Assembly: GCA_030700025.1 (NCBI GenBank)
Contig: JAUYKI010000006.1
Coordinates: 13,428-77,427 of the forward strand
Direction of reading: 5' to 3'
Length of the DNA stretch: 64,000 bases
From: a bacterium
Lineage (GTDB): Bacteria; Patescibacteriota; Minisyncoccia; UBA6257; 02-FULL-45-10c
Notes under the pieces: generated by a model
The model's database searches: none
What the model saw: only the letters and a program-made list of their open reading frames with translations
Told to the model about the DNA's origin: nothing
Program-made: the position numbers and the translations under genes
Part shown: one piece after another, positions 1 through 64,000 of the stretch
How positions within the stretch are numbered: position 1 is the stretch's first letter
Layout of the letters: each line of letters starts with the position of its first letter

Positions 1-8038: not shown

Positions 8039-8527
8039 ATGGATAATCAAAAACCACAAGTTAATATTGAAGATTTAGTAAAAGAGCTGGAACAATGTAA
8101 GAAAGAAAAAGAAGAATATCTGAACGGCTGGAAGCGGGCTAAAGCGGACTTTATCAATTATCAAAAAGACGAAACGAAACGGATAGACGAAGTAATGAAG
8201 TTTAGTAATGAGATGCTGATTCGGGAATTATTGCCGGTTTTAGATAGTTTTCAGCTTTCGCTGTCCGTTATGGCCAGCCCGGCCAGGGAAGACGCGGGCG
8301 CCAGAAGGGGGGTAGAAATTATTCAGTCGCAATTTGAGGATATTTTAAAAAAACACGGATTAGAACCGATTAAAGCGCTGGGGAGTAAATTTGATCCGAG
8401 TTTGCACGAAGCCGTGGAAGAAGCGGAGTCCGATAAGGAATCAGGAACAGTTATAGAAGAATTAACCAGGGGCTGGAAATTACACGGAAGGGTCATCCGT
8501 CCAGCGAGAGTAAAAATTGCTAAATAA
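8039..8527 (+). CDS. grpE: nucleotide exchange factor GrpE
   Basis: 162 aa; GrpE coiled-coil N-terminus plus C-terminal beta domain; position between hrcA and dnaK. Confidence 0.85.
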   Translation: MDNQKPQVNIEDLVKELEQCKKEKEEYLNGWKRAKADFINYQKDETKRIDEVMKFSNEMLIRELLPVLDSFQLSLSVMASPAREDAGARRGVEIIQSQFEDILKKHGLEPIKALGSKFDPSLHEAVEEAESDKESGTVIEELTRGWKLHGRVIRPARVKIAK

Positions 8528-8533
8528 AATTAT

Positions 8534-10390
8534 ATGCCAAAAATTATAGGAATAGATTTAGGAACAACTAATTCGGCGGTCGCGGTGGTGGAAGGCGGCG
8601 AGCCGAAAATTTTAGAAAACGCGGAGGGCAACCGGACTACGCCTTCTATTGTGGCGGTCAGCAAGGCCGGCGAACGGCTAGTGGGATTATTGGCAAAACG
8701 CCAGGCGGTTACTAATCCGAAGAATACGATTTCTTCGGTAAAGCGGTTAATTGGACGGAAGTTCAGCGATCCGGAAGTGCAAGGAGACAGAAAATGGCTT
8801 CCGTATGAAATGAAAGAAGCGTCCAATGGCGGAGTGTCCATTAAATTCGGAGATTCCTGGCTTACGCCGGAGGAAATTTCGGCCATGGTTTTGGCCAAAT
8901 TGAAAGCGGATGCCGAAGCGAAATTAGGAGAGAAAATTGAAGAAGCGGTAATTACGGTGCCGGCTTATTTTGACGACAGCCAGCGGCAGGCCACGAAAAA
9001 TGCCGGAGAAATCGCCGGCTTGAAAGTCCGCCGGATTATCAACGAACCAACAGCCGCGGCTTTGGCGTACGGCTTTAATAAAAAGAAAAATGAAAAAATT
9101 GTAGTTTATGATTTTGGCGGCGGCACTTTTGACGTTTCGGTTCTGGAAGTGGCGGAAGATACGGTAGAAGTGAAATCCACCGGCGGAGACACCCATTTGG
9201 GCGGAGATGATTTTGATAAAAAAATTAATGAGTATTTAGTTTCCGAATATAAAAAGCAGGAGGGCGTGGATGTTTCCAAAGATCCATTGGCGCTTCAGCG
9301 CCTGCGGGAAGCGGCGGAGCGGGCTAAGCACGAATTGTCCACTTCGGCGGAAACCGAAATCAATCTTCCTTATATTACTTCGGACGCTTCCGGCCCGAAA
9401 CATTTCTTATTGAAATTAACTAGGGCAAAATTAGAAGACTTGGTTAAGGATTATATTGACCGGTCGGTTGAATTGACTTTAAAAACCGTTAAAGAAGCCG
9501 GTTTTGAATTAAAGGATATTAATGAATTGATTTTAGTCGGCGGACAGACCCGGATGCCGGCAATCCAGCAGGCGGTGAAAAAAGCTTTTGGCAAAGAGCC
9601 GCATTTGGGCGTGAATCCGGACGAAGTGGTAGCGATAGGAGCGGCAGTGCAGGCCGGAGTTTTTCAGGGCGACGTAAAAGACGTTTTGCTTTTGGACGTG
9701 ACTCCGCTTTCCGTAGGATTGGAAACTCTCGGAGGGATATTTACCCGTTTAATTGAAAAAAATACTACTGTTCCGACTACCAAGTCTCAAGTTTTTTCTA
9801 CTGCTTCGGACAGCCAAACTTCGGTGGAAATCCATGTGCTTCAGGGAGAGCGGGAAATGGCTGGAGATAATAAAACTCTGGCGCGGTTTATTTTAGACGG
9901 CATTCCGCCGTCGCCAAGAGGAGTTCCGCAGGTGGAAGTTACTTTTGATATTGATTCCAACGGCATTTTAAATGTTTCCGCGAAAGATAAAGCCACCGGC
10001 AAAAGCCAGTCGGTCCGGATTGAGGCGAGCACCAGTTTGTCCAAAGAAGAAGTGGAGCGTTTGAAAAATGAGGCGGCAAAAAATCAGGCGGAAGACAAGC
10101 AAAAACGGGAAACTGTGGAAGCTAAGAATAACGCCGAGAGTTTAATTTATCTCGCGGAAAAATCCGTTAAGGAGGCCGGAGAAAAAGTTAGCGAAGACAT
10201 TAAAAAGTTGGTTCAGGAAAAAGTGGATGCTTTGAAATCCGTTAAAGATGGCAATGACGTTCAGAAAATCCAATCGGCCGCGCAAGAGCTTTCTACAGAA
10301 GTGCAGAAAATCGGGCAGGCGATGTATAAAAACGAAAAATCCGAAGAACCAAAAACTGACGACCCGCAGCCCCCGGTGGAAAATAAATAA
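8534..10390 (+). CDS. dnaK: molecular chaperone DnaK (Hsp70)
   Basis: 618 aa; Hsp70 signatures [26 protein letters not shown]. Confidence 0.95.
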
Positions 10391-11475
10391 TGGCAAAAAA
10401 TTATTATCAAATTCTTGGGGTAGAAAAAAGCGCTTCGGAAGAGGACATAAAAAAAGCTTTTCGCAAGCTGGCGCATCAGCATCATCCGGATAAAGCCGGA
10501 GGCAATGAACAGAAGTTCAAAGAAATCAACGAAGCTTATCAGGTGCTTTCCAATAAAGAAAAGCGGTCTCAATATGACCGGTTCGGAAGGGTGGCAGACG
10601 GCGCTCAAGGCAACGGTCCTTTTGGCGGCCCGTTCAGCGGTTTTGGCGAAGGCTTTGATTTTAATTTTGACCCGTCCAATTTGGAGGATCTTTCCAATGT
10701 CAGCGATATTTTTGAGTCGTTTTTTGAAGGGCTGGGAATGAAAAAGAGGAAAACTTACCATCGGGGCGCGGACATTGAGGCCGTAAAAGAAATTTCGCTG
10801 GAAGAAGCTTTCCGCGGAATTGATTTGCGGTTGAAGGTGGAAACCGAATTGTCTTGCAAGCATTGCGCCGGTGCCGGTTATTTTTCTAAAGAAGGTTTTA
10901 CCAAATGCGGAGCTTGCGGGGGGCGGGGCGAGGTGCGGGAAACGCGCCAGACTTTTTTCGGGCAGTTTGCCCAAGTCCGGGCATGTTCCAAGTGCCGCGG
11001 ACAGGGAGAAATTCCGAATAAAATCTGTAATTATTGCAGTGGCAGTGGCCGGATAAAAGGAGAGCGGGAAGTGGAAATTGAAATCGCGCCCGGAATCGCT
11101 GACGGGCAATTAATCAAGGTAACCGGAGCCGGACAGGCGGGCGAACGGGGAGCCGGAGCCGGCGATCTTTACGCGCGGATTAAAATTAAACCGCATCATG
11201 ATTTTCAAAGAGTTAATAATGATTTGATTGTTAAAAAGAGCTTAAGCTTAACCGATATATTGCTTGGGAAAAAAGTGGAAATCCCAACAGTAGCCGGCGG
11301 GAAAATTAACGCGGAAATTCCCGAAGATTTTAATTTACGGGAACGATTGCGGATTCCGGGCGAAGGGATGCCAAGATTTGGTTCTTTTGGGCGCGGAGAC
11401 CTTTATGTGGAATTCCAGATTCGGACTCCGAAAAAGATTGATCCGAAAATCAAAAAGTTTTTGGAAGAGCTATAA
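10390..11475 (+). CDS. dnaJ: molecular chaperone DnaJ
   Basis: 361 aa; J domain with HPD (HQHHPDK), Gly-rich linker, four CxxCxGxG zinc-finger repeats; start overlaps dnaK stop. Confidence 0.92.
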
Positions 11476-11600
11476 TCCCCCACATAACAAAGACAATAGA
11501 TTTATGCCAAAACCAAGCTTTACTATAAAAACCAGTCGTTTATTAAAAAAACAAAGATTTAACGGACAATCTGCTCCGCGGTCTTTGTTATGTGGGGGAT
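11475..11600. repeat. Family-2 element copy 2 (ATCCCCCACATAACAAAGAC / GTCTTTGTTATGTGGGGGAT), between dnaJ stop and SGNH hydrolase start
   Basis: perfect 20-bp inverted repeat with compensatory A-to-C / T-to-G change relative to copy 1; ATG 11599 inside right arm. Confidence 0.8.
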
Positions 11601-12219
11601 GAAACGAAGTCTTACCTTGATTGAGTTGCTGGCCATAGCGCTGACCATTGGGTTGGCGGTTTTGATGTTTTTAGTTCCACAAAAAGAATATCGCCACGAT
11701 TTAGTAGTGGTGGCGTTCGGCGACAGCCTGACTGTCGGCCATGGTGTTCCGCCGGGAAAAAACTTTGTGGTCTATCTTTCGGAATATACGGATATCCCGA
11801 TTATTAACGCCGGCGTTACCGGCGATACCACGGGCGAAGCCCTGCTTCGTTTGCAGGCGGATGTTTTGGATAAAAAGCCGAATGTCGTGACGGTGCTTTT
11901 GGGCGGAAATGATTTATTGAAAGGGAATAGCGAAGAAGTGGTGCGGGCTAATTTAAAAATTATTATCCGGGAAATTAAAAAAATCGGCGCTAAGGTAATT
12001 TTAATCGGCGGAAGCAAGCAATTGGCCCCGGCTTTTGAAATGGTGTTTGAAAAAATCGCTATGGAAGAAAAAGTGGCCGGCTACGTGCCGGATGTTTTGC
12101 GAGGCATGCTTTTGAGAAAGGATTTATTATTTGACGACATTCATCCGAATGACCGCGGACACAAGATTATCGCGGAACGGATTTTGCCGACGCTAGAAAG
12201 AGTTTTAAAAGAGCAATAG
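11599..12219 (+). CDS. SGNH/GDSL-family hydrolase (lipase/acylhydrolase-like)
   Basis: N-terminal TM anchor; GDSL block VVAFGDSLTVGHG; catalytic DxxH near C-terminus (DDIHPNDRGH); upstream ATG at 11590 lies in a repeat arm. Confidence 0.8.
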   Translation: MKRSLTLIELLAIALTIGLAVLMFLVPQKEYRHDLVVVAFGDSLTVGHGVPPGKNFVVYLSEYTDIPIINAGVTGDTTGEALLRLQADVLDKKPNVVTVLLGGNDLLKGNSEEVVRANLKIIIREIKKIGAKVILIGGSKQLAPAFEMVFEKIAMEEKVAGYVPDVLRGMLLRKDLLFDDIHPNDRGHKIIAERILPTLERVLKEQ

Positions 12220-12225
12220 TCCCAA

Positions 12226-12530
12226 ACTCGGAAACCTTTATTCTCCATTTTTGCTCAGCCGTACCACCTCTCCTCAACCCGCTCCGTTCGCTCCTGCGGC
12301 TCACTTCGCTTTGTCCTCGCGGCTCGGCCATCGAGGCTTCCGCCTTTAACGATGGGCCAAGCCCTCGCTCGCTGCGGGGGTATCGGAGAAGTAGTAACGG
12401 CTTCGCTTAAAAAATAAAGGTTTCCTCGCTAAATAAAAAAATAATAAGAAAAATCCTCCCTCACTTTTGTGAAAACGCAATAAAAAAATCCGCCATAGGC
12501 GGATTAACTTTCACAAGAGTGAGGGATCGG
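12226..12530 (+). repeat. Family-3 mosaic GC-rich repeat region
   Basis: modules CTCGGAAACCTTTATTCTCC, GCTCAGCCG.ACCAC.TCTCCTCAAC, ~130-bp unit shared with 49838-49976 (inverted), palindrome CCCTCACTTTTGT...ACAAGAGTGAGGG with inserted hairpin ATCCGCCATAGGCGGAT. Confidence 0.8.
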
Positions 12531-12542
12531 GGGATAAATAAT

Positions 12543-13307
12543 TTATTCAGCAGTGAGCTTGGACCAGACTCCGAAAGTCTGGGTTTTACAGCCCATGACT
12601 TCCTGGTAAATCGCCATGCCCAGATAAACTTTAGTTTCCATGGTGGCTTGCTGGAACGCTACTAAACCGGCGTCCATTTCAGCAAGGCGTCCAGATTTCT
12701 GAATGCCAATTAGTCCCATGCCAACTATGGCTTTATCTCCGGCTTTTTGGCAGAGAATTAATCCCACAGCTAACGCCGCTCGTTTGCCTGCTTTTTGATA
12801 GGCGACCAGTCCCAACAAATGGTCAATGTCATTTTCGGCAGATTCATACAGGGAAATTCCAGTAACAACTAAGATGTCTTTTTTAGCCCGCTGATATCCG
12901 GTTATTCCGAGGACAGTGACGGCATCGCGTCCGGCGCTCTGATATACGGTTATTCCGAGGGCGGTGGCGGCATCGCGTCCGGCGCTCTGATAGCCGGTTA
13001 TTCCGAAGCCGGTGGCGGCATCGCGTCCGGCGCTCTGATATCCGCCCAATCCGACGACGCTCATCGCATCCTCGTTAGCTTTTTGGTGAAGCGAGCAAAC
13101 AGAATAAATGCTTTTTTCGCTGACCGCGTTTCCGAAAACCGTGAAAATATTGCCGTTGATATTGATGGGCAGGCAAAGAATTGCCACCCAGGTCGCCATC
13201 TTAAGCGCCCGCAGGTGAGAGTATTTTACTCGTTTTTGGTTATTCCACATACACCATAAACAGAAGTAGACTATCGCGGTCAGGAAATACAGAACCAGAT
13301 TTTCCAT
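12543..13307 (-). CDS. membrane-anchored repeat protein (ten ~16-aa GxxGYQSAGRDAxT-like repeats), hypothetical
   Basis: 254 aa; N-terminal TM; three near-identical 48-bp tandem DNA units at 12900-13043 inside the CDS. Confidence 0.6.
   Translation of the reverse strand: MENLVLYFLTAIVYFCLWCMWNNQKRVKYSHLRALKMATWVAILCLPININGNIFTVFGNAVSEKSIYSVCSLHQKANEDAMSVVGLGGYQSAGRDAATGFGITGYQSAGRDAATALGITVYQSAGRDAVTVLGITGYQRAKKDILVVTGISLYESAENDIDHLLGLVAYQKAGKRAALAVGLILCQKAGDKAIVGMGLIGIQKSGRLAEMDAGLVAFQQATMETKVYLGMAIYQEVMGCKTQTFGVWSKLTAE
12900..13043. repeat. three near-identical 48-bp tandem repeats inside the CDS 12543-13307
   Basis: GGTTATTCCGAGG.C.GTG.CGGCATCGCGTCCGGCGCTCTGATA..C x3. Confidence 0.85.
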
Positions 13308-13490
13308 TCGTTTCCTCCCTAAATCCGCCAGCTGGCGGATTGGGCTAGCCCGTGCGTACGCACGTACGCCCTAGGGCGATCATCCGACCACTTTGTGGTT
13401 CAGGATGATTTAGCCTTTTTGGTTTTCAAACTACTGCGGTAGTATAATATATTAATTAAATCTCGTCAAGTAGTTTAGAAAAATTTTGAG

Positions 13491-13524
13491 TAAAATAAAA
13501 CCGCGTTTAAGCGCGGTTTTAAAA
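13491..13524 (-). terminator. rho-independent terminator (bidirectional shape) downstream of tRNA-Lys
   Basis: AAACCGCGTTTAAGCGCGGTTT flanked by A- and T-runs. Confidence 0.65.
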
Positions 13525-13528
13525 TTTG

Positions 13529-13599
13529 TGCCTCCACTTGGAATCGAACCAAGCTCAATTGCTTAAAAGGCAACTGCTCTACCACTGAGCTATGGAGGC
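13529..13599 (-). tRNA. tRNA-Lys (anticodon UUU)
   Basis: cloverleaf folded by hand: acceptor GCCUCCA/UGGAGGC, D-arm GCUC-AGUGGUA-GAGC, anticodon stem GUUGC/GCAAU with loop CUUUUAA, T-arm CUUGG-UUCGAUU-CCAAG; promoter TTGAAC-16-TATAAT upstream; hairpin terminator 13498-13519. Confidence 0.8.
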
Positions 13600-13713
13600 A
13601 ATATAGAGATTATATAGTATAAAATTTTTGGTTCAAGAGCAATCGTATATTGACAGTAATTATATTTTATGATATTCTATTGCTAAGTTAGATTTTTGAC
13701 AAGGAGGAAGCGG

Positions 13714-14145
13714 ATGAGCGAAGTTCGGCGGTGCCAGATGGCGTTAGCGCGGATGGAAGAATTGCCGGTAGCGGAAAAGGAATTAGCCCAGTCTATTTAT
13801 CTCCTGATTATCAAGATTGAGCTCTACCATTGGTCTTGGCCGAATTCATTCGGCATGTTGGCGGTGGGCTTGGGCGCTTTGGCTGCTATCATTTCGGGCA
13901 TGCGGCTTCCCGTTACGGGACCATTGGAAATGATTAGCATCGTTGGCGCGATAGGGTTGTTTTATTGGATTGGTTTCCGGCTATCTAAAAATCTGTTTTT
14001 CAACCAGCGGGTCGGCGAACTGCTCCACCAAATGAAAAATCTGCAGTTCTCCAATGCTGGATTTAATAAGACGCTGAAGACTTTGAAAGAAATTGATCCG
14101 CGGATTGAAGTTAATATCGGCAAGCTATTGCCACAAACCTATTAA
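13714..14145 (+). CDS. hypothetical membrane protein
   Basis: RBS AAGGAGG 6 nt before the ATG at 13714; two to three hydrophobic segments. Confidence 0.5.
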   Translation: MSEVRRCQMALARMEELPVAEKELAQSIYLLIIKIELYHWSWPNSFGMLAVGLGALAAIISGMRLPVTGPLEMISIVGAIGLFYWIGFRLSKNLFFNQRVGELLHQMKNLQFSNAGFNKTLKTLKEIDPRIEVNIGKLLPQTY

Positions 14146-14165
14146 GCAAGGGTATTGACTCTTGC

Positions 14166-14270
14166 TTTTTTATTGTCTGAGGCTTTCTTCTCTCGCTACC
14201 GTTCAAACTCCCAGTCCCTCACTTTTGTACAAGAGTGAGGGAAGTTTTCACTGGGTTTCGGATTTCGCTC
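14166..14270 (+). repeat. Family-3 repeat unit, left part (interrupted by Family-1 copy B; right part 14403-14470)
   Basis: contiguous in the 58-kb homolog, split here by the 132-bp Family-1 element. Confidence 0.75.
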
Positions 14271-14402
14271 GCCCAGCCCTATTTATTTTGAGGAACATCC
14301 CGCAGGCGTATTTTGCTTGGACCACAAAATACGCCGAGGGCGAAGAAAATCCGGCCGCTGGAGCCGGATTATTCTGTTTCCGAGAAGTAGATAGGGCTGG
14401 GC
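14271..14402 (+). repeat. Family-1 element, copy B (full length with GCCCAGCCCTAT terminal inverted repeats; core 14292-14381)
   Basis: conserved 5-prime 57 nt; second stem AATCCGGC/GCCGGATT around loop CGCTGGA; nested inside a Family-3 repeat. Confidence 0.85.
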
Positions 14403-14510
14403 ACCATGCCCACTCAATCCTCGGCCCGCGCTACGGAGAAGAAAACCTCAGACACCTTTCTATATTTATGAAGTTGTAATATTTTTTTCATCCATCTATA
14501 CTTTATTTTA

Positions 14511-15743
14511 ATGCGTTCCAAGCCTATTTTCTTTTTAGGATTGATATTGATCTTAACCGTTGCCGGAGCTTTTTTTGTTTATCCGCAAAGTCCTTGGTCG
14601 GAAAAGATTTTGCCATGGCGTTTGGGCCTGGATTTAGTCGGCGGTTCTTATTTGATTTATGAAGTGGATATGGCGTCGGTGGCATCCGGAGACCGGGACG
14701 CGGTTATTAATGGTTTGCGGGACGTTATTGAAAAAAGGGTTAATTTATTCGGGGTCAGCGAACCGAGAGTCACTCTTTCCACGGTTGGGGAAAGCTACCG
14801 CTTAAATGTGGAGCTGGCGGGAATTAAAGATATCAAGGCCGCCATCGCCCAAATCGGTGAAACGCCGTTTTTACAATTTTCGGAAGTGGATTTAACCGAC
14901 GAAACAAATCCTAAGTTTACTCCAACGGAACTGAACGGCCGGTATATTACCAGCGCCGCCGTTGTGTTCAGTCCGGCCAGCCTTCCGACCGTGAGTTTGG
15001 AATTTAATGACGAAGGCGCGGTGATTTTTGAAGAACTGACCAGAAATAATGTCGGCAACATGATCGCCATCTTTTTAGATGATAGTTTAATTGAAATGGC
15101 GAGAGTGACGGAAGAAATTTCCGGCGGGCGGGCGCAAATTTCCGGAATCGGGGACGCTAAGGAAGCCAAGAAATTGGTGGAGCGTTTAAACGCCGGAGCT
15201 TTGCCGGCGCCGATTAAACTAATCAATCAGCAAACCATCAGCGCTTCTTTGGGCCAAGATTCTTTATCTAAAACTATTTGGGCCGGAGTTTGGGGAACGT
15301 TGGCGGTATTGCTGTTTATGCTTATTTATTACCGGGGATTGGGATTTTTCGCCTCCATTGCTTTAGTAGTTTATGTAATATTGACCATGTCTATTTTTAA
15401 GCTGTTTTCTATAACTATGACTCTCGCTGGCATCGCGGGCTTCATTCTTTCTATAGGCATGGCGGTAGATGCCAATATTCTTATTTTTGAGCGCACTAAG
15501 GAGGAGATAAAGCGGGGAATGGCGCGTTTTACGGCTGTTGAAAAGGGATTCAGCCGCGCCTGGACTTCCATTCGGGATTCCAACGTTTCCACGATTTTGA
15601 CTTCGGTTATATTGTTTTATTTCACTTCCGGATTTATCAAGGGATTTGCCCTGGCGTTATTGATCGGAGTTTTGGTAAGTATGTTCACCGCTATTACCGC
15701 CACCCGGAATTTATTAAAGGTATTCTATACGACTAAAGACTAA
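14511..15743 (+). CDS. secD: protein translocase subunit SecD
   Basis: 410 aa; N-terminal TM, periplasmic domain, C-terminal 6-TM SecD/SecF core; followed by secF. Confidence 0.88.
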   Translation: MRSKPIFFLGLILILTVAGAFFVYPQSPWSEKILPWRLGLDLVGGSYLIYEVDMASVASGDRDAVINGLRDVIEKRVNLFGVSEPRVTLSTVGESYRLNVELAGIKDIKAAIAQIGETPFLQFSEVDLTDETNPKFTPTELNGRYITSAAVVFSPASLPTVSLEFNDEGAVIFEELTRNNVGNMIAIFLDDSLIEMARVTEEISGGRAQISGIGDAKEAKKLVERLNAGALPAPIKLINQQTISASLGQDSLSKTIWAGVWGTLAVLLFMLIYYRGLGFFASIALVVYVILTMSIFKLFSITMTLAGIAGFILSIGMAVDANILIFERTKEEIKRGMARFTAVEKGFSRAWTSIRDSNVSTILTSVILFYFTSGFIKGFALALLIGVLVSMFTAITATRNLLKVFYTTKD

Positions 15744-15753
15744 GAACTAAAAC

Positions 15754-16638
15754 ATGTTTGATTTAATTAAGTATAAAAAGTTATTTATCGGCTTTTCCGG
15801 AGCTCTGACGGTATTGGCAATTTTAAGCATGGTTATTTTCGGATTCCGGCAGGGAATTGATTTTGTCGGCGGAACGCTTTGGCAGGTAAAGTTTACCGGC
15901 CAAGCGGTAACTTCGGAGGCTTTGGAAGTGGCGTTAAAAGACAAGCTGGGATTGGAAAACTTTTTGGTAACCGCTTCGGAAAATAATGAATTTTTAATCC
16001 GCTCCAAGGATTTTACAGAAGCCGAACATCAGCAGTTTTTAGAGAGTTTAAGTTTGTCTTTTGGATCGGTTGAAGAACTGCGATTTGAAAGCATTGGTCC
16101 AAGTATTGGCAAGGAATTGCGCGGCCGGGCCTTTCAGGCGTTTGTCATGGTGCTGTTGGGCATTTCCTTATATATAGCCTTTGCTTTTCGGAAAGTTTCC
16201 CAGCCGGTTAGCTCTTGGAAGTACGGCTTTATTACCTTAATCACTCTATTCCACGACGCTTTGATTCCGGCCGGCGTTTACGCGTTTTTAAGCAGTTTCC
16301 GGGGAATAGAAATAGATACTAATTTTATCGTGGCTTTACTGGTGATTATGGGATTTTCAGTCCATGACACGATTGTGGTGTTTGACCGGATCAGGGAAAA
16401 TTTAATTGTTCAGAAAGGGAAGTCTTTGGATGAAATTATTAACGCAAGCATCAATCAAACCTTCGCGCGATCCATAAACACTTCGCTGACCTTGGTGCTG
16501 GTTCTTGTCGCGCTCTATATATTTGGCGCTTCGGTATTAAGTTATTTTGTTTTGACGATTTTATTGGGCACGATTATCGGAACGTATTCTTCTATTTTTG
16601 TTGCTAGCCCATTATTGACTTACTTTGTGAAAAAGTAG
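15754..16638 (+). CDS. secF: protein translocase subunit SecF
   Basis: 294 aa; SecF-type membrane domain; 10 nt after secD. Confidence 0.88.
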   Translation: MFDLIKYKKLFIGFSGALTVLAILSMVIFGFRQGIDFVGGTLWQVKFTGQAVTSEALEVALKDKLGLENFLVTASENNEFLIRSKDFTEAEHQQFLESLSLSFGSVEELRFESIGPSIGKELRGRAFQAFVMVLLGISLYIAFAFRKVSQPVSSWKYGFITLITLFHDALIPAGVYAFLSSFRGIEIDTNFIVALLVIMGFSVHDTIVVFDRIRENLIVQKGKSLDEIINASINQTFARSINTSLTLVLVLVALYIFGASVLSYFVLTILLGTIIGTYSSIFVASPLLTYFVKK

Positions 16639-16757
16639 GAAGCGGGAAGGGGGGTTGACACGTTGGGGCGGGGTATGCTACTATATCTACAAATTGACAT
16701 ACGAAGGTTTTGGGCACTTGACAGATTAAAACCTAGTATGGTAACATATAAAACGAA

Positions 16758-17813
16758 ATGACCGGACAAAATTTAGGACAATTAGTAAATAAAGCGCTGG
16801 CAGTTCTTACTCCTCGGGAAAAAGAGGTGGTAGAACAGCGCTGGGGCCTAAAAGACGGCCAATCTTTAACGCTTGCCGAAGTAGGAGATTCCTATGGCAT
16901 TACCCGGGAACGGGTGCGGCAAATTGAAGCTACGGCTGTTAATAAGCTGAAAGCTTTAGTCCGCAAGGGCGAGTTAAAAGATTTCTTAGGCACGATTGCC
17001 AGCCACTTAAAAGTAGTCGGCGGATTGCGCCGGGAAACCTTGCTTTTGGACGATCTTAAATTCTTATTAAGAGAAAATGTTGGCGCGACTGCCATGGGGA
17101 ATAAAGTAAAGTTTCTTTTGGAATTGTCGGATTCTCCGGCTTACTCTCAAGAAGATAACGATTTCCATTCTTACTGGTATGCTTCCCGGGATGATAAGCA
17201 AAAAGCACACAACTTCGTTTCCAGGCTGGTTAAGTTTTTGGAAAAGAATAAGTCGGCTATTATCACCCAGCCGGTCAGCGTCAAAGATGTAATTAAGGAA
17301 GTGGCCACGACTTTAAATTTGAAAGAAGCGATTGCCTTAAATTATGCTTCTTTATCTAAACAGTTTCATGTTAATCAATACGGCGATTTCGGATTAGCGG
17401 ATTGGGATGAGTTAAATCCGAAAACTGTCCGCCACTGGGCTAACTTGGTTTTGCGAAAAGAACGCCAACCGCTTCACTTTACGGATATCGCGAAAGTAAT
17501 CAATAAAGTTAAAAAGAATTCTTCCAAAGTAGTTAATGCCCAGACCGTGCATAATGAATTAATTAAAGACAGCCGGTTCGTGTTAGTTGGCCGGGGCATG
17601 TACGGCTTGCAGGAATTCGGCTTGATGCCGGGAACTGCCAGAGAGGTTATTGCCCGCTTGCTGAAAAAGCATGGGCCGTTAAAGTCTGCGGACCTAGTAT
17701 CGTTCGTTAAACAAGAAAGAGTTTTTAAGGATAATACTATCTTCATCAATCTGCAGAATAAAAAGCACTTCTCCAGAATGCCGGACGGCCGTTACTCCGT
17801 AAAAGAAGCTTAA
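16758..17813 (+). CDS. sigma-70 region-4 (HTH) domain protein with uncharacterised C-terminal domain
   Basis: N-terminal LTPREKEVVEQRWGL...LAEVG...GITRERVRQIEATAVNKL nearly matches region 4 of the RpoD in this window ([15 protein letters not shown]...[15 protein letters not shown]); rest unassigned; terminator at 17823-17848. Confidence 0.6.
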   Translation: MTGQNLGQLVNKALAVLTPREKEVVEQRWGLKDGQSLTLAEVGDSYGITRERVRQIEATAVNKLKALVRKGELKDFLGTIASHLKVVGGLRRETLLLDDLKFLLRENVGATAMGNKVKFLLELSDSPAYSQEDNDFHSYWYASRDDKQKAHNFVSRLVKFLEKNKSAIITQPVSVKDVIKEVATTLNLKEAIALNYASLSKQFHVNQYGDFGLADWDELNPKTVRHWANLVLRKERQPLHFTDIAKVINKVKKNSSKVVNAQTVHNELIKDSRFVLVGRGMYGLQEFGLMPGTAREVIARLLKKHGPLKSADLVSFVKQERVFKDNTIFINLQNKKHFSRMPDGRYSVKEA

Positions 17814-17822
17814 TTACAAAAA

Positions 17823-17848
17823 ACGTCCCGTAAGAACGGGATGTTTTT
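17823..17848 (+). terminator. rho-independent terminator
   Basis: CGTCCCGTAAGAACGGGATG hairpin then TTTTTTG. Confidence 0.7.
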
Positions 17849-17887
17849 TGTTAAATCAGTTTTTTGATATAATTAGTTTATAATCTT

Positions 17888-19177
17888 ATGGATCCTTTTA
17901 CTGTTTTTTCTAGCCCAGTTTTCATCGGAATTCTCCAGTCTATTTTTAGAGTATTCGCCGCAACCTGGTGGGTGATTTTGCCTATAGGTTTATTTTTTAT
18001 TTGGAAAGATCTCTGGGTTTGGGGTTTGCACTATCTTTGGAAAAAGAACATCAAATGGGCGCTTTTGGAAATTAAAGTCCCAAAGAATATCTTAAAAACG
18101 CCAAAGGCAATGGAGAATGTTTTCGCCGCTCTGCACGCTATGTATATTAAAAACTTCGGCTGGGAAGACCGCTATTTTAAGGGTGAAGACTTTCAATGGT
18201 TTACCTGTGAATTGGTGGGTTATGCCGGCGGAGTGCAGTTTTTTATCCGCTGTCCAGAGATGAGTCGCAATCTGGTGGAGTCGGCGATTTATTCGGAATA
18301 TCCGGACGTAGAAATCATTCCAGCGGATGATTATACGGACTTAATGCCGGACATAATGCCGAACGATAAATATGATTTATACGGCCAGGATTTTGTTTTA
18401 GCCAAGCCGAATCCCTACCCAATCCGGACCTATGAATTTTTTGAAGCTAACGTGGACGAACAGCGTTTGGATCCCATTTCCGCCATTACCGAAGCCATGT
18501 CCCGGTTAAAAGACGGCGAGGCGATTTGGATGCAGTATTTAGTGAAGCCGGTTCCGGATGATTGGAAAAAAGAAGGCGAGGCGATTCGGGATAAAATGAT
18601 GCAAAGGAAGGCAGCTAAAAAAGAAGAGGGGTGGGTTACCGGCCTGATGCACTTTTTTTACAATCTTTCTTTGGCAGCCATTGAACATCCGGTTTGGCCG
18701 GGGGATGAAAAGCCGTCTACGGACCGGATGATTTTCTTATCTCCGGGCGAAAACCTGGTTTTAAAGGGAGTGGAAAATAAGATTTCCAAATTAGGCTTCG
18801 AAACAGTCGTCCGGTTTCTTTATATAGATAAGCGGGATAGTTTTTCTCCGGCTAATATTTCGGCGGTTAACGGCGCTATCCGGCAATTTAATACCCAGGA
18901 CATGAATGCCTTTAAAGTTTTAGGCGACACGGTTACCTTTGTCACCTCCAGAAAATTTACTTATAAAAGCTGGTTTAGGAAACAGAGGGTGCTTTATAAA
19001 AAAAGGCTTTTTTATGATATGTACCGGCTTCGCTGGTTTCCGGCTAAGGCATCAGTTTTAAATACCGAAGAATTGGCAACGGTATTTCATTTCCCATTGG
19101 TAACCGTGGAAGCCCCAATGTTAAGGCGTTTAGACGTAAGAAAGGGCGAGCCGCCGGCGGGATTGCCAATTGAATAG
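17888..19177 (+). CDS. membrane protein (two N-terminal TM helices plus large soluble domain), partner of downstream AAA-like ATPase
   Basis: 429 aa; 18 nt upstream of and co-directional with the ATPase gene. Confidence 0.55.
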   Translation: MDPFTVFSSPVFIGILQSIFRVFAATWWVILPIGLFFIWKDLWVWGLHYLWKKNIKWALLEIKVPKNILKTPKAMENVFAALHAMYIKNFGWEDRYFKGEDFQWFTCELVGYAGGVQFFIRCPEMSRNLVESAIYSEYPDVEIIPADDYTDLMPDIMPNDKYDLYGQDFVLAKPNPYPIRTYEFFEANVDEQRLDPISAITEAMSRLKDGEAIWMQYLVKPVPDDWKKEGEAIRDKMMQRKAAKKEEGWVTGLMHFFYNLSLAAIEHPVWPGDEKPSTDRMIFLSPGENLVLKGVENKISKLGFETVVRFLYIDKRDSFSPANISAVNGAIRQFNTQDMNAFKVLGDTVTFVTSRKFTYKSWFRKQRVLYKKRLFYDMYRLRWFPAKASVLNTEELATVFHFPLVTVEAPMLRRLDVRKGEPPAGLPIE

Positions 19178-19194
19178 GAACTAGAAACAACACT

Positions 19195-20895
19195 ATGAGA
19201 GACATAACTTTATTCGGACAAACAAACTTTCGGAACCAGAAAATCCGGTTCGGCATTAAGGTAGATGACCGCCGGAGGCACATGTATATCATTGGAAAAA
19301 CCGGCATGGGTAAGACCACTATGCTGGAGAATATGATTATTGCCGACATTAATGCCGGCCGGGGCGTTGGCATTGTGGATCCGCACGGCGAGCTGGCGGA
19401 AAAGATTTTAGACTTTGTTCCGGAAAGCCGGATTAAGGATGTAATTTATTTTAATCCCCAGGATTTGGAATTTCCGATTGCTTTTAATCCATTGGAGCAA
19501 GTAGGCACGGAATTCCGCCACTTGGTGGCTTCGGGAATTATGGGCGTATTTAAGAAGATATGGCCGGATGTCTGGTCGGCTCGTATGGAATATATTTTGA
19601 ACAATTCTTTACTGGCGCTTTTGGAATGCCCAGGCTCAACTTTGCTTGGCATTATGCGGATTTTGTCCGACAAAGAATACCGTAAAAAAGTAGTGGATAA
19701 TTTGAAAGACCCGGTGGTCAAGGGCTTTTGGGTAAATGAATTTGCCAAATATACCCAGCGGCTGGAAAGCGAGGCGACGGCAGCTATTCAAAACAAAGTT
19801 GGACAGTTCGTCACCAATCCGCTGATCCGTAATGTTTTAGGACAGGGGCATTCCACGGTGGATATGCGGAAGATTATGGACGAACGGAAAATTTTAATCG
19901 TTAACTTGTCTAAAGGAAGAATCGGAGAAGATAATTCCGCGCTTTTGGGAGCAATGATTATTACCAAGCTTCAGCTGGCAGCTATGTCACGGGTGGATAT
20001 TCCGGAAAAGGAGCGCCAAGACTTTTTCTTATACGTGGACGAGTTCCAAAACTTTGCCACCGATTCCTTTGCTAATATTTTATCGGAAGCCAGAAAATAC
20101 CGGCTTTGCCTGATTTTAGCGCACCAATATATCGGCCAATTGAGCCACGGAGATAATGATAAGGTGCGGGACGCGATTTTTGGTAACGTCGGAACTATGA
20201 TTTCTTTCCGGGTGGGCGCCGAAGATGGAGAATTTTTGGAAAAAGAATTCCAGCCGGACTTTATGATGAATGATTTTGTTAATTTATCCAAATATACTTT
20301 TTATACCAAGCTGATGATTGATGGAATCGCCTCCCGGCCTTTTTCCGCCCAGAATATTGAGCCATTTGTTCCTCCGGCGGTAGCGTTCCGGAATTCAATT
20401 ATTGACGAAAGCCGGAAACGGTACGGTACTGCCCGTTCCATTGTAGAAGTTAAAATTGCAGGCGAGTGGTTAGTGGATGGCGGCCGAACAGCGGATGAAA
20501 AGCCGCCCCGCCGCGAAGAAGGATTTGCGCGTCGGGATGATCGGCCCATGCATCGCGAGGAAAGGCCCGTTTATAGAGAAGACAGGCCTATGCGTAGCGA
20601 CGACAGGCCAATGCGCCGGGAAGAACGGCCATTATCAGAGGCCTTGCGCCCGGTTCCTCAGCGTTCAGATTTTCCGCCGCGCCGGAGCAATGATTGGCGG
20701 CCAGGCGGCCAGCCTACCAGCGATGGCATTCGCAGGATTCCGGTAAGGCGGGAAGAGTTCCGTCCGGCGCCGCAACCGATGGCCCCTCGGAACGATCAGC
20801 CAAGGCCAAAAGTAGACATTGCGGATTTGAAGAAGTCTTTAGACGAAATTTTATTAGATAAAATAACCAAAGAAGAAACGGGCGGAGAAGAATAG
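19195..20895 (+). CDS. AAA-like ATPase of the TraD/VirD4/HerA (DUF87-like) group with RED-rich repetitive C-terminal tail
   Basis: RRHMYIIGKTGMGKTT Walker A preceded by RH; IVDPHGEL; Walker B LYVDEFQNF; C-terminal DRPMxREERP-like repeats. Confidence 0.6.
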   Translation: MRDITLFGQTNFRNQKIRFGIKVDDRRRHMYIIGKTGMGKTTMLENMIIADINAGRGVGIVDPHGELAEKILDFVPESRIKDVIYFNPQDLEFPIAFNPLEQVGTEFRHLVASGIMGVFKKIWPDVWSARMEYILNNSLLALLECPGSTLLGIMRILSDKEYRKKVVDNLKDPVVKGFWVNEFAKYTQRLESEATAAIQNKVGQFVTNPLIRNVLGQGHSTVDMRKIMDERKILIVNLSKGRIGEDNSALLGAMIITKLQLAAMSRVDIPEKERQDFFLYVDEFQNFATDSFANILSEARKYRLCLILAHQYIGQLSHGDNDKVRDAIFGNVGTMISFRVGAEDGEFLEKEFQPDFMMNDFVNLSKYTFYTKLMIDGIASRPFSAQNIEPFVPPAVAFRNSIIDESRKRYGTARSIVEVKIAGEWLVDGGRTADEKPPRREEGFARRDDRPMHREERPVYREDRPMRSDDRPMRREERPLSEALRPVPQRSDFPPRRSNDWRPGGQPTSDGIRRIPVRREEFRPAPQPMAPRNDQPRPKVDIADLKKSLDEILLDKITKEETGGEE

Positions 20896-20907
20896 GGGGC
20901 GGTAAAA

Positions 20908-20936
20908 TTGACGGCCAATGTATTTGAAGCTATAAT
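20908..20936 (+). promoter_or_regulatory. sigma70-type promoter TTGACG-17-TATAAT
   Basis: upstream of 20969 gene with strong RBS. Confidence 0.5.
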
Positions 20937-20968
20937 CCTTTTGGTTCTTAAAATAAGGAGGTAGCAAG

Positions 20969-21298
20969 ATGACTTACCGGCAGTTTTTGAGAGAATTGAG
21001 AAAACTTCGCAATAAAGGAACGTGGTACTTAACATCTACCGACGGAATTCGGATGAGCCATTCGGATTCGGATATGATCTACGATCCCATTACGGTAGTT
21101 TGTAAATTTTTTATCGGAAAAGAATATTTTTCGGATGAATGGGCCAATGCCGCTAAAAGGTTAAATTTAGATCGAAAAGTCATGGGACTTATTATGGTTG
21201 CCACCTGTTTTTCGTTAGACCATTGCAAGACGAAGAATAATCCCAGATTCGCTAAAGTTCGTCAGGATCTTTTAGAAGCTATTGGTTTATCGGAATAA
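20969..21298 (+). CDS. hypothetical protein
   Basis: 109 aa; promoter TTGACG-17-TATAAT at 20908-20936, RBS AAGGAGG; terminator 21300-21321. Confidence 0.5.
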   Translation: MTYRQFLRELRKLRNKGTWYLTSTDGIRMSHSDSDMIYDPITVVCKFFIGKEYFSDEWANAAKRLNLDRKVMGLIMVATCFSLDHCKTKNNPRFAKVRQDLLEAIGLSE

Positions 21299-21323
21299 TC
21301 CCGCAGATAATGCGGGTTTTTGT
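21298..21323 (+). terminator. rho-independent terminator
   Basis: CCCGCAGATAATGCGGG then TTTTTG. Confidence 0.7.
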
Positions 21324-21406
21324 TTTCATTGACACCCCGATAAGCCGGGGAGTAGGATGGGGTTAGAAGCTTTTTGAAAACTTCATACGACAGGAGGGAA
21401 TTAATC

Positions 21407-22573
21407 ATGCGTATCGGAACGCTTCTGAATACCTATAAAATCGTACCCAGGGTTCTTTATGACCTGTCTAACAGCAAAGCGGGCTTGGCTTCCAGGCCTC
21501 CGTGGGCCTTGCGCCATTTGCCTGACGTCGCTGTTTACTGGCTGATGAAAGCCCTGCGGTTAACGGAATTGCCCAAGCGCAAATTCAATATCCAGGTGTT
21601 TTTGGATGAAATTAAGCTGGAACAGCAAATTGCCGAACTTCGGAAGGCCGGAGCCGAACATTTTGAATTATCCGCGGATTTAATTTTTCTGCATCCTCAA
21701 TTTGAGGCGTGGTGGATAGAGCAAATTCCGTTTTTAGCTTCGCTTCGCAAAGAAGGCATTACTTTTTCCGTGCATCTTCCGCAGTTTGCCGGACTTTATT
21801 TAGACTCGTATCTGAATGGCGTGCGGCAGGGAGCGGTGGCGGAAATCCGCCGGATGAATGAAATTTTCAAACCGCTGGATCCGCATTATGTTTTGCACTT
21901 GGGGAGCGACCGGTTTTTCTATTATACCGATTTGCATCTTACCGGCGCCGCTCTTCAGCGGATGCTTATGAAAACAATTGGAAATAAAGGATGGTTTAAC
22001 CGCGCCAAGATGGCCGGCGCAAAGCTGGTTTTCCAGGGACTGGTTAAATTCATAACGCCCTTGGCGGTAAGCCGGGCGGTCCATCCAAGCCTGATCCGTT
22101 CTCTGCAAGAAGTAAGCCAGTTTATGCCCATAGAAAAACTTTGCATTGAAAATCTGGAAAACTTTGATTTTGATTCCGTGATGAAGCGCTTCAACCAGGA
22201 GCCGCTCCGTTCAGAAATTCCGGTTTCGGTTTGCCTGGACGTCGGCCACTTAATTATGCAGAAATGGACCCGAGACCAGCGTTGTTTTGAAAAGTTTTTT
22301 GCCCGCTATGGAAATAGAATTTCTTGTCTACATCTTCATAACGTGGTTAAGTCCGCGGAAACGATTTATGACACCGGAGAGCGGGAACCGGTTCTGCAGG
22401 ACCATCAGCCTCTTAACGAAGAGGGAGGGCTTTTGCCGTTAAGAAAGATATTAGAAATGGTAAAAAAGATAGACAAGAAAACCGGCAAGAACACCACAGT
22501 GGTGATTGAGCTATATTCCCACGACCCGCTCCCTTCAATGAGGTTCTTGAAGGAAATAGTTAGCGGAATGTGA
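21407..22573 (+). CDS. hypothetical protein, possibly xylose-isomerase-like TIM-barrel (sugar phosphate isomerase/epimerase) fold
   Basis: RBS GGAGGG before ATG 21407 (longer ORF from 21374 is possible); scattered His/Glu/Asp blocks (VHLP, LHLG, CIEN, LHLHN); weak assignment. Confidence 0.3.
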   Translation: MRIGTLLNTYKIVPRVLYDLSNSKAGLASRPPWALRHLPDVAVYWLMKALRLTELPKRKFNIQVFLDEIKLEQQIAELRKAGAEHFELSADLIFLHPQFEAWWIEQIPFLASLRKEGITFSVHLPQFAGLYLDSYLNGVRQGAVAEIRRMNEIFKPLDPHYVLHLGSDRFFYYTDLHLTGAALQRMLMKTIGNKGWFNRAKMAGAKLVFQGLVKFITPLAVSRAVHPSLIRSLQEVSQFMPIEKLCIENLENFDFDSVMKRFNQEPLRSEIPVSVCLDVGHLIMQKWTRDQRCFEKFFARYGNRISCLHLHNVVKSAETIYDTGEREPVLQDHQPLNEEGGLLPLRKILEMVKKIDKKTGKNTTVVIELYSHDPLPSMRFLKEIVSGM

Positions 22574-22577
22574 CTTC

Positions 22578-22606
22578 GTCCCCGATGTAATATCGGGGAT
22601 TTTTTA
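22578..22606 (+). terminator. rho-independent terminator
   Basis: TCCCCGATGTAATATCGGGGA then TTTTTTATTT. Confidence 0.7.
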
Positions 22607-22648
22607 TTTCTTGCAAAAAGAAACTTTTTATATTAAAATAATCTTTAA

Positions 22649-23224
22649 ATGCTTAAATACAGCGAATTAAAAGTGGGCACGGTTTTTCGGCTTGAGGGCC
22701 AGGTTTTTGAGGTTATAGAATATGAATTTTTGCGCATGCAGGCTTCTAAGCCGGTGGCAAAAGTCCGTTTAAAGAATTTAACTAGCGGACAGGTAGTTGG
22801 CCGGAATTTCCATTCTAATGAAACTTTTGAAGAAGTGGAAGCCGAATGGCAGCCGCTTACTTATCTATATAGTCATCGGGGTGAATTTTGGTTCTCCGAG
22901 AAAAGTAATCCCAAGAATCGATTTAAGCTTTCCGAAGAGCAATTGGGAGAAGTCAGCCAATTTTTAAAGCCGAACACGGAAGTGTCCGCTTTGAAATTAG
23001 ACGGAGAATTGGTCAGCGTTAAAGCTCCTATTAAAGTTGATTTTAAAGTTACCGAAGCGCCTCCGGGAGAACGGGGCAATACCGCGCAGGGCGGAAATAA
23101 AATAGTGACTCTGGAAACCGGAGCTAAGCTTGCCGTTCCGTTGTTTATTAATACCGGCGATATTGTCAGGGTAAATACTGTTTTGGGAGAATACGTGGAA
23201 AGAGTGGAGAAGTCCAAAGAGTAG
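22649..23224 (+). CDS. efp: elongation factor P
   Basis: 191 aa; EF-P three-domain layout, N-terminal KOW-like domain. Confidence 0.8.
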   Translation: MLKYSELKVGTVFRLEGQVFEVIEYEFLRMQASKPVAKVRLKNLTSGQVVGRNFHSNETFEEVEAEWQPLTYLYSHRGEFWFSEKSNPKNRFKLSEEQLGEVSQFLKPNTEVSALKLDGELVSVKAPIKVDFKVTEAPPGERGNTAQGGNKIVTLETGAKLAVPLFINTGDIVRVNTVLGEYVERVEKSKE

Positions 23225-23272
23225 GCTCATAATCCTTATTCTCATAAATAAGCTCCGCCATGGTTGCCGTAG

Positions 23273-23362
23273 GGAACATCCCGCAGGCGTATTTTGCTTG
23301 GACCACAAAATACGCCGAGGGCGAAGAAAGTTTTATCGCTGGAATAAAACTATTCTGTTTCC
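23273..23362 (+). repeat. Family-1 element, copy C (core)
   Basis: ~98% identical to copy A reverse complement; flanked by direct CCGTAGG heptamers. Confidence 0.85.
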
Positions 23363-23401
23363 CGTAGGCAATCTGGCGGAGCGAGTATGTGGAAGGAGAA
23401 T

Positions 23402-23433
23402 AAAAAAATCCCGTTATCTTGCGATAGCGGGAT
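23402..23433 (-). terminator. rho-independent terminator
   Basis: ATCCCGTTATCTTGCGATAGCGGGAT hairpin with T-run on minus strand after oxidoreductase gene. Confidence 0.6.
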
Positions 23434-23445
23434 TGCCTTTAATTT

Positions 23446-25191
23446 TTAACCGCGCGAAGGGGCGCGTTCTTTATCGTAGCGTTTCTGATACCATTTCTTG
23501 ATTTGCCGGGAAAGGAAGTTGCTTTGGAGCCAGGCGGTAAGGGGGGCAACGGTTGGGCGGTAAATCGGCTCTTGCAGGTTAATCCGGTTGTCGGCTTCCA
23601 AAACCGCGTTAGCGGCTCGGGTGCCGGACTTAACTGCTGCTTCCATGCCTAACTCAAACTCGTCGGTCCAGTCGCCAGCCAGGAATAGGTTAGCCAGGGA
23701 TGTTGCGGGAGAATGGGGAAGGAATCGGGAATTGAGCCGGGGGAATGGCCGGTGATAAAGCGCTGCCGGGTAGATGCGGGCTAGCAGATGCTTATGCACT
23801 TTCGCGGAATTAACTTCCGGGAAAAGCGCTTTTACATCCGTTAATAAGCGCGCTTTCAAAACTTTTTCCGGATAGAACTCCAGCACTTCGCCGTCGTCGG
23901 AAAGCGTGTCAAACACGCTAGTTTTTTCGTAACGGGGCATAATATTAGAAATATCCATACAGCCGTTCATTGACCAGAAGTCTCTGTCCAACCCGGTTAA
24001 ATTATATTCGTGAGTCACTTTCCGGTCTAAGAAAATTCTGGACACGGTAAGAGCCGCGCCTTTGAATTGGCCAAGCGCCCGAAACTCCCGGAATTCCCGG
24101 AGTGGGTGATTGTCGGGAGAGCGGAAAAGATTAGCCAGCTGGTGCGGCTGCATCGCGGAAATAATAAATTCGGCCTCAATCAGTTCGGGAGTTGGTTTAG
24201 CCATGTTCTTCCGATATTTTTTTTCGGGCGTTGCGCAACCGCAAGCCGGACAAAGCGGATATTGTTTGGCCGGCGGATAAAGCAATCCGCAATTATCGCA
24301 AACCATGTTTGCGTAATGGCCGCAGTCTTCCACGGTTACGCCAATAGCGTGTTTTTGTTCTGTAAGAATGTCGCGTACGTGGCAATTGAATCTGAAATTA
24401 ACTCCGCGCGCTTTTAGCGTTTCCACCAACCGGTCAATTAAGGCCGGATTACAATCGTCATTCATCATCCGGCACCCGAGAATATTTTTATCCCGCAGAT
24501 AAGCCAGATAAAAAAGGTGCATGAATTTCGGGCCTACTTGATCGGCATCAGCCAGGTTCGTAATAGAATAGGTAATGCGCCGGAAAGTTTTAACGGCTTC
24601 ATGCGTAAGGCCGAGATGCTTCATAATGCCGTAAAAATTCCAGTCGTCGGAAATCGGCGGTACGGATTTGTCGCCAAAGAGAAGGGCGAGAGCGTGGAAT
24701 CGGACCGCGCTTAACCGGTCCCGGAGAGTTGGAAATCCTTCAAAGTCGGTCAAGATTTGCAAGTTAGAAAGCGGAGCCGGGAGAAACGATAATGCTTTTC
24801 CAATGCGGGTGCTCGGCTTGCCGGTAAGGTGCATTCGCCGTCCGCCTTCGTCGGCTAAGAAAAATCCATCCAGCCGGCCGGTAAAAGACGGATTCGGCTG
24901 ATTGGTCCAGGATTTCGGCAAAGCGGTAATCGGGGATTGGATGCTTGGCAGAGTTAACTCGCGCCAGCAAAAATAATTCAGATTTTCATAAAAAGGAAAA
25001 TTCATTTGCATTTGGCCCTTTCGGATTGATCCATGTTCCGGATCGCGGTGATCGGTCCATGAAGACGTACAACCGCCCGCCATTGGAGCCCGTTCAATAA
25101 CTGTGACTTGGTAACCGCGGTCCACCAGAACGCTGGCGGAGCGGAGGCCGGCTAAACCGGCGCCGAGAATTACGACACTTTTGTTTTCCAT
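23446..25191 (-). CDS. FAD-dependent oxidoreductase (amine oxidase / phytoene desaturase-like) with internal Cys4 zinc-ribbon insertion
   Basis: Rossmann VVILGAGLAGL at N-terminus; C-terminal LFLAGDWT...G.E.AV.SG; insertion CGHYANMVCDNC...CPACGC. Confidence 0.7.
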   Translation of the reverse strand: MENKSVVILGAGLAGLRSASVLVDRGYQVTVIERAPMAGGCTSSWTDHRDPEHGSIRKGQMQMNFPFYENLNYFCWRELTLPSIQSPITALPKSWTNQPNPSFTGRLDGFFLADEGGRRMHLTGKPSTRIGKALSFLPAPLSNLQILTDFEGFPTLRDRLSAVRFHALALLFGDKSVPPISDDWNFYGIMKHLGLTHEAVKTFRRITYSITNLADADQVGPKFMHLFYLAYLRDKNILGCRMMNDDCNPALIDRLVETLKARGVNFRFNCHVRDILTEQKHAIGVTVEDCGHYANMVCDNCGLLYPPAKQYPLCPACGCATPEKKYRKNMAKPTPELIEAEFIISAMQPHQLANLFRSPDNHPLREFREFRALGQFKGAALTVSRIFLDRKVTHEYNLTGLDRDFWSMNGCMDISNIMPRYEKTSVFDTLSDDGEVLEFYPEKVLKARLLTDVKALFPEVNSAKVHKHLLARIYPAALYHRPFPRLNSRFLPHSPATSLANLFLAGDWTDEFELGMEAAVKSGTRAANAVLEADNRINLQEPIYRPTVAPLTAWLQSNFLSRQIKKWYQKRYDKERAPSRG

Positions 25192-25299
25192 ATTTCGCCT
25201 CAGTATTTCAAGGATCTTCGCGGCTTATTTTACCACGCGGAAGTGCCTAAGGTCAATTTTTCGCTCAGCCGATATTGTTTCCTGTAACTCAATTTATTT

Positions 25300-25494
25300 G
25301 CCCAGCCCTATCTATTTCTTGGAAACAGAATAGTTTTATTCCAGCCCCGACGTAAAGTCGGGGCTCCGACATCTTTATTTTAAAAATTTAATAACGAAGC
25401 GTCGGAGCGATAAAACTTTCTTCGCCCTCGGCGTATTTTGTGGTCCAAGCAAAATACGCCTGCGGGATGTTCCTCAAAACAGATAGGGCTGGGC
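25300..25494 (-). repeat. Family-1 element, copy D (full length, TIRs GCCCAGCCCTATCT; core 25321-25473 with 63-nt insertion in the CGCT/GGA loop)
   Basis: insertion itself forms two hairpins (GCTCCGAC...GTCGGAGC and CCCCGAC-TTTAC-GTCGGGG). Confidence 0.85.
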
Positions 25495-25579
25495 GCTCGG
25501 TTTGTTTGGGTATTGGGAAGGCGGTAGCGGCTTCGTTATTCTTGTTTAAGTTATAAAATCGTGATATAATATAATAACT

Positions 25580-27376
25580 ATGACCGAAAAAGGCCCCGAC
25601 TTCCTCAAAAAGAAATACGACCTCCACAAAGCTCCGGAAACGGAAACCGCCGCCAAGCGGACGGAAAAAAGAACTAACGAAAAAGTCCCTCAAGCTCCGG
25701 AAGCCCGCATCCAAAACTACCTCAACCGCTTCAAGGAAATCATAGACCGGAAAGACCCGGAAAAACGGGAAAGAGGCCTGGAAGCCATAAAAAAAGTCCT
25801 CTACGATAAATTCGTCATCCAAGAAAACGAAATCCCGGAATCATACTTTGAACTCCAAAAACGGATTGCGAGAGAACAAGGCCATGGAGAAATTGAAATC
25901 TCCAAAGAACAAAAAGACCAGCTAACCGAAGTAGTCATTACCGACCAAAGAACCACCTTGGATAACTGGGTAGACTACCTATCCTCTCCAGACGCCACCT
26001 ATCCGGACTGGCTCAAATACTGGACTATCCGGAGCATTCTGGGAATAGGCGAATACGACAAAGAAAAGAAAGAATTCACTAAACGCTCCAAAAGCACTAC
26101 CAAGCCCTTCCTGGATATCAATCGGGAAGCTTTAGCCTATGTGCTAGACGCCGTTTCCAAAAAATACGGCCAACAGCACACCAATCTCCTTAACCTCAAT
26201 GAGCAAGAAAGAAAAGACTTTGAATCCCTCCTCCAAGGAGAAAACTTCGCCAAACTCTATGCCTGGGCAATAGAAAAAACTACCGTCGCTCCTCAAGAAG
26301 CCCTGGCTAATACCCAAGGCAAATGGATTAAATACAACCAAGGACAAGACCATATGCCCTTAGTCCAATCCCTTCAAGGACACGGCACCGGCTGGTGCAC
26401 GGCCGGAGAATCCACCGCCAAAACCCAGCTTCAAGGAGGGGATTTCTATGTCTTTTACTCCATGGACAAAAAAGGCAAACCCACCCTTCCCAGAGTGGCT
26501 ATCCGCATGAACGGCAATCAAATCGGAGAAGTCCGGGGAATTGCTCCGGATCAAAACTTGGACCCCTATATCGGCGATATAGTCCAAAAGAAAATGACCG
26601 AATTTCCTGACGGCAAATCTTATGAGAAAAAAGCTGGAGACATGAAAATGCTGACTGCCATAGAACAGAAAACCCTTCGGCTCCGCTCAGGGCAAGCCAA
26701 TCAAGAATTGACCAGGGAAGAATTACATTTCCTCTATGAAATGAACCAAAAAATTCAAGGATTCGGCTATCAAAGAGACCCGCGGATTGAGGAACTAAGA
26801 AAACAAAGAAATTCGGAAGAAGATATGTTGATTATTTTTGAATGTACGAAAGACCAGATTGCCCACACTCCGAAAGAAATCAATTCAAATACTAAAGCCT
26901 ATGTCGGTAAAATTAAACTGGGTATTTTTCAAAAACTACCAGAAAATATCGAGCATGTTTATACTGAATTCCCTGACAAGAAAGTTTTTATGAAAGAGAT
27001 TGTCTCGGATGAAGAAATTATTTCTGCTAAAACCGCCATTCAAAAACTCGAAGTTCAAGGGCACAAAATTGGCGACTATGCCAGAGATATGTTATCCAAA
27101 GTAAATTGGAAGGAAAGTCTAAAAGACTCCTACAACATTATCTCTATTTCTGTTGGGGAACTTTTCGGTGACGCAAACTACCATAATTATGCCGATATCA
27201 AAGCCAAAGCTCGAGAAAGTGGCCTAGACATTATTCCAGCTTCTCTCGCTCCATCAATTCGTTTGAATTATGATAAAAATGGCGAGTGGACAGTCCTCGC
27301 TATGGAAGCGATGCGCGACCGTGACGGTAGTCTTAGGCGTTTCGGCTGGGACGGGGTGGTTCTGAGTCGTGGTTGA
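25580..27376 (+). CDS. DGR target protein (variable C-terminal CLec/FGE-like tail; VR frameshifted in this assembly, probable true end 27444)
   Basis: 3-prime 136 bp (27306-27441) homologous to TR at 27744-27879; differences almost all at TR adenines; AAC-codon register continues past the annotated stop in another frame, ending ...RFFFVRK. Confidence 0.75.
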   Translation: MTEKGPDFLKKKYDLHKAPETETAAKRTEKRTNEKVPQAPEARIQNYLNRFKEIIDRKDPEKRERGLEAIKKVLYDKFVIQENEIPESYFELQKRIAREQGHGEIEISKEQKDQLTEVVITDQRTTLDNWVDYLSSPDATYPDWLKYWTIRSILGIGEYDKEKKEFTKRSKSTTKPFLDINREALAYVLDAVSKKYGQQHTNLLNLNEQERKDFESLLQGENFAKLYAWAIEKTTVAPQEALANTQGKWIKYNQGQDHMPLVQSLQGHGTGWCTAGESTAKTQLQGGDFYVFYSMDKKGKPTLPRVAIRMNGNQIGEVRGIAPDQNLDPYIGDIVQKKMTEFPDGKSYEKKAGDMKMLTAIEQKTLRLRSGQANQELTREELHFLYEMNQKIQGFGYQRDPRIEELRKQRNSEEDMLIIFECTKDQIAHTPKEINSNTKAYVGKIKLGIFQKLPENIEHVYTEFPDKKVFMKEIVSDEEIISAKTAIQKLEVQGHKIGDYARDMLSKVNWKESLKDSYNIISISVGELFGDANYHNYADIKAKARESGLDIIPASLAPSIRLNYDKNGEWTVLAMEAMRDRDGSLRRFGWDGVVLSRG

Positions 27377-27441
27377 ATGACGATGATGGTCGCGATGACG
27401 ACAAGTGGGACGGTAACGGCCGGTTCTTCTTTGTTCGCAAG
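27306..27441 (+). repeat. DGR variable repeat (VR) at 3-prime end of target gene
   Basis: ~136 bp homologous to TR; about 20 TR-A to VR-G differences, 2 non-A differences, one 1-nt deletion in a G-run (27349-27357). Confidence 0.8.
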
Positions 27442-27494
27442 TAGCTTAATTCTTAAATCTTAAGCCCTTTAAACATCTCTTTTTCCTTATCCCT

Positions 27495-27523
27495 TATAAC
27501 TTTTTAAAAAATATTGTTATAAT
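27495..27523 (+). promoter_or_regulatory. candidate promoter with extended -10 (TGtTATAAT) reading toward the DGR template repeat
   Basis: TGTTATAAT at 27515-27523 in AT-rich spacer between VR and TR. Confidence 0.35.
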
Positions 27524-27743
27524 ATATCCGAAAGTAGGTGAATACGCAGACGACTAAGGTTTTCTGCCACCCAAATCAGTATCCATATATCGAGAATATT
27601 TCAGACCAAGGTTTGAAATAGAGTGGTGTATGCAGATTCTTCATAAAAAATGAAGTTACTTGGTTTAGAATCTAGGGCATTATGATGCCGAATACGATAC
27701 AGCTCTGAGAGTATTCTAGGGGCGGTGGTGTAGACGGATTCTA

Positions 27744-27879
27744 AACAATACGCGACCGTGACGGTAATCTTAGGCTTTTCAACTGCAACAGGAATGGTTC
27801 TGAGTCGTGGTTGAATAACAATAATGGTCGCGATGACAACAAGTGGAACGATAACAACCGGTTCTTCTTTGTTCGCAAA
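27744..27879 (+). repeat. DGR template repeat (TR)
   Basis: A-rich with many AAC/AAT codons in the target frame (NNNNGRDDNKWNDNN); followed by hairpin CTCTCCCGAT-TTTGT-ATCGGGAGAG. Confidence 0.8.
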
Positions 27880-27884
27880 TTATT

Positions 27885-28250
27885 TCATTTCTCTCCCGAT
27901 TTTGTATCGGGAGAGTTTTGTTTTGTAAGCTGTCCAAACCAACCGCCAAGCATTTTACCCACCTCATTTATTTTTTCTGAAAGCGCAATATATTTTTTAT
28001 TATCAAGCGACTTGTTTTCCCAAAGAATAAGGAGAAAGATGTTGAGCGTATTGATTTTTTTAATTGCAAGCCTTACATAAGGCGCCTTTTCTTCTCGAGA
28101 AAGAAAAACGGCAACAGAAATAGCCTCTATTGTATCGGTAAATAGATTATCTATCTTTTGACCGATGGTATATCTATGGTTTTTAGGTAGGATCCGGTAA
28201 TATTCATACCAAAGCTGGTAACCGCCTTTGATTTTCTGCAGAATTGGCAA
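27885..28250 (-). CDS. avd: DGR accessory variability determinant (Avd-like four-helix-bundle protein)
   Basis: 121 aa; resembles bAvd/four-helix-bundle family (YQLWYEYYRILPKNHRYTIGQKI ... INEVGKMLGGWFGQL); TTG start; opposite strand to TR and RT. Confidence 0.65.
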   Translation of the reverse strand: MPILQKIKGGYQLWYEYYRILPKNHRYTIGQKIDNLFTDTIEAISVAVFLSREEKAPYVRLAIKKINTLNIFLLILWENKSLDNKKYIALSEKINEVGKMLGGWFGQLTKQNSPDTKSGEK

Positions 28251-28293
28251 TAAATTTGCGAGGGGGGGGGGCTTTTAATGGATCGTTATTGTT

Positions 28294-29286
28294 ATGAAAA
28301 TTCAATTGGCTCATAAATTTGAAGACATTATAAGCGTGGAAAATCTATTGGAGGCATGGAGAGAATTTATCCGAGGAAAACGGAGCAAAAAAGACGCCCA
28401 AGAATTTTCTATTAACTTGATAGATAATATTTTCTCGCTTCATTCCGACCTTGCTGATTTTACCTATAAGCACGGCGGTTATCAAGCCTTTAATATAAGC
28501 GACCCTAAGCCGAGGAATATCCATAAGGCCAGCGTCCGAGACCGCCTGCTTCACCATGCTATTTATAGAATTCTTTACCCATTTTTTGATAAAACTTTTA
28601 TTCCTGATTCTTATTCCTGCCGGATAAATAAGGGTACGCATAAAGCCATAAATCGGCTCCGCTCTTTTGCTTACGAAGTCAGCCGGAATAACACTAAAAC
28701 CTGCTGGATATTAAAGATGGATATAAGAAAATTTTTTGCCAATATTGACCACCTTATTTTACAGGATATTTTGAAGCAATACATACCGGATAAAAATATC
28801 TTATGGCTTTTAGATAGAGTGACTGAGAGTTTTTCCTCGCCATACGGCAATAATAAGGGTTTGCCCCTGGGCAATCTAACCTCCCAACTATTGGTGAATA
28901 TCTATATGAATGAATTAGACCAGTTTGTGAAGCATAAATTAGGAATTAGGCATTATATAAGATACGCGGATGATTTTGTGATTTTGCATGAAAATCGGCA
29001 GTATCTTATAAATCTTTTGCCAAAGATGTCAGTATTTTTAGAAACGCGATTAAAGCTTTTGCTCCATCCGTATAAAGTATTTATTAAAACACTTGCCTCT
29101 GGAGTTGATTTTCTTGGCTGGGTGCATTTCCCGCGCCATCGGATATTGCGGACCGTAACTAAACGAAGAATGTTTAAAAAAATAAATCAAAATCCTACAA
29201 ATGAAACCGCGGCTTCATATTGGGGATTACTTAGTCATGGAAATACGCACAAGCTGATTCATAAAATACGAAAGCTACTCTACTAA
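28294..29286 (+). CDS. diversity-generating retroelement reverse transcriptase
   Basis: 330 aa; RT motifs incl. YADD (IRYADDFVIL); DGR-type motif 4 LPLGNLTSQ (SQ instead of group-II QG); DRLLHHAI motif 2. Confidence 0.85.
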   Translation: MKIQLAHKFEDIISVENLLEAWREFIRGKRSKKDAQEFSINLIDNIFSLHSDLADFTYKHGGYQAFNISDPKPRNIHKASVRDRLLHHAIYRILYPFFDKTFIPDSYSCRINKGTHKAINRLRSFAYEVSRNNTKTCWILKMDIRKFFANIDHLILQDILKQYIPDKNILWLLDRVTESFSSPYGNNKGLPLGNLTSQLLVNIYMNELDQFVKHKLGIRHYIRYADDFVILHENRQYLINLLPKMSVFLETRLKLLLHPYKVFIKTLASGVDFLGWVHFPRHRILRTVTKRRMFKKINQNPTNETAASYWGLLSHGNTHKLIHKIRKLLY

Positions 29287-29309
29287 ACAACCCTTTGTTT
29301 TTCTTGGTA

Positions 29310-29345
29310 ATAAAAATCCCCGACATAGCGTCGGGGAATATTTTT
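29310..29345. terminator. bidirectional rho-independent terminator between convergent RT and putA genes
   Basis: CCCCGACATAGCGTCGGGG flanked by A-run and T-run. Confidence 0.7.
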
Positions 29346-32267
29346 TTAATTTTTCAATTCTGGCGAGAAGCCGCGGCGGGTTAGGTTTTCCGTAACACAG
29401 CGCGCTTCCAAGAGTTGCAGGAGATAATCAGGTCCACCGGCTTTTGGTCCGGTGCCGGAAGCGGCAAATCCGCCGAATGGCTGGCGTCCCACAACCGCGC
29501 CGGTAATCGGGCGATTGATGTACAGGTTGCCGACTGCGAATTGTTTTCTTGCCAGCGCTAAGTGCTCATCGGTTCGGGAATAAATTCCGCCGGTAAGCTT
29601 ATAACGCGTTCCATTGGCAATCTTCAAAGCTTCTTCTAAAGTCTGGGCTTTGATTACCGCCAGCACGGGCCCGAAAATTTCTTCTTGGGCGATCGTGTCA
29701 TCGGGTTTAACATTCGTAAAGATTGTCGGCCCGATAAACCATCCCTGTCCGTTCAGATCGGTAACGTCGGTTTGATAAGCGAATCTTGCTTCCGCTCTGC
29801 CAATTTCAATGTAGTGTCGGATGTCTTGAAATGCTTTCTGGTCAATGACTGCTCCCACGTCAGTCGAGGGATCGCAAGGATCACCGACTTTAAGCGTTGC
29901 CGTAGCGCCGATTAAGCGCCGGACAAATTCGTCATAAACCGATTCCAATACGATTACTCTTGAACAAGCAGAACACTTTTGACCTTGATAGCCGAAAGCG
30001 GATCGGACAACGCCGGAAACGGCTTGGTCCAGATCGGCCGAGTTATCAATAATCACCGCGTTTTTTCCGCCCATTTCCGCGATTACTCTCCGGCAATGGG
30101 TTTGCTGTTCCAATCCGGCATCGCCAGCCCATTTGATAAGCTGGAATCCGATTTGGCGCGATCCGGTGAAAAGCACATTTACAGTTGCTGGATGTTTAAC
30201 CAAATATTCTCCTAAGACTTTTCCGGAACCGGGCAGGAAGTTGATGGCTCCGCCGGGCAAGCCGGCATCCATCAATATCCGGACTAATTGGAATCCGGTC
30301 ATAGCGGTTGCGCTTGCCGGTTTGAAAACTACCGTGTTGCCGGCAGCTAATGCCGCGGCGCACATTCCAGTGGCAATTGCCAGGGGGAAATTCCAGGGAG
30401 CGATTACTACCGCCACGCCCCGGCCTTCGTATCCGTACTCGTTGGCTTCGCCAGCCAATTTTTCGGTTGAGCCGTAACGCGACAGGTAAACCGCCATTCT
30501 GGCGTAATACTCCAGGAAATCAATGGCTTCCGCGATATCCGCGTCAGCTTCTTTCCAGGTTTTGGACGCTTCCAAAACTTCCAGAGCTGCCAACCGGAAG
30601 CGCTCTTCGCGCATTCTAGCCGCCGCCTTAATCAAGATGGCTGCTCTTTTTTCCGCTGAAGTTTGGCTCCAGGCAGAGAAAGATTCTTGGGCGGCATTCA
30701 TTGCAAATCCGGCATGTTCCAGGGTCGCCTGGGAAATCCGGCCGAGAATTTGTTGTTGATTAATTCGGGATGGATTTTCCGGAGCAACGAATTTTTTAGT
30801 GGAAACCGCGACGCCGTTAATAATCAGCGGGAAATTTTTATCAAATTCCGTTTCCGCCAAATTGACGGCATTGGTCATTGCTACGCGATTCGGTATTTTG
30901 GAAAAATCGGTCAGCGGTTCTGGCTGGAAATTTTCCGGGACTAACAGTCGCTGTGGGGCGTTAACCGGTTGGTTAGCCATGGCCGCCTCCTTTCTGGGCT
31001 GGGTTTTGGCAAGAAAATTCATTCCCAAAAACGATTGTTGGCTGGTGTTTTCCAGCAACCGGCGCACCAAGTAGGCCATGCTGGGAATTAAATCCCCGTA
31101 AGGCGTATAGACCCGGACTTTGTAGCCGGCTCCGCGAATCGCTTCACGAACCGCGTCGCCCATTCCATAAAGAACCTGAAATTCGTTTTCGTTTTGGCCG
31201 ATGCCTAATGTTTTCATCGTGTCCATTACGTAAGCAATGCTGTTCAGATTGTGGCTGGCGCAAGCCAGCGTAACTGGAGTTCCGGATTTTTGAGCGATTA
31301 AAATTCGTTTGCAGAGAAGTTCAAACTGCCGGTCGGTCAAAGTTTTGTCGGTGAGAACTGGATTCGGCCAATGTTGGATTTCCGCATTGATGGTTTCAAA
31401 ATCCCAGTAAGCGCCTTTTACGACGCGAATGGTAACCGGACAATGATGTTCTCTGATCCAAATCAGAAAATCGGTTAAGGTTTTTTCCGCGTCCCGAAGA
31501 TAGGCCTGAAGAACAATTCCGGCATTTTTAATATCGGGATTGTATCTCAGCGTTTGTTTGAAAATGGCCATCGTTAAATCGCGGACGCCATACTGTTCTA
31601 TGTCTATATTGATGGCAACGTTATTTTCTTTTCCGGCGTGGAATAGCTTGGCTAATTGCCGGCTAACCGCGTCAACGCATCCGCTAAAATCCACGACGTC
31701 CCATTGTTGTTTGGGAATCAGCGCGGAAAGCTTAACAGAAACATTATGCGAGAATTCCGCGGGCGCCGGCTTTTGGCCCAGGCGTTCAATCAAGCGGAGA
31801 TAGGCATTCAAGAAATTATTCGCTTCGTCTTGGGTAAGAGATTCTTCGCCTAAAATATCCCAGGTAATATCGTGGCCTTGAGCGTTCAATCGCGCGCCAG
31901 TTTGTTCCAGCCGGCGGGGATCAACGCTGTCAATAATGTAATGCCGGGCAAAAAGCTTTATAGACCAGCGGATTATTAACGCCGTCAGATGGATTGCCAG
32001 CGGATGTTCGCCGATTAGCAATGCCATTCGGGCGATCCAGGGTAGGCTTTGTTTATGCGGACGGATATAAGAAAAGAAATGTCCGGCAATATCGCGATCA
32101 GTTTTTAAAATTGGAAAAACATCCACATAGCGGAAAAGCTGGGTCCGCAGGCCGTCGTTAGCCATGCAAATCGCCAGCAGTTTTTCTAAAAGCCGGTTTT
32201 GCCAGTTTCTTTTTGCCCAAATTTGCTCCACTCGGCCAATCAATGCTTCACCGGTAGGTGAGTTCAT
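29346..32267 (-). CDS. putA: bifunctional proline dehydrogenase / 1-pyrroline-5-carboxylate dehydrogenase (PutA-like, no DNA-binding domain)
   Basis: 973 aa; C-terminal ALDH domain with EMGGKN and catalytic Cys (QGQKCSACSR); N-terminal ~450 aa proline-dehydrogenase-like TIM barrel. Confidence 0.7.
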   Translation of the reverse strand: MNSPTGEALIGRVEQIWAKRNWQNRLLEKLLAICMANDGLRTQLFRYVDVFPILKTDRDIAGHFFSYIRPHKQSLPWIARMALLIGEHPLAIHLTALIIRWSIKLFARHYIIDSVDPRRLEQTGARLNAQGHDITWDILGEESLTQDEANNFLNAYLRLIERLGQKPAPAEFSHNVSVKLSALIPKQQWDVVDFSGCVDAVSRQLAKLFHAGKENNVAINIDIEQYGVRDLTMAIFKQTLRYNPDIKNAGIVLQAYLRDAEKTLTDFLIWIREHHCPVTIRVVKGAYWDFETINAEIQHWPNPVLTDKTLTDRQFELLCKRILIAQKSGTPVTLACASHNLNSIAYVMDTMKTLGIGQNENEFQVLYGMGDAVREAIRGAGYKVRVYTPYGDLIPSMAYLVRRLLENTSQQSFLGMNFLAKTQPRKEAAMANQPVNAPQRLLVPENFQPEPLTDFSKIPNRVAMTNAVNLAETEFDKNFPLIINGVAVSTKKFVAPENPSRINQQQILGRISQATLEHAGFAMNAAQESFSAWSQTSAEKRAAILIKAAARMREERFRLAALEVLEASKTWKEADADIAEAIDFLEYYARMAVYLSRYGSTEKLAGEANEYGYEGRGVAVVIAPWNFPLAIATGMCAAALAAGNTVVFKPASATAMTGFQLVRILMDAGLPGGAINFLPGSGKVLGEYLVKHPATVNVLFTGSRQIGFQLIKWAGDAGLEQQTHCRRVIAEMGGKNAVIIDNSADLDQAVSGVVRSAFGYQGQKCSACSRVIVLESVYDEFVRRLIGATATLKVGDPCDPSTDVGAVIDQKAFQDIRHYIEIGRAEARFAYQTDVTDLNGQGWFIGPTIFTNVKPDDTIAQEEIFGPVLAVIKAQTLEEALKIANGTRYKLTGGIYSRTDEHLALARKQFAVGNLYINRPITGAVVGRQPFGGFAASGTGPKAGGPDYLLQLLEARCVTENLTRRGFSPELKN

Positions 32268-32352
32268 TTCAATCTCCTTTTGTGGCTCTCGTATGTGAAG
32301 AACTGCCTATATATTACTAAAATTAGGCGTTTTAGTCAAAGGCGAAATTGAA

Positions 32353-32928
32353 TTAAAGTCTCTTTTTAGCGCGGCGGGAGATTAGTTTCCAGGCAATGAT
32401 AAAAATAGCTAAGCTGGCAAACAATGTTATCTCCGCGAACCGGACATATTTTTTAATCAGTATAAAAGAAAATCCGGCAAAATAACCGATACTACCGATA
32501 ATTAACATCCATAAAATCAGGGAAAGAAGGTAGTTTTTGATAACGCTTTGAATGGGGATATTAAGCATGCCGGCGCGGACCAAGATAATTTTATTGAATC
32601 CATAAGTAAATTTAGAAATAAAAATAGTATAGGCCGGGCTTTGTTTGAGATGCTCATCAAATGGTTCGGATACGCTCGTTACCCAGCGTTTTAAAAATGC
32701 CGGCAAAAAATTCGGGTGAGCGCCGGCCCAGAACCATAAATAATCTCCCAAGAGAACCCCAGTGATTACCGTGAAAATTATGTCTCCTGAGTCAAAAAGC
32801 CCCTGCTTGGTTAAGAAGGCAGTGGTAAAAAGAACTATATCTCCTTCCAGAATCATTCCGAGGAAGACTATGATGTAGCTAATCGGGCCCAGGGCGGTTA
32901 AGGAAGTGAATAATAAGGAGGCGGTCAT
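32353..32928 (-). CDS. DedA/SNARE-associated (TVP38/TMEM64) family membrane protein
   Basis: 191 aa; DedA N-terminal motif LGPISYIIVFLGMILEGD; 4-5 TM segments. Confidence 0.7.
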   Translation of the reverse strand: MTASLLFTSLTALGPISYIIVFLGMILEGDIVLFTTAFLTKQGLFDSGDIIFTVITGVLLGDYLWFWAGAHPNFLPAFLKRWVTSVSEPFDEHLKQSPAYTIFISKFTYGFNKIILVRAGMLNIPIQSVIKNYLLSLILWMLIIGSIGYFAGFSFILIKKYVRFAEITLFASLAIFIIAWKLISRRAKKRL

Positions 32929-33007
32929 AATTTTGGATATCTCACCATTTTAGCATTTTGAGGTAAAACAAAAAATCTCCCCCTTCAATAAACTCGGGAC
33001 GAATTTT

Positions 33008-33152
33008 TACCCCCACGCCATAACAGGTTTTGTAATAGCTTAATTCAAGTTTAATACACCAAACTGGTTCTTAGAGTTTATTTTAGTTAGTGCAAAAAAT
33101 AAGTCCTCCGACTGTAGTCGGAGGACTTAGAAACCTGTTTGGTGTGGGGGTT
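33008..33152. repeat. Family-2-like diverged element copy 4 (TACCCCCACGCCATAACAGGTTT / AAACCTGTTTGGTGTGGGGGTT), between coiled-coil gene and dedA
   Basis: imperfect ~22-bp inverted repeat sharing CCCCCAC..ATAACA core with Family 2; encloses terminator hairpin. Confidence 0.55.
33092..33127 (-). terminator. rho-independent terminator
   Basis: AGTCCTCCGACTGTAGTCGGAGGACT hairpin, T-run on minus strand. Confidence 0.65.
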
Positions 33153-33154
33153 TA

Positions 33155-33404
33155 TTATTCTTGCTCCTCTTCTTTTAACCGCCGTTCGCGGGAATCAGCC
33201 GCGGTTTGAAGCTCTTGGCGCTGTTGGGCCAGTAATTCTTCGCGCTGAACCCGCAATCTTTCGGCTTCAGTGGCGTTTTGCTGTTTGCGCGCTTCAGTAA
33301 TTTGTTCCTCTAATTCGGCGATTTGCTGGGCGAGATTTTTCTCTCGCTCTTGTTTTTCTTTATAGGGTTCGCCGCCCCCGATATGATGTCTTAAGTTTTC
33401 CATA
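33155..33404 (-). CDS. small coiled-coil protein, hypothetical
   Basis: start at internal ATG (MENLRHHIGGG...) preceded by TATACT -10; E/Q/R-rich coiled coil; hairpin terminator 33102-33127. Confidence 0.45.
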
Positions 33405-33431
33405 TTAGCAGTATAGCAAAAATTTCTCTTA

Positions 33432-34646
33432 TTGTCAAATGGAGAATTGTGTGGCATTATATCGCATATGAACGTGAGGAAGAGAAGGGTTTTCGTAGCT
33501 ATGAGTGGCGGAGTGGACAGCTCGGTCGCGGCAGCGCTTCTTAAAGAGCGCGGTTTTGAGGTAGTAGGAGCGCATATGAAATGTTGGAGCCAGGGCGGCC
33601 CTTCGACGGGGCTCAGGGCAGAATCCTGTTCCGCGGAACAGGATTCTGAAGATGCTCGCCGGGCAGCCGAAGTTTTAGGCGTTCCTTTTTATGTTTTTGA
33701 TTTTGAAAAAGAATATAAAGAGAGGGTAGTGAAGTATATGGTGGACGGCTATAAAGAGGGGATTACGCCGAATCCGGATGTAATGTGCAATAAGGAAATA
33801 AAATTCGGGCTTTTTTTAGAAAAGGCATTGGAATTAGGAGCGGATTACGTGGCGACTGGGCACTATGTGCGCCTACGGCGAAAATCCCAAATCACAAATT
33901 ACAAATCACAAACAAATTCAAAATCCAAAAATTCGAATCAAAAAAGTTTGGAATTTGGTGCTTGTGTTTTGGAAATTGCGAAGGATGAGCTTAAGGATCA
34001 AAGTTATTTTCTTTGGACTTTGACACAAAAGCAATTAAAACATTGCTTATTCCCGATAGGGGAATATAAAAAGCCCGAAGTGAGGAAGCTGGCGAAAAAG
34101 TTCGGTTTGCCGAACGCGGAGAAAAAAGATTCGCAGGGAGTATGTTTTTTGGGCCAGATTTCTTTAAAAGATTTCCTCGGTAATTATTTGCCTCAGAAAA
34201 AAGGAATAGTTTTAAATACCGCCGGCCAGATTGTGGGCGAGCATGACGGCGCGCATTTTTATACTATCGGCCAGCGCGGGGGGCTGGGTATTGGCTTGAA
34301 TAAGCCCCACTATATTGCGGAAAAGGATGTTAAAGAAAACGCCATTTTAGTGGCTGAAGAAAATGACCCGGTTTTATTTCAGAAAGAAATTGAATTAGTT
34401 AATTTAAATTTTATCATCCCAATCATCTCCCTTATTCGTGAGAATGGTGGAATGAAGGTTTTGGCGCGCGTTAGATATCGACAACCATTAACCGAAGCCT
34501 TGCTTCGGCAAATCATAAATCCCAAATCCCAAATCCCAAATTATAAGTTGGTGTTTAAAAAGCCGCAAAAATTTGTCGCTTCCGGCCAATCCGCCGTTTT
34601 CTATGATAAAAAAGGCGTCATGCTAGGCGGCGGAGTCATAGTTTAA
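33432..34646 (+). CDS. mnmA: tRNA 2-thiouridine synthase MnmA (with low-complexity insertion)
   Basis: PP-loop VAMSGGVDSSV; catalytic Cys region; low-complexity KSQITNYKSQTNSK insertion from a CAAAT(C/T)A-type repeat; alternative start 33468. Confidence 0.8.
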   Translation: MSNGELCGIISHMNVRKRRVFVAMSGGVDSSVAAALLKERGFEVVGAHMKCWSQGGPSTGLRAESCSAEQDSEDARRAAEVLGVPFYVFDFEKEYKERVVKYMVDGYKEGITPNPDVMCNKEIKFGLFLEKALELGADYVATGHYVRLRRKSQITNYKSQTNSKSKNSNQKSLEFGACVLEIAKDELKDQSYFLWTLTQKQLKHCLFPIGEYKKPEVRKLAKKFGLPNAEKKDSQGVCFLGQISLKDFLGNYLPQKKGIVLNTAGQIVGEHDGAHFYTIGQRGGLGIGLNKPHYIAEKDVKENAILVAEENDPVLFQKEIELVNLNFIIPIISLIRENGGMKVLARVRYRQPLTEALLRQIINPKSQIPNYKLVFKKPQKFVASGQSAVFYDKKGVMLGGGVIV

Positions 34647-34691
34647 GATTGTAAATCACTTTTGCGTTTTAAAATCTAAAATCGAGGCAAT

Positions 34692-34781
34692 ATCTCTTTA
34701 AAGGAACATCCCGCAGGCGTATTTTGCTTGGACCACAAAATACGCCGAGGGCGAAGAAAGTTTTGCCGCTGGAGCAAAACT
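34692..34781 (+). repeat. Family-1 element, copy E (core; flanks ATCTCTTT / AAAGAGAT)
   Basis: second stem AGTTTTGC/GCAAAACT, a compensatory AT to GC change relative to copies A/C; loop CGCTGGA. Confidence 0.85.
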
Positions 34782-35230
34782 ATTCTGTTTCCGAAAAGAG
34801 ATGTAGCCGAGATCCTTGACAAAGTTCGGGTATCTGTTATACTACCCCATAGTACATTAGCAGTGAGCAATCTTCGGGGTTCCGCCTGCCAGCGGAGCCT
34901 ATACAAATCCTGACGGGGTTTAGCAAGTAGTAAAGCTACAAAGCGCGTGGCGCTTTACTCGTCAGGCAGGCGCGACACCTTACGTTTTTTGGTGTCGTGG
35001 GGCGCTTCGGTGAAAATCGAAGTCCTGGTCAGCGCAGCCAGTCGCCGAATGAGATCTCTCCCGATGCAGGTCGGAAAGTATGATCCTCGGCGCGGCGCAG
35101 AGCGGCAAAGTCCCCGAACGCCTTCCTATCGGAAGGTATGGAAGCCCACCAGCCCCGACTTAATTGTCGGGGCCATTTTTTTATTCGCCTCGCTTTAGTA
35201 AAGGCGGATTTTTTATTACAATAGGCAGAT

Positions 35231-36637
35231 ATGCCATTACATAATTTAGCTTTCTGGTTTTGCGCGTTTTTTCTTGCGGGCATATTTTTGATCAGTATTT
35301 TTAATAATTTTCTCATCGCCTTAGTTATTAGTTTGTTAGTTGTAAGCTATTTGGTCTTTTTGCGGAAATATATTTTTGCCTTGCTGGCGTTAGCGATGAT
35401 TTTAGGCGCCGGTTATTATCAAATTTTCGGAGTAGTTCAAAAATCGCAAACACTGATTCGTTTTGATGAAAAAATAGAGTTTCAAGGCATTGTAAAAGAC
35501 GCGCAAAAATCTGCCACTAGCCAGCAATTAATTTTGGATTTAGAACTGCCTCTGAACGGGAAAGTCCGCATAAATGCCCAGCGTTACCCGGATTTTAATT
35601 ATGGGGATTTAGTAAATGTTACGGGGGTGATTAAAAATCCGCCAGCGCGATCGGAAAATTATTATAAAAAAGAAGGCATTAGCGGGATAGTAAGTTTTCC
35701 GGAAATCCGATTATTGGAAACCGGCCGCGGCAATCCGGCGCTGGCGGCGCTTTTTAGTTTTAAAGAAAGTATAGAAAATGTTTTTCGGAAAATTTTACCG
35801 CAGGAAAAAGCCGCGTTTTTATCCGGCATTACTTTGGGCGAACGGGAAAGTTTTTCTAAGGAACTGGAAGAGAAGATGTCTTTAAGCGGAACCACTCATT
35901 TAGTGGCGCTTTCCGGCTATAATATCACGGTTATTGCTCTGGCAATTGGCTGGTTATTTGGCTCATTTTTGGCCCGTAGAGCCTCGTTCTACCTAAGCGT
36001 GGCGGTTATTGTTCTATTCGTCTTAATGGCCGGGGCAGAGGCGTCGGTAGTGCGGGCGGCGATTATGGGTATTATCGCGCTGGTAGCCCAGCATACCGAG
36101 CGGGCGCATAGCGTCCGAAACGCCATTATTATCGCGGCCTTTTTGATGGTCTTGGCGAATCCGCGGGTGCTGGTTTTTGATCTGGGCTTTCAGCTTTCTT
36201 TTGCCGCGCTTTTAGGAATTATTTATATTTCGCCGGTGTTAAAAAAGGTTCTGAAAATTCAAAACCAAGGATTCCTAAATTGGCGGGAGAACCTAGTTAC
36301 GACGCTTTCTGCCCAGTTAGCGGTTGTGCCTTTCTTGCTGGGTAATTTCGGAGCGTTTTCCCTGACCTCATTTTTAGCGAATATCTTGGTTTTGGAAGCG
36401 GTGCCGGTTACTATGGGCTTGGGATTTCTGGCGGGCGGATTAGGATTGATGACGGATTTTTTGGCAAAAATAATCGGCTGGCTGTTGAATATATTAATCG
36501 GCTATGAATTTTGGGTTATTAATATATTTTCCAAAATAACTTTGCCGATAGCCGTAGAATCATTTGGCTTTTTGCCCGCTATAATCTACTATGTGTTATT
36601 AGTTGGACTCATCTACAAACTTCATAAGTTAAGTTAA
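35231..36637 (+). CDS. comEC: DNA internalisation competence protein ComEC/Rec2, membrane (competence) domain
   Basis: 468 aa; N-terminal DUF4131-like segment and polytopic ComEC core (LSGTTHLVALSGYNITV). Confidence 0.8.
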   Translation: MPLHNLAFWFCAFFLAGIFLISIFNNFLIALVISLLVVSYLVFLRKYIFALLALAMILGAGYYQIFGVVQKSQTLIRFDEKIEFQGIVKDAQKSATSQQLILDLELPLNGKVRINAQRYPDFNYGDLVNVTGVIKNPPARSENYYKKEGISGIVSFPEIRLLETGRGNPALAALFSFKESIENVFRKILPQEKAAFLSGITLGERESFSKELEEKMSLSGTTHLVALSGYNITVIALAIGWLFGSFLARRASFYLSVAVIVLFVLMAGAEASVVRAAIMGIIALVAQHTERAHSVRNAIIIAAFLMVLANPRVLVFDLGFQLSFAALLGIIYISPVLKKVLKIQNQGFLNWRENLVTTLSAQLAVVPFLLGNFGAFSLTSFLANILVLEAVPVTMGLGFLAGGLGLMTDFLAKIIGWLLNILIGYEFWVINIFSKITLPIAVESFGFLPAIIYYVLLVGLIYKLHKLS

Positions 36638-36642
36638 GTTTT

Positions 36643-37494
36643 ATGGGGAAACACTTTCAAATTATTTTAGGATGCGCGGTGGCGATTGATTTATTAGTCT
36701 GGTCTTTTATTTTGTTTCCAGCGGAAGCGAAGAATTCAGAGCTTTATTTTTTGCCGGTCGGGCAAGGGGATAGTTCGCTGGTTAATTTAGCTGGCGGCGC
36801 TCAGTTATTGATTGACGGCGGGCCGATAAACGGCAAGGCGCAGGCTAATTTGGAAAAGATTTTAGGCATCAATGACCGCTATGTGGACTTAGTTATGATT
36901 TCCCACCCGCAATTAGACCATTACGGCGGATTGATTGAGGTTTTGAAAAATTACGAAGTGGGCGCGGTTTTAACGGATGGCCAGACTGCCGAAAGCGCGG
37001 CCTGGCAGGAATTGGAAAAAGTTATCCGGGATAAGAAAATACCCCAAATTACTCTCTCAACGGGGGATAAAATTAAGTATGGCGATTCGGTTTTGGATAT
37101 TTTAAGCCCTCAAAAAGGCGAGTGGGCAAAAGACGTTAATGATTTGAGCCTAGTGGGGATTTTAGAGGTTAACGGCATTAAATTTCTTTTTGGCGGAGAT
37201 ATGAGCGCCGATAAGGAAAAGCAGCTGGCCGATTTGTATGATGTGAATGCGGATATTTTAAAAGTCAGCCACCATGGGTCAAAGTATTCTTCCAATTCCG
37301 ACTTTCTCAAAGAAGTTAGTCCGGCAGTTTCGGTAATTGAGGTAGGGAAAAACAGCTATGGCCACCCGACCAAAGAGGCGCTGGGCCGGTTGGCCAATTT
37401 CAGCTCCCAAAGTTACCGGACTGATTTAAATGGATTGGTAAAAATTATTCTTGAAAACGGAAAATTAAAAGTTTATACTGAAACCAGTTCTTGA
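36643..37494 (+). CDS. metallo-beta-lactamase-fold protein (ComEC C-terminal domain encoded as separate ORF)
   Basis: 283 aa; signal/TM then MBL motifs (ISHPQLDHYGG, VSHHGS); 5 nt after comEC membrane part. Confidence 0.75.
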   Translation: MGKHFQIILGCAVAIDLLVWSFILFPAEAKNSELYFLPVGQGDSSLVNLAGGAQLLIDGGPINGKAQANLEKILGINDRYVDLVMISHPQLDHYGGLIEVLKNYEVGAVLTDGQTAESAAWQELEKVIRDKKIPQITLSTGDKIKYGDSVLDILSPQKGEWAKDVNDLSLVGILEVNGIKFLFGGDMSADKEKQLADLYDVNADILKVSHHGSKYSSNSDFLKEVSPAVSVIEVGKNSYGHPTKEALGRLANFSSQSYRTDLNGLVKIILENGKLKVYTETSS

Positions 37495-37511
37495 AAAGGA
37501 GGTAAAAACCA

Positions 37512-37655
37512 ATGAGCGGAAGGAAGTGGGTGGCCTTGCTGGCGGCGGCGGCCTGGGTGGCGGTTTTTGCGGTTGGCGCTGCCGGCGCATTCTGGACTTT
37601 CTTTGTTGGCTTGATAGCAATTTGCCTGAGTTGTTTATTGATTGCGATTTGGTAA
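37512..37655 (+). CDS. small hydrophobic peptide (47 aa), hypothetical
   Basis: strong RBS AAAGGAGG 8 nt upstream of ATG; MSGRKWVALLAAAAWVAVFAVGAAGAFWTFFVGLIAICLSCLLIAIW; not in ORF track (<60 aa). Confidence 0.45.
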   Translation: MSGRKWVALLAAAAWVAVFAVGAAGAFWTFFVGLIAICLSCLLIAIW

Positions 37656-37748
37656 GCTCCGTTTCGGAGCTTTTTTGTGCTTGACAAGACATTATAGTAT
37701 ATGTTAATATATCCGCAGTAGTTTGAGAGCGAAAAAGGAGGATAGAAG

Positions 37749-38060
37749 ATGGATAGAAAGATGTTGTTGGCGGCGCTGATCGCGCTTGTGTTGGCGCTTG
37801 GGGCTGGGTGCTCATTGGGCGTTGGGGTTTTGGCATCGCTACGCTATTTTGCCATGTTGCTTCTGTATGTGGGAGGATTGCTACTGGTAATGGCCCCACT
37901 CGTCGCTGTAGCATATTTAGTAACGCAATCGAAGTTGGATTCTACATCCTCAATATTGTGTGGGGTTGTGTTAGTTATGGCAAGCCTGATCGCTACTATA
38001 TTTTTAGTCGTAACTTATTGGGTGCTCCTTCTAAAATGGTGCACCGTTCAGTCCCTGTAA
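37749..38060 (+). CDS. small membrane protein (103 aa), hypothetical
   Basis: promoter TTGACA-18-TAATAT upstream, RBS AAGGAGG; three hydrophobic segments; hairpin terminator 38050-38074. Confidence 0.55.
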   Translation: MDRKMLLAALIALVLALGAGCSLGVGVLASLRYFAMLLLYVGGLLLVMAPLVAVAYLVTQSKLDSTSSILCGVVLVMASLIATIFLVVTYWVLLLKWCTVQSL

Positions 38061-38075
38061 AAGGGACTTTTTTAT
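38050..38075 (+). terminator. rho-independent terminator
   Basis: AGTCCCTGTAAAAGGGACT then TTTTTTA; overlaps stop codon of 37749-38060. Confidence 0.65.
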
Positions 38076-38109
38076 TTTCCTAAATTTGTGTACAATTAGA
38101 TTTATATTT

Positions 38110-39495
38110 ATGAGAACTTTTGTTTCCGAAATTATAAATAAAGAAAGCCAAAAAGTTGAGCTGATTGGCTGGGTAAATGTCCGCCGAGACCACGGCAAGC
38201 TGATTTTTATTGATTTGCGGGACAAAAGCGGCGTTTGCCAGGTGGTTTTTATCGGCAAGGCGCTTTATGAAAAAGCCAATCCTTTGCGTTCCGAATGGCT
38301 GGTTAAAGTTACCGGACAAGTGAATAAACGGCCGGCGAATATGGTGAATAAGGATTTAATTACCGGCGAGCATGAAGTAACCGCGGAAGATCTGGAAATT
38401 TTATCGGAATCTAAAACTCCGCCTTTTGATTTAACCGGCGACGGATTGGAAATAGACGAAGAAATCCGGTCCCAGTACCGTTATTTGGATTTGCGTCGGG
38501 AAAGGCTTCAGAAAAATTTAGCGCTTCGGCATAAGGTCAGCGTTTTAGCGAGGGAGTATTTGAACAAAAACGATTTTATAGAAATTGAAACTCCGACTTT
38601 AACTAAAACTTCGCCGGAAGGAGCGCGGGATTTTTTGGTGCCGTCCCGTTTTCATCCGGGAAAATTTTACGCTCTTCCGCAGGCGCCTCAGCAGTATAAA
38701 CAGCTTTTAATGATTGCCGGCTTTGAGCGTTATTATCAGCTGGCGCATGCTTTCCGCGATGAGGACCTCCGGGGCGACCGGCAGTTTGAACACACCCAAA
38801 TAGACATGGAAATGTCTTTTGTCTCCGAACAGGATATCCGAGATATGGCGGAAGGAATGATGATTTATATCGCGGAGAATTGCGGAAAAAAGGTTCTGCA
38901 AAAGCCGTTTCCGGTATTTACCCACGAAGAGGCTATGCAAAAATTCGGCGCGGATAAGTTTGATTTGCGGGAAGATAAAAATGACAATAATACCCTGGCT
39001 TTTGCCTGGGTGGTAGATTTTCCGCTTTTTGATAAAGACGAAGAAACTAAGAAATTAACCTTTGCCCATAACCCGTTTTCCGCGCCCAAGCCGGAACACG
39101 TGGAAAAATTAATGGCGGGGGAGGACTTGGAACATTTGCGCGCCCAGCAATATGATTTAGTTTGTAACGGCTTGGAAATGGCTTCCGGCGGAGTTCGGAT
39201 TTCCGATCCTAAGGTTCAGCGGAAAGTTTTTGAAATAATGGGCTTAACTCCGGAACAAACCGAGGCGCGATTCGGCCACTTAATCAACGCTTATGAATAC
39301 GGAGCGCCGCCGCATGCCGGCATTGCTCCGGGACTGGACCGGCTGGTAACGGTTCTGGCCGGAGAAAAAAGCATCCGGGAAGTGATTGCTTTTCCGGTAA
39401 GCGCCCACGGCCGGACTTCGGTTATGGATGCGCCGTCCGAGGTGGATAAAAAACAATTGGACGAACTAGGGCTTGAAATAAAGAAGAAAAAGTAA
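38110..39495 (+). CDS. aspS: aspartyl-tRNA synthetase (short form lacking GAD insertion)
   Basis: class II aaRS; N-terminal OB anticodon-binding domain, motifs 1-3 (FRDEDLR, GLEMASGG, GLDRLV); ORF track start 38086 is TTG, ATG at 38110 preferred. Confidence 0.85.
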   Translation: MRTFVSEIINKESQKVELIGWVNVRRDHGKLIFIDLRDKSGVCQVVFIGKALYEKANPLRSEWLVKVTGQVNKRPANMVNKDLITGEHEVTAEDLEILSESKTPPFDLTGDGLEIDEEIRSQYRYLDLRRERLQKNLALRHKVSVLAREYLNKNDFIEIETPTLTKTSPEGARDFLVPSRFHPGKFYALPQAPQQYKQLLMIAGFERYYQLAHAFRDEDLRGDRQFEHTQIDMEMSFVSEQDIRDMAEGMMIYIAENCGKKVLQKPFPVFTHEEAMQKFGADKFDLREDKNDNNTLAFAWVVDFPLFDKDEETKKLTFAHNPFSAPKPEHVEKLMAGEDLEHLRAQQYDLVCNGLEMASGGVRISDPKVQRKVFEIMGLTPEQTEARFGHLINAYEYGAPPHAGIAPGLDRLVTVLAGEKSIREVIAFPVSAHGRTSVMDAPSEVDKKQLDELGLEIKKKK

Positions 39496-39510
39496 TAAGA
39501 TTTTCACATT

Positions 39511-40098
39511 ATGAAATTAAAAGAAGAACAAACATTAGTATTAATAAAACCGGATGGCGTGAAGCGGGGATTGATCGGTGAGATTATGAAGCGAATTGAG
39601 CAGCGCGGATTAAAAATTATCGCGATTCAGATGACGCAAGCGACCAAGCCAATGCTTTTGAAGCATTATTCTGATTCCAAAGAAAATTTGGCAGCGATGG
39701 GGAATAAAACCCTGGCGACTTATCAAAAGTACGGCTTGGATCCGGTCAAAGAAATTGGCACCAATGATCCGGTTAAAATCGGTAAAATGGTTCACGGGTG
39801 GATTGTGGAGTTTATATCCTCAGGGCCGATTGTTAAAATGGTGGTTGAGGGAATTCACGCGGTGGACATGGTTCGCAAGATTATGGGCAATACCATACCG
39901 GCAATTGCGGATATGGGCACGATTCGCGGCGATTATTCCATTGATTCTCCGATTCTCGCCAATGCCCAGAAACGGGGCATAAGAAACGTAGCTCATGCCT
40001 CCGGCAATGTTGCCGAAGCCGAGCTGGAAATCAATCTTTGGTTTAAGCCGGAGGAAATCCATTCCTACAAGCGAGCCGAAGAAGATATTATGTTTTAA
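39511..40098 (+). CDS. ndk: nucleoside diphosphate kinase
   Basis: 195 aa; NDK fold (LVLIKPDGVKRGLIGEIMKRIE), active-site His region NVAHASG; terminator 40104-40126. Confidence 0.8.
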   Translation: MKLKEEQTLVLIKPDGVKRGLIGEIMKRIEQRGLKIIAIQMTQATKPMLLKHYSDSKENLAAMGNKTLATYQKYGLDPVKEIGTNDPVKIGKMVHGWIVEFISSGPIVKMVVEGIHAVDMVRKIMGNTIPAIADMGTIRGDYSIDSPILANAQKRGIRNVAHASGNVAEAELEINLWFKPEEIHSYKRAEEDIMF

Positions 40099-40100
40099 AT

Positions 40101-40130
40101 AAAAAAGCTCGGCATTGCCGAGCTTTTTAG
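40101..40130 (+). terminator. rho-independent terminator after ndk
   Basis: AAAGCTCGGCATTGCCGAGCTTT then TTAG. Confidence 0.7.
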
Positions 40131-40274
40131 TTTCTTAAAAAAGAAAGCCCCCCTCTAATTTATCCCGGCTAAAACCAGGTGGGTGAGCTCAATTTTAGCC
40201 CAAGGGCTAAAATGCTATTGCTCTCCCTTGATAAATTATAATCCGGAAAAAGAGTGGGACCTTCTATAATCATT

Positions 40275-40431
40275 ATAGCATACCCAGTACTACAATAAAG
40301 ATTGCTTGCGGTACGTGGAGCTGACATCAAAAAATAAATTTAATGTTTTTATCGATAAAATACCCGATATTAACTTAATCATATTCCGCAAGAATAGCTC
40401 TTATCTTTGTTGTAGTACTGGGCATATTGAG
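40275..40431. repeat. long imperfect inverted repeat (ATAGCATACCCAGTACTACAATAAAGATTGCTTGCGG / CCGCAAGAATAGCTCTTATCTTTGTTGTAGTACTGGGCATATTGAG) between convergent ndk and permease genes
   Basis: 13-bp perfect core CCCAGTACTACAA / TTGTAGTACTGGG with extended imperfect pairing; encloses ~75 bp. Confidence 0.65.
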
Positions 40432-40438
40432 GGGGTTA

Positions 40439-42778
40439 TTACCGCCGGCTTAATTTTCTGATAAACCGTTCCCAAAACGCCTCGGCAATTCCTTGGTGCC
40501 CCTTAACGATCATTAAAGAGGCGTCCATATGCTTAGAAAGCATTTCCGGGACATTGCCAAACCGGATTTCTTTCAGGAACTTAGGCCGCGAGGCCGTAAT
40601 CAGAACGGTGTCCACGCCCGCCCTTTTGACCTCTTCAATAATCGCAGTGACGACGGATTTGTCTTTAAAGAATTCTATTTTATTAAAATCTTTTTTCTTT
40701 AAGCCGAGCGGTTTTAGCATTAATGATGGGTCGGGTTTGAGATAAAAGGGGACTTCGGTTTTTAAAATGCTTAAAAATTCAGTTTGAGGTTTAAAGTAAT
40801 TAACTAAGCCGGTAAAGATTTCTCCGGCGGCGGGCAAGTAGGGATTATTGGCGGCGGGATCGGCGGCAACGAGCAAGGATTTAATTTGACTAGGCTGTTT
40901 GACCACCAAAAGATCGCATTTGGATTCACGAAGAATCCGGTCAATCTTACTGCCGAAAACTGTTCCTTTGGTTTGGGTATAGCCTTCCCAATTAAGGATC
41001 AAAAGGTCGCAATCCTCCATTTTTACGATATCTAAAATAATATCCACTACGTCCCGGCCAACCATGATAAGGTTATGCAGATTGATATCTTTCCCGATAC
41101 CCGGAGTTTTTTGATTAAATTCTTCGGCCCAAATTTTAATGTCTTCAAAAGTCTGGCGGTCGTGTTTTACATTGGCGCCGGTGGTCAGGGGAATAGACGG
41201 ATGAACTTCGTGGACGATTACAAAAATAATTTCGCCGTTGAGATGGCTGGCCAGCGCGAAAGCAATTTCAGAAAGATTTTTCAATTCCTCTTTCGAGATG
41301 TCCGGCGCGATCGGCAATAAAATCCGTTTGCCGGTTTTTGGGCCGACCCGGATAGCTTCTTCGTAAATAATTTCTTTTTCAAATTGCTCGCGGCTTTGCG
41401 CTTGGGCGTAAGAAAAATAATTTACCAGCCCGATTAACGCCCAGACAATAGTTATCACCCAGGCAGTCAGATTAATTTGGAGCATGGTAATGGCAAGAGC
41501 GGCGTAAATAATAATCGCCAGCATCGGAGTAACCGGAAAAAACGGTATTTTATAATTCCATTTTATTTTTGGCCAGCGAAAATGGATATTGATGCCGGCA
41601 ATATTCAATTGCAGAAAAAGCAGGACGAAAACCAAGCTGGCGGCGGCGGCAACATCAAATAACGGCAAAGACAGAACCATAATCGCGATTAATATAGTAG
41701 AGGCGACAATCGCGACATGAGGGGTAAGATTTTTTAAATGAATTTGGGAAAGCCGAGACCAGATATTTTTGTCTCTGGCCAGCGCGAAAGAAACATGGCT
41801 GGAGGAGTAGATGGTGGCATTCAGCGCGGCGAGATTAGCTAATAATCCGCCGACTACCATAATGAATCCGCCGAAGGGCATAAATTGGCTGGCGGACTTC
41901 ACAATCGCGCCTTCGCCAAAAGAACTAAGCAGTTCGCCGATGGCGGTTCCTTCTTGCGTAACAGTGGCGCCTACCATAATTAAGCTGACTAAAATATAAA
42001 AAAGCGCGACAACGCCCCAAGAACTAAGCAGGCCAATTTTTAAATCGCGTTTTGGATTTTTAGTTTCTTCACTGGCTTGAACTTGGATTTCTGAACCTTC
42101 AAAAGCGATATAGAAAAATGCCGTGGCGGCAATTATTCCGAGCAAACCGGACGGCAGAAGCGGGGTGAAATTAACTAATGGCTGGGGAGAAGTAAAAATT
42201 TTATAAGCGCCAAAACCGATGAATAAAGTCAGAATAGTTATTAAACAGGCGGTAATATAATTACTGGCCTTGCCGGTAGTTTTGGTTCCGCGCCAATTGA
42301 TATAGCCGAAAATTAATACCGCAACCGCGGCGATTATTTTTTCATTAGAAAACCATTCAAGATTAAAGCCGAGATGGAATTTAAACCCGATAATTTGCAA
42401 AAATTGGTGGGCGTAAAAACCAAAGCTTAGCGCGTAAACTCCGCAAGCCGCGGCATGGGCAAACCAATCCAGCCAGCCGGCTAAAAATCCCTGGAAATTT
42501 CCCAGTCCTTTTCTGACCCAATTGTATCCGCCGCCGGCTTCCGGAAAAGTAGTTCCTAGTGCCAAATACATTTGTAAGTTTAAAAAAGCTACGCCGGCGC
42601 CGAGAATCATGGATAAAAATAATCCCGGGCCGACTAATCCGGCCGCCGGACCGAGTAAGGTAAAAATTCCTCCACCAAGCAGGGCGCCGATGCCCAGCAT
42701 TGTAATTGATCCCGGACCAAGGGTCCGAGCAAGAGTTATGTGGGTAGGATTTTCTAAATTCGGCTCTTGATGAGACAT
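40439..42778 (-). CDS. APC-superfamily amino acid permease fused to tandem universal stress protein (UspA) domains
   Basis: 779 aa; ~12 TM N-terminal half; C-terminal two Usp-like alpha/beta domains (ILLPIAP...FVIVHEV; VLITASRPKF...MIVKG). Confidence 0.7.
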   Translation of the reverse strand: MSHQEPNLENPTHITLARTLGPGSITMLGIGALLGGGIFTLLGPAAGLVGPGLFLSMILGAGVAFLNLQMYLALGTTFPEAGGGYNWVRKGLGNFQGFLAGWLDWFAHAAACGVYALSFGFYAHQFLQIIGFKFHLGFNLEWFSNEKIIAAVAVLIFGYINWRGTKTTGKASNYITACLITILTLFIGFGAYKIFTSPQPLVNFTPLLPSGLLGIIAATAFFYIAFEGSEIQVQASEETKNPKRDLKIGLLSSWGVVALFYILVSLIMVGATVTQEGTAIGELLSSFGEGAIVKSASQFMPFGGFIMVVGGLLANLAALNATIYSSSHVSFALARDKNIWSRLSQIHLKNLTPHVAIVASTILIAIMVLSLPLFDVAAAASLVFVLLFLQLNIAGINIHFRWPKIKWNYKIPFFPVTPMLAIIIYAALAITMLQINLTAWVITIVWALIGLVNYFSYAQAQSREQFEKEIIYEEAIRVGPKTGKRILLPIAPDISKEELKNLSEIAFALASHLNGEIIFVIVHEVHPSIPLTTGANVKHDRQTFEDIKIWAEEFNQKTPGIGKDINLHNLIMVGRDVVDIILDIVKMEDCDLLILNWEGYTQTKGTVFGSKIDRILRESKCDLLVVKQPSQIKSLLVAADPAANNPYLPAAGEIFTGLVNYFKPQTEFLSILKTEVPFYLKPDPSLMLKPLGLKKKDFNKIEFFKDKSVVTAIIEEVKRAGVDTVLITASRPKFLKEIRFGNVPEMLSKHMDASLMIVKGHQGIAEAFWERFIRKLSRR

Positions 42779-42813
42779 AAATACTATCTTAACATATCAG
42801 AGAGTATAAAAAT

Positions 42814-42884
42814 CAGGGTATAGAATAATGGTAGTTCGCACCCTTGGGGTGGGTGTGGCCCCGGTTCGATTCCGGGTACCCTGA
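42814..42884 (+). tRNA. tRNA-Pro (anticodon GGG)
   Basis: acceptor CAGGGUA/UACCCUG plus discriminator A; anticodon stem CACCC/GGGUG with loop UUGGGGU; T-arm CCCGG-UUCGAUU-CCGGG; no encoded CCA. Confidence 0.75.
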
Positions 42885-42977
42885 CATGAGTTTTGAATCG
42901 TCCCAAAAAAGCCATGCCTACCAGCAGGCAGGAACAATTTAATTTTCCGGAAGGATTAACTCCGGAGGTATTTAAGC

Positions 42978-44138
42978 CTATTTCCTAATTAGGCCAGGCA
43001 TTTTAGTTTTTGCGGCTGTGGTAAAAATCGCTATCAGCGCGGCGTGCCGGATTAATACAAATGGGATCGTGTAGTAAAAGTATTTAATATCATGGCCCAA
43101 AAAGAACCAGGGCAGGATCAGGAATAGCGACGCCAGATTGGAAAATTCTAAAGTATAGAACCAGCTTAATTTTGGCGCCGGCAGAAGAACGAAAAACGGC
43201 AGAAGCCAAAGCAAGTATTGAGGCGAAAAAACTTTATTGGTTAATAAGAAAAGCAGAGTGCCCAAAAAACAAAGCTTCAAGATATTTTCCCGGCTGTATT
43301 TTATTAACACCCAAAGATAGCTGAACGCGAAAAGCAGAAGCGACAGGGTATTGATGGCCGGGACATCTAATCCGCGAAAAAGAAATCGCCCGATAGTCCA
43401 GATATTATCCGGATTGGAATCGCGCAGACTGTTTAGGATAAAGAAATACGACCAGCCATTAAAGTTTAAAAGCGCAAAAGGCAGATTGACTACTACGGCG
43501 GTAACAATAAAAATCCCAGCTATTCTAATGTTCTTAAGAACATTAGAATAGTTTTTGAGCAGTAAAGGAGCGAGATAAATTATCGGGAAAAATTTGCTGG
43601 CAAAGCCTAAGGCCAGGAAAAATGACGCCCAGCCGTTTTTCTCCTTTTGCATAAAATAAAAAGCGGTGACGGTAAAAAGCAGGGCGAGCAAATCCCAGTT
43701 ATAAACCGCGAAGAAAATCATGGACGGAGCGAAAATCCAAAAAGTAAAAATCTTTTTCTGGTTTTCCGGACTCGTCCTGAGTTGAGCCGAAGGGCTTGCC
43801 ATGAGCCCGCCGAATGGAGCAGTTATTTTCCCCAGGATATAGGTAGCGGCGACAGCCAAAGCTATTAAAAAGGCAGAACCCCAAAAATAATAAGCTGTCC
43901 GGCCTTTCCCGATTATTCCCATGAGCTGGATGAAAACTCCGGTAATAACCGGATATTCCATTAACTTATCTATATAGGGAAAGCCCGGAGCGGAAACCCG
44001 GTCATAAAATCCCAGAACATCGCTGAAAACAATATGCCAGGGTACGCCCTTGATTAATCCCAGGCCGTGGAAGGCGGCCGAAACAAGGCCAATCAAAATT
44101 ATCGTCGGCAACAGATACGAATTTAATTTAAACGGCAT
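42978..44138 (-). CDS. polytopic membrane protein, possibly GT-C-type glycosyltransferase (DUF2029-like)
   Basis: 386 aa, >9 TM segments, loop with conserved-looking D/E and YPV motif; weak assignment. Confidence 0.35.
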   Translation of the reverse strand: MPFKLNSYLLPTIILIGLVSAAFHGLGLIKGVPWHIVFSDVLGFYDRVSAPGFPYIDKLMEYPVITGVFIQLMGIIGKGRTAYYFWGSAFLIALAVAATYILGKITAPFGGLMASPSAQLRTSPENQKKIFTFWIFAPSMIFFAVYNWDLLALLFTVTAFYFMQKEKNGWASFFLALGFASKFFPIIYLAPLLLKNYSNVLKNIRIAGIFIVTAVVVNLPFALLNFNGWSYFFILNSLRDSNPDNIWTIGRFLFRGLDVPAINTLSLLLFAFSYLWVLIKYSRENILKLCFLGTLLFLLTNKVFSPQYLLWLLPFFVLLPAPKLSWFYTLEFSNLASLFLILPWFFLGHDIKYFYYTIPFVLIRHAALIAIFTTAAKTKMPGLIRK

Positions 44139-44161
44139 TATTCAATAATAACAAAAATCCG

Positions 44162-44356
44162 CTATTTTTTAGCGGATTTTTTGAATGATCGCAAGCATTT
44201 TACGCAAAGCTTAAATCGCCCGGGCTTGCCTGGCATTATGCCCCATTGAAGATTCGGTTGCTTTTTAGTGCGGGCAGTCGGGTTGTAATGGCCGCGCAAT
44301 AATTTACGAGTGCCGCCCATCATATAGCTTTTGGCGCAATTAGTACACTGTCTCAT
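44162..44356 (-). CDS. rpmB: 50S ribosomal protein L28
   Basis: 64 aa from internal ATG: MRQCTNCAKS...GHYNPTARTKKQPNLQ...KLCVKCLRS matches bL28 C-x-x-C...RxxPNLQ...C-x-x-CL pattern; longer ORF to 44440 is an upstream extension. Confidence 0.7.
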   Translation of the reverse strand: MRQCTNCAKSYMMGGTRKLLRGHYNPTARTKKQPNLQWGIMPGKPGRFKLCVKCLRSFKKSAKK

Positions 44357-44391
44357 AGAGATTAGGATATAAGGTATAAAAAAATTAGTCA

Positions 44392-44527
44392 ATCCCACAC
44401 ATAACTGCGATTTAATCCCCAAAGCCGTGAAGTTTGGCAATAAGGCTTAGTTTTTAGCTATTGGCTTAATAAACAACGAACAACCCCTGGGATTAACTAG
44501 CTTTGCAATCGCAGTTATGAGTGGGAT
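44392..44527. repeat. Family-2 element copy 3 (ATCCCACACATAACTGCGAT / ATCGCAGTTATGAGTGGGAT), 36 nt upstream of rpmB
   Basis: outer 14 bp as in copy 1; inner 6 bp replaced on both arms (compensatory); one mismatch. Confidence 0.75.
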
Positions 44528-44570
44528 CAACCCCGCAAAAAAAAATAAAAAACTCCGAACTAATCGGAGT

Positions 44571-45303
44571 TTAATCGTTATGAAAAGCAGTATTTACTTT
44601 ACGCCGCTGGCAATCCGGGCAAAGATCTTTTTCGTGGCGGAACGCGCGGTCGAATCCCAGCGGGCCGGCAATCCAAGCATGGCCTCCCTCAATACTAAGG
44701 CAATCGCGAAGTATTTCCCGGAATTCATTTTCGGGCATTTTGGTCGTTTGGAATACGGTGTTTAAATCGCTCGTCATCTTTTTGACCCAGTCGTCTTGCG
44801 CCTGCCATTCATTGGGTAGCGTGTTTTTGGGAGTTTCTAAGTCCAATCTTTTCTTGAGAGTTTGGCAAGTAAATCGATAACAAATGCGCGGACGGCTTTC
44901 TTTTAATATACAGCCGGCCTTTCCCAGGAAAACGCACTTATATCCCTCGGACGCATAATTAGTTCCAGTCCCGGGTTCCACCGATCGGCAAGTATTCTGA
45001 CTCAAGAATTCAAAGTCCGGCATCGGCAAGGTAAAATTCGGATTTTCCATGATCAATCGGATTAAGTGAACCGCTGTCAGCGGCGAACCGCCTTGATAAC
45101 AGCATTGGCTGCATGGACTGCAGATGGCGATGGCTTTTGGATTGGAAAATAATTTCAAATGAGTTTGCCGTTCGGCTTCCAATTCTGGCGGAAGCGGGGT
45201 AATTTTCTTCCGATGCTCATTAATAAAGATCCGGAGGAATTCAGTAAATTCCCGGAGTTTTTGGAAATATTCACGGTAAGTTTCCGGCGTCATGGGTTTA
45301 CTC
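44571..45303 (-). CDS. YkgJ/UPF0153-family CxxCxxCC metal-binding protein
   Basis: CSPCSQCC motif plus additional Cys cluster (CVFLGKAGC...CYRFTC); RBS GGAG before ATG 45303. Confidence 0.5.
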
Positions 45304-45394
45304 CTATTAAGCTTTGGAGAGCTGCGCATATTGTACCTATAAGTCATTGCCAGGTCAACGGTTTAGGTTTATGATAAAAATAAATTAAAGCATT

Positions 45395-47122
45395 ATGGCA
45401 GACAGCACTATTGAACTTATCAAAAGCAAATTAGATATAGTGGATTTTTTGCGGGGATATTTAAAGTTGGTTCCGGCTGGAAAGAACTACAAAGCCGTCT
45501 GCCCATTCCATAAAGAAAAATCCCCGTCGTTTATGATTTCTCCGGACCGGGGAATCTGGCATTGTTTCGGATGCAGCGCCGGCGGCGATGTTATTAAGTT
45601 CGTAATGCAGTATGAAAATCTGGAATTTTATGACGCGCTTAAAATTTTGGCGGAAAAAGCCGGAATAGAATTAAAATCCATCGTTAACCGCGACTTTCAC
45701 GCCCATAACGTTTTATATAAGGCGCTGGAGGCGGCGAAAGAATTTTTTAAAAACCAATTGGCGAATTCGCCGGAATCCCGGAAATATTTTTTGGACCGCG
45801 GATTGAAATCGGAAACTATCGCGGAGTTTGAGCTGGGATTGGCGCCGGCCGGCCAGGACGTATTATTGCGCGGTTTATTAAAAGCGGGATTTAATGTCGT
45901 TGACTTGGAACGCGCTGGCCTGGTTTTAAAAACTGACAGGGGAACTTATTGGGACCGCTTCCGGGAACGGCTGATGTTTCCTATTCATAATCATTTAGGA
46001 AAAGTGGTGGGATTTACCGGGCGGGTATTGCCGGGCCGGGAAAGCGACAAAGTAGGCAAGTACGTTAACAGTCCGGAAACGCCGGTTTTCCAAAAGTCTA
46101 AAATTCTTTACGGATTTTATAAAACTAAAAATGACATCCGTCAAAATAATTCGGCTGTTTTAGTGGAGGGGCAGATGGATTTTTTGATGTCCTGGCAAAG
46201 CGGAGTAAAAAATATAGTGGCAACTTCCGGAACCGCTTTGACGGCAGATCATTTAGCGGCGCTGAGGCGATTGGCGGATAGCGCGGTAATGGGCTTTGAT
46301 GCGGATGACGCCGGCATTGCCGCGGCGGAACGGGCCGTAGACATGGCCGGAGCCTCGGATTTTAATACCAAAGTTTTAATGCTGGGCGGATTTAAAGATC
46401 CGGCGGATTTGGCGGAAAAGGATCCGGTTAAATTAAAAGAAGCGGTTGCCAGCGCTTTGCCGGCAATGCAATATTATTTTTATAAATATCTGAATGCCTT
46501 GCGGAATGACCAGATTATTGAGAAGAAGCGGGGGATCCGCATGGTCTTGTCAAAGATCGCCGGACTTTCCAGCGCGGTGGAGCGGTCATATTGGCTTAAA
46601 GAATTGGCTAGCCTGACGGCAATTGAAGAATCGGCATTGGCCGAAGAAATGTCGTCGGTTAAAACAGCGGACGTAGGGATCGGAGCGGTTAAAGCAGAAA
46701 CTCCCCAAGACCCGATTTTACGCAAAGATTTAATTTGCCAGAGAATTATCGCTCTTTCCCTTAATCATGATGAATTACGCGGTTTAACCGAAGCTTATTT
46801 GGAATATTTTCCGCCTTTATATAAAGGAGCGGCAGTTAAGCTTTTAAACGCATCGGGAGTGGATAGCGAAGAGGTTTCCGCGGAAGGATTATCCAGCGCC
46901 GTTACGCTGATTAGTCTTCGGTCCAGTTTGGACGCCGGGGAGGCGGATCATAAAAAGCTTAATGCGGAGTTTCAAGACCTTTTACGCCAGTTAAAAATTG
47001 AGTTTTTAAAGGAAAAAAGGCAAAAAGTCCGATTAGCCATGGCATCCGTGAAAAACGAGGAAGAAGAGTCTAAATTATTGGAGGAACACCGCTTGGTTGA
47101 CCAGGAGCTTCAGAAGTTGTAA
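45395..47122 (+). CDS. dnaG: DNA primase DnaG
   Basis: 575 aa; zinc finger CPFHKEKSPSF...CFGC; TOPRIM domain (VLVEGQMD, GFDADDAG). Confidence 0.9.
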   Translation: MADSTIELIKSKLDIVDFLRGYLKLVPAGKNYKAVCPFHKEKSPSFMISPDRGIWHCFGCSAGGDVIKFVMQYENLEFYDALKILAEKAGIELKSIVNRDFHAHNVLYKALEAAKEFFKNQLANSPESRKYFLDRGLKSETIAEFELGLAPAGQDVLLRGLLKAGFNVVDLERAGLVLKTDRGTYWDRFRERLMFPIHNHLGKVVGFTGRVLPGRESDKVGKYVNSPETPVFQKSKILYGFYKTKNDIRQNNSAVLVEGQMDFLMSWQSGVKNIVATSGTALTADHLAALRRLADSAVMGFDADDAGIAAAERAVDMAGASDFNTKVLMLGGFKDPADLAEKDPVKLKEAVASALPAMQYYFYKYLNALRNDQIIEKKRGIRMVLSKIAGLSSAVERSYWLKELASLTAIEESALAEEMSSVKTADVGIGAVKAETPQDPILRKDLICQRIIALSLNHDELRGLTEAYLEYFPPLYKGAAVKLLNASGVDSEEVSAEGLSSAVTLISLRSSLDAGEADHKKLNAEFQDLLRQLKIEFLKEKRQKVRLAMASVKNEEEESKLLEEHRLVDQELQKL

Positions 47123-47169
47123 AATAGAGGGTAATAGCCTCCCTATAGTCACTGGGAGGTTTTAATCTT

Positions 47170-48372
47170 ATGTCGGCAAAAAAACACAAAAAGAAGCCTA
47201 TAAAAAAGAAAAAAGCCGTTAAAAAGTCAAAAAAACACGCCCCTAAGCGGGTTAAATCCGGCGGCAAAAAATCGGCTAAGCCCAAGTCAGCGGCGAAAAC
47301 CGCTTCCGATGAAGTAACCCTGGATGAATTAATTGAACGCGGCCGGGGCCGGGGCTTTGTTACGGACACTGAAGTTCTGCATTTTTTTCCGCGCATTGAA
47401 GACGATGTGAGTTTTTTGGAGGAAATTTATAACAAGCTGGAAAAAGCCAATATTAAAGTTGTGGAAACTAGCCAGCTTATTACTTTGCCGAAAGAAGAAG
47501 AGGTGGGAGAAAAAGAATTGGAACGCGCGACTCAGCCGGAAGGATTGCCGGATTCGGTACAAATGTATTTGAAAGAAATCGGCAAGACGCCGCTTTTAAC
47601 CCGCGAGGAAGAAAAAGAATTAGCCAAACGGTGCGAAAGAGGAGATAAAGAAGCGCGCATTAAATTTATGAAAGCGAATTTGCGGCTGGTGGTTTCTATT
47701 GCCAAGCGCTACGTTAACCGCAGTCCGAACTTAAGCATTTTAGATTTAATCCAAGAGGGAAATATCGGTTTGTCCCGCGCGGTGGAAAAGTTTGATTACC
47801 GCCGGGGTTTTAAATTTTCTACTTACGCGACTTGGTGGATCCGACAGGCCATTACTCGGGCACTGGCAGACCAGTCCCGGACCATCCGGATTCCGGTCCA
47901 TATGGTGGAGACTATTTCTAAATATACGCAGGTCAAGCGGAGATTGATCCAGGAATTGGGCCGCGAACCGCTGGCGGAAGAAATTGCCATTGAAATGAGC
48001 ATGCCGGTGGAAAAAATACACCACATTCAGAAAATTTCCCAGGACGTTATTTCGCTGGAAGCGCCGGTAGGTGAAGACGACGAAGATTCCACCTTGTCGG
48101 AATTTATTGAAGACGTCCATAGTCTGACTCCTTCACAAATCGCTTCCAGCGCCTTATTGAAAGAAAGGATCACCGAAATTCTGGTGGACCTTACGCCCAG
48201 GGAGCAGAAGATTTTACAGATGCGTTTTGGTTTGGAAGACGGCATCACTCACACCTTGGAAGAGGTGGGCAAAGAGTTTGGAGTTACGCGGGAAAGAATC
48301 CGGCAGATTGAAGCCAAGGCATTGGCGCGCATCAAGTCCCACGAAAAGTCGCATCTCATCGAGGGCTACTAA
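47170..48372 (+). CDS. rpoD: RNA polymerase sigma factor RpoD (sigma-70)
   Basis: 400 aa; regions 1.2-4; region 2.4 (IQEGNIGL), region 4.2 HTH; basic KKKK N-terminus. Confidence 0.9.
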
Positions 48373-48427
48373 GAAAAATCAAAATGAAAAAATCAAAATT
48401 CAAAACTACAATTCAAAATTTAAAACC

Positions 48428-48457
48428 TATCCGCTTGCGGCGGATACCTAAATTTTT
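48428..48457 (+). terminator. palindromic hairpin TATCCGC-TTGCG-GCGGATA followed by T-run (terminator-like), upstream of 48485 gene
   Basis: same palindrome arms recur at 62182-62199 before rpsM; related AATCCGCC...GGCGGATT hairpins at 12488-12504 and 13322-13341. Confidence 0.5.
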
Positions 48458-48484
48458 CACTTTACATTTTTAATTTTAAACTTT

Positions 48485-49765
48485 ATGCGCAAGATATTAA
48501 TTATTGCCATTATTTCTGTTTTATTTGGGATGAATATAGTTCATGCCCAAGAAGGCGCTTCTCTTTTACCGTCCAATCCGTTTTATTTTCTTAAAGAATG
48601 GCGCCGGGGGGCCCAGCATTTTTTTGCCTTTAGCGCGTTAAAAGAATTGGAATTGGAATTGCAGATTGTTCATGAGAAAGCTTTTGAGACTAAAAGATTA
48701 GCCGAGATTGATTCCGAAAACGATAAAGCGCTGGAAAAGGCCATTGCCAGTTATTTAGAAAGCCTTAATCGGCTGCGGGACAGTTTGAGTTCGTTGTCCG
48801 AAGCCGGCCGGAACGCGAAAATAGAACAATTTTTTAATCAGCTAATTTCTAAAAGCATTACCCACTCGGAAATATTTTCCGGCTTGAAGCCGAACGCGTC
48901 CGATAAAAATCAAAAGGGGCTGGATCAATTACAGCAGTCTATTGGCCAAACATTAGCGATTATTCCGGAAAAGTTTTGGGGTTATAAAAAATTTCGGGAA
49001 AGCTTGGAGAGTATTTTAAACAGCCGAGACAATGGAGCGCTATCCGGAATGGAAGCGGTAGGATTTTTAAATTGGCTGGAAGGAGCTTTGCCGATAGAGG
49101 GCATTAAAGAAGTTTATAAGCTGGAAGAAGATATTTTATTGGCAATTCAGGGACAGCTTTTAGCCGATGCTTCGGCCTTGGATAATTTAACCGGCGATTC
49201 AGACCGCCTAGTGGTAGCGCTGGATGGATTGCGGGAGCAGGCGGGAGACGGCGCTGATTTAAAAACTAAATTAAATCTTTTGCGGCAGCAGATTTTGGAT
49301 CAGGCGCCTTCCAGGCCTGCCCGCAAATTAGCGGGAGAAAAAACTATCGCGGAGGCCAAGCGCTTGATTAGCGGATTAGAGGGGGATTTCAGCAAATCGT
49401 TTTTATTAGCCAGGGCAAAGTTCAATTTAGAGCAGGCAGAAGTTTCATTTGCCAGCGGCCAACACAACGCGGCATTCGGCCAGGCGACCGCGGCGGTGGC
49501 AGCAGTTAAAAGCGCTTTAGGTTTGATAGTCAGGAATCAGGAAGACTTTGAAAATGATATCAAAAATTTAAAATTCCAATATGATGAATTAGTTAAATTG
49601 GCCGGAGATAATGACGCGGTCATGGGGCTGTTAGCGAAAGCGGAAAAAGATTTGATTAAAGCGGCGGATTTATTAAGCGCTAAAAATCCTAATTTAGATA
49701 AAATTAATTCTTTAGTCCGGGGAGTGAAAATAATTTTGGCAGAAGCGGGAGCGCTGGTGAAATAG
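48485..49765 (+). CDS. secreted/surface alpha-helical protein, hypothetical
   Basis: 426 aa; signal peptide MRKILIIAIISVLFGMNIVHAQEG; helical/coiled-coil composition; terminator 49786-49810. Confidence 0.5.
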   Translation: MRKILIIAIISVLFGMNIVHAQEGASLLPSNPFYFLKEWRRGAQHFFAFSALKELELELQIVHEKAFETKRLAEIDSENDKALEKAIASYLESLNRLRDSLSSLSEAGRNAKIEQFFNQLISKSITHSEIFSGLKPNASDKNQKGLDQLQQSIGQTLAIIPEKFWGYKKFRESLESILNSRDNGALSGMEAVGFLNWLEGALPIEGIKEVYKLEEDILLAIQGQLLADASALDNLTGDSDRLVVALDGLREQAGDGADLKTKLNLLRQQILDQAPSRPARKLAGEKTIAEAKRLISGLEGDFSKSFLLARAKFNLEQAEVSFASGQHNAAFGQATAAVAAVKSALGLIVRNQEDFENDIKNLKFQYDELVKLAGDNDAVMGLLAKAEKDLIKAADLLSAKNPNLDKINSLVRGVKIILAEAGALVK

Positions 49766-49785
49766 TTTTAGATCGGTCTTAATTT

Positions 49786-49810
49786 GGAGCGCCTAAAAGG
49801 CGCTTTTTTG
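49786..49810 (+). terminator. rho-independent terminator
   Basis: GGAGCGCCTAAAAGGCGCT then TTTTTTG. Confidence 0.7.
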
Positions 49811-49837
49811 TTTTCGTAAAAATTTGTATGAATTTAG

Positions 49838-49976
49838 CGAAGCCGCTACTACTTCTCTGAAACCCCCGCAGCGAGCGAGGGCTTGGCCCATCGTTAAGGC
49901 AGAGCCTCGATGGCCGAGCCGCGAGGACAAAGCGAAGTGAGCCGCCGGAGCGAACAAAGCGGGTTGAGGAAAGTGG
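49838..49976 (-). repeat. Family-3 repeat unit (inverted copy of 12268-12410)
   Basis: ~90% identity over ~135 bp in reverse complement; directly upstream of alaS. Confidence 0.8.
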
Positions 49977-50000
49977 TTCGGCTAAGCTATAATTTAACAC

Positions 50001-51776
50001 ATGAACTCAAATCAAGTCCGTAAAGAATTTCTAAGTTTTTTTAAGAAACACGGCCATGCCATTGTGCCGTCTTCTTCGCTGGTGCCGGATGATCCTTCGG
50101 TGCTTTTGACTACCGCGGGAATGCAGCAATTCAAGCCGTATTATGTCGGAAAAGCGGACCCGATTCGGGATTTTAACAGCCGAGATGCCTGTTCGGCTCA
50201 AAAATGTTTCCGGACTTCGGATATTGATGAAGTGGGCGACGAAATTCACCTGACTTTTTTTGAAATGCTCGGCAATTTTTCTTTTGGCGGGTATTTCAAA
50301 AAAGAGGCGATTCATTTTGGCTACAATTTTATTGTTAATGTTTTGGGAATTAATCCGGAAAGAATGTATGTTTCGGTTTTTGAGGGAGATTCCGATGTTC
50401 CGCAAGACAAAGAATCTTTCCGCATTTGGCACGAAGAGCTGGGCCTTCCGAAAGACAAAATTAAGCTCCATAGCCGGGCGAATAATTTTTGGGGGCCGAC
50501 CGGCAACGAAGGCCCTTGCGGCCCGACCACGGAAATTTACGTTGCTCCCTCCGTCGCTGAAGCTATGGAGGGCAAGGGCGTGGAGGTTTGGAACATTGTT
50601 TTTAATGAATTTTACGGGAAAAGAACAGATCAAAAATTGGAGTTAAAAAAGCTGGAAACTTTTGGTATTGATACCGGCATGGGCTTGGAAAGATTGGCGG
50701 TTATGCTTCAGGGAGTAAAAAATGTTTTTGAAACCGATTTATTTCACCCGTTAATTACTCAAATTCGGGAAGTCGCCCCGCATTTGGATGAAAGAGCGTT
50801 GCGGGTATTGGCGGATCATTTGCGCGCCTCGGTATTTTTAATCGCGGATGGCGTTCGGCCGTCCAATAAAGAAGCGGGTTATATTTTGCGCCGTCTGCTT
50901 AGAAGAATTTTAGTTTACGGAATTAAATATGACATTCACGCTGATTTATTCCCGATTGCCGTAAGTTTTGTCAAAGAAAATTACAGCGAGCAGTATCCGG
51001 AAGTTTCTAAAAATAAAGAAATTTTGGACGCGATGCTGGATGAAAAAACTAAATTTGAAAAAGCTTTGGCGCTGGGAGTTAAAGAAATTGAAAAATACGG
51101 CGAAATTACCGCCCAAGACGCCTTCTATATATATGAGACCTTTGGCTTGCCGTTTGAGCTTCTGCAGGAGTTGGTTCCAGCTAAAATTAAGAATCTGGAT
51201 AAAAAAGCGTTTGACGAGGAGTTTAGGAAGCATCAGGAAATTTCCCGCGCCGGAGCGGAGAAAAAATTCGGCGGACACGGCTTGCTTCTGAATACGGGCG
51301 AATTAAAAGCCGGGAGCCAGGAAGAATTGGATAAGGTTTTGCGTTTGCACACCGCTACCCATCTTTTACAGCAGGCGCTGAGGGAAGTTTTGGGTTCGGA
51401 TGTCCATCAGATGGGTTCGGACGTTACCGCGGAACGGACCCGTTTTGACTTTTCTTTTTCTAGGAAGTTAACGGACGAAGAAGTGAAAAAAGTGGAGGAG
51501 ATTGTTAATGGGCAAGTTCAAAAAGATTTGCCCGTCGGATTTGTAGAAATGCCGTTGAATGAAGCCCAGAAAACCGGCGCCCTTCATTTTTTTAAGGAAA
51601 AATATCCGGAAAAAGTAAAAGTTTATTACGTCGGCCATTCATTGCAAGACGCTTTTAGCAAAGAATTCTGTGGAGGACCGCATGTAACGAATACCTTGAA
51701 GGTGGGGAAGTTTAAAATTTCTAAGCAGGAAGCAGTTGGGGCCGGAGTAAGGCGTATTCGGGGAATTGTGGAATAG
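50001..51776 (+). CDS. alaS: alanyl-tRNA synthetase (short form lacking C-terminal C-Ala domain)
   Basis: 591 aa; AlaRS N-terminal catalytic and tRNA-recognition domains (FKKHGHAIVPSSSLVP, TTAGMQQFKPY) and editing-domain HxxxH (HTATHLLQQAL). Confidence 0.85.
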   Translation: MNSNQVRKEFLSFFKKHGHAIVPSSSLVPDDPSVLLTTAGMQQFKPYYVGKADPIRDFNSRDACSAQKCFRTSDIDEVGDEIHLTFFEMLGNFSFGGYFKKEAIHFGYNFIVNVLGINPERMYVSVFEGDSDVPQDKESFRIWHEELGLPKDKIKLHSRANNFWGPTGNEGPCGPTTEIYVAPSVAEAMEGKGVEVWNIVFNEFYGKRTDQKLELKKLETFGIDTGMGLERLAVMLQGVKNVFETDLFHPLITQIREVAPHLDERALRVLADHLRASVFLIADGVRPSNKEAGYILRRLLRRILVYGIKYDIHADLFPIAVSFVKENYSEQYPEVSKNKEILDAMLDEKTKFEKALALGVKEIEKYGEITAQDAFYIYETFGLPFELLQELVPAKIKNLDKKAFDEEFRKHQEISRAGAEKKFGGHGLLLNTGELKAGSQEELDKVLRLHTATHLLQQALREVLGSDVHQMGSDVTAERTRFDFSFSRKLTDEEVKKVEEIVNGQVQKDLPVGFVEMPLNEAQKTGALHFFKEKYPEKVKVYYVGHSLQDAFSKEFCGGPHVTNTLKVGKFKISKQEAVGAGVRRIRGIVE

Positions 51777-51800
51777 GGGGCGAGGTATTACTATAGTTAT

Positions 51801-54800
51801 ATGTCCTCTGAAGAACACCAACAAAATTTTAAAGAGGCCTTGCTTCATTATTTTGGCATCTTAGTTTTAGCTTTAATTTTTCTTTTCCCGGGAAAGCCCC
51901 AGGCTGCTCCAGGGCCGTTGCCACAACTGGTGGGCTATCTTGCGGTGGATTCCGGCGCTAATGTTTTTCATACCTATGATTCTATAGATATCGCGGGAAC
52001 TAAAGTTTTTCTGGCTATGAAAAACCGCAATGTTATTCGGGTGGTAGATGTTTCGTCTCCAACGAACCCTGCCATTATTGCTACATCTTCTCCTTTAGCG
52101 GCAGATTTTTTTATCGGATTGGTAAATAATATCGCGTACACTATTATGGGAAATTATTTCCAAACGGTGGATATTTCCAATATAAATAATATGCCCGTTT
52201 TGGATAATTGGGGTTCGTATGGTTTGGCGCCAACCTCATTGGCTACTCGAAATGGTTATACCTATGTTTTGTATTTAATGGAGAACAAGATGCGAATTTT
52301 CGACGTAACTAATTCCGCTAATATTCAAAATGTCGGAACTATCAGCACTAGTCCGCACCCGGCCTATATTCGCATTAAAGATTCCTACGCCTATGTTATA
52401 ACCACAGGAATGTTGTCAGCGCCAACTCTAGAAATATATGATTTAGCCGATCCATCAAGGCCAATACAGGTTGGAAAAATTAGTACCGTATATGCCGCGC
52501 ATGGCCTTCGAATTGCCGGAAATTTTGCCTATGTATTAGTAGGCCTAAATACATTGCAAGCTTATGATATATCCGATCCGACACAACCAAGGGCCGTAAG
52601 CGCCATTCAAATTGATAATCAGTCGCCTGCTTTAGATATCGCCGGAAATTGCGCTTATGTAGTAAGCCGGGGAGCCAATACCTTGCAAGTTTTTAATATT
52701 GCCGACCCCTTGCACTTGAAAAGGTCTGGATCAGTTAATCTCGGTCCTGGCGTTACTCCGGCCGATATTAGGGTGACTAATAATTATGCTTATGTCGCTA
52801 ATAACTCCTCGCAAACATTACCGAGCCGATCGAATTTAGAGATTTTTGACATCAGCAACGTTCAGGCACAAGGATGCCCGGGCATTGATGCTACTTCGGT
52901 TTCGTTATCATCGGCTCCAATAGTAACTACGACCACCGCGATTCCGAATTCTTGTCCGGCGCTGGTGAATTTAAACCCGACCGTACAGGGTCAGACAGGC
53001 GTACTAGGAATATCTTATAATTTAGAAACTATCAAAGTTTCTGGAAATTGGGCGTTTGTTATTGCCCAGGATCTAAATACTTTAAATTCTATTAATATTT
53101 CCGACGTAACCCAGGTAGCTCTTAGAACTAGGCAAGGCGGCGCCAGCTTCATCAGAACCGGATCGCTCCCCCTTGATCTTTTTGTATCGGGAAATTTTGC
53201 TTACGTAATTACCGGTTCTAATTTGCTTCAGGTCTTTGACGTTTCTGACCCTTTAAATATGAGTTTGGTGGGAACGATTGCTACGCATCAAAGCCCAAAT
53301 TCGGTATTTGTTTCCGGCCAATATGCTTATGTAGTGAATACCGGACCTCGAACTTTGCAAATTTTTAACGTGGCTAACCCCCAAAATATCTCAGAGGTTA
53401 GTTCTTTAAAAGTAGATGGTGCCGGCTACGGCGTCGCGGTAACTAATGGTTACGCTTATGTGATTAATGGGATCGGAAAAGATTTGAGAGCTTATGACGT
53501 CAGTAATCCCGCTAATCCAAGATTGGCCGGATTGATTGGAACTACCGGCGCGCCCAGCGGTTTATTTATTAAAAATAATTTCGCTTACGTAGTTACACAT
53601 TTAGGATTAGAAATTTTTGATATTTCTAATCCATCCCAAATTCAGAAACGCGGCCAGTCAGCAGTCACCGCGTTATCCCGGTCAATATTTGTTACCGAAA
53701 ACTATGCCTATGTGGGAAAAATAAGCGGGGCAGTTGCCGATCCGAATAGTGGATCCACGGTTCAGGCCAATTGGGTAATTTTTGATATTTCCGATCCGGA
53801 TAATCCAAGAATCGCGGCCGGTAATTTTAGCAATCGGATTTTTGACTATGGACTTTATATGCGATCCACTTTTGTAGTTGGCAATTACGCTTTTGTCACC
53901 GAGAACTCCATCACTCGCGGCCAAAACAGTTCTATACGGGTTTTTTGCATTTCTCCTACAGAAAGCGGTGTGGCTTGCGGTTGTCCGCCGCCGACTCCAG
54001 CTCCAGCGCCCACTGTTGCCACAGCGGTTGCTCCACCCGTGAGTCCGGTGGTTACGGCGCCGACAACTAGCTCGCTTAATTTGGCATTAGCGCCGGAGTT
54101 GGTTGGTTCGGCCCAGACCGGAGACGAACCAGTTTCAATTTTTATTTATGGCCATCATTGTTACGTTATCAACCGCATTACCGGCTCGGTTCAAATTTTT
54201 GATATTTTGGATCCGAATAGTCCGGTTTTAGTAGGAGAGTTTCAAACTGATCCCGGGCCGGAGAGAATAGAAGTCGCGGACGGTTTTGCTTATGTGGTTA
54301 GCGGAGCTTCGGACACGCTCCAAATTTATAATGTTTCTGATCCCAGCAATCCGCGATGGGTAAGTTCCATCAGAACCGGCAGATTTCCGAATTTCATCCG
54401 AAGATCCGGGCAATATATTTACGTCACTAATCGGGATTCTAATACGTTACAAGTTTTTGATGTTTCCAATTCCGCGAGCCCGAGATTGGTTAGCAGCGCC
54501 AATTTAGGGCCTTGCACTTGCCACACCTACATAATTAATAATTATATTTATATTACTAATGAAGGATCTAATGCTTTGCAAGTTTTTGACATTGCGGATC
54601 CGACCCGTCCTCGTTTAGCCGGTTCGGCAATTACCCGGCCAAATCCCCGCGGAATTTATGTTTTTGGAAGCTATGCTTATGTTTTGAGTTATCAAGGAAA
54701 TACTCTGGAAGTTTTTGATGTCTCTAGTCCTTCCCGGCCTCGGTCGTTGGGTTGGACCAATACCGCCGCGGGCGCGCATTCCATTTTTATCCGGGGGCCT

Positions 54801-57320
54801 TACGCTTTTGTAACTGCTTTTGACGCCCACCAGCTCCAGGTTTTTGACATTAGCGATCCGGCTAGTCCGGCGCTGGTTACCTATATTAATACCGGGCCAT
54901 GCGCTTGCGGTTTATACGTTGCCGGAGATTACGCTTATGTTTTAAATACCAATGGAGACGCGCTTCAAGTTTTTGATATCAGCAGGGTATTGGCCCGTCG
55001 GGCGAATGCCAGGATATTGCGTCCCGTATTTATCAATCGTTTTAATACCGGAGCGGATCCGCAGGATCTTTGGGTAGCCGATCAAACTGTTTACGTAAAT
55101 CCTGTTTCGTCCGAAAGAGTCCAGATTATTGATTTTTCCAATCCGGATAATCCGGTGAATGTCGGCATTGTCCGTACCAATGGCGATTCGCGCTCGGTTT
55201 TTGTGTTTGATTGCTTGACTGGAAAATGTTTGTGCGTAGTAAATTGGATTACTAATACAATTCAGATTTTTGATATTTCCAACCCGAATCGTCCGCGGGA
55301 AACGGGCCGGGCTAATTTAAGTTTGGGCGCTTGGGACGTAGACGTTGCGGCGCCCTACGCTTATTCGGTGAGTTATAACTCCGGAATCTTAGAAGTTACT
55401 GATTTATCCAATCCTAATAGTCCGGCAGTAGTGGGCCGGGCCAGCACTAATCCCCAGCCATTCGCGGTTGAAGTAGCCGGCAGTTATGCCTATGTAATTA
55501 GTTTTGGTTCCGACGAAAGCCCGACAGCGCGGGGAACATTGGAAATTTTTAATGTTTCTAACCCATTTTTGCCGGTTCGGGTCAGCAGTATTCCAACCAG
55601 CAGAAGCCCCAGAGGAATTTTTATTTCCGGCAATAATGCGTACGTAGTTAACTGGGACGCCAATAATTTAGAAGTTTTTGATATTACTTCGCCGTTTAAC
55701 CCTAGCTTGATTGGTTCTATCGGCACCGGCCAGAATCCGCGATCTGTATTTGTAGAAAATAATCTTGCTTATGTCGCGAATACCGGATCGGATACTTTGC
55801 AAGTGTTTGACGTTTCCAATCCTTCGGCAATGGCTCTTCTTTATGATTTAGCAACTGATCAGGATCCAAGAGCGGTTTTCGTTGATGACCCATTTGTTTA
55901 CGTCGCTAATAGCGGTCCGGACACGGTTCAAGTATTTGATCTTTACGGCGGCACCAGTGTTTTTCCGTCCGCATCTCCATTAGCAGAATTTTTTGCAGCG
56001 GCTTTGCCTCCGGAAGCGGTAACAGTTGTCGGAGAGGCGAGGTCAATTGAATTGGCTTTATCATCGCCAGTGACGGCAGAGGAATCAGAATTGATTTCGC
56101 CGTTGACCGAGGGCGTAACGGAGCCGGTTGCGCTGCCGGAAGATGAAGTTGTAGCAGCTCAGCTCCAAACTCCAGGACAGCCGGAAAATCTGGTAGACGA
56201 ATCCATAACCCCGGTAATTCCGATACTGGAATTACAAACTCCTAATTTATTTGCGCCGGAAATTTACAATAGCCAATTATCAGCTCCGGCGCCCGCTCCG
56301 ATTGCGGTTTCTTTATCTCCGCAAGAACAATTAAATATTACTGCGAATCAAGAAAGAGCTAGGCAGGCAGCTCAATTAGCGAGACAAGCCGTATCCGAAG
56401 CGCGTTTATTGGCGGATCAGGCGGAGGCGGTGGCGGATCAGGCGAGGAATTCAATCAATGAAGCGGAGCGGGCGATTTATCCGTCGCTTCTGGCTATGAA
56501 TCCGAACAATCTTATTAATTTGCCGCAATTGGGCGTTCCCGGGGCGCAAGGAGTTATTCAAGCAAGCCAGGAAATCGCCGAGCAATTGCAAGAAGCAGTA
56601 ACGGCAATGGAAGAAGCGATTGAAGAAGCGGAACAATCGGCAGAGGTAGCGCAAGCTGAATTAGAAAATGCCGAGAATGCAGTTAGCGTTTCTGATGCCC
56701 AATCCGCAGCCGACAGAGTCCAAGATGCTGTTGATGACGTTGTGGCTCAAACCAATGAAGCGTCGGCGCAAGCGGAACAAATTTTGGCGTTAGCCGAACA
56801 GGTCAGCCAAATTACGGAACAAGCCGATGTTTTGGCTGAGTCCGCGTCGGTTTTGCCGGATTCCATTATAGCTTCGGACCTAAGTCAATTAACGGCCGAC
56901 CTACTTTCCTTAGAAGGGGACCGCCGTATGACTGGCGGAGGAAGTTTTGCCGATGCTACGCATGGCTTTGAATTACATTGCGACGCTAATGATTTGCCGA
57001 ATAATTTAGAAATTAATTGGCTGGGACGCGGACGAAGTTCGGGAAGCCATTATTTTCATTTAGAAAATCTAGTTTCTGCCGTTTGCAGTGATGATTCCGA
57101 AATTGACGAGGAGATGCCGGTGGCGGGATTTGATACTTATGTCGGATCGGGCCACGGTCGGTATGACGGAATTTCCGGCGCGACAATAGAATTTACTTTA
57201 ACGGATGCCGGCGAGCCGGGCAGAAATGATTTTACCAAAGTGGTAATTAAAGATAAGGACGGCGCAGTAGTTTTGGATGCTTCCGGCGCTCTTAAGTTCG
57301 GCAATCATCAGGCGCATTAA
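51801..57320 (+). CDS. giant surface protein with >25 LVIVD-type beta-propeller repeats, Pro/Thr linker, coiled-coil region and unique C-terminal domain
   Basis: 1839 aa; signal-anchor; repeated units ...YAYV...LQVFDISNPxxPxxVG...; APTPAPAP linker ~aa 720; AEQ-rich coiled coil ~aa 1500-1650. Confidence 0.75.
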   Translation: MSSEEHQQNFKEALLHYFGILVLALIFLFPGKPQAAPGPLPQLVGYLAVDSGANVFHTYDSIDIAGTKVFLAMKNRNVIRVVDVSSPTNPAIIATSSPLAADFFIGLVNNIAYTIMGNYFQTVDISNINNMPVLDNWGSYGLAPTSLATRNGYTYVLYLMENKMRIFDVTNSANIQNVGTISTSPHPAYIRIKDSYAYVITTGMLSAPTLEIYDLADPSRPIQVGKISTVYAAHGLRIAGNFAYVLVGLNTLQAYDISDPTQPRAVSAIQIDNQSPALDIAGNCAYVVSRGANTLQVFNIADPLHLKRSGSVNLGPGVTPADIRVTNNYAYVANNSSQTLPSRSNLEIFDISNVQAQGCPGIDATSVSLSSAPIVTTTTAIPNSCPALVNLNPTVQGQTGVLGISYNLETIKVSGNWAFVIAQDLNTLNSINISDVTQVALRTRQGGASFIRTGSLPLDLFVSGNFAYVITGSNLLQVFDVSDPLNMSLVGTIATHQSPNSVFVSGQYAYVVNTGPRTLQIFNVANPQNISEVSSLKVDGAGYGVAVTNGYAYVINGIGKDLRAYDVSNPANPRLAGLIGTTGAPSGLFIKNNFAYVVTHLGLEIFDISNPSQIQKRGQSAVTALSRSIFVTENYAYVGKISGAVADPNSGSTVQANWVIFDISDPDNPRIAAGNFSNRIFDYGLYMRSTFVVGNYAFVTENSITRGQNSSIRVFCISPTESGVACGCPPPTPAPAPTVATAVAPPVSPVVTAPTTSSLNLALAPELVGSAQTGDEPVSIFIYGHHCYVINRITGSVQIFDILDPNSPVLVGEFQTDPGPERIEVADGFAYVVSGASDTLQIYNVSDPSNPRWVSSIRTGRFPNFIRRSGQYIYVTNRDSNTLQVFDVSNSASPRLVSSANLGPCTCHTYIINNYIYITNEGSNALQVFDIADPTRPRLAGSAITRPNPRGIYVFGSYAYVLSYQGNTLEVFDVSSPSRPRSLGWTNTAAGAHSIFIRGPYAFVTAFDAHQLQVFDISDPASPALVTYINTGPCACGLYVAGDYAYVLNTNGDALQVFDISRVLARRANARILRPVFINRFNTGADPQDLWVADQTVYVNPVSSERVQIIDFSNPDNPVNVGIVRTNGDSRSVFVFDCLTGKCLCVVNWITNTIQIFDISNPNRPRETGRANLSLGAWDVDVAAPYAYSVSYNSGILEVTDLSNPNSPAVVGRASTNPQPFAVEVAGSYAYVISFGSDESPTARGTLEIFNVSNPFLPVRVSSIPTSRSPRGIFISGNNAYVVNWDANNLEVFDITSPFNPSLIGSIGTGQNPRSVFVENNLAYVANTGSDTLQVFDVSNPSAMALLYDLATDQDPRAVFVDDPFVYVANSGPDTVQVFDLYGGTSVFPSASPLAEFFAAALPPEAVTVVGEARSIELALSSPVTAEESELISPLTEGVTEPVALPEDEVVAAQLQTPGQPENLVDESITPVIPILELQTPNLFAPEIYNSQLSAPAPAPIAVSLSPQEQLNITANQERARQAAQLARQAVSEARLLADQAEAVADQARNSINEAERAIYPSLLAMNPNNLINLPQLGVPGAQGVIQASQEIAEQLQEAVTAMEEAIEEAEQSAEVAQAELENAENAVSVSDAQSAADRVQDAVDDVVAQTNEASAQAEQILALAEQVSQITEQADVLAESASVLPDSIIASDLSQLTADLLSLEGDRRMTGGGSFADATHGFELHCDANDLPNNLEINWLGRGRSSGSHYFHLENLVSAVCSDDSEIDEEMPVAGFDTYVGSGHGRYDGISGATIEFTLTDAGEPGRNDFTKVVIKDKDGAVVLDASGALKFGNHQAH

Positions 57321-57345
57321 TGTATCCTCGGGCATATTGTTTTTC

Positions 57346-57435
57346 GGAAACAGAATAAATTTTTTCCAGCGAAAAATTTTTCTTCGCCCTCAGCGCATTT
57401 TGTGGTCCAAGCAAAATGCGCCTGCGGGATGTTCC
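57346..57435 (-). repeat. Family-1 element, copy F (core; flanks ATATTGTTTTT / AAAAACAATAT)
   Basis: second stem AAATTTTT/AAAAATTT; first stem carries compensatory GCGCATTTTG...CAAAATGCGC. Confidence 0.85.
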
Positions 57436-57517
57436 TAAAAACAATATACCCTTAGCTAATTGACTCAATTTTAAGGAAATAAAAAAAACCGCCGGTTCAT
57501 CCAGCGGTAAATATATT

Positions 57518-57811
57518 TTATGCAATGCGTAAAACAAGCATTGAATTTGGGAAGATACTAGAAACACCCCTCAGATTCTCCGCTCTTCCATGAGTAGAAG
57601 AGGTAAGTACCTCAATGGTCCCGACGGAATGAGCTTTAGTAAAAATACGGGATATCCCCCGAAATCCTCCATGCCCGCTATTATCTCCCGGCAAAGGAAA
57701 ACAAATAAACTTCTCATAGACTTTAAGCTCTCCAAAAGTCATCGGCTCAAAACAAGCGGCCGATTCTTGAACAATTCTCTTCTTTAAATCTTTAGCGGCT
57801 TTAGATGTCAT
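57518..57811 (-). CDS. hypothetical protein
   Basis: 97 aa; promoter ATGACA-18-TAATAT and RBS GGAGGGAAG upstream; terminator-like hairpin downstream. Confidence 0.5.
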   Translation of the reverse strand: MTSKAAKDLKKRIVQESAACFEPMTFGELKVYEKFICFPLPGDNSGHGGFRGISRIFTKAHSVGTIEVLTSSTHGRAENLRGVSSIFPNSMLVLRIA

Positions 57812-57848
57812 TTATTTCTTCCCTCCATCAAAGAGCTTCAGTAACAGG

Positions 57849-57879
57849 ATATTAGCATATTAATAGCTTGTTTGTCATA
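57849..57879 (-). promoter_or_regulatory. promoter module ATGACA-18-TAATAT (copy 1 of duplicated 35-bp promoter)
   Basis: 35-bp near-identical direct repeat with 58462-58496; immediately upstream of 57518-57811 gene with RBS. Confidence 0.55.
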
Positions 57880-57896
57880 CTCGAGCGAAGCTGACA

Positions 57897-58120
57897 CCCC
57901 CTTCCTGGGTATTTAGCGAGGAAATCTTTATTCTCCGTAGCGCGGGCTGAGGGCTGAGCGGGCAGGGTGTCCCGCGAAGCGGGACGAGCGAAGCCCGAGA
58001 CCCAGTGAAAACTTCCCTCACTCTTGTACAAAAGTGAGGGACTGGGAGTTTGAATTGTAGCGGGAGAATAAAGGTTTCCGAGTAAGGTGTTGAGGAGCGG
58101 TGGCTCGGCTGAGCGCTGAG
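57897..58120 (-). repeat. Family-3 mosaic repeat region (inverted homolog of 14166-14270 + 14403-14470 and modules of 12226-12530)
   Basis: shares ~90-bp unit CGCTAC..TTCAAACTCCCAGTCCCTCACTTTTGTACAAGAGTGAGGGAAGTTTTCACTGGG..TTCGCTCG and others with the 14.2-kb and 12.3-kb loci. Confidence 0.75.
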
Positions 58121-58130
58121 ATAGGTCTAA

Positions 58131-58168
58131 AAGAAATAAAAAAGCCGCGCTATAGTATCGCGCGGCTT
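58131..58168 (-). terminator. rho-independent terminator after zinc-ribbon gene
   Basis: AAGCCGCGCTATAGTATCGCGCGGCTT with T-run on minus strand. Confidence 0.65.
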
Positions 58169-58190
58169 GCTTGAACTAATTATTCTCGAA

Positions 58191-58427
58191 TTACCTTCTG
58201 TTGGGTAAACTCTTGGCCAGGACGGGTTCTTTGCGGGGAGGGATAGGCTCGGGCGAAGAATTTAAAAAGTGTCTTTGTACTTCTGCTCCGGTCACCGGTC
58301 CTTTCACGCCAGCTACATTAAACTTAGCTTTGGCACCCGCGGGACAATCGCAGGGTAAATCATTATTTCCCGTCTCCCAAACTCCAGTGCCTCCGCACTT
58401 CTTACATTCAGAGTCTATCTCTAGCAT
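58191..58427 (-). CDS. small zinc-ribbon protein (CxxCxGxG ... CxC), hypothetical
   Basis: start moved to internal ATG after RBS GGAGGAG; upstream ATG at 58475 lies inside the -10 of its own promoter TTGACA-18-TAATAT; CKKCGGTG motif; terminator 58142-58168. Confidence 0.5.
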   Translation of the reverse strand: MLEIDSECKKCGGTGVWETGNNDLPCDCPAGAKAKFNVAGVKGPVTGAEVQRHFLNSSPEPIPPRKEPVLAKSLPNRR

Positions 58428-58464
58428 TTTTTCTCCTCCACGGTAAAGAACATCACCGTGACAG

Positions 58465-58495
58465 GATATTAGCATATCAATAGCTTGTTTGTCAA
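58465..58495 (-). promoter_or_regulatory. promoter module TTGACA-18-TAATAT (copy 2)
   Basis: same 35-bp module upstream of the zinc-ribbon gene 58191-58427. Confidence 0.55.
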
Positions 58496-58499
58496 GTTG

Positions 58500-58766
58500 A
58501 ACCTATCCCTATAATATTTTCCACCGCGATATTAGTCAATTTTATTCAGAACTAGGCTATGAGGGCGAAGCTGTGGTTTTACCACGCTGAGTCCGAGTAA
58601 CGACGTTATGGATAAAATTGGCTATATCCCGTAGGGTTGCGGTCTAAATTGAAAATTTCGTTGTTCTGCCTCGGAGCTATAGCTTAGGCTATAAACCTCC
58701 TCGGCACGCCTAGAAATTTTCAATTTATCTTGACAACGCGGTTAGGAAATATTATAGGGATAGGTT
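58500..58766. repeat. ~265-bp element bounded by 28/30-bp terminal inverted repeats (AACCTATCCCTATAATATTTTCCACCGCG / CGCGGTTAGGAAATATTATAGGGATAGGTT)
   Basis: arms seen directly; inner inverted repeat TAAATTGAAAATTTC / GAAATTTTCAATTTA; right arm overlaps promoter/RBS of 58769 gene. Confidence 0.7.
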
Positions 58767-58768
58767 CT

Positions 58769-60049
58769 ATGCTATACTTAAAAGTGTTGAGTTTTAATGG
58801 GATAAATACTCCACTTAACGGTATTCGCGGCCTATCCGGCAAGTTAGGCGGGGTTATACGGGGAGTACGGGATAGCTTTTCAAGCCTGATTTTTTCGGGA
58901 GATAAATACCTGGTAATTGAAGTTTTAGACCATCATTTACAAGTTACTTTTCTTAAAGCGGACTTAGCTCAAAAGAAAATCCGCGTAATTAAAAATTGGA
59001 ACCGCCCCCTTAAGCAATTCGATACCGCTATCGTTGTTAAAGACGTCGCGCGGATTTTTAAAAAAATCCGGAAGCCGTCTAAGTGCAATATAGTTCTTAA
59101 TTTAGATTCTAATTTAGCCACGACTATTTATTCTTCGGCGTCGCTGGTCCGTCAAAATCCCAGCGATACCATTGATGAGGCGGATATTGATAATTTAATT
59201 TCCCAAGCAGTTTGGAGATTTTTTGATCGGCAAAGAATGAAGGTGGCGCAAAAAATGGGAATAGACGATATTGATGTTTTATTGAGCGATGTCCGGATCC
59301 GCGGCATTAAGTTGGATGGCCACAAAGTAATCAATCCGATCGGCTTTGCGTCTAAGTCGGTAGAGTTTTATTTCAGCCAAACTTTTGTTCCGCGAGATTT
59401 TATCCGGGCGCTGCGCGAGGCAGTCCCGCTCAACCAAATAGTATTTATGGCGGAAGCGGGCACGGTCTTGGCTCACAATGCTCTGAATATCCTAAAAGAC
59501 GACCATCTTTTCTTGGTTAATCTATTTCCAAACCAAACTGTTTTGTATAAAGCCCAAGCTGGAAAGCTCGCTTACTTGGATAAATACCCCTGGGGGCAAA
59601 AGGATTTGCTCGCCTCTATGGAAAATCATTTACAGACCGATCCCGCGGTATCAGCCAGCGTTATAGATTTATATAATAAAAATACGGTTTCGCCGGTTTT
59701 TTCCCGCCGGCTGGAGAACATCCTGATTAAAGAAACCCAGCTTTTTTTAAACGGCTTGGAGGCGCTGGTAGACGAAAATCCGGCTAAAATTTACTTTAAT
59801 CCGTATTTCAATATTCCGGTTACGATTTTGAATTCCCGTTTTCAAAACCGGTCTTTAAAGAATTTAAAGATTTCCGAGTTATCCCAAGATTTGGTTTCCG
59901 ATAGTTTTGGTTTTGAGGTAAAATTGAATAAGTCTGTCCGGCTGGGAAATTCGCTGATGCTCCTGGCAATTTTATCGGAGATGGCCTCTTTGCCGAAAAA
60001 TGACAAATTAAGTTACCTGGCAAAAAGGCGAGTCCGCTGGCTATCATGA
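58769..60049 (+). CDS. hypothetical protein, possibly actin-like ATPase fold (FtsA/PilM-like)
   Basis: RBS AGGGATAGG before ATG 58769 (track start 58730 is TTG); N-terminal YLVIEVLDHHLQV resembles FtsA/PilM phosphate-1 strand; weak. Confidence 0.3.
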   Translation: MLYLKVLSFNGINTPLNGIRGLSGKLGGVIRGVRDSFSSLIFSGDKYLVIEVLDHHLQVTFLKADLAQKKIRVIKNWNRPLKQFDTAIVVKDVARIFKKIRKPSKCNIVLNLDSNLATTIYSSASLVRQNPSDTIDEADIDNLISQAVWRFFDRQRMKVAQKMGIDDIDVLLSDVRIRGIKLDGHKVINPIGFASKSVEFYFSQTFVPRDFIRALREAVPLNQIVFMAEAGTVLAHNALNILKDDHLFLVNLFPNQTVLYKAQAGKLAYLDKYPWGQKDLLASMENHLQTDPAVSASVIDLYNKNTVSPVFSRRLENILIKETQLFLNGLEALVDENPAKIYFNPYFNIPVTILNSRFQNRSLKNLKISELSQDLVSDSFGFEVKLNKSVRLGNSLMLLAILSEMASLPKNDKLSYLAKRRVRWLS

Positions 60050-60149
60050 CAGTATGCGAATGCCTTAACGAATAGGCGCATACGAATAAATTTTATATTT
60101 GTATAATTAGTATGAATTCGTATATTAGTATTACATTACAGTAAAGCAT

Positions 60150-61730
60150 ATGACTAAAAAAATAACAGTTAATAAAAGCGACGAAGCGGCAATAATAGTG
60201 GAGAAAATTATAGAATCCGATGCTAAGGAGGTAATTTTGAGCATTCCGAGGTTTTCCCACTTAGCCGAATCTTTAAGCAATTTCCATCTTTTGAAACGGG
60301 AAGCTGAGACTTTGGGCAAGAAAGTTTTAATAGAGTCGGTAGACGACCGGGTAGTGGAGCTGGCCGCTCTTAGCGGCCTGAAAGCAGTTAATCCATTTTT
60401 TACCAAAAGTAAAAAACAATTTTCGGATATTGTTGCCCCTAGGGCCAAACAAAAATCCGAGGAATCCCAAAAAGCCCATTTTATTCCTTCTAGATTCGCG
60501 GTGGAATCTTTGGAAGAAAAGCCGCCGGCTCCCCGCCAGCGTTTAGGAATGAAATTATTCAGCCTGTCGAAATTCTGGCTTCCTAGTTTGTCGGTATTTC
60601 GGCGGGTTTCCTGGCAGTGGGTGCTAGCGGTAGTTATCATAACCGCGGTTTCTTGGGTTCTATTAAAAGAACTTCCCAGAGCGGATATTAATCTGGTAGT
60701 TCAAAAATCCGAGTGGTCTTATAATGATTCTATTTTGGCGGATAAATCGGCCAAGGTGGACCCTCAATCTTTAACAGTCCCAAGCCAAATTTTTACTCAG
60801 AAAAAAAACGCGGAAATGAGATTTCCGGCTACCGGAAAAAAACAAGTTGAAAGAAAGGCAATCGGAAAGATGGTTGTTTATAATAGCTATAGTTCCGAGG
60901 CCCAGCCATTAGTTGCCAACACTCGTTTCATATCTCCGGACGGAAAACTTTTTCGGCTGGTTAAGGGCATTGTTGTTCCGGGCGCTAAAATTATAGAAGG
61001 CCAAATAGTCCCTTCTAATATAGAAACTGATGTTGTCGCGGATCAGGCGGGCCCGGAATACAATATTGAACCGGTAAAACTTTTTACTATCCCAGGGTTT
61101 AAAGGAAGTCCTAAATATCAGGCGTTTTACGGAGAGTCAAAAGAATCCATGGCCGGAGGTTTTATCGGCGAAGTCGCGTATCCAACGCCGGATGATATTA
61201 AGTCTGCCAAAGCGCGCGTTGCCCAAGCATTGGGAGATGACTTGAAAGCCACGATTTTTTCCCAAATGCCGGAAGGATTCAAGATTTTAAATGAAGCAAC
61301 CAGTTTTAGCACGGTTAGCCAGACAGTTAAAGAAGAAGTAGACGGCGAAAATAATTTTTCTATTTTCTCGGAAGCGAAAATGACTGTAATTGGTTTTAAG
61401 GATAGTGATGTGCTGGACATTTTGAGGTTGCGCGCTCAAGAGGAGCGGGGGATGGAGTTTAAAATTCAGGCAAGTGATCTGAAATACGGCTTGGGCCGGG
61501 CCGATTTCCAGAGCGGAAAAATGAGCTTTTTGGTGGAGTTTAGGGCTAGTTTGTGGCACAGGGTAGATATTGAATCTTTAAAGAATCGGTCGGCTGGCCG
61601 CCCCGAAAATGATCTAAAGGCTATTATCTTCGCCCTGCCGGGAGTAGAAAGCGCCACGGTTTCTCTTTGGCCGTTCTGGGTAGGCAAGGTACCGGTGGAT
61701 TTGGGCAAAATCCGCATCACAGTTGACTAA
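60150..61730 (+). CDS. bitopic membrane protein with large extracytoplasmic domain, hypothetical
   Basis: 526 aa; ~140-aa cytoplasmic N-terminus, single TM (WVLAVVIITAVSWVLL), ~350-aa C-terminal domain. Confidence 0.45.
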   Translation: MTKKITVNKSDEAAIIVEKIIESDAKEVILSIPRFSHLAESLSNFHLLKREAETLGKKVLIESVDDRVVELAALSGLKAVNPFFTKSKKQFSDIVAPRAKQKSEESQKAHFIPSRFAVESLEEKPPAPRQRLGMKLFSLSKFWLPSLSVFRRVSWQWVLAVVIITAVSWVLLKELPRADINLVVQKSEWSYNDSILADKSAKVDPQSLTVPSQIFTQKKNAEMRFPATGKKQVERKAIGKMVVYNSYSSEAQPLVANTRFISPDGKLFRLVKGIVVPGAKIIEGQIVPSNIETDVVADQAGPEYNIEPVKLFTIPGFKGSPKYQAFYGESKESMAGGFIGEVAYPTPDDIKSAKARVAQALGDDLKATIFSQMPEGFKILNEATSFSTVSQTVKEEVDGENNFSIFSEAKMTVIGFKDSDVLDILRLRAQEERGMEFKIQASDLKYGLGRADFQSGKMSFLVEFRASLWHRVDIESLKNRSAGRPENDLKAIIFALPGVESATVSLWPFWVGKVPVDLGKIRITVD

Positions 61731-61773
61731 ACGAAATGACTATGATACACTTCTTTAATCTCGCCGTCTTGTT

Positions 61774-61992
61774 ATGACTGACTCGAAAAGCGTTAAAAAA
61801 ATAGAGGGCGTCGTCCAGGAGGCTTTGCCGGCCACAATGTTCAGGATCCTTAGCCATGAAGGCAAAGAAATCTTAGGGCATCTTTCCGGAAAAATGCGGA
61901 TTAATCATATTAAGATTTTGCCCGGCGACCGCGTTATAGTAGAAGTCAGCCCCTATGACGAGACAAAAGGAAGAATAGTAAGAAGGCATTAA
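61774..61992 (+). CDS. infA: translation initiation factor IF-1
   Basis: 72 aa; S1-like OB fold ([31 protein letters not shown]). Confidence 0.9.
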
Positions 61993-61995
61993 ATT

Positions 61996-62109
61996 ATGCA
62001 AGTAAGCGCTTCAGTAAAAGCACGATGCAAAAATTGCAAGGTGGTCCGAAGGCGGGGCCGCGTTTATATTGTTTGCAAGACCGCTAAACATAAACAAAGG
62101 CAAGGATAG
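61996..62109 (+). CDS. rpmJ: 50S ribosomal protein L36
   Basis: 37 aa [37 protein letters not shown]; not in ORF track (<60 aa); zinc-ribbon C-x2-C...C-x4-H. Confidence 0.85.
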
Positions 62110-62181
62110 ATTAAATTCAAAATTTAAAAATCAAAAGTCAAAATGACAAGTCAAAATTCAAAATTAAATAAATTTAAAATT

Positions 62182-62210
62182 TATCCGCCGCAGCGGATAC
62201 CTGATTTTTT
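62182..62210 (+). terminator. palindromic hairpin TATCCGC-CGCA-GCGGATA followed by T-run, between rpmJ and rpsM
   Basis: preceded by CAAAAT-type A-rich repeats; 12 nt before rpsM start. Confidence 0.5.
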
Positions 62211-62221
62211 CATTTAATTTT

Positions 62222-62605
62222 ATGCGTTTTTTAGGAATTAACATACCGGATAATAAGCGAGCAGAAATCTCGCTTACTTATATTTATGGCGTCGGCCGCA
62301 CGCTTTCCAAGAAAATTTTAGAAGCTACCAAGGTAGATATGAATAAACGCATGAAAGACGTGGAACCAACCGAATTAAACAAGATTAAGGAATTTATAGA
62401 AAAAAATTATAAAGTAGAGGGTGATTTGCGGCAGATCGTAAAACAAAATATTAAACTTATGCAGGAGTTAAAAACTTACCGGGGAAATCGGCACAGCCGG
62501 CGTTTGCCGGTCAGGGGACAAAGAACCAAAACTAATTCCCGGACGGTGCGCGGTAATGTTCGTAAGACCGCCGGCAGTGGAAAGAGATCCGTTGAGCTTA
62601 AATAG
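62222..62605 (+). CDS. rpsM: 30S ribosomal protein S13
   Basis: 127 aa; S13 signature (GINIP...YGVG, GLPVRGQRTKTNSRT). Confidence 0.9.
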   Translation: MRFLGINIPDNKRAEISLTYIYGVGRTLSKKILEATKVDMNKRMKDVEPTELNKIKEFIEKNYKVEGDLRQIVKQNIKLMQELKTYRGNRHSRRLPVRGQRTKTNSRTVRGNVRKTAGSGKRSVELK

Positions 62606-62624
62606 AATTATAATTTAAATAAGT

Positions 62625-63077
62625 ATGGGAAAGAAAAAAGTAGCGCAAAAGTCTCAAGACGAGATATCAAAAGAAGGAAAAAAGCCGGAAAATGCCGCGG
62701 TTAAAGCGGCGGGTAAAGAGGGCAGTAAAAAAGTAGACGTTGGCCGGGTTTATGTTAATGCCTCCTATAATAACACCATGATTTCAGTTACGGACGAAAA
62801 GGGCAATGTGCTGGCGTGGGCATCGGCAGGCGGATTGGGATTTTCCGGTCCGAAGAAAGCGACGCCTTTTGCCGCTTCTAAGATCATTGCTACTTTAGCG
62901 GAAAAGCTGCAAAAAACCGGCCCGTTGAATGTCCACGTTTTAGTGAATGGGGTGGGTGGAGGCCGGGACTCGGCCTTACGATCTATGGCTAATCAAGGAT
63001 TTAATATATTATCAGTACGGGACGTTACTCCGGTGCCGCACAATGGTCCAAGGGCGCCTAAGGTGAGGCGAGTGTAA
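62625..63077 (+). CDS. rpsK: 30S ribosomal protein S11 (with basic N-terminal extension)
   Basis: 150 aa; S11 core VNASYNNTMISVTDEKGNVLAWASAG. Confidence 0.9.
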   Translation: MGKKKVAQKSQDEISKEGKKPENAAVKAAGKEGSKKVDVGRVYVNASYNNTMISVTDEKGNVLAWASAGGLGFSGPKKATPFAASKIIATLAEKLQKTGPLNVHVLVNGVGGGRDSALRSMANQGFNILSVRDVTPVPHNGPRAPKVRRV

Positions 63078-63083
63078 CGAGCC

Positions 63084-63117
63084 GAACCGAGTACATAACG
63101 TCTTATGTGCTCGGTTC
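63084..63117 (+). promoter_or_regulatory. strong 15-bp-stem hairpin (GAACCGAGTACATAA-CGTC-TTATGTGCTCGGTTC) in rpsK-rpsD intergenic region
   Basis: seen directly; no T-run, so not a classical terminator. Confidence 0.5.
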
Positions 63118-63153
63118 TTCAAAGAATTAATATTAATTTATTTAATCAACCGC

Positions 63154-63768
63154 ATGTTTGATACAAGAGAAAAAAGAGAACGATCATTGGGTGTGAAACT
63201 CTTCTTAAAAGGGGCGCGCTGCCTTTCGCCGAAATGCGCCACGGTTCGCCGGCCGAACCGCCCGGGCATTCACGGCAAGTCTCGCCGGAGAACTACTTCG
63301 GAATTCAGCCAACAGCTTAAAGAAAAACAAAAAATAAAGTTCAGCTATGGCTTAAGAGAAACGCAATTAAGAAATGTATTTGCCCGAGCCGCGAAAAATC
63401 CCGGCATTACCGGAAGCGTGCTTCTGCAGTCTTTAGAACGGCGTTTGGATAATGTAGTTTTCCGTTTAGGACTCGCGCCTTCCCGTTCGGTAGGCCGGCA
63501 ATTAGTAAGCCACGGCCATATTATGGTTAAGGGCCGGAAGGTTACCATTCCCTCGTATGCCGTAACTACTGGAGAAAAAATCAGCATTCGCCCGCAATCC
63601 AAGGACCACCCGGCATTTAAAGATTTGGCGGCTAACTTAAAAAAATATGAACCGCCAGTCTGGCTGAATCTAGATAAAGAGAAAATGGAAGGAACCGTTT
63701 TGTCTCTGCCGAAAGACTTGGAAATGTTATTTGACGTTAATATGGTCGTAGATTATTATTCAAAATAA
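63154..63768 (+). CDS. rpsD: 30S ribosomal protein S4
   Basis: 204 aa; S4 N-terminal Zn-ribbon-like region and S4 RNA-binding domain (LDNVVFRLGLAPSRSVGRQLVSHGHIMV). Confidence 0.9.
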   Translation: MFDTREKRERSLGVKLFLKGARCLSPKCATVRRPNRPGIHGKSRRRTTSEFSQQLKEKQKIKFSYGLRETQLRNVFARAAKNPGITGSVLLQSLERRLDNVVFRLGLAPSRSVGRQLVSHGHIMVKGRKVTIPSYAVTTGEKISIRPQSKDHPAFKDLAANLKKYEPPVWLNLDKEKMEGTVLSLPKDLEMLFDVNMVVDYYSK

Positions 63769-63800
63769 AATAAATAACTCATAACAATTAATTAATAACT

Positions 63801-64000
63801 ATGGAATTTGCTTATTTAAGCGACTCAGTAAATTTAAAAAAGATTTCGGAAACTGACACAGAAGGCCTTTTTGAGATTGAGGGGCTTTATAGCGGTTACG
63901 GATTAACTATTGGCAATGCCTTGAGAAGGGCGCTGCTTTCTTCGTTGCCGGGCGCCGCGGTAACCCAGTATAAAATTAAGGGGGCTAACCATGAGTTCGT
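63801..64000 (+). CDS. rpoA: DNA-directed RNA polymerase alpha subunit (5-prime partial)
   Basis: N-terminal [29 protein letters not shown]...[17 protein letters not shown] matches RpoA NTD; runs off window end. Confidence 0.8.

Follow-up and report, generated by a model that had tools for sequence, protein, structure and literature searches.

Nested hairpin-closed repeats of two subfamilies in a Parcubacteria genome segment

What are the GC-rich repeats that lie between genes at 12.3, 14.2, 49.9 and 58.0 kb of the 64,000-nucleotide stretch of DNA analysed here (the window), and what relates one locus to another? The window is sequence from a Parcubacteria/Paceibacteria (CPR) MAG with a GC content of 0.45, and the closest relatives of its AlaRS are found in Harrisonbacteria and Paceibacterota, at 70-83% identity. 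Genomes of CPR/Parcubacteria measure about 1 Mb and are considered streamlined. The original prediction, made from the letters alone, treated the four loci as a family of their own, Family 3, composed of short modules shuffled between loci in the manner of REP/BIME or Correia repeats. The copies that make up Family 3 are nested and in part degraded, and they fall into two subfamilies: Y, and X with a closing stem referred to as the T-stem. About 2.5% of the window is made up of nested structured repeats of one broad class.

Each element has a conserved interior of two to three hairpins that is closed by a stem of 13-20 bp. The elements are richer in GC than their surroundings, as had been predicted (0.57-0.59 against 0.45 for the window), and all Family 3 copies are intergenic, usually 3' of a terminator and 5' of the next promoter. 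Covariance models were made for Y (R1), for Family 1, another repeat of the window (R2), and for X (R3); the E-values of these models are rough. All four predicted loci hold Family 3 sequence, and a fifth carries the closing stem of Y, the Y-shell. The features are as follows, by position in the window.

12227-12246, plus strand: T-stem arm CTCGGAAACCTTTATTCTCC, outside Y, pairing with 12413-12428
12247-12415, minus strand (G-rich strand): Y copy 1, with Y-shell and three internal hairpins; R1 188.9 bits
12413-12435, plus strand: T-stem partner arm AATAAAGGTTTCCTCG with the conserved flank CTAAATA
12458-12525: solitary palindrome CCCTCACTTTTGT...ACAAGAGTGAGGG (hairpin module of X), with a 42-nt terminator hairpin between its halves
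14174-14454, minus strand (G-rich strand): X copy 1, in two parts around a nested Family-1 element, with a covarying closing stem of its own; R3 195.6 bits
14270-14403, plus strand: Family-1 element nested in a hairpin of X, opposite to the G-rich strand of X; R2 146.9 bits
25263-25537, minus strand: fifth locus, with Y-shell halves at 25508-25537 and 25263-25292 around the Family-1 element 25299-25495
49825-49993, plus strand (G-rich strand): Y copy 2, adjoining the AlaRS -10 box at 49987-49992; R1 185.3 bits
57884-57905, plus strand: Y-shell 5' half AGCGAAGCTGACACCCCCTTCC, outside the T-stem and X
57915-58084, plus strand (G-rich strand): X copy 2, closed by the T-stem, with small hairpin TCCCGCGAAGCGGGA; R3 205.8 bits
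57917-57936 and 58063-58082: the two arms of the T-stem that closes X copy 2
58090-58114, plus strand: Y-shell 3' half TTGAGGAGCGGTGGCTCGGCTGAGC

Y is about 170 nt long. A BLAST of the loci against the window aligns 12247-12440 with 49804-49993 in inverted orientation at 85.6% identity over 194 nt (E=4e-50), and the unit of about 135 bp that was predicted to recur inverted at 49.9 kb does so with 87.7% identity (128/146). The interior consists of three hairpins, one of them GGCCATCG...CGATGGGCC, and is closed by the Y-shell of about 20 bp, the sides of which read GCTCAGCCG..CC.CTCC and GGAGAAGTAGTA.CGGCTTCGCT. The Y-shells differ among copies, and the orientation of Y relative to its flanking genes is mixed. 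The 49.9-kb copy has an imperfect flanking repeat, AAATTATA / AAATTCATA; the other copies are without any. This copy adjoins the TATAAT of the AlaRS gene and supplies the sequence TTGAGG at the -35 position. The AlaRS start codon follows 7 nt past the TATAAT (49987-50003), and the box is kept in a relative, L002; since the start codon lies so close to a conserved box, the sequence suggests that the AlaRS mRNA is leaderless or near-leaderless.

L002 (relatives' sequences are numbered with the prefix L), an ENA contig with an AlaRS 83% identical to that of the window, is the sole close relative carrying Y. The Y of L002 and that of the window are about 65-70% identical and differ on both sides of 10-12 pairs, but the fold is kept. 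R1 also matches a Y-type element in L008 (39 bits), which lies between convergent genes, 3' of a terminator, and has GAUAACCC, a CGCUGGA loop and GCGGGUUGAG in common with Y; weaker matches occur in L065 and L033. When the eight R1 hits are aligned, 95.6% of cells pair and 36 of 42 pairs change on both sides, against 30-46% paired in a control with the partners slid, figures to be read with the caution that the alignment is model-fitted, leans toward structure and includes two cross-hits to Family 1.

X is also about 170 nt long when unsplit (57915-58084). It contains a closing stem of 17-20 bp, a CCCTCACTTTTGTACAAGAGTGAGGG hairpin and a second branched domain, and a comparison of its two copies finds 7 of 53 pairs compensated. 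A unit of about 90 bp around a palindrome had been predicted to be common to 14.2 and 58 kb in inverted orientation. This sharing was borne out by BLAST at 90.5% identity (14183-14277 against 57979-58073), while a second inverted match of 84% (14396-14444 against 57927-57975) gives the other part of X: the 14.2-kb copy is split by the Family-1 element at 14270-14403. The closing stems of the two X copies are unlike, CTCGGAAACCTTTATTCTCC at one and GTCTGAGGCTTTCTTCTCTC at the other; that of the 14.2-kb copy, GTCTGAGGCTTTCTTCTC / GAGAAGAAAACCTCAGAC, covaries with the T-stem. In the T-stem itself, CTCGGAAACCTTTATTCTCC pairs with (GGAG)AATAAAGRTTTCCTCG, and on the G-rich strand of X the stem reads CGAGGAAA.../...UUUCCGAG. 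The 20-mer CTCGGAAACCTTTATTCTCC occurs twice exactly and once with three mismatches, with none expected by chance. GTAGCG adjoins the T-stem, not a palindrome.

The 26-nt palindrome is the hairpin module of X and is found at 14216-14241 and 58015-58040, flanked in both cases by CCCAGT and AAGTTT. The solitary copy at 12.46 kb has other flanks (AATCCT and ATCGGG), and its loop holds the terminator (12487-12505) of gene 12543-13307 on the minus strand. The half-site of the palindrome is observed six times against 1.45 expected; exact scans for the X palindrome in genome and metagenome contig collections found none. The ORF 12543-13307 (minus strand) contains four tandem 48-nt repeats at 12838-13070, 63-89% identical, and had no Pfam match.

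The short modules of the original prediction do recur, but they are not free-standing: they are the 5' and 3' halves of the two closing stems, the T-stem and the Y-shell. AATAAAGRTTTCCTCGCTAAATA matches at 22 of 23 positions between 12.2 and 58 kb, and GCTCAGCCG..CTCCTCAAC, the 5' half of the Y-shell, at 23 of 26. The order of the parts differs between loci. At 12.2 kb, the T-stem is outside and Y inside; at 58 kb, the Y-shell is outermost, followed by the T-stem and then X; at 25.4 kb, the Y-shell encloses a Family-1 element that has a 60-nt insert in its P3 loop (25.35-25.40 kb). The Family-1 element at 14.3 kb lies where the X copy at 58 kb has a 15-nt hairpin, TCCCGCTTCGCGGGA. The T-stem and Y-shell thus close different interiors at 12.2, 25.4 and 58 kb, and the loci are nested like Russian dolls. 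Elements sit in the hairpins or closing stems of others, in either order, and in one case inverted.

Around the 58-kb locus, a 37-nt block is shared by 57841-57877 and 58458-58494 (95% identical). It lies upstream of two small minus-strand genes of unknown function, 57518-57811 and 58191-58475, and contains the promoter-like sequence TGACAA-17-TAATAT. The syntenic region of L001 is without this gene pair, the intervening Family 3 locus and a 1839-aa LVIVD-repeat gene.

Family 1 has six copies in the window, at 3897-4030, 14270-14403, 23251-23384, 25299-25495, 34681-34814 and 57324-57457, three on each strand. Its fold is a three-way junction, the outer stem differs from copy to copy, and 22 of 45 pairs are compensated. 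The cores are 97-100% identical, whereas the outer closing stems are only about 50% alike and yet always paired; only the 14.3-kb and 25.4-kb copies have an outer stem in common. R2 finds members in L001, L002, L006, L010, L028, L031, L041, L042, L055 and L062. These loci come from several candidate phyla within Parcubacteria and have as many as four copies within 19 kb.

The idea of Family 3 as a separate family did not hold up, as X is tied to Family 1 through elements of relatives, and R1 cross-matches Family-1 copies at 18-35 bits. R3 matches elements of L042 and L041, here called type II, at 25-41 bits, on the opposite strand to the R2 matches (30-47 bits) at the same loci. The G-rich strand of X aligns to type II over GAGCGGGCAKGGU.UCC(C)GC...GCGG(G)A.GAGCGA, and the T-stem closure on this strand is GA/GA with GGAA/UUCC, as in Family 1. 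X fits the class in its long closing stem, its GA/GA and GGAA/UUCC pairs and a branched interior detectable by R2/R3, and by these model matches it is the reverse-strand relative of the element class linked to Family 1. R2 does not detect Y or X at E<=1, so the relation to Family 1 is a distant one, and the link of Y to the class is weaker than that of X because it consists of the R1 cross-match, with Y missed by R2. Family 1 and type II have in common with Family 3 the outer stem, the tandem GA/GA, GGAA/UUCC, branched hairpins and a CGCUGGAG-like loop, but not the interiors, in which the hairpins differ in number and sequence. A third hairpin-closed element type is also present in relatives, for example at about 6175-6320 of L041, with the stem GGGAACACTGCCC/GGGCAGTGTTCCC; it is reversed in L084. 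The third-type or replacement blocks are 5990-6323 in L041, 14791-15109 in L042 and 14638-14960 in L084, which also has one at 9525-9942.

Comparison of orthologous sites shows that the elements turn over. Upstream of AlaRS, the window has Y in inverted orientation and L002 has Y forward plus Family 1, while L001, L123, L124 and L125 have no element. L041 and L042 are 96.5% identical over 9.5 kb, and yet one intergenic block is wholly replaced between them: L041 has an inverted type I element, with a different outer stem, and a third element type, where L042 has type II and a forward type I. Downstream of AlaRS, L084 is empty, whereas L042 and L041 are filled with a type II element; the empty site of L084 already has GAAAGATAACT, like one arm of the L042 stem. 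Two paralogous copies in L042, at 11795 and 14785, have identical 112-nt cores, whereas the orthologous copy in L041 differs.

Elements of the Family-1 type are also found inside genes. A 142-nt element in L010 (643-784) lies antisense and in-frame within AlaRS, where it adds 44 residues between REVAP and LHEKALR that are missing from four orthologues; its outer stem takes in the conserved Glu-Val-Ala-Pro codons of AlaRS. Similarly, L055 (9143-9308) and L028 (16927-17072) have Family-1-type elements antisense and in-frame within MnmA, in the same loop between ATGHY and KDQSYFLW and with differing outer stems. In contrast, 29 hits checked gave no copy of Y or X inside genes, and the intact copies at hand number two to three for each. 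As read from these comparisons, the class would seem to behave as mobile or exchangeable DNA, with direct signs of insertion in the related Family-1 class rather than in Y or X. Instead of transposition, DNA uptake followed by allelic recombination could account for the intergenic replacements between close genomes.

The MnmA ORF of the window (33432-34646) has AT-rich low-complexity repeats of the CAAAT/CCAAAT type at 33881-33931 and 34510-34560, translated as KSQITNYKSQTNSKSKNSNQKS and NPKSQIPNYK. The first of these lies in the same loop as the structured elements of L055 and L028. Repeats of this type are also intergenic, at 48375-48425 and 62093-62177.

The prediction that the repeats are rich in hairpins is supported by folding: compared with shuffles, z is -4.6 to -7.3 on both strands, and the folding energy favours the G-rich strand. 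Wobble counts on model-fitted or RNAalifold pairs were set aside as a strand test, being biased or uninformative, and the registers of the outer stems were instead found by a neutral search that scored G.T and A.C alike. Over 20 Family-1 and type II elements, copies that are not independent, the outer stems on the forward (G-rich) strand have 36 G.T against 3 A.C, and the intact Y and T stems have 12 G.T against 1 A.C. The degraded Y-shells at 58 and 25.4 kb reverse this (3 G.T against 8 A.C), and the asymmetry vanishes over all helices from both-strand RNAalifold predictions. Taken together, the wobble asymmetry and the folding energy favour the G-rich strand and thereby suggest that the active form is single-stranded, whether as RNA or as one strand of DNA. 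In X and type II, the G-rich strand runs antisense to the flanking genes; all 6 window copies of Family 1 are co-directional with a gene that flanks them. A promoter scan at 12.2 and 58 kb found no promoter-like site for the G-rich strand.

A search with Rfam 15 found only two tRNAs above threshold in the window, and permissive scans of the loci gave at best generic hairpin (miRNA) models, scoring 10-21 bits where the thresholds are 43-211. Hammerhead and other small ribozymes, RNase P-like RNA, SRP and 6S RNA, retron ncRNA, omega/bridge RNA and integron attC sites were all dropped, as there was no Rfam signal and no adjacent partner gene in a Pfam scan of the window ORFs. Elsewhere in the window, 40159-40251 on the minus strand has a sub-threshold match to 6S RNA (29.7 bits against a gathering score of 46.4, E=0.036). 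The spurious ORFs that the repeats were predicted to generate are present in the elements, and a six-frame concatenate used as query found no relatives of them in the protein database. A literature search found no account of such repeats in Parcubacteria or Patescibacteria; the family is apparently undescribed, and absent from Rfam. Several motif hits were also discarded: a degenerate Y 5' motif had 38 matches in metagenome contigs, all by chance in high-GC coding DNA, and none in viral contigs, while the Family-1 and type II motifs had 23 and 5 matches in viral contigs, none of them confirmed by R2.

The Pfam scan of 40 window ORFs found no transposase, whether Y1, RAYT or TnpB, nor any other enzyme able to move the elements, which speaks against the mobile reading. 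The window has a gene for a reverse transcriptase, which is part of a diversity-generating retroelement (DGR) at 25580-29286. This gene spans 28294-29286 (RVT_1, 4e-24); the template repeat lies at about 27743-27889 and the variable repeat at about 27306-27451, at the end of ORF 25580-27376. Nineteen of the differences between template and variable repeat are A>G, and the frame of the variable repeat is shifted by a 1-nt indel. Another gene, at 19195-20895, encodes a TraG/TrwB-like type IV coupling protein (TrwB_AAD_bind, 2e-14) in otherwise housekeeping surroundings.

Among described repeats, the Rickettsia palindromic elements (RPEs) are a case close in architecture. They are non-coding palindromic repeats of 100-150 nt that form several subfamilies in a small-genome bacterium. 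Ogata et al., in 2000 and 2002, reportedly found them with a long hairpin, both between genes and in-frame in housekeeping genes. The repeats of the window resemble them in having several subfamilies of non-coding palindromes with a long hairpin that are intergenic, and in occurring in-frame within conserved genes as well as between genes (here for the Family-1 class only). However, the likeness is one of architecture across different phyla, and RPEs differ from the present elements, which have a conserved multi-branched interior, variable closing stems and mutual nesting. The ERIC or IRU sequences of enterobacteria are imperfect intergenic palindromes of about 127 nt, conserved across genera and variable in orientation, with variants that arise through insertions at fixed internal sites. 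In all these respects of form they are alike, including the internal-insertion variants, but ERIC is a simple long hairpin from another taxon, whereas Y and X are three-way or four-way junctions and what is nested here are whole other elements.

Correia (NEMIS) elements and MITEs have conserved terminal inverted repeats, a target-site duplication (TA for Correia) and a variable interior, and the pneumococcal BOX is modular. Here, too, there are small non-coding repeats with paired ends, possible promoter- or terminator-like signals and, as in BOX, modularity. The relation of ends to interior is the opposite, however: the ends are variable and the interior conserved, more as in a functional RNA. 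No conserved terminal repeat or target-site duplication was detected at the element ends, and neither terminal inverted repeats of about 26 bp nor a TA duplication were found at the ends of Y and X. A MITE of a known IS was rejected, as the elements have no match in plasmids, phages or viral contigs and there is no transposase in the window.

REPs are 20-40 nt long, have a cognate RAYT gene (PMC3116915, PMC3337134, PMC3733652) and have one end of the palindrome marked by the tetranucleotide GTAG or CGTC (PMC3733652), while their REPIN arrangements show compensatory evolution of the paired arms and clustering or nesting (PMC3116915, PMC3337134). The elements of the window share with REP, BIME and REPIN sequences the extragenic palindromes in mosaics, compensatory arm changes, a position near gene ends and a likely active form as a single-stranded hairpin. 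They differ in being about five times larger, with units of 166-170 nt and 42-53 bp in several helices; the 26-nt palindrome module alone has the size of a REP, the palindrome bears neither a GTAG nor a CGTC tag, and there is no RAYT among the 40 ORFs scanned. The predicted resemblance to REP/BIME and Correia repeats therefore stands as far as mosaic, GC-rich, hairpin-forming intergenic repeats go, but membership is not supported, by size, tag, terminal inverted repeats and TA duplication, and with no RAYT or transposase in the window. Since defining features of REP, Correia and ordinary MITEs are lacking, Family 3 is filed under none of them.

Which explanation fits best? We lean, by a little, towards Family 3 being non-autonomous selfish repeats of a hairpin-closed Parcubacteria class, moved or exchanged as units. 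A quite different view, which we consider unlikely but serious, is that Y and X are multi-copy genes for a functional small structured RNA, for example one that is protein-binding or processing-related, homogenized by gene conversion and immobile, with nesting as tolerated expansions at hairpin loops. A conserved interior with covarying stems is the classic RNA pattern, CGCUGGAG, GCUUGG and the tandem GA/GA beside GGAA/UUCC recur across distant lineages, the outer-stem wobbles and folding energy favour the G-rich strand, and paralogues are closer than orthologues, as in the identical 112-nt cores of L042 from which the L041 copy differs. Covariation, strand asymmetry and an interior that is conserved while the stems vary thus keep this view alive. 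Yet the architecture is not fixed, since Family 1 can point either way relative to the shells and the shells nest in either order; orthologous sites lack the elements or have others in their place, even at 96.5% genome identity; relatives lie antisense and in-frame in AlaRS and MnmA, a location that would be senseless for an RNA gene; and there are no promoter-like sites, no Rfam family and no consistent orientation of Y to the flanking genes. It is very improbable that the repeats are simply fragments of one known IS, prophage or plasmid, or an artefact of assembly or chance, to the point of being nearly negligible. Repetition itself could raise that suspicion, as could two Logan contigs from the same sample (SRR13727534) that match the window ends exactly and terminate within the repeats. 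However, the independent assemblies agree with the window at 100% over the overlap, covarying homologues exist in other genomes, the chance expectation for the motifs is about zero, no transposase is nearby, and the match to a single known IS or prophage fragment that the original prediction named as its refutation was sought in plasmids, phages and viral contigs, with none found.

Two further readings keep mobility and differ in the agent. Single-stranded DNA hairpins of REP/REPIN or IS200/IS605 type would be moved by a Y1 (HUH) transposase, for example a RAYT elsewhere in the genome. Hairpin structure conserved rather than terminal sequence, one favoured strand and insertion that seems to be at hairpin apices all suit such a mechanism; G.T wobbles, tandem G.A pairs and GCGAAGC mini-hairpins are stable in DNA too, and REPINs are known for compensatory arms and clustering or nesting (PMC3116915, PMC3337134). 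We nevertheless regard it as decidedly unlikely: at 130-190 nt and with their three-way junction, the units are not 20-40-nt REPs or doublets, the 26-nt palindrome is without the GTAG/CGTC tag of the definition (PMC3733652), the window encodes neither a Y1 transposase nor TnpB, and there is no orientation bias relative to GC skew (Family 1 is three plus and three minus, and Y and X occur on both strands). A more speculative proposal, rather unlikely in our estimate, is a new, CPR-specific mobile structured nucleic acid, the folded core of which is copied into the apex of a hairpin with a stem partly derived from the target. It is in keeping with the empty site of L084, which has the arm GAAAGATAACT, and with the L010 stem, which uses AlaRS codons; a reverse transcriptase gene, that of the DGR, is present in the window. 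Target-derived stems would explain near-identical cores with copy-specific, perfectly paired stems and, if real, would amount to structure-guided, possibly RNA-mediated insertion, for which there is no described bacterial counterpart.

Under the selfish-repeat explanation that we favour, a function with its gene elsewhere would move or exchange non-coding, multi-branched elements of about 130-190 nt, each as a discrete unit. The apices of hairpins or palindromes already present may be preferred sites for new copies, as two or three cases suggest, and this would result in nesting and copy-specific outer stems. Foldability kept on the G-rich strand would reflect a single-stranded active form, most simply a transcript, otherwise one DNA strand. 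Effects on the host, such as protection of RNA ends, termination or the supply of a -35-like box as at AlaRS, would be secondary.

The presence of this repeat class means that such DNA persists in genomes considered streamlined, turns over between near-identical genomes and can occupy essential genes. The repeats break assemblies (Logan contigs end there) and generate spurious ORFs. They also reshape promoter regions, as one copy adjoins the AlaRS -10 box, and they add peptide inserts to conserved enzymes of relatives. With its conserved core, variable closing stems and self-nesting, the class offers a tractable entry to the biology of mobile DNA or RNA in uncultured bacteria.

Follow-up and report, generated by a model that had tools for sequence, protein, structure and literature searches.

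A strand-specific hairpin repeat with a conserved three-way junction is dispersed behind genes of Patescibacteria

Results

Six intergenic hairpins among housekeeping genes

The 64-kb window (the whole stretch of DNA that was analysed) carried housekeeping genes encoding DnaB, CysS, CorA, HrcA-GrpE-DnaK-DnaJ, SecD, EF-P, MnmA, ComEC, DnaG, RpoD, AlaS and ribosomal proteins. Closest named relatives of the window proteins were found in Candidatus Harrisonbacteria and other Patescibacteria, at 60–76% protein identity. A reverse transcriptase was encoded at 28294-29286, within a diversity-generating retroelement that had template and variable repeats of its own and was separate from the hairpin family described here.

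Searching the whole window with a 27-nt probe to hairpin 1 (up to 3 mismatches) returned exactly six sites, with 0 expected from shuffles, in agreement with the six copies of an intergenic element reported by the first-pass annotation. Core limits were set by the anchors GGAACATCCCGCAGG (start) and TTCTGTTTCC (end). On this basis the coordinates first given for copies A, B, C, D and F stood, and those of copy E (34692-34781) were 11 nt too low; corrected positions are listed in Table 1. All six copies were intergenic, as had been claimed: the ORFs that overlapped them (14162-14479, 25388-25822, 22997-23308 and 57292-57567) lay in different frames and were without support. The unit had been described as ~90 bp long, but the complementary flanks belong to the element, which extends the whole hairpin to ~130–140 nt. 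When folded with its flanks, each window copy gave a single hairpin of 130–140 nt with a predicted energy of −45 to −74 kcal/mol, corresponding to z-scores of −4.7 to −9.0 against shuffles. Copy D was longer than the other window copies because 63 nt split its loop (CGCT...GGA). With respect to transcription signals, copy A preceded the extended −10 of the CorA gene (TGTGTTATAAT) by 16 nt, and a T-run terminator was present ~25 nt upstream of the 5′ end of copy F.

Table 1. Positions of the six hairpin copies, the parts of copy B and associated features in the window
Feature	Core	Full extent	Strand	Remarks
Copy A	3919-4008	3895-4032	−	base TTAGCC-GA.../...GA-GGCTAA
Copy B	14292-14381	14271-14402	+	outer helix GCCCAGCCCTAT.../...ATAGGGCTGGGC
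Copy B, P1		14292-14295 paired with 14378-14381	+	
Copy B, P2		14299-14340	+	loop L2 CTTGGACCA at 14316-14324
Copy B, J23		14341-14343	+	CGA
Copy B, P3		14344-14375	+	loop L3 CGCTGGA at 14356-14362
Copy C	23273-23362	23252-23382	+	between EF-P stop codon and bidirectional terminator
Canonical intrinsic terminator (A-run, hairpin, T-run)		23402-23436		common to EF-P and convergent FAD oxidoreductase gene
Copy D	25321-25473	25300-25494	−	outer stem almost the same as that of copy B
63-nt insertion in loop L3 of copy D		25343-25405	−	two CCGAC...GTCGG hairpins
Copy E	34703-34792	34681-34813	+	base ATC-GA.../...GA-GAT
Sigma-70-type promoter		34816-34843	+	TTGACA 34816-34821, 16-nt spacer, TATACT 34838-34843; flush with 3′ end of copy E
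Copy F	57346-57435	57326-57455	−	3′ end abuts stop codon of convergent 1839-aa ORF
Stop codon of ORF 51801-57320		57318-57320	+	5 nt from base of copy F

Architecture of the hairpin

The element consists of a long basal helix (15–20 bp in the window copies) carrying a three-way junction. Its core comprises P1 (GGAA/UUCC), the joining segments J12 (CAU), J23 (CGA) and J31 (GU), and two arms. In the window copies, P2 is formed by CCC/GGG, an internal loop and an 11-bp helix closed by the loop CUUGGACCA, and P3 by AGAA/UUCU and a variable 8-bp helix closed by the loop CGCUGGA. The junction strands (GGAA-CAU-CCCG, GAGGG-CGA-AGAA and UUCU-GU-UUCC) were almost invariant, while the basal helix and the two arms conserved pairing alone and varied in both sequence and length. 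Purine-rich GA internal loops interrupted the basal helix, with tandem GA loops at both its ends, and the non-Watson-Crick pairs seen in the outer helix of the window copies were G·U, never A·C.

Several details of the first-pass annotation could be read directly in the sequence, namely the P3 stem variants GTTTTAT, GTTTTGC, ATCCGGC and AATTTTT, the invariant CGCTGGA loop (split by the insertion in copy D), a compensatory pair in hairpin 1 of copy F, and the GCCCAGCCCTAT arms common to copies B and D. The copy-specific, mutually complementary outer flanks were likewise real and correspond to the 15–20 bp basal helix.

A large family in Patescibacteria

Loop L2 and the length of P2 are lineage-specific, which is why an initial pattern, CAGG-N9-CTTGGACC-N10-CNGAGGGCGAAG, gave 0 matches to genome, metagenome or viral contigs. 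A pattern confined to the junction (GGGCGAAGAAA-N(18-32)-TTCTGTTTCC) matched 61 loci in metagenomes and 53 in genomes; nearly all of the metagenome matches spanned 44 nt, as in the window copies. A covariance model built from the six window copies, a check proposed in the first-pass annotation, revealed a large family: it produced 61 matches on the metagenome loci (E from 1e-27 to 2e-6) and matched 41 of 41 Patescibacteria MAG loci, with no match in 12 pattern-positive loci from other phyla. A second model, built from the matches of the first, added a few divergent copies. In all, the Patescibacteria MAG loci gave 47 matches. After removal of near-duplicates, 99 distinct copies were retained, with family members being 120–190 nt long.

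Carrier MAGs were labelled Azam-, Harrison-, Wolfe-, Brenner-, Lipton- and Colwellbacteria, together with two Parcubacteria bins, a Hainich bin and several Saccharibacteria, and the metagenome copies came from groundwater contigs. An additional copy with a P2 of the window type was present in a relative with 80% CorA identity (L121). Copy density reached six in 64 kb in the window and 11 in ~121 kb of one MAG, with two to three per short contig elsewhere. No match to the element was found in phage and plasmid collections. A search of Rfam 15 (4227 models), also proposed at the outset, did not link the element to a described family: at the gathering score the window contained two tRNAs only and 20 related loci tRNAs only, and at E < 10 three copies gave chance miRNA-type matches of ≤18 bits only. 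A literature search that included sequence strings found no description of the element. The window copies belong to a large family of structured repeats in Patescibacteria.

The family consensus reads AAAGC-GA-[~14-bp helix]-AGA-GGAA-CAUCCCG(C/G)AG-[P2] in its 5′ part and, after P2, C-GAGGGCGAAGAAA-[7-bp P3]-CGC(U/A)GGA-[P3′]-AUUCUGUUUCC-GAGA-[helix′]-GA-GC in its 3′ part. Both the sequence and the length of P2 varied; its 5′ side usually contained GCUUGGU, and an extra hairpin was often included. The segment GGAACAUCCCG was identical in 77 of 93 parseable copies, though it lay outside the search pattern. In divergent members, P1 was replaced by CGAC/GUCG and P3a by GAG/CUC. The loop motifs GCUUGGU (L2) and CGC(U/A)GGA (L3) were conserved; 10 copies, most of them from one subfamily, had neither. 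The hairpin tips accommodated expansions.

Covariation and strand specificity

Among the six window copies, 94% of cells paired and 17 pairs changed on both sides, which none of 500 shuffles reached. For 59 distinct family sequences, in an alignment fitted to the model, 95.2% of cells paired, double changes occurred in 42 of 44 pairs, and the covariation score was 0.64 compared with 0.17 in shuffles and ≤0.12 for slid partners. Across the family, 111 G·U pairs were counted versus 15 A·C pairs. The first-pass annotation had argued from multiple independent compensatory changes for selection on a three-stem structure. The structure was upheld, with the same three-way junction recurring in all 99 distinct copies and both-sided changes in nearly all pairs as given above; pairing was indeed kept among the six window copies, but their stem differences were mostly swapped modules and not independent point compensations.

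An alignment-independent comparison of fold stability favoured the sense strand over its complement in 93 of 99 copies under RNA parameters (mean difference −7.2 kcal/mol) and in 89 of 99 under DNA parameters. This advantage was seen in 22 of 22 copies lying sense to both neighbouring genes and in 27 of 28 lying antisense to both. The hairpin fold is strand-specific and, being independent of neighbour orientation, the asymmetry is a property of the element and not of the host transcript.

Position relative to genes, promoters and terminators

Of 72 copies with two called neighbours, 28 were antisense to both, 22 sense to both, 16 were located between convergent and six between divergent genes. 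Co-orientation with an adjacent gene, which had been noted for the window copies, is therefore not a property of the family. The 3′ end of the element faced the stop codon of a convergent gene in 53 copies, lying within 23 nt of it in 35 with a sharp mode at 6 nt, and distances to genes on the 5′ side were broad. Approximately 13 other copies, including copy E, were followed by a strong sense promoter whose −35 hexamer started 6–7 nt past the 3′ end, with the −10 at 16–18 nt; promoter spacers were unrelated between copies. The element thus sits behind genes, in the terminator slot.

Upstream of the element, no positional promoter signal was detected (eight scattered matches in 95 flanks), and strong sigma-70 promoters were readily seen elsewhere in the same loci. 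Of 91 copies, 19 had a canonical terminator 15–35 nt ahead of the 5′ end, compared with 3–4 on the 3′ side. Some copies were located between a terminator and the next promoter, so that they may not be transcribed at all. The element itself does not qualify as an intrinsic terminator, with no T-run after its 3′ end and only ~3 U after a mismatched base on the other strand.

The 426 ORFs within 2.5 kb of copies contained no recurrent family, the largest clusters being DnaK, release factor, IleRS, TrmD, L31 and similar. Neither a transposase nor any other linked protein gene was found among the window ORFs scanned or near the 99 copies (loci of 8–20 kb). A role as a riboswitch or cis-regulatory leader was rejected on the grounds that the neighbours are unrelated housekeeping genes and that 28 copies are antisense to both of them.

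Gain, loss and exchange of modules

Comparisons of related loci revealed gain and loss between close strains. Copy C was absent from a relative (L001) with an 84% identical FAD oxidoreductase, in which only the shared terminator lay between that gene and EF-P; the same relative carried another repeat in place of copy D. In one pair of loci with 96–99% identical flanks, L008 carried a copy between stop codon and promoter where L102 had a 25-nt terminator-like hairpin. The difference extended through half of the promoter spacer and was a replacement, not a clean insertion. It was also the single match in a search for empty sites by joined flanks, which recovered no clean empty site. Upstream of the CorA promoter, the slot occupied by copy A in the window held a different sequence in L120, a 95%-identical relative with a contig end 66 nt before CorA, and a second repeat family in the 80%-identical L121.

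Whole modules were also swapped between copies. Copies B and D had nearly the same outer helix, with three differences passing through G·U, and differed at six of seven pairs of P3, which implies that P3 was exchanged as a block and not mutated stepwise. The orthologous copies L046 and L063 had the same flanks and outer helix with different P2 modules, and copy C and the L121 copy had a common 20-bp outer helix with three compensatory double changes and a swapped P3. The P3 alleles ATCCGGC and GTTTTGC recurred in unrelated MAGs.

Copy B, like L062, L080 and L081, occupied a hairpin slot within a larger repeat, and this repeat also occurred with the slot empty at 57915-58085. Insertion of the core into pre-existing palindromes was considered and rejected in part: arm similarity decayed gradually outward and no empty GCCCAGCCC palindrome was present in the window, but copy B and several MAG copies do occupy the hairpin slot of the larger repeat.

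Ends of the element

Most copies in Parcubacteria Gr01-1014_3 read TTA-ACAAAGCGGA...GGAGCCC-TTA, and in six of eight the 3′ TTA was the stop codon of different convergent genes. Extended basal helices usually ended at TA on both sides (copy A reads TA-GCCGA...GAGGC-TA), and TA frequency peaked at +7/+8 from the 3′ end. Mirrored TA was observed 26 times compared with 19 ± 3 expected when flanks were re-paired as a control, that is, weakly above control. These observations suggest that TA or TAA targets may be duplicated. The 3′ flank tended to begin with TT(A/G), and no fixed motif was seen on the 5′ side of the other strand; a PATE derived from IS200/IS605 would be expected to insert 3′ of a fixed tetra- or pentanucleotide and to be biased in orientation with replication.

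Outer arms were complementary within a copy and different between copies, so that no identical terminal inverted repeats across copies were found; the extreme ends (ACAAAGCGGA and GGAGCCC) were not inverted repeats of each other. No parent insertion sequence with matching ends and a transposase was present among the window ORFs scanned or near the 99 copies. Orientation relative to local GC skew (35 versus 49) was not significant (p = 0.06).

Other candidate identities were examined and set aside. Integron attC sites combine conserved R″/R′ motifs at the ends with a variable centre and occur in cassette arrays; here the centre is conserved and the ends vary, and the copies are single and dispersed among housekeeping genes. 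Intron and 5S-like readings were ruled out on context or consensus. Hand mapping onto the core consensus of the hammerhead ribozyme (CUGANGA / GAA / UH) failed, and Rfam models for ribozymes (hammerhead, twister, twister-sister, pistol, hatchet, HDV-like), riboswitches, 5S, SRP and Y RNA gave no match.

Discussion

We tentatively regard the element, with a probability of roughly 45%, as a non-autonomous mobile or recombining structured repeat, analogous to ERIC, REPIN, Correia or BOX elements and, on this reading, recognised in single-stranded form. Its dispersal, lineage variants, turnover, block exchange, lack of a promoter or terminator of its own and a fold that is blind to transcription fit the class of structured intergenic repeats; these features also suggest recognition of a single strand by a factor encoded elsewhere. 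Such an element would spread and turn over within genomes as a non-autonomous unit, with copies recombining with one another and/or transposing via a single-stranded intermediate. The folded junction would be recognised by a conserved trans-acting factor, and copies would survive where a long hairpin is harmless or useful, as in the terminator slot behind genes, where they may affect termination or mRNA ends.

Among known systems, ERIC/IRU elements (~127 bp) are similar in size and, like the present family, are imperfect palindromes folding into one long hairpin. Both have tens to hundreds of intergenic, mostly gene-distal copies in either orientation, are conserved across genera, and are without coding capacity or a linked transposase. 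ERIC has been reported to exert orientation-dependent effects on mRNA stability in Yersinia. In contrast to ERIC, which is conserved over its full length, only an asymmetric apical three-way junction is conserved here while the stems vary; the two are dissimilar in sequence and come from different host phyla, and a TA duplication, reported for ERIC, is here no more than suggested. REP/REPIN sequences are likewise hairpin-forming intergenic repeats dispersed at gene ends, with long vertical persistence and genome-specific variants, and their recognition as single-stranded hairpins would fit the strand-specific fold. However, REPIN arms (the REP sequences) are conserved and the loop is variable, whereas here the arms vary and the apex is conserved; the present element has no GTAG-type 5′ motif, and the RAYT/Y1 (HUH) transposase of REPINs was found neither in the window nor in the 8–20-kb loci around copies.

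Correia elements (CREE/NEMIS) of Neisseria and BOX elements of pneumococci are also structured, gene-adjacent repeats of ~100–150 bp able to contribute promoter or terminator functions, to which the copies with a −35 box exactly at the element boundary may be compared. BOX elements share a modular build with exchangeable or variable internal modules. Correia elements differ in their 26-bp terminal inverted repeats, which are conserved and have no counterpart here, and in a TA duplication, which is here no more than suggested, and BOX modules differ in being conserved in sequence; neither family has a conserved three-way junction. Finally, multi-copy structured RNA motifs in Rfam (Breaker-laboratory catalogues) resemble the element in that they combine conserved unpaired nucleotides with co-varying stems and hairpins of variable length and come mainly from uncultivated bacteria, but copy number per genome and strain turnover here exceed those of typical RNA genes, and Rfam 15 contains no matching model.

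Some observations speak against mobility. A near-invariant, asymmetric junction of ~35 nt that several candidate orders have in common would be more usual in a functional RNA than in a selfish repeat, and GA loops and expansion-tolerant hairpin tips are classic RNA features. There is no linked transposase, the ends are not conserved terminal inverted repeats, and the GC-skew result does not support single-strand transposition of the IS200/IS605 type. The near-invariant junction, the GA loops and the conserved loop motifs, both of which 10 copies lack, leave substantial probability to a functional RNA module, which we consider possible rather than probable. The element would then act as a stable small RNA whose 5′ and 3′ ends pair or, within transcripts, as a cis-acting module for processing, self-cleavage or protein binding. 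The junction would provide the active or binding site, and the many copies would be paralogues kept by selection. Junction strands that stay near-invariant while all helices co-vary, tolerance of G·U and not of A·C, tandem GA internal loops at both ends of the basal helix, L2 and L3 motifs that are conserved in all but a few copies, hairpin tips that tolerate expansions, and compensatory double changes between related copies in two genomes speak for such a module. Of the 72 copies with two called neighbours, however, 28 have a folded strand that is antisense to both, the upstream flanks show no positioned promoter and no terminator follows, and the sense terminator often found just upstream would block read-through into the element. 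Moreover, dozens of copies per ~1-Mb genome together with turnover between strains would be unusual for an RNA gene, and the ribozyme and riboswitch models of Rfam gave no match, even at E < 10.

A bolder variant, which we consider rather doubtful, would make the junction an active RNA centre. It could be a ribozyme of a new kind, self-cleaving or processing, or it could dock a protein specific to Patescibacteria that binds RNA or is guided by it. The element would then be a mobile RNA cassette that installs this function at the gene ends of an entire bacterial radiation with tiny genomes.

Cut-and-paste movement as a MITE, driven by an IS630/Tc1-like or IS5-like DDE transposase duplicating a TA/TAA target, would explain why copies abut TAA stop codons. 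The TTA ends in Gr01-1014_3, with the 3′ TTA serving as the stop codon of different genes in most of these copies, the TA at both ends of extended basal helices and the TA peak past the 3′ end are consistent with this. We nonetheless find it improbable: terminal sequences are not conserved among copies, the extreme ends are not inverted repeats, mirrored TA exceeds its control weakly, a mechanism that cuts and pastes both strands would leave the strand specificity of the fold unaccounted for, neither the window nor the surroundings of the copies revealed a parent IS or transposase, and the L008/L102 pair represents a replacement.

It is similarly hard to credit that the element is an elaborate terminator or insulator evolving in place without mobility, its hairpin stopping or protecting the transcript of the upstream gene. 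This would suit an element that fills the gap between stop codon and next promoter, replaces a simple terminator-like hairpin in L008 relative to L102, is depleted between divergent genes, and has an A-rich 5′ leader, AAAGCGA, that becomes UCGCUUU after the hairpin on the other strand. That U-tract, however, is 3–4 nt long, is parted from the main helix by mismatches and is on the strand that most flush genes would transcribe, while abutting genes usually transcribe the strand opposite to the best-folding one; canonical terminators are frequently adjacent anyway, and termination has no need of a conserved 35-nt junction.

Recognition as a double-stranded DNA site by a nucleoid or regulatory protein just upstream of promoters, to which the ~13 copies with a precisely spaced −35 and a proper −10, and the copies between terminator and next promoter that are perhaps untranscribed, might be attributed, is very improbable given that a promoter adjoins only a minority of copies, that duplex recognition does not require helices to co-vary and that the strand asymmetry would be left unexplained.

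Patescibacteria have genomes of ~1 Mb with little room for non-coding DNA, and yet the element occupies roughly 1–1.5% of the sequence examined. That ~35 nt of junction are almost unchanged across lineages whose housekeeping proteins are 60–75% identical points to a conserved partner, be it a protein or a catalytic activity. Should the junction prove catalytic or protein-guiding, the element would represent a new class of RNA particular to the candidate phyla radiation; otherwise, it would be the first well-defined ERIC/REPIN-like repeat family of that radiation. The family is also a natural system for following how copies trade stem modules while pairing is preserved, and the covariance model is ready for annotating Patescibacteria genomes. 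Logan contigs were observed to break inside copies, and the element may serve as a marker explaining why Patescibacteria assemblies break.

Family 1 within a larger structured repeat

A larger structured repeat was identified in two copies in the window, each following the layout CTCCCAG, a CCCTCAC palindrome, CACTGGGTYTCGG..TTCGCTCG, a hairpin slot and CACCCTGCCCGCTC..GCGCTACGGAGAA. In one of these the slot was occupied by family-1 copy B, in the other by a simple hairpin, GTCCCGC-TTCG-GCGGGAC. The repeat, which had no Rfam family, was also present in other Patescibacteria loci (e.g. L062, L080 and L081); in L121, a relative with 80% CorA identity, it lay upstream of CorA.

Hairpins of the CCGAC...GTCGG kind were found inside family 1 itself: two of them made up the 63 nt inserted into copy D's loop L3 (25343-25405), and the P2 tip of the Parcubacteria Gr01-1014_3 copies was of the same kind. 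Family-1 copies accounted for 1.8% of all collected sequence, and 11 of the 28 such hairpins in that sequence fell within them; loci listed with them, from relatives, metagenomes or MAGs, were L070, L075, L099, L110, L113, L114 and L118.

Two Logan contigs from source sample SRR13727534 (L003 1-57 and L005 1-131) ended inside family-1 copies A and D, showing that this repeat breaks up short-read assemblies of the source organism.

Other repeats and neighbouring genes

A second hairpin repeat family, distinct from family 1, was recognised at three sites, with conserved arms (ATCCCACACATAACAAAGAC / GTCTTTGTTATGTGTGGGAT), a variable centre of 85–94 nt and a 3' arm overlapping the ATG of the downstream ORF. 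Palindromes of the form CCCTCACTTTTG...CAAGAGTGAGGG had either a 2-nt loop or a 34–46-nt centre carrying a terminator-like hairpin; one was also present in L001 (60-150), the relative with an 84%-identical FAD oxidoreductase. A 276-nt nested hairpin (-123 kcal/mol) had perfect 21-bp outer arms, and one of its inner units contained the family-1 J23 string GAGGGCGAAG. Two more long intergenic hairpins had arms of 23 and 17 nt, with 100–116 nt between arms.

Just upstream of the target gene of a complete diversity-generating retroelement (DGR), on the opposite strand, lay family-1 copy D; DGR template and variable repeats mismatched mainly at template adenines. Internal repeats were also observed within two ORFs, and a third, surrounded by housekeeping genes, encoded type IV secretion coupling-protein domains (TrwB/TraG-like).

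Window coordinates of repeats and associated features
Feature	Position	Detail
Larger repeat	14200-14470	copy B in slot
Larger repeat	57915-58085(-)	simple hairpin in slot
Second hairpin family	7071-7217	HrcA-like ORF, 7196
Second hairpin family	11475-11600	GDSL lipase ORF, 11590
Second hairpin family	44392-44527	ORF, 44517
Palindrome	12457-12526	
Palindrome	14216-14241	
Palindrome	58015-58040	
Nested hairpin	58495-58770	
Long hairpin	40280-40425	
Long hairpin	5149-5298	
DGR	25580-29286	
DGR target gene	25580-27376	
DGR variable repeat	about 27306-27451	
DGR template repeat	27743-27889	
DGR reverse transcriptase	28294-29286	RVT_1
ORF	12543-13307(-)	48-nt tandem repeats, 12838-13070
1839-aa ORF	51801-57320	129-nt (43-aa) repeats, 52500-56000
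TrwB/TraG-like ORF	19195-20895

Follow-up and report, generated by a model that had tools for sequence, protein, structure and literature searches.

Nested hairpins in a fold-constrained intergenic repeat of Patescibacteria

A 64-kb stretch of DNA from a member of the Patescibacteria (hereafter, the window) carries at positions 25300–25494 a folded repeat, termed copy D of Family-1, in which an otherwise invariant loop is filled by two further hairpins. The question raised by this locus is whether such hairpins within hairpins are mobile modules that have entered existing loops, or parts of the architecture of the repeat itself. The first-pass annotation proposed the former, and pointed in addition to copy B of the same family, which lies within another repeat, and to a palindrome at 12.4 kb with a hairpin in its centre.

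Repeat finding and alignment define Family-1 as a folded intergenic repeat of about 130 nt with six copies in the window, of which it makes up about 1.4%. The strand of a copy is taken as the one reading GGAACAUCCCGCAGG... and the copies are the following.

3895–4032, minus strand: copy A (alignment; 128.5 bits with covariance model R1)
14271–14402, plus strand: copy B (alignment; 131.7 bits with R1; termini as in D, with a different P3 stem, AUCCGGC)
23252–23382, plus strand: copy C, located between a terminator and the stop codon of EF-P (alignment and R1)
25300–25494, minus strand: copy D, with outer stem GCCCAGCCCTAT.../...ATAGGGCTGGGC, a three-way-junction core and a 63-nt extension of P3 (114.5 bits with R1)
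34681–34813, plus strand: copy E (alignment and R1)
57323–57451, minus strand: copy F, beginning 3 nt past the stop codon of a convergent 1839-aa ORF (alignment and R1)

A stretch of 57 nt (GGAACATCCCGCAGGCGTATTTTGCTTGGACCACAAAATACGCCGAGGGCGAAGAAA) is nearly invariant in the six copies and is followed by a hairpin with a stem that is fully compensated between copies and a loop that is always CGCTGGA. Next come TATTCTGTTTCC and a long outer stem that varies from copy to copy. The covariance model R1 returned exactly these six copies, with or without speed filters, at scores of 86–132 bits, and the next best match scored below 15 bits. Since nothing further in the window exceeds 15 bits, no decayed copies are present in the 64 kb. 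The match is specific to one strand, and a copy scoring 129 bits on the forward strand gave 14 bits on the reverse.

A three-way junction, in which about 35 junction and loop nucleotides are invariant, caps the outer stem. P1 (GGAA/UUCC) is joined through CAU to P2 (CCC-GCA-GGCG...CGCC-GA-GGG), the distal part of which contains a GCUUGG motif and the tip of which bears, in most other genomes, an additional optional hairpin. CGA then leads into P3, which comprises AGAA and 7 bp with a bulged A and the loop CGC[U/A/G]GGA, and is followed by GU. The outer stem is imperfect, with a median 5' arm of about 25 nt and two 2x2 internal loops, generally GA facing GA, set at constant distances from the core; its proximal sequence is semi-conserved (UUUUGAGGAAC/GUUUCCGAAAA). 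These three properties rule out a reading in which the outer stem is a pre-existing target hairpin that received the core. The outer stem is part of Family-1, and the core was therefore not dropped into hairpins already in place. Within one genome the P2a stem is near-uniform, whereas P3 and the distal outer stem are wholly different between copies, a contrast that simple copying and drift does not explain.

Copy D lies in an intergenic region between divergent genes for an FAD-dependent oxidoreductase (23446–25191, minus strand) and a 598-aa ORF (25580–27376, plus strand). Its edges form a 25-nt imperfect inverted repeat starting with GCCCAGCCCTAT, a 12-mer with four occurrences in the window, all at the inverted termini of B (14271 and 14391) and D (25300 and 25483); 0.4 are expected by chance, and none of 100 shuffles reached four. 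The feature that sets D apart is the following.

25345–25407, minus strand: 63-nt two-hairpin extension in the P3 loop of D, CGCU-[CUCCGAC..GUCGGAG][CCCCGAC..GUCGGGG]-CUGGA (six-copy alignment and fold)

The first-pass annotation had described these 63 nt as an insertion into the conserved loop that itself folds into two hairpins, and both parts of the description hold. The six-copy alignment places the extra nucleotides in the otherwise invariant CGCUGGA loop, with an uncertainty of 2 nt in their placement, since AG/CU occurs at either border. The minimum-free-energy fold of the element strand contains two 7-bp hairpins, CUCCGAC-(30 nt)-GUCGGAG and CCCCGAC-UUUAC-GUCGGGG, and the remainder of D folds like the other copies. 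The same insert is found in the independent Logan assembly of run SRR13727534, which excludes an artefact of the MAG assembly. The Logan contig stops inside repeats, as expected from short-read assembly. No second copy of the insert occurs within the 64-kb window, and the look-alike hairpins found there, of the form (C)CCCGAC-loop-GTCGGG(G), are the ordinary terminators of this genome; the insert was accordingly rejected as a repeated module.

A metagenome scan demanding 10–40 extra nucleotides in the P3 loop returned one locus (L037), from an unrelated metagenome. Its loop reads CGCU-[CUCCGAC-CAAA-GUCGGAG]-[UCCGAC-AGCG-GUCGGA]-CUGGA and so contains two hairpins at the same position as in D, with the same CCGAC/GUCGG stems and with CG...CUGGA kept. 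The locus differs from D in the P2a sequence, in a P2 tip that is about 70 nt longer and in a further small hairpin after GCAG. A copy from Colwellbacteria (L005) has a one-hairpin version, CUCGAC...GUCGAAG. Given this recurrence, the extension seen in D looks like an inherited architectural variant. Every one of the extra hairpins lies at a helix tip or at the edge of a junction, with the invariant nucleotides (CG...CUGGA) left unpaired. Structured RNAs have expansion segments that behave in the same way, and the P3 insert of D, the optional hairpin at the P2 tip and the additional hairpin of L037 are expansion segments of this kind. In other genomes the nested forms are again found as complete architectures, which are themselves the units that are propagated.

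A comparable recurrence was found for the palindrome at 12.4 kb.

12458–12525, minus strand: CCCTCAC...GTGAGGG clamp around a terminator hairpin at 12488–12504 (homologous long form in relative L034, 49–118)

As the first-pass annotation noted, CCCTCACTTTTGT...ACAAGAGTGAGGG encloses a hairpin, the terminator-like ATCCGCCATAGGCGGAT. A 26-nt short form without this filling is present at 14216–14241 and at 58015–58040, inside both units of the repeat termed Family-3. The clamp together with its terminator is homologous over the full length to a copy at a different locus in L034, and the differences between the two are compensated. With the D insert present once in the window and fixed in the architecture of L037 and L005, and with the filled clamp homologous as a whole in L034, the proposal that hairpin modules are repeatedly inserted by structure targeting is not sustained. 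Identical nested arrangements in related genomes had been named beforehand as evidence against mobility; identity of this kind is found for the architecture and not for the locus.

Two further repeat families are present in the window, one of which has a unit containing copy B.

14176–14452, minus strand: Family-3 unit containing copy B, with inverted termini TCTGAGGCTTTCTTCTC / GGAGAAGAAAACCTCAGA; relative L039 lacks the entire composite at its orthologous site
57920–58079, plus strand: Family-3 unit without Family-1, with the small hairpin TCCCGCGAAGCGGGA (57970–57984) at the position of B
12230–12426, minus strand: copy of Family X, a distant paralogue of Family-1 with the motif order CCCGCAG..GCUUGG..CCGAG..GCGAAG..CGCAGGA
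49838–49985, plus strand: second copy of Family X, about 90% identical to the unit at 12230–12426

When one Family-3 unit is reverse complemented, the two align nearly base for base on both sides of B, which occupies the exact place of a 15-nt hairpin (TCCCGCTTCGCGGGA) in the unit at 57920–58079. The alignment confirms the earlier observation that B splits a unit which is contiguous at 58 kb and has a hairpin at that point. Strictly, B replaces the hairpin and is not a clean insertion into its loop, and its location at a Family-3 hairpin tip is an isolated instance. Family X has the same motif order as Family-1 (CCCGCAG...GCUUGG...CCGAG...GCGAAG...CGC[A/C/U]GGA) but the end GGAGCGGGUUGA, and coexists with it in several genomes; weak R1 matches of 27–29 bits in Azambacteria and Wolfebacteria show the Family X motif order. 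Family-3, which has a multi-branched fold, has similar outer termini (GGAAAYCUUUAUU.../...GAGAAUAAAGGUUUCC). There are also three copies of a third palindromic family (ATCCCACACATAAC...). In the genome H52-bin056, two Family-1 copies lie between conserved flanks (UUCAACCCGCUCAC ... GCNCUUCCGUU) in a larger palindrome, and together with copy B this indicates that nesting in other structured repeats recurs. Survival where insertion is least harmful accounts for such nesting equally well as targeting. The window genome and other CPR genomes therefore hold several structured intergenic repeat families, adjoining and nested, like the BIME mosaics of enterobacteria.

Copies B and D have in common the unit GCCCAGCCC...GGGCTGGGC, with four differences in the stem, all of which preserve structure. 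Both end sharply between flanks that are unrelated, and neither shows a target duplication. The common unit includes the stem, so that the whole unit, stem included, has been copied. The P3 stems of B and D are wholly different, and that of D is the one also found in A and C; the copies are mosaics. Across 31 copies no conserved flanking motif was found on either side and no direct repeats flank any copy. Three copies lie on each strand of the window under a uniformly positive GC skew, with no orientation bias relative to the leading strand.

Filled sites in the window were compared with the corresponding sites of two relatives. In L034, with an oxidoreductase 84% identical to that of the window, this gene adjoins EF-P as in the window, and the 47-nt spacer consists of a terminator only, with no copy C; the 245 nt upstream of the oxidoreductase contain the CCCTCAC clamp-terminator in place of copy D. 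In L039, with a SecD 91% identical, a 53-nt spacer with a plain terminator corresponds to 365 nt with Family-3 and B in the window. EF-P in L039 is followed directly by PutA, so that the entire 23.2–29.3-kb block is missing, copy C included. An R1 search of 11 kb from these relatives found no Family-1 copy. Gain and loss cannot be told apart at these sites, and exact-protein look-ups for empty sites at the level of strains gave the same sample only. Of the first-pass interpretation, the dispersal of copies, their differences in presence between relatives and the duplication of B and D are supported; the insertion of modules into loops is not.

The orientation of Family-1 relative to flanking genes is random in 32 copies, and between co-directional genes 8 are sense and 10 antisense. 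Neither a sigma-70-like promoter nor an intrinsic terminator was found at the copies beyond the antisense control, which argues against an independent sRNA gene. A cis-regulatory leader or riboswitch is ruled out by the random orientation and by the location of several copies 3' of genes. All-against-all clustering of ORFs at 25 loci found no enriched neighbouring protein family, and thereby excluded an association with one; the neighbours are housekeeping genes only, for example TIM and PGK. The 3' end of the element tends toward a gene boundary, and the 5' side usually has a longer spacer. At about ten copies, by our own ORF calls, a convergent ORF ends 1–21 nt past the boundary of the element extended by 20 nt.

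The distribution of Family-1 was examined by scanning one genome for each of 185,579 species with the strict 23-nt pattern CATCCCGCAGG-N25-45-GAGGGCGAAGAA, which, being exact, favours intact cores. The scan returned 32 loci. Complete Family-1 elements were present at 25 of these (27 copies) in 14 genomes of Patescibacteria: Yanofskybacteria, Azambacteria, Colwellbacteria (three), Brennerbacteria, Liptonbacteria, Wolfebacteria, two further Patescibacteria and four Saccharibacteria. Chance matches in coding regions of unrelated bacteria account for the remaining seven. The window itself is placed among Parcubacteria/Paceibacteria-type organisms by its SecD and oxidoreductase homologues. No Family-1 match was found among IMG/VR viral contigs, INPHARED phage genomes or PLSDB plasmids, and a phage or plasmid origin was ruled out on this basis.

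The consensus from an alignment of 29 copies contains 44 base pairs, and compensatory double changes are seen at 33 of them. Standard pairs fill 93.0% of the cells, compared with 71.9% after shuffling of columns (0 of 500 shuffles attained the observed value) and at most 54% when the partners were slid by 1–3 columns. The covariation score is 0.578, against 0.09–0.17 in the controls. There are 55 G-U pairs against 20 A-C mismatches (binomial p = 6e-5, with cells taken as independent though the sequences are related), and the excess comes almost wholly from the outer stem. Pairing in P2 and P3 is almost purely Watson-Crick, which is unusual for an RNA under point mutation. The GGAAC strand folds better than its complement by 2.5–10 kcal/mol in three window copies folded alone; with 45-nt flanks it does so in four of the six window copies and in about two thirds of all copies. 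Taken together with the scores of 129 and 14 bits on the two strands, the asymmetry of G-U pairs and the better fold identify one strand as the constrained one.

At gathering thresholds, Rfam 15 recognised two tRNAs in the window and no family for Family-1. With the threshold relaxed to E<10, three different copies gave scattered miRNA and snoRNA noise and no recurring ribozyme, riboswitch or repeat-element family. Known RNA families, including the hammerhead, twister, twister-sister, pistol, hatchet and HDV-like ribozymes, are ruled out by the scans at both thresholds, and a hammerhead- or twister-like core did not fit on inspection by eye. Nothing relevant was found in full-text literature on CPR together with RNA motifs, repeats, MITEs or ribozymes, or for the core sequence.

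Pfam scans of about 50 ORFs in the window found no transposase, HUH or integrase domain, so the earlier statement that the window lacks a transposase holds for all ORFs scanned. The domains recognised were those of DnaB, CysRS, CorA, HrcA-GrpE-DnaK-DnaJ, SecDF, sigma factors, EF-P, PutA, MnmA, ComEC, DnaG, AlaRS and ribosomal proteins. The only enzyme of a mobile type is a reverse transcriptase (28294–29286), which with a bAvd-like protein (27885–28250) forms a diversity-generating retroelement (DGR; 27885–29286). Its TR/VR pair (27743–27880 and 27306–27443) differs almost only at template adenines, and its target gene begins 86 nt from copy D. Family-1 has no sequence in common with TR or VR, and the other five copies are not near any reverse transcriptase; a role of Family-1 as TR, VR or spacer RNA is ruled out on these two grounds. 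Nothing links the retroelement to Family-1.

The reading that we favour, with a probability of roughly one half, is that Family-1 is a non-autonomous, fold-constrained dispersed repeat of Patescibacteria in which the optional hairpins are inherited expansion segments. Whole units of stem and core would be copied to new intergenic sites by a putative trans-acting factor encoded elsewhere, which would recognise the folded core on one strand, either as RNA or as single-stranded DNA. Template switching during replication creates perfect small hairpins in one step. The nested hairpins may grow locally, for example by a process of this sort generating small GC-rich hairpins, and would then be inherited and not inserted as independent mobile modules. 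Copy B may be found at the tip of Family-3 because this position tolerates insertion. Against the favoured reading, neither a mobilising enzyme nor a target-site duplication nor a conserved motif in the flanks was found in the data examined. That decayed copies are lacking in the 64 kb fits purifying selection on every copy, as for a host function, equally well as rapid turnover.

A possible, though in our judgement somewhat doubtful, alternative is that Family-1 is a family of host-functional non-coding RNAs. It would comprise a protein-binding or catalytic three-way junction cut from read-through transcripts at the stem of about 25 bp (for example by RNase III), in which the hairpins at the P2 and P3 tips are ordinary variable regions and the spread between sites is incidental. 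The conservation of about 35 junction and loop nucleotides over freely covarying stems in distant CPR lineages is as expected of such an RNA. So are the lack of decayed copies across the 64 kb, the asymmetry of wobble pairs between the strands, the expansions that leave conserved loop nucleotides unpaired, and the coexistence in several genomes with Family X, a distant paralogue in which the motifs follow the same order. The random orientation is harder to accommodate, since about half of the copies would yield a transcript of the wrong strand, and no promoter or terminator of their own was found. Copy positions are not conserved even at 84–91% protein identity, occurrence is patchy, with Family-1 in 14 of the 185,579 species representatives scanned, and no Rfam family matches.

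Mobilisation of both the hairpin modules and Family-1 as single-stranded DNA, by an HUH enzyme of the IS200/IS605 or REP/RAYT type that targets hairpin loops, is unlikely. Such an enzyme could conceivably account for the nested arrangements, which are real, and for the favoured strand with almost purely Watson-Crick P2 and P3, as expected of DNA hairpins; the lack of target duplication is as in IS200/IS605, and the differences in presence between relatives also agree with it. However, no HUH, transposase or integrase domain is present in any scanned ORF of the window, no conserved tetranucleotide flanks the copies, and the equal division between strands under a positive GC skew gives no leading-strand bias. 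The D insert, moreover, is without a second copy in the window and is fixed in the architecture of other genomes, and the outer stems belong to Family-1 and not to target hairpins. A three-way junction with 35 invariant nucleotides is also far more complex than the HUH substrates known to us.

Chance similarity or an assembly artefact is highly improbable: short-read contigs break in repeats and mis-joins could in principle arise, but copy D with its insert, as well as the edge of A, is recovered in the independent Logan assembly, the scores are 86–132 bits, motif counts are far above those of shuffled sequence, and Family-1 is present in 14 other genomes.

Both the sequence and the structure of Family-1 are conserved from Saccharibacteria to Parcubacteria-type lineages, and its copies turn over between related genomes. 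It follows that the host function is strong or that propagation is efficient, by a mechanism as yet undescribed. Tentatively, Family-1 and Family X could represent a new superfamily of structured nucleic-acid elements specific to Patescibacteria, either a new catalytic or protein-recruiting RNA present in dozens of copies per genome of about 1 Mb, or a mobile element with a folded three-way junction as the substrate of an enzyme class not previously connected with transposition. In that case the stems would vary from copy to copy around some 35 nucleotides that are constant across lineages. Genomes of CPR/Patescibacteria are tiny and streamlined, with very few described non-coding RNAs, and the R1 model can be used against all of them. 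A hairpin within a hairpin in such genomes can be an inherited expansion segment and not an insertion event.

Among known systems, the ERIC or IRU elements of Enterobacteriaceae and Vibrio are imperfect palindromes of about 130 nt, located between genes in either orientation. They are conserved across distant genera at sites that differ by species, have longer variants with extra sequence at fixed internal positions, and are thought to act at the RNA level; to our knowledge no transposase has been assigned to them. Family-1 is likewise about 130 nt long, intergenic and present in both orientations, with site occupancy that varies between relatives and with internal-insertion variants, a resemblance that is a functional analogy only. 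No sequence relation between the two was indicated by the Rfam scans, which gave no repeat-element family, and the host phyla are different. ERIC is conserved throughout, whereas Family-1 is invariant in junction and loops only and its stems covary, and its core is a three-way junction and not a simple hairpin.

REP elements and REPINs with their RAYTs are similar in being multi-copy, intergenic, hairpin-forming and non-autonomous, and in persisting with the genome, and the BIME mosaic clusters resemble the adjoining and nested families described here. REPs, however, are palindromes of 20–40 nt with a GTAG/CTAC foot next to a RAYT gene, in contrast to the three-way junction and length of about 130 nt of Family-1; the bases at the foot of the Family-1 outer stem differ between copies, and no RAYT gene is found among the scanned ORFs of the 64-kb window. 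Bacterial MITEs such as Correia/NEMIS and RUP are also small, non-autonomous and intergenic, with inverted ends and long RNA hairpins, and the pair of B and D is like a duplicated MITE. Conserved terminal inverted repeats and target-site duplications characterise MITEs, whereas the ends of Family-1 are common to B and D only; distal stems are unrelated in the other copies, and flanking direct repeats were not found. Compared with PATEs derived from IS200/IS605, which insert 3' of a fixed tetra- or pentanucleotide, the lack of target duplication is consistent, but Family-1 has a single closing stem instead of two subterminal hairpins, and no flanking motif in 31 copies. Integron attC sites, with conserved R''/R' core sites at the hairpin base, a variable centre and a single orientation in cassette arrays, show the opposite pattern to the invariant centre and variable base of Family-1, which is moreover dispersed in both orientations.

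RNase P RNA, the large ornate RNAs and small ribozymes are comparable in their invariant junction nucleotides, covarying stems and optional tip hairpins (in Family-1, at the P2 tip and in the P3 loop). Family-1 differs from these structured RNAs in being multi-copy and randomly oriented, without a promoter of its own or an Rfam 15 match even at E<10. Overall, Family-1 is an ERIC/REPIN/MITE-like structured repeat whose architecture is unusual in that the centre is invariant and the stems vary, and it is found in several candidate phyla of the CPR.

The segment at window positions 25580–29286 is a complete diversity-generating retroelement, with the following components.

25580–27376, target gene, for which no Pfam hit was returned
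~27306–27443, variable repeat of the target gene
~27743–27880, template repeat
27885–28250, minus strand, bAvd-like gene
28294–29286, plus strand, reverse transcriptase

The template and variable repeats differ almost exclusively at template adenines. In L039, a locus from a relative, PutA directly follows EF-P, and the entire 23.2–29.3-kb block is therefore absent there. Elsewhere in the window, a TraG/TrwB-like type IV coupling protein is encoded amid housekeeping genes (19195–20895). Its synteny is maintained in the relatives L039 and L031, and the protein is probably part of the conserved type IV secretion/competence machinery of the CPR rather than of a conjugative element. Tandem repeats within coding sequence comprise 48-nt units at 12838–13070 (minus-strand ORF 12543–13307) and ~129-nt units at 52500–55900 (1839-aa ORF 51801–57320).

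At 34817–35185, a strong promoter (TTGACA-N17-TATACT) precedes ~330 nt of GC-rich sequence that closes with a CCCCGAC...GTCGGGG + T7 terminator. This region has no match in Rfam and could correspond to an unknown ncRNA or to an 83-aa ORF (34947–35198). A 37-nt repeat, GTRACAGGATATTAGCATATYAATAGCTTGTTTGTCA, occurs in two copies with 95% identity (57841–57877 and 58458–58494); read along the minus strand, it has the form of a TTGACA promoter and lies upstream of two ~95-aa ORFs (57518–57811 and 58191–58475), neither with a Pfam hit. A 'clamped terminator', in which an outer conserved palindrome (CCCTCACTYTTG...CAARAGTGAGGG) surrounds an intrinsic terminator hairpin, is found at 12458–12525 and in a relative (L034:49–118); the two are homologous, and occupy different loci in two species with compensated substitutions. 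Other palindromic sequences are as follows.

7071–7217, 11475–11600 and 44392–44527, copies of a third palindromic intergenic family (~125–145 nt, termini ATCCCACACATAAC.../...GTTATGTGTGGGAT)
5149–5298, 40280–40425 and 58499–58767, further long inverted repeats

The 3' end of Family-1, the ~130-nt folded intergenic repeat, tends to lie directly against a gene boundary in the window and in L001–L032. For approximately 10 copies, a convergent ORF, as delimited by our own ORF caller, ends 1–21 nt past the element boundary extended by 20 nt; the 5' spacer is usually 30–600 nt. Within one genome the P2a stem is near-uniform, and P3 and the distal outer stems vary.

A further structured, GC-rich (~0.6) repeat, Family X, accompanies Family-1 in several CPR genomes.

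12230–12426, minus strand, window copy
49838–49985, plus strand, window copy
L003:5656–5806, minus strand, copy
L014:~1210–1385, copy
L032:6161–6310, plus strand, copy

Family X is a distant paralogue of Family-1: the two have a common motif order, CCCGCAG..GCUUGG..CCGAG..GCGAAG..CGCNGGA, although Family X, unlike Family-1, ends in GGAGCGGGUUGA.

Follow-up and report, generated by a model that had tools for sequence, protein, structure and literature searches.

The locus at positions 25580-29286 of the 64,000-nucleotide stretch of DNA that we analysed (the window) is, with high confidence, a chromosomal diversity-generating retroelement (DGR) of the CPR-typical architecture B3, with the order target/variable repeat (VR) - template repeat (TR) - (avd) - reverse transcriptase (RT), in a metagenome-assembled Patescibacteria genome (MAG). 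All four parts of a DGR were verified, namely the RT, Avd, the TR/VR pair and the C-terminal position of the VR. The DGR call of the initial annotation is thus supported by a DGR-clade RT, an Avd homologue, adenine-specific TR/VR differences and a C-terminal VR. Its description of the element as complete holds for the presence of the four parts but not for the target allele of this assembly, which is frameshifted. The architecture had also been considered unusual; it is not, since TR-(avd)-RT is the published B3 arrangement, which 90% of CPR DGRs display (Wu et al. 2018, NAR, PMC5758913), and all 72 related loci are alike. In the Figure 5 legend of that paper, which we used as the definition, B3 consists of TR, a reverse-strand avd and the RT gene without other accessory gene, and the coordinates in the window follow this order: TR at 27743-27879 (+ strand), avd at 27885-28250 (- strand) and the RT gene at 28294-29286 (+ strand). 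Avd is encoded divergently, just upstream of the RT gene, in 72/72 related loci with enough upstream DNA, and the TR adjoins the 3' end of avd, with the VR 380-565 nt upstream, in more than 60 relatives. The present element resembles the CPR B3 DGRs of Wu et al. (2018) in gene order, strands and the single adjacent target with a C-terminal VR, its host belongs to the same radiation, and its RT is 60-72% identical to those of dozens of such elements. There is no difference at the level of the cassette; the present copy is distinguished by solely to-G substitutions and a frameshifted VR, and non-A substitutions as well as occasional frameshifting indels are known in the CPR DGR set too (PMC5758913). 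The neighbouring genes encode EF-P, PutA, MnmA and ComEC, and the best named matches of MnmA are Patescibacteria; the cassette is in a chromosomal neighbourhood and not phage-borne. Paul et al. 2017 (Nat Microbiol) is reportedly a further source on CPR/Patescibacteria DGRs.

A repeat search returned two blocks, 27306-27355/27743-27792 with a spacing of 437 and 27357-27451/27795-27889 with a spacing of 438, indicating a 1-nt indel between VR and TR. Together with the alignment, this search confirmed the repeat at the gene end and the TR, both of which had been noticed initially. The VR spans 27306-27441 on the + strand, with weaker similarity to the TR flank as far as 27451, and the TR comprises 137 nt with 43 adenines. 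Differences were counted by global alignment combined with an ungapped 3' end. From TR to VR, 21 positions differed: 18 were A>G, one was a deletion at a TR adenine, one was T>G and one was C>G, and all 20 VR substitutions ended in G. Of the 21 differences, 19 coincided with one of the 43 TR adenines (hypergeometric P=1.2e-9). The adenine bias noted in the initial annotation therefore stands, while its count of 20 of about 23 becomes 18-19 A>G among 21-22 differences. Read in the target frame, 12 of the 46 TR codons are AAY (translation ...NNNNGRDDNKWNDNNRFFFVRK), yet this A-rich copy is non-coding. Among relatives, 93% of 1,197 TR/VR differences were located at adenines; A>C and A>T were observed beside A>G at the TRs of more than 60 of them, A>G being the main outcome in the lineage (57%). 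In a sister locus (L082), the TR is 91% identical to the present one, and most differences between its own VR and this TR are at TR adenines.

The 3' ends of VR and TR share an identical A-poor segment of 21 nt (27420-27440 and 27858-27878), after which the flanks diverge. No 14-bp GC-only block was found, nor a GC-rich IMH after the VR at this locus. The sequence 3' of the VR does not fold stably here (MFE 0), while a structured VR 3' flank is present in 51/64 relatives. A degenerate VR/TR pattern did not match any JGI metagenome contig. A Logan contig from run SRR13727534 crosses the VR unbroken, speaking against a strongly heterogeneous VR in that sample.

The target gene (25580-27444, + strand) is assembled as a 598-aa ORF with a TGA at 27374-27376. 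The VR had initially been taken as the last 136 bp of this ORF, but the ORF stops mid-VR at 27376 through a frameshift at 27353-27356, where the VR reads GGGG and the TR reads AGGAA (27790-27794). Restoring one G after 27356 gives a 621-aa reading that ends at the TAG at 27442-27444; the 1-nt deletion at a TR adenine is thus the reason why the target stops at 27376 (598 aa) and not at 27444 (621 aa). With this nucleotide restored, the VR is the C-terminus of the 621-aa protein. More than 100 homologues, 600-630 aa long, aligned with 99-100% of the frame-corrected target, and at the sister locus L082 the target frame stays open as far as ...FFFVRK*.

The frameshift could also be an error of sequencing or assembly in a stretch that is variable and rich in G, the real gene having the intact 621-aa form. 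The deletion lies in a G run, in which GGGGG rather than GGGG is expected if all three TR adenines are converted to G; moreover, chimeric assembly of variable regions can occur in MAGs, and the homologues are almost all full length. However, we consider an error unlikely, since an independent Logan assembly (run SRR13727534), made with a second assembler, was 100% identical over 25450-28704 with the deletion included, and 1-nt indels shifting the VR frame were found in three other related genomes (L018, L037 and L045). Frameshifting TR/VR indels have likewise been reported in 11/372 DGRs, 74% of the TR/VR indels being adjacent to AAC (PMC5758913).

The N-terminal ~480 residues of the target belong to an uncharacterised family in which the motif GHGTGWCTAGES is invariant. 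A resemblance of the VR to CLec/FGE-type variable regions had been proposed and was not recovered in sequence searches: no member of the target family (41 tested) matched Pfam FGE-sulfatase, Lectin_C or DUF1566 at E<=0.1. The target-family profile did not match any PDB chain, and Foldseek returned nothing significant for the target. In comparison with Treponema denticola TvpA and other DGR variable proteins with a C-type lectin fold, the present target has no sequence-level match to any Pfam lectin or FGE family.

The RT ORF (330 aa) matched PF00078 (E=4e-24) and carries YADD and GLPLGNLTSQ, motif 4 reading LGxxxSQ, which bears out the DGR-type RT with YADD and LPLGNLTSQ recognized initially. 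Among solved structures, the best match was bRT of Bordetella phage BPP-1 (8ub7, E=6e-41), the best group II intron RT reaching 2e-21. The RT retains K29, F66, R74 and I76 and has Leu in place of I181. Genome contigs yielded 364 relatives of this RT; the best 80 of the 364 showed 60-72% identity and came mostly from CPR MAGs. By its closest solved relative and by motif 4, the RT is assigned to the DGR clade. A group II intron RT/maturase was rejected: the model TIGR04416, although the top NCBIfam match by score, gave 139.5 bits against a cutoff of 300, and no intron or retron RNA family was found in the window. A retron or defence-associated RT was rejected as well, all models remaining below their cutoffs (retron St85, 49 bits for a cutoff of 235; Drt2/3a/4, 23-63 bits for 200-450; AbiA, 20 for 250).

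The minus-strand ORF of 121 aa had been read as Avd-like, and indeed it passed the cutoff of PF22296 bAvd (42.3 bits, cutoff 40). It matched NF033474 DivGenRetAVD with E=6e-17 at 61.9 bits, below the cutoff of 80; TIGR02436 was not significant, and a search of the PDB with the Avd sequence returned no match. NCBI annotates the product as a 'four helix bundle protein' (MDP3999155.1). The gene points away from the RT gene and towards the TR RNA. Its TTG start and the adjacency of its 3' end to the TR, both pointed out initially, were confirmed, the stop codon (TCA at 27885-27887 on the + strand) lying 5 nt past the TR.

Upstream of the TR and abutting it, we identified a structured RNA leader of ~215 nt (27530-27746, + strand), conserved in 68 related loci. 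Five helices were predicted by RNAalifold: P1 (27530-27577), P2 (27584-27632), P3 (27663-27673 paired with 27736-27746), P4 (27676-27689) and P5 (27702-27723), all on the + strand. The leader shares 70-80% nucleotide identity with those of related loci, and its consensus fold contains 55 pairs, 43 of them with compensatory changes. Pairing was retained in 97.8% of cells compared to 36-48% with the partner slid, and the observed values were reached in 0/500 shuffles. In the 68 loci found by nhmmer, the leader was always on the + strand and ended mostly within ~5 nt of the TR start; that of the present locus scored 196 bits, level with its relatives. Searching 27400-28320 against Rfam gave no match at E<=1, RT-10 included, and up to E=10 a single weak JUMPstart match (E=2.5). 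An extended -10 promoter-like box, TGTTATAAT (27515-27523, + strand), precedes the first helix by about 7 nt, and most rows of the leader alignment A3 share the conserved column block TGnTAnAAT. We infer a promoter role for this box from its sequence; it was not listed by a simple sigma-70 scan that required a -35 hexamer.

Within the leader, the A-rich strand AAAUGAAG (27648-27655, + strand), a candidate primer-side strand, is complementary to UUUCAUUU in the TR 3' flank (27883-27890, + strand), a segment that includes the avd stop codon on the other strand. The A-rich strand is followed by a 7-nt linker, UUACUUG, with a near-invariant ACUUGG, and then by the 5' strand of P3. Complementarity between the leader strand and the 8 nt 3' of the TR covaries across loci: in 40 loci, the cognate mean was 6.9, compared to 5.69+/-0.19 for permuted pairs, and was reached in 0/5000 permutations. 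In this subfamily, an alternative is a local hairpin of AAAUGAAG with CUUCAU (27639-27644). In most of the more than 60 loci with a mapped TR, TR/VR homology begins within a few nucleotides of the P3 end, which fits a cDNA stop at a duplex upstream of the TR, as in BPP-1 (bioRxiv 10.1101/2023.10.23.563531).

Directly after the TR, a terminator scan and folding (z=-4.3) detected a G+C-rich 10-bp hairpin (27891-27915) followed by UUUUGUUUUG, the whole spanning 27891-27925 on the + strand and sitting within the last ~13 codons of avd. Such a terminator-like hairpin was present on the + strand in 50/65 related loci, with 41 distinct stems, and on the minus strand in 0/65; the frequency in random windows was 1.5%. 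By its sequence, it looks like an intrinsic terminator on the strand of the TR RNA. By analogy, the same hairpin may be the Avd-binding stem-loop that lies just downstream of the TR in other DGRs (bioRxiv 10.1101/2023.10.23.563531). Avd-binding and Stop elements have been predicted downstream of the TR for CPR DGRs too (bioRxiv 10.1101/2023.10.23.563531), which competes with the terminator reading. The 43-nt avd-RT intergenic region contains a G10 homopolymer (28262-28271, + strand), after which comes an AT-rich -10-like motif. In 57 related loci, a tract of 8-13 G, with a mode of 10, occupies the same position. Over 831 kb there were 62 homopolymers of 8 or more G or C, and 60 of these lay here. 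The leader, the TR-flank pairing and the poly-G tract are common to the whole lineage; no earlier description of them was found in the DGR literature searched, nor in Rfam 15.

Taken together, the leader, the TR-flank pairing, the hairpin and the poly-G tract suggest, by analogy, that the RNA is a circular permutation of that of the phage DGR. We consider it possible, though somewhat short of probable, that the CPR B3 DGR RNA is a circularly permuted BPP-1 RNA of ~390 nt with its own promoter and terminator and that the poly-G tract is a phase-variable switch. If so, the ~215-nt leader upstream of the TR would supply both the primer-side strand and the strand of the stop duplex, and the permutation would account for the antisense position of avd directly after the TR; the hypermutable G8-G13 tract in the divergent avd-RT promoter region would be an on/off switch of the mutagenic machinery.

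Judging from sequence and analogy for the priming site, RNA ends and promoters, a short DGR RNA would be transcribed from its own extended -10 promoter, starting near 27530 and ending at the hairpin and U-tract near 27920, while avd and the RT gene would be transcribed divergently from the poly-G region. The TR would be looped out between two duplexes sharing one leader strand: AAAUGAAG would pair just 3' of the TR and, past the 7-nt linker, the P3 strand (27663-27673) would pair just 5' of it. RT-Avd would then prime in cis near 27655/27656 and copy the TR from ~27882 to the base of P3, misincorporating where the template has adenines, after which the VR would be replaced by the cDNA. The VR allele seen here may stem from such an event, with 18 A>G, two other to-G changes and one skipped adenine, the skipping of which would have left the target frameshifted and truncated; later homing from the intact TR could restore the target frame.

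A second explanation for the truncated target is a decaying, inactive DGR whose target is becoming a pseudogene. Besides the frameshift, the lack of a strong hairpin or GC-rich IMH after the VR and the clonal appearance of the VR in one sample (SRR13727534) would be consistent with this notion. It appears improbable, since the RT and avd ORFs are intact with the catalytic and fidelity-related RT residues kept, the poly-G tract, the promoter box and the terminator hairpin are likewise intact, and the RNA leader scores as high as in relatives. Moreover, only 2/21 TR/VR differences are off-adenine, which indicates little neutral drift since the last homing event, and the deletion lies at a TR adenine, as expected of a by-product of the mutagenic step. 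That the locus is no DGR, but a group II intron, retron or defence RT beside a duplicated gene end whose G-to-A hypermutation produced the 'TR', is exceedingly improbable: one-directional deamination could also yield changes that are all between A and G or to G, and the group II intron RT model is the top NCBIfam match, but this reading is contradicted by the model cutoffs (139 bits against 300, with retron and Drt models far under theirs), the lack of intron or retron RNA families, bRT as the closest solved relative with an E-value lead of 20 orders of magnitude, the adjacent Avd, the A>C and A>T changes at the same kind of TR in relatives, and the in-frame AAY codons of a non-coding copy.

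The DGR assigned here shares with that of BPP-1 (mtd-VR, avd, TR, Sp, brt) the RT-Avd pair with conserved RT residues and the adenine-specific transfer from TR to VR. The BPP-1 RNA consists of a template:primer duplex, a short linker, the cPRT Stop duplex, a stem-loop and adenosines (bioRxiv 10.1101/2023.10.23.563531); the likeness proposed here lies in two duplexes that share one strand and bracket the TR, with a short stem-loop and then a single-stranded A-rich segment after them. In contrast to BPP-1, avd is on the opposite strand downstream of the TR, so that an antisense avd gene and not a structured spacer (Sp) of the BPP-1 type lies between TR and RT; the structured RNA is 5' rather than 3' of the TR, and the elements for priming and protein binding are proposed to lie upstream; the terminator-like hairpin directly follows the TR; and the element is chromosomal rather than phage-borne. 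The present locus also differs from BPP-1-type RNAs, represented by the Rfam RT-10 motif (PMC5737381), in lacking an RT-10 match. In topology only, the proposed RNA would resemble retron msr-msd RNA, with a structured non-coding RNA ahead of the template in one transcript and a leader whose pairing past the template would bring the priming nucleotide to the template 3' end; a retron, however, is set apart by the DGR-clade RT and by the presence of Avd and a VR target here. Finally, A>G is the main change in the present lineage, whereas bRT in vitro mostly inserts A opposite A.

The 330-aa open reading frame (ORF) at 28294..29286 (+) matched the reverse transcriptase (RT) family RVT_1. Its closest solved structure was the RT of the Bordetella phage diversity-generating retroelement (DGR), bRT (8ub7; E=6e-41), while group II intron RTs reached no better than 2e-21. 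Residues K29, F66, R74 and I76 of bRT, which contact the template and the dNTP in the bRT structure (bioRxiv 10.1101/2023.10.23.563531), are kept in this protein, and its GLPLGNLTSQ motif aligns with GIPIGSLTSQ of bRT. Models of group II, retron, Drt and AbiA RTs all scored far under their cutoffs. The minus-strand ORF of 121 aa (27885..28250, TTG start) passed the Pfam bAvd model with 42.3 bits (cutoff 40) and was hit by NCBIfam DivGenRetAVD at E=6e-17, under the cutoff of that model.

The template repeat (TR) and the variable repeat (VR) were recovered by a repeat search as two blocks, 27306-27355/27743-27792 and 27357-27451/27795-27889, whose spacings of 437 and 438 differ by one base and thus indicate a 1-nt indel. 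When TR (27743-27879) was aligned globally with VR (27306-27441), with the 3' end left ungapped, 21 positions differed: 18 A>G, one T>G, one C>G and one deletion at a TR adenine, where VR GGGG (27353-27356) lies opposite TR AGGAA (27790-27794). The initial annotation had proposed tabulating this alignment by TR base. We found that the 43 adenines among the 137 nt of TR carry 19 of the 21 differences (hypergeometric P=1.2e-9). Moreover, 12 of the 46 TR codons in the target frame are AAY, and across the related loci with mapped TR and VR adenines account for 93% of 1,197 differences. The initial annotation had named the DGR parts correctly, and the locus is a genuine DGR. A degenerate TR scan of the whole window, allowing any base at adenines, returned no second VR but only this VR and TR, indicating a single target. 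The degenerate VR/TR pattern (N at each TR adenine) gave 0 matches in JGI metagenome contigs.

We then looked at the consequences for the target gene (25580..27444, +). The 1-nt deletion makes the annotated target ORF stop early, at 27376, so that it encodes 598 aa. With one G restored, the protein has 621 aa and a C-terminus ...FFFVRK* at 27444. More than 100 homologues, 600-630 aa long, aligned with 99-100% of this form, which also has the near-invariant F618 and K621 of the homologue alignment. In the sister locus L082, whose TR is 91% identical, the target is in frame to the end. A long-read homopolymer error behind the frameshift was unlikely, as a Logan assembly of run SRR13727534 is independent and identical, with 100% identity to the window over 25450-28704, deletion included. 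The recovery of the same deletion by this independent assembly would also make assembler error an unlikely source of the frameshift. Frame-shifting 1-nt indels were found in the VRs of three further genomes as well (L018, 4973-5098; L037, 4996-5123; L045, 4983-5120), that is in 4/65 loci in all, and two of these three additional indels lie at or beside TR adenines. Frameshifted VR alleles thus recur at about 6% in the lineage. In the survey by Wu et al., 11 of 372 DGRs had frameshifting indels, and 74% of all TR/VR indels adjoined AAC (PMC5758913). The deletion may be a by-product of mutagenic reverse transcription, and the intact TR could mend the frame at the next homing event. The target family itself comprises more than 3,500 homologues, none of them annotated, and carries an invariant GHGTGWCTAGES motif. 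The target had no match among Pfam, NCBIfam and PDB sequences, and Foldseek against the PDB gave no significant match.

All 20 TR-to-VR substitutions end in G. Viewed from the cDNA, each error is a dCMP insertion; the template base was A in 18 cases, and U and C in one case each. In the relatives, TR adenines had changed on average to G in 57%, to C in 20% and to T in 23% of cases, and 18 A>G out of 18 had a P value of 4e-5 given this family mean. The adenine spectrum varied significantly between the relatives' loci (P=4e-7), and their commonest off-adenine changes were T>G and C>G. An A>G-only spectrum as a property of the RT lineage was rejected on the basis of these mixed outcomes. Indeed, A>G, A>C and A>T are all present in the sister locus L082, so the lineage as a whole is not fixed for this A>G bias. 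A skewed dNTP pool during one homing event would account for the all-G spectrum. In vitro, bRT was shown to insert A most often opposite A (PMC7826257). Specific to this copy is a frameshifted VR in which every substitution is to G. The locus would represent a clean natural case of a mutagenic homing event harming its own target, with one adenine skipped and all misincorporations being dCMP, and such a self-damaging event is relevant to the cost that DGRs carry in nature and to the kinds of error they make.

In a further step, we compared the architecture with that of related loci. We found 364 RT relatives in a species-representative genome collection, and the best 80 of these, with 60-72% identity, came mostly from metagenome-assembled genomes (MAGs) of the candidate phyla radiation (CPR). 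In each of the 72 loci with sufficient upstream sequence, avd is encoded on the opposite strand as the gene directly ahead of RT; TR adjoins the avd 3' end in 60+ related loci, and VR is located 380-565 nt farther upstream. This architecture had been called unusual in the initial annotation. The gene order is, however, that of class B3, 'TR-(avd)-RT', which makes up 90% of the CPR DGR set of Wu et al. and is scarcely found outside (PMC5758913). The layout is thus normal for CPR hosts, and the element is an ordinary member of this well-documented class. DGRs in CPR genomes have already been catalogued by the hundreds, and since the class is so well known and the target family is large, the locus on its own changes little. 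Of wider interest are the non-coding parts that comparison with 68 relatives reveals to be lineage-wide, and which lie outside the initial finding: a covarying RNA leader, its pairing with the TR flank, a poly-G tract and, within avd, a candidate terminator. These parts lead to testable predictions for cDNA priming and regulation in the most abundant DGR architecture. To our knowledge, the priming mechanism of DGRs has so far been resolved experimentally in a phage element alone, whose layout is different.

The VR-TR spacer is not neutral: its final ~215 nt showed 70-80% nucleotide identity in more than 30 loci, although in most related loci the target protein shares at most a C-terminal domain with the target in the window. 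A TGnTAnAAT box at 27515-27523 is conserved in a 32-locus alignment, ~7 nt upstream of the first helix. For the leader (27530-27746, +), RNAalifold predicted 55 pairs in helices P1-P5, of which 43 are kept through changes on both sides. In this structure 97.8% of cells are paired, compared to 36-48% when the 3' partner was slid by 1-3 columns; 0 of 500 column shuffles reached any of the five observed measures, and folding of the single sequence gave the same helices (z=-5.6). An nhmmer search with the leader profile identified 68 related loci, with the leader on the TR strand in every one. In the majority of loci where TR was mapped, the leader ends at most about 5 nt from the first TR/VR-homologous base, and here the 3' strand of P3 (27736-27746, paired with 27663-27673) adjoins the TR start with slight overlap. 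No Rfam 15 family matched the leader; the only Rfam hits at gathering thresholds were tRNAs in other parts of the window, and a search of 27400-28320 at E<=10 gave nothing but a chance JUMPstart hit.

We observed that leader segment AAAUGAAG (27648-27655) has its complement in UUUCAUUU (27883-27890), the segment directly 3' of TR. Mean cognate complementarity over 40 loci was 6.9, compared to 5.69+/-0.19 after permutation, and none of 5,000 permutations reached 6.9. Independent compensatory classes were found, namely UAAAG/CUUUA, AGAAG/CUUCU, CAAAAG/CUUUUG, AAAAGAAA/UUUCUUUU and AACC/GGUU. This covariation supports a predicted long-range interaction between the leader and the TR 3' flank. In the subfamily of the window, AAAUGAAG can alternatively pair locally with CUUCAU (27639-27644), so that alternative structures are possible.

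Directly past the partner strand in the TR flank, a 10-bp hairpin followed by UUUUGUUUUG occupies 27891-27925 (+), within the last ~13 avd codons (~109-121) and antisense to avd. Its conservation was assessed by positional enrichment relative to the opposite strand and to random windows: 50 of 65 loci have a comparable hairpin on the plus strand and 0 of 65 have one on the minus strand, compared to 1.5% of random windows, and 41 different stems occur across loci. MAFFT combined with RNAalifold predicted 0 pairs for this hairpin, because the alignment shifted stems of unequal length out of register. The hairpin and its U-tract are consistent with a terminator-like element on the TR-RNA strand, for which they are a candidate. 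A preprint survey, limited to the 40 nt before and the 100 nt after TR, assigned to CPR DGRs an Avd-binding stem-loop just downstream of TR (bioRxiv 10.1101/2023.10.23.563531), which may be identical with the hairpin that we read as a terminator. The avd gene is without a recognisable terminator, and its transcript may thus run antisense into TR.

The order of these elements resembles that in phage BPP-1, where TR forms a loop between two duplexes. In the template:primer duplex of BPP-1, Sp53-56 pairs with TR118-121 and the 2'-OH of Sp A56 serves as the primer; after a gap of two nucleotides, Sp59-70 forms the 'cPRT Stop' duplex with 11 nt just upstream of TR, and this is followed by a short stem-loop, adenosines making A-minor contacts and then protein-binding elements (bioRxiv 10.1101/2023.10.23.563531). 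The leader presents, in order, the strand pairing 3' of TR, a 7-nt linker containing a near-invariant ACUUGG, the strand pairing just 5' of TR (P3), the short stem-loop P4, a conserved A-rich single strand and P5, and the leader is followed by TR, then by the partner strand and last by the hairpin and U-tract. Whereas all priming, stop and protein-binding elements of BPP-1 lie downstream of TR, their putative counterparts at this locus lie upstream, in the leader. By analogy, the RNA would have the same topology as that of BPP-1, with the chain opened at another point. The leader would then be the counterpart of the BPP-1 elements, an analogy on which the putative priming nucleotide, RNA ends and protein binding are likewise based.

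Between the divergent avd and RT genes, we found a run of ten G (28262-28271). A tract of at least 8 G occurs at the same site in 57 related loci (8-13 G, mode 10), indicating that the run is no oddity of this assembly. The tract lies a median of 9 nt away from the avd start codon on one side and a median of 21 nt ahead of the RT ATG on the other. In 831 kb of sequence from related loci we counted 62 homopolymers of 8 or more G or C, 60 of them at this site. Downstream of the tract we observed an AT-rich -10-like motif, (C/T)NTTAAAAG or TAGAAT; no sigma-70 -35/-10 pair with convincing spacing fitted the tract in the window. We hypothesize that the tract has a role in the divergent promoters, possibly through slippage-based phase variation; we found no literature linking DGRs to such a G tract. 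The VR 3' flank (27445-27511) had no stable fold (minimum free energy of 0 over 65 nt), unlike in 51 of 64 relatives, where this flank is structured; its only inverted repeat is a weak AT-rich one, GCTTAA/TTAAGC, at 27444-27465.

The window lies within an 86.6-kb MAG contig, and NCBI lists the proteins as MDP3999154.1-56. For the neighbouring MnmA, all of the best named homologues come from Patescibacteria/CPR, and the genes flanking the cassette (EF-P, FAD oxidoreductase, PutA, MnmA and ComEC) indicate a chromosomal rather than a phage location. Less than 10 kb from the DGR are genes for a type IV secretion coupling-protein-like ATPase (19195-20895) and for the competence protein ComEC (35231-36637), and a 1839-aa ORF is found at 51801-57320. 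Similar palindromic G+C-rich hairpins, CCCCGACGTAAAGTCGGGG (25345-25363) and CCCCGACATAGCGTCGGGG (29318-29336), flank the entire cassette, one ahead of the target gene and the other just past the RT gene, and may be either terminators of neighbouring genes or the edges of an inserted cassette.

Follow-up and report, generated by a model that had tools for sequence, protein, structure and literature searches.

A frameshifted variable repeat, the probable result of reverse-transcriptase slippage, in a diversity-generating retroelement of a Patescibacteria-like bacterium

In a survey of diversity-generating retroelements (DGRs), the template repeat (TR) and the variable repeat (VR) differed in length in 25 of 372 elements, 11 of them frameshifting, and 74% of the TR/VR indels adjoined an AAC, for which slippage of the reverse transcriptase (RT) was given as the cause (Wu et al. 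2018, PMC5758913). The same survey reported that several non-A changes are frequent in DGRs of CPR bacteria. Slippage has also been proposed as a component of the error profile of bRT, in a study that also showed a DGR repairing a reporter with an 18-nt deletion (PMC12875486). The element described here is a chromosomal DGR of a CPR (Patescibacteria-like) bacterium and lies in a 64-kb stretch of DNA, hereafter the window, with the order target gene with VR, TR, antisense avd and RT (Table 1). Its VR carries a frameshifting deletion, best explained as a fresh example of the known class of frameshifts from RT slippage.

Table 1. Features of the DGR locus, in window coordinates; residue numbers L599, W610 and F618 refer to the frame-restored 621-aa protein.
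Feature	Coordinates	Strand	Details
DGR target gene as assembled	25580..27376	+	598 aa, shortened; VR in C-terminal domain
Variable repeat (VR)	27306..27440	+	135 nt; from MAFFT and pairwise alignments with TR
G4 run with frameshifting deletion	27353..27356	+	TR has AGGAA; G5 expected after A>G
Premature stop TGA	27374..27376	+	out-of-frame product of the repeat's TTGAAT (Leu-Asn)
Out-of-frame remnant of true C-terminus	27377..27444	+	…WLNDDDGRDDDKWDGNGRFFFVRK, ending at TAG 27442-27444; holds family-invariant L599, W610 and F618
Template repeat (TR)	27743..27878	+	136 nt, 42 A; complete open frame rich in Asn codons
avd (bAvd-like four-helix bundle)	27885..28250	-	antisense, between TR and RT; listed start TTG 28250
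GC-rich hairpin	27891..27915	+	10-bp stem and T-run, directly 3' of TR
G10 tract (C10 in avd sense)	28262..28271		sole G/C homopolymer of at least 8 in the window
DGR reverse transcriptase	28294..29286	+	330 aa, intact; RVT_1, YADD box, LGNLTSQ motif
Probable native avd start ATG	28312..28314	-	antisense to RT His7 codon; C9 would give a 142-aa Avd

The RT matches RVT_1 (E=4e-24) and contains IRYADDFVIL and LPLGNLTSQLL, motifs of the YxDD and [I/L]GxxxSQ types by which it is assigned to the DGR clade; it shares 59-66% identity with its counterparts in 24 related cassettes, and an exact look-up of its protein sequence returned no record. The avd product matches PF22296 (bAvd) with E=1e-10, exceeding the curated cut-off. 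The hairpin beside TR keeps its position in all related loci, with stems that vary in sequence from locus to locus yet still pair, and it is either terminator-like or a 3' element of the DGR RNA; an Rfam scan of the window gave just two tRNAs. For two invariant 21-mers shared by VR and TR, the window contains exactly two copies and shuffled sequences contain 0, so the repeat is not due to chance and the window holds no second VR, and a search of the window for a second VR or paralogue found none. Other VR variants of this strain were found neither in the protein collection nor among JGI metagenome contigs, where a scan for the invariant core of VR and TR, with wild cards at A positions, gave 19 matches, all unrelated by blastn.

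Read from 27742, the TR frame is TIRDRDGNLRLFNCNRNGSESWLNNNNGRDDNKWNDNNRFFFVRK, a single open frame over 136 bp as the first-pass annotation of this DNA had described. The alignments show that VR departs from TR by one deleted base and by 17 A>G changes, one T>G (VR 27339) and one C>G (VR 27349); 17 of the 19 substitutions and the deletion thus fall on TR adenines, and 24 TR adenines are unchanged. The deleted base sits opposite TR adenine 27790 (equivalently 27793/27794), immediately 3' of a TR AAC codon (…AAC-A-GGAAT…), and leaves G4 where G5 is expected, in agreement with the earlier claim of a 1-nt deletion within a G-run made by A-to-G changes. The string quoted for it, GGACGGGGTGG, is present, at 27349-27359 and not, as had been written, at 27346-27357 (~3 nt off). 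Because of this deletion the gene frame runs through VR as …RDRDGSLRRFGWDGVVLSRG and ends at TGA 27374-27376, 68 nt short of the end of the TR-homologous frame, whereas the frame from 27307 reads …GGSESWLNDDDGRDDDKWDGNGRFFFVRK and stays open to TAG 27442-27444; alignments and translations therefore bear out the reported frameshift, with the ORF closing at 27376 and the repeat's frame continuing to 27444. All 19 substitutions are to G, a point absent from the first-pass annotation. The two non-A changes hit conserved scaffold positions, giving L>R before an invariant Phe, and C>W.

The target belongs to a family of proteins of ~610-625 aa present in CPR/Patescibacteria, whose VR-bearing C-terminal domain is probably C-type-lectin-like; a Pfam search gave zero matches, including to PcfJ-like proteins, to which the N-terminal part has weak structural matches. 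Re-translation with the frame repaired, a check that the first-pass annotation had proposed, yields 621 aa ending in the conserved C-terminus of the family, …SESWL…KW…RFFFVRK. The repaired protein matches more than 3,500 homologues across 99-100% of its length, which terminate in …WL…W…F.F..RK. In homologues of the family VR is in frame and closes an uninterrupted target gene, unlike in the window. The frameshifted product instead follows the family to residue 592 and then adds 6 junk residues. An AF2 model of the target (pLDDT 88) places strands at 598-603 and 615-620, after the frameshift, and the majority of the best 25 Foldseek matches to a model of the C-terminal domain alone are C-type-lectin-like folds. 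The model and the family alignment together indicate that the predicted ligand-binding domain loses its final two beta-strands, along with three residues invariant in the family, and the truncated protein is therefore most likely non-functional. Rescue by recoding was considered and rejected. TGA serves as an ordinary stop in this DNA (5 of 40 genes), and with code 11 the long ORFs read through uninterrupted; there is no X_XXY_YYZ site for ribosomal slippage, and transcriptional slippage would need a longer run than G4. Because TR, RT and the 5' and 3' homology of VR to TR are all intact, further retrohoming could in principle restore the frame. The earlier suggestion of a recently inactivated target thus holds for the loss of the two strands, but it overlooked the DGR itself as the likely author of the lesion and the potential for rewriting by an intact TR and RT. 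The frameshift bears chiefly on annotation: the 598-aa product should be recorded as a shortened allele of the DGR target, whose full length is 621 aa. Automated DGR callers will mis-handle this locus if they demand ungapped TR/VR pairs or VRs within ORFs.

Comparable lesions occur in homologues from other samples. Among the 120 closest homologues we counted three net VR frameshifts, in the window, in L082/P0004 (-1) and in L103/P0063 (+1), all within G-runs that arise from A>G changes. The VR of L073 has paired 1-nt and 2-nt deletions at adenines outside homopolymers, and those of L024 and L046 have ±3 indels. In 33 clean TR/VR pairs of the family, the number of non-A changes per VR has a median of about 1 and ranges from 0 to 5. 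The all-G spectrum of the window is less ordinary: G makes up 61% of substitutions in the family pool, from which an all-G outcome would have a chance of ~3e-4 (0.616^17, our own arithmetic). An RT that makes A>G alone does not explain it, because the sister element L104 has a mixed spectrum (A>T 12, A>G 11, A>C 4), and the RT is thus not intrinsically G-only. A single dCTP-biased event as the source of the all-G spectrum is speculation.

We consider it probable that RT slippage during mutagenic retrohoming made the deletion, and this reading best explains the observations as a whole. While copying the TR transcript, the RT would have misincorporated bases at adenines, and the resulting cDNA would then have replaced VR. 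Every misincorporated base in this allele would be dC, placed 17 times against A, once against U and once against C. Over the template A-G-G-A-A, five consecutive Cs would accumulate in the nascent cDNA, three of the five mismatched, and the primer end may have slipped by one position on this run, so that VR received G4 and not G5. We infer that all changes in VR stem from one single event, with the deletion made by the RT and not by later slippage in replication. The three ±1 events would add to the evidence that DGR RTs slip at mutagenized adenines, a real cost of the mechanism.

The same G-run also permits an explanation without the RT, in which an in-frame VR with G5 lost one G during DNA replication after retrohoming. 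Because the deletion lies within a homopolymer where the missing base can be placed, ordinary replication slippage fits the position equally well; the L082 and L103 frameshifts are likewise in short G/C/T runs, and the G10 tract is evidence that this genome puts up with slippage. We nevertheless regard this as rather unlikely. Runs of 4-5 bases are weak substrates for slippage, the window is 88.6% coding and none of the adjacent gene pairs checked is split, yet a VR of only 135 nt is frameshifted; the L073 deletions fall on adenines outside homopolymers, and the survey literature ties TR/VR indels to AAC sites (PMC5758913). Less probable still is decay, in which a dead element would leave VR to gather random mutations, here two non-A changes and an indel, on its way to a pseudogene. 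Both non-A changes fall at conserved scaffold positions, avd is apparently out of frame and the cassettes of relatives such as L012, L073 and L083 are partly deleted, as decay would predict. Against this, RT, TR and 592 target codons are intact, two non-A changes are typical for the family and for CPR DGRs (PMC5758913), and both go to G as the A changes do, which suggests a common origin; decay is accordingly very improbable.

The first-pass annotation had offered a consensus-assembly error as one explanation. In this account, the VRs of the population would be in frame and a consensus across a hypervariable, G-rich stretch would be wrong by one base, perhaps as a majority-rule chimera that would also account for the A-or-G-only pattern. 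VRs do vary within populations, and because G is the commonest substitution in the family (61%), a per-site majority would show A and G alone. Over 25450-28704, the G10 tract included, the Logan assembly of run SRR13727534 agrees with the window at 100% identity, although its contig is probably built from the same reads as the MAG and represents an independent assembler but not independent data. Even with shared reads, k-mer assemblers should require k-mers containing CGGGGT in the reads, and a de Bruijn path would shorten a 5-base run solely where reads carry the shorter run; VR also came out as one unbroken path. Because of the identity of the two assemblies, the absence of any other split gene among those examined and the analogous ±1 VR events in homologues from other samples, we disfavor an assembly error and judge it improbable.

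The first-pass annotation also missed the poly-G tract near avd. At the same place relatives have G8-G11 or (GA)n tracts, and at 22 of 23 tract-bearing loci the stretch from the tract to the conserved N-terminus of Avd contains no canonical start, with an ATG 13-47 nt upstream. The listed start, TTG 28250, corresponds to a conserved Leu position in relatives, and the codons between the tract and this listed start differ between the window and L104 by five synonymous changes and one non-synonymous change (counted by eye). From these comparisons we infer that avd starts at the upstream ATG 28312-28314 and that the tract probably sits within its 5' coding region. C10 puts avd out of frame with this ATG, and C9 or C12 would be in frame; a shorter Avd from TTG 28250 could still be made. 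Polymorphism in tract length is seen in the loci of relatives: L107-L111 and L019 have (CT)11 and L105 and L106 have (CT)10 between identical flanks, so that a single repeat unit, which places avd in or out of frame, distinguishes loci that are the same in other respects. Clusters of Avd at ≥90% identity include long, short and ±(Leu-Ser) forms. A role for the poly-G as Shine-Dalgarno sequence or promoter spacer of RT was rejected, as it lies 22 nt from the ATG and its hexamer has the wrong spacing, and a promoter scan scored no better than shuffles.

To our knowledge, the regulation of DGR activity is poorly understood, and the literature searched makes no mention of a (GA)n or poly-G tract between avd and RT. 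RT depends on Avd; with avd apparently out of frame at the poly-C, the element is probably silent at present and the broken allele frozen. The tract looks like a phase-variable DGR switch, with the window in an "off" state. It is possible, though somewhat doubtful, that avd (and RT in some members) of the TR-(avd)-RT CPR lineage is translated through hypermutable poly-C or (TC)n and that hypermutation is thereby phase-variable. Under such a scheme, a brief switch to "on" would allow VR to be rewritten, and sometimes broken by slippage, before a switch to "off" froze the result, and the window would represent a C10 "off" state with a frameshifted VR, as would L082. An association of avd "off" with broken VRs was rejected: it holds in two of two cases (the window and L082), yet ~55% of all loci read "off", so it is not significant. 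If the scheme were true, target frameshifts would be reversible off-states and not dead genes, and a tract polymorphic between identical loci of different samples would control DGRs in a simple, stochastic way.

Among known systems, the tract resembles the SSR contingency loci of Neisseria, Haemophilus and Campylobacter, in which single-unit length changes of a homopolymer or dinucleotide tract in the 5' coding region shift the frame. It differs from them in that the putative switched gene encodes an accessory factor of a mutagenic retroelement and not a surface structure or methyltransferase. With the BPP-1 DGR (mtd-avd-TR-brt), the locus shares adenine-specific transfer from TR to VR, a variable domain that is here predicted to be of C-type-lectin type, dependence on both Avd and RT and a 3'-terminal stretch of VR that stays invariant. 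Unlike in BPP-1, avd lies antisense between TR and RT, the element is chromosomal and not phage-borne, the spectrum is strongly G-biased and no GC-rich cruciform is evident downstream of VR. Closer in architecture are the B3 TR-(avd)-RT elements with PcfJ-like CPR targets (Wu category g; Paul et al. 2017), which have the same gene order with antisense avd and a CPR target protein with VR at its extreme C-terminus, although the target in the window has no Pfam-detectable PcfJ similarity. The nearest parallel to the lesion is the set of frameshifting DGRs of Wu et al. 2018 (PMC5758913), in which the TR/VR length difference is likewise not a multiple of 3 and lies beside a TR AAC, together with non-A substitutions of the sort that CPR DGRs often carry, and for which template slippage by the RT was the proposed cause. 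The window differs from these in having 19/19 substitutions to G. That survey discussed frameshifts as a source of "greater levels of aa mutagenesis"; in the window the shift is uncompensated and removes conserved scaffold strands, which makes the VR of the window a probable loss-of-function allele.

The window contains a complete diversity-generating retroelement (DGR) cassette (25580-29286), consisting of a target gene with its variable repeat (VR), a template repeat (TR), an avd gene and a reverse transcriptase (RT). It is flanked by ordinary chromosomal genes, namely those for EF-P, SecD, a FAD oxidoreductase, a 973-aa ORF and ribosomal proteins S13 and S11. Alignment of VR to TR reveals 17 A-to-G changes, one T-to-G change (27339), one C-to-G change (27349) and one base missing from VR opposite a TR adenine, with 24 TR adenines unchanged; each invariant 21-mer of the repeat has exactly two copies in the window and none in shuffled sequences. 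At the deletion site, TR reads …AAC AGG AAT GG… and VR reads …GAC GGGG TGG…, leaving a G4 run (27353-27356) where G5 is expected, which bears out the frameshift proposed in the first-pass annotation. Translation likewise agrees with its account of an early target stop and a single open frame in TR: the target frame ends …FGWDGVVLSRG before the TGA at 27374-27376, the frame starting at 27307 runs on as …GGSESWLNDDDGRDDDKWDGNGRFFFVRK up to the TAG at 27442-27444, and the corresponding TR frame is open along its whole length. The coordinates in that annotation hold overall, except for one that is about 3 nt off.

Coordinates of the DGR cassette and of the dispersed repeat in the window
Feature	Position	Strand	Description
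Target gene	25580-27376	+	598 aa as assembled, without a Pfam family; NCBI locus Q8P76_00995
VR	27306-27440	+	3′ end of target gene
TR	27743-27878	+	~440 nt downstream of VR
bAvd-like gene (avd)	27885-28250	-	PF22296, E=1e-10
Hairpin	27891-27915	+	10 bp, GC-rich (6 GC pairs), then T-run; terminator-like; directly 3′ of TR; overlaps 3′ end of avd ORF (opposite strand)
G10 tract (C10 in avd sense)	28262-28271		Sole G/C homopolymer of at least 8 in the window; in 43-nt gap between avd and RT
Upstream ORF	28278-28316	+	12 codons (ATG GAT CGT … TCA TAA); starts 6 nt after G10 tract; overlaps RT start codon at 28294
RT	28294-29286	+	RVT_1, E=4e-24; YADD box and LGNLTSQ motif in translation
Repeat copy 1	about 25406-25495		Upstream of target gene; coincides with end of Logan contig
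Repeat copy 2	14270-14348	-
Repeat copy 3	3941-4016
Repeat copy 4	23273-23340	-
Repeat copy 5	34702-34764	-
Repeat copy 6	57379-57443

The out-of-frame tail is the real C-terminus of the target, because the repaired 621-aa protein and its homologs share both their full length and their C-terminal ending. More than 3,500 homologs of about 600-630 aa cover 99-100% of the repaired protein and end in …[DG]G.WL……W…..F.F..RK (…SKSWLDDDNGHGDDEWDVDFRFFFARK in the closest, P0030). An AlphaFold model (110 sequences, pLDDT 88) places β-strands at residues 571-573, 585-591, 598-603 and 615-620. The frameshift falls after residue 592 and thus removes the last two strands together with L599, W610 and F618, which are invariant or nearly so in the family. 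When the C-terminal domain was modeled alone (pLDDT 87.5), its top 25 PDB matches were mostly C-type-lectin-like (CLec) folds; because no single match reaches significance (best E=0.047, TM 0.4-0.5), a CLec fold is likely but not proven. Residues 1 to about 470 (25580-27000), which include the motif LQGHGTGWCTAGEST, are highly conserved in the more than 3,500 CPR proteins. This N-terminal part has no Pfam match, weakly resembles ‘PcfJ-like’ phage or plasmid proteins in structure and matches one uncharacterized phage protein (E=6e-6).

Nearly all relatives come from Patescibacteria/CPR MAGs. From 80 target-family loci in GTDB species representatives we obtained 36 clean VR/TR pairs, 33 of which have no indel. 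Two loci carry in-frame VR indels (L024, +3; L046, -3), and L073 has lost 1 nt at a TR adenine, between C and G rather than in a homopolymer run, and a further 2 nt at AA 27 nt downstream; the second loss restores the frame after scrambling about 8 codons, including the conserved Trp. We also sought disrupted members among the 120 best protein matches of more than 3,500. P0004 has an out-of-frame tail, and its DNA (L082, run SRR22388351) shows a 1-nt VR deletion (TR CCGGACAATAGG, VR CCGG-CCCGGGG) and encodes the canonical …RFIFVSRK* out of frame; P0063 (L103, SRR22388082) has a 1-nt insertion (TR AAGT-GGAAT, VR GAGTGGGATT) with …EFVFRLRK in another frame; and P0096 (L083) lacks the 3′ half of VR (L083 3970-4054). 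Single-base VR frameshifts thus recur in independent samples, in roughly 2-3% of these 120 matches, and all three (window, L082 and L103) lie within short G-runs made by A-to-G changes. Three cassettes are visibly degraded (L012, L073 and L083): L012 (2850-3330) is missing the 5′ half of avd, the repeat tract between avd and RT, and about 188 residues at the RT N-terminus, and in L073 no RT is detectable after 7645, downstream of its G11 tract.

The first-pass annotation offered two explanations for the frameshift, an assembly error and an inactivated target. We consider a sequencing or assembly error improbable. An independently assembled Logan contig (SRR13727534) matches 25450-28704 at 100% identity, G4 run and G10 tract included, although its reads are probably those behind the MAG; the match is therefore a test of the assembler and not of the data. 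For a k-mer assembler to shorten a 5-base run would itself require reads with the shorter run. Coding sequence makes up 88.6% of the window, long ORFs, among them one of 1,839 aa, are intact, the neighboring pairs checked on the same strand are distinct genes rather than halves of one, and no second frameshift was seen in the 64-kb window, as against one inside the 135-nt VR. Rescue by recoding finds no footing in the target sequence, where reading by eye revealed neither a slippery site nor a long homopolymer; TGA serves 5 of 40 genes as a genuine stop and was ruled out as a recoded codon. The loss of the C-terminal strands agrees in part with an inactivated target, but we prefer to see the frameshift as an allele probably made by the DGR itself, potentially reversible and of a kind already known. 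Both non-A changes alter conserved scaffold residues ([VL]F to RF and Cys to Trp), yet two is normal for the family and they do not indicate long decay.

As to how the base was lost, we favor slippage by the RT during cDNA synthesis as the probable route; replication slippage after retrohoming would produce the same deletion and seems unlikely. All 19 VR substitutions are to G, equivalent in the cDNA to dC being misincorporated opposite A at 17 positions and opposite U and C at one each. Over the template A-G-G-A-A, such misincorporation would leave the nascent strand with a run of five C, of which three are mismatched, a plausible substrate for one-base realignment; dC misincorporation could in this way lead to the deletion. 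In the family pool, 61% of changes at A are to G (399:121:128), and among 34 loci none is more extreme in G bias than the window. An RT that writes only G was ruled out as the cause by a sister element (L104, run SRR22387761; TR about 92% identical, VR in frame), whose VR carries 12 A-to-T, 11 A-to-G and 4 A-to-C changes. A transient dNTP imbalance is one guess for the all-to-G pattern, which is odd in itself.

Related cassettes carry G8-G11 or (GA)n (about 3 to >20 units) at exactly the position of the G10 tract, with lengths, taken from short-read assemblies, that differ even among close relatives (L013, L019, L021, L024, L031, L035, L043, L046, L048, L050, L053, L055, L056, L058, L059, L061, L064, L065, L071, L073, L075, L080, L082 and L104-L111). 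The tract is present in almost every cassette of this lineage, where the divergent avd and RT genes meet, and apparently falls within the avd 5′ coding region. The stretch from the tract to the conserved Avd N-terminus (…[DG]NAS-IL…) contains no ATG, GTG or TTG in 22 of 23 tract-bearing loci, and in each an ATG lies 13-47 nt before the tract (avd sense), antisense to a conserved His codon of the RT N-terminus. This ATG shares the avd frame in nine loci, with a tenth (L080) in frame through another ATG, but not in 13 loci, the window among them; the in-frame share of about 40% is near the chance expectation of one-third. The TTG at 28250, where an ORF finder starts avd, is a conserved Leu codon in relatives. 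Over the seven codons from the tract to this annotated start, the window and L104 are separated by five synonymous changes and a single non-synonymous one (counted by eye), so this stretch appears to be translated.

Avd protein clusters (at least 90% identity) include long forms in frame with the ATG that precedes the tract, short forms for which an internal start was called, and in-frame variants that differ by a single Leu-Ser unit. A 134-aa Avd goes with (CT)11 in six loci (L107-L111 and L019), and only a 108-aa call goes with (CT)10 in two from other samples (L105 and L106); the flanks compared are identical. In the window, an Avd of 142/143 aa would be read from the ATG at 28314-28312 with C9 or C12, and the assembled C10 gives a 36-aa peptide. 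A G10 tract and an out-of-frame avd are also present in L082, the other locus with a -1 VR frameshift. The window RT has an ATG of its own beyond the tract, and an in-frame TAA separates the two; about half of the related loci have no canonical RT start codon between the tract and the conserved N-terminus. The upstream ORF might couple RT translation to the tract. We propose the tract as a candidate phase-variable switch of DGR activity. Our reading, which as a whole is somewhat less likely than not, is that Avd and hence mutagenesis are phase-variable in this lineage and that the element is off in this genome, freezing the broken VR. The full-text literature searched yielded no link of DGRs with simple-sequence repeats or phase variation.

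A separate intergenic repeat of about 65-80 nt occurs in the window in six copies that are 93-100% identical. It carries an 11-bp hairpin (GGCGTATTTTG…CAAAATACGCC) and has no Rfam match, and a second, shorter piece (about 25-34 nt) lies next to some copies.

The TR(+), avd(-), RT(+) order is kept in all 24 related loci in which both genes were found and corresponds to architecture B3 of Wu et al. A hairpin with T-run occupies the same position 3′ of TR in every related locus examined, with stems that differ in sequence yet pair; it may be a terminator of the TR RNA or part of an RT-Avd recognition structure. In a 2026 study, which assays DGR activity by the repair of an 18-nt deletion, slippage is proposed to belong generally to the bRT error profile (PMC12875486). 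In an earlier survey, 25 of 372 DGRs had TR/VR length differences, 11 of them frameshifting; these differences adjoin AAC in 74% and were ascribed by the authors to RT template slippage, and several non-A substitutions are frequent in CPR DGRs (PMC5758913). Because it matches this survey, the VR frameshift in the window is a further example of a class already described.
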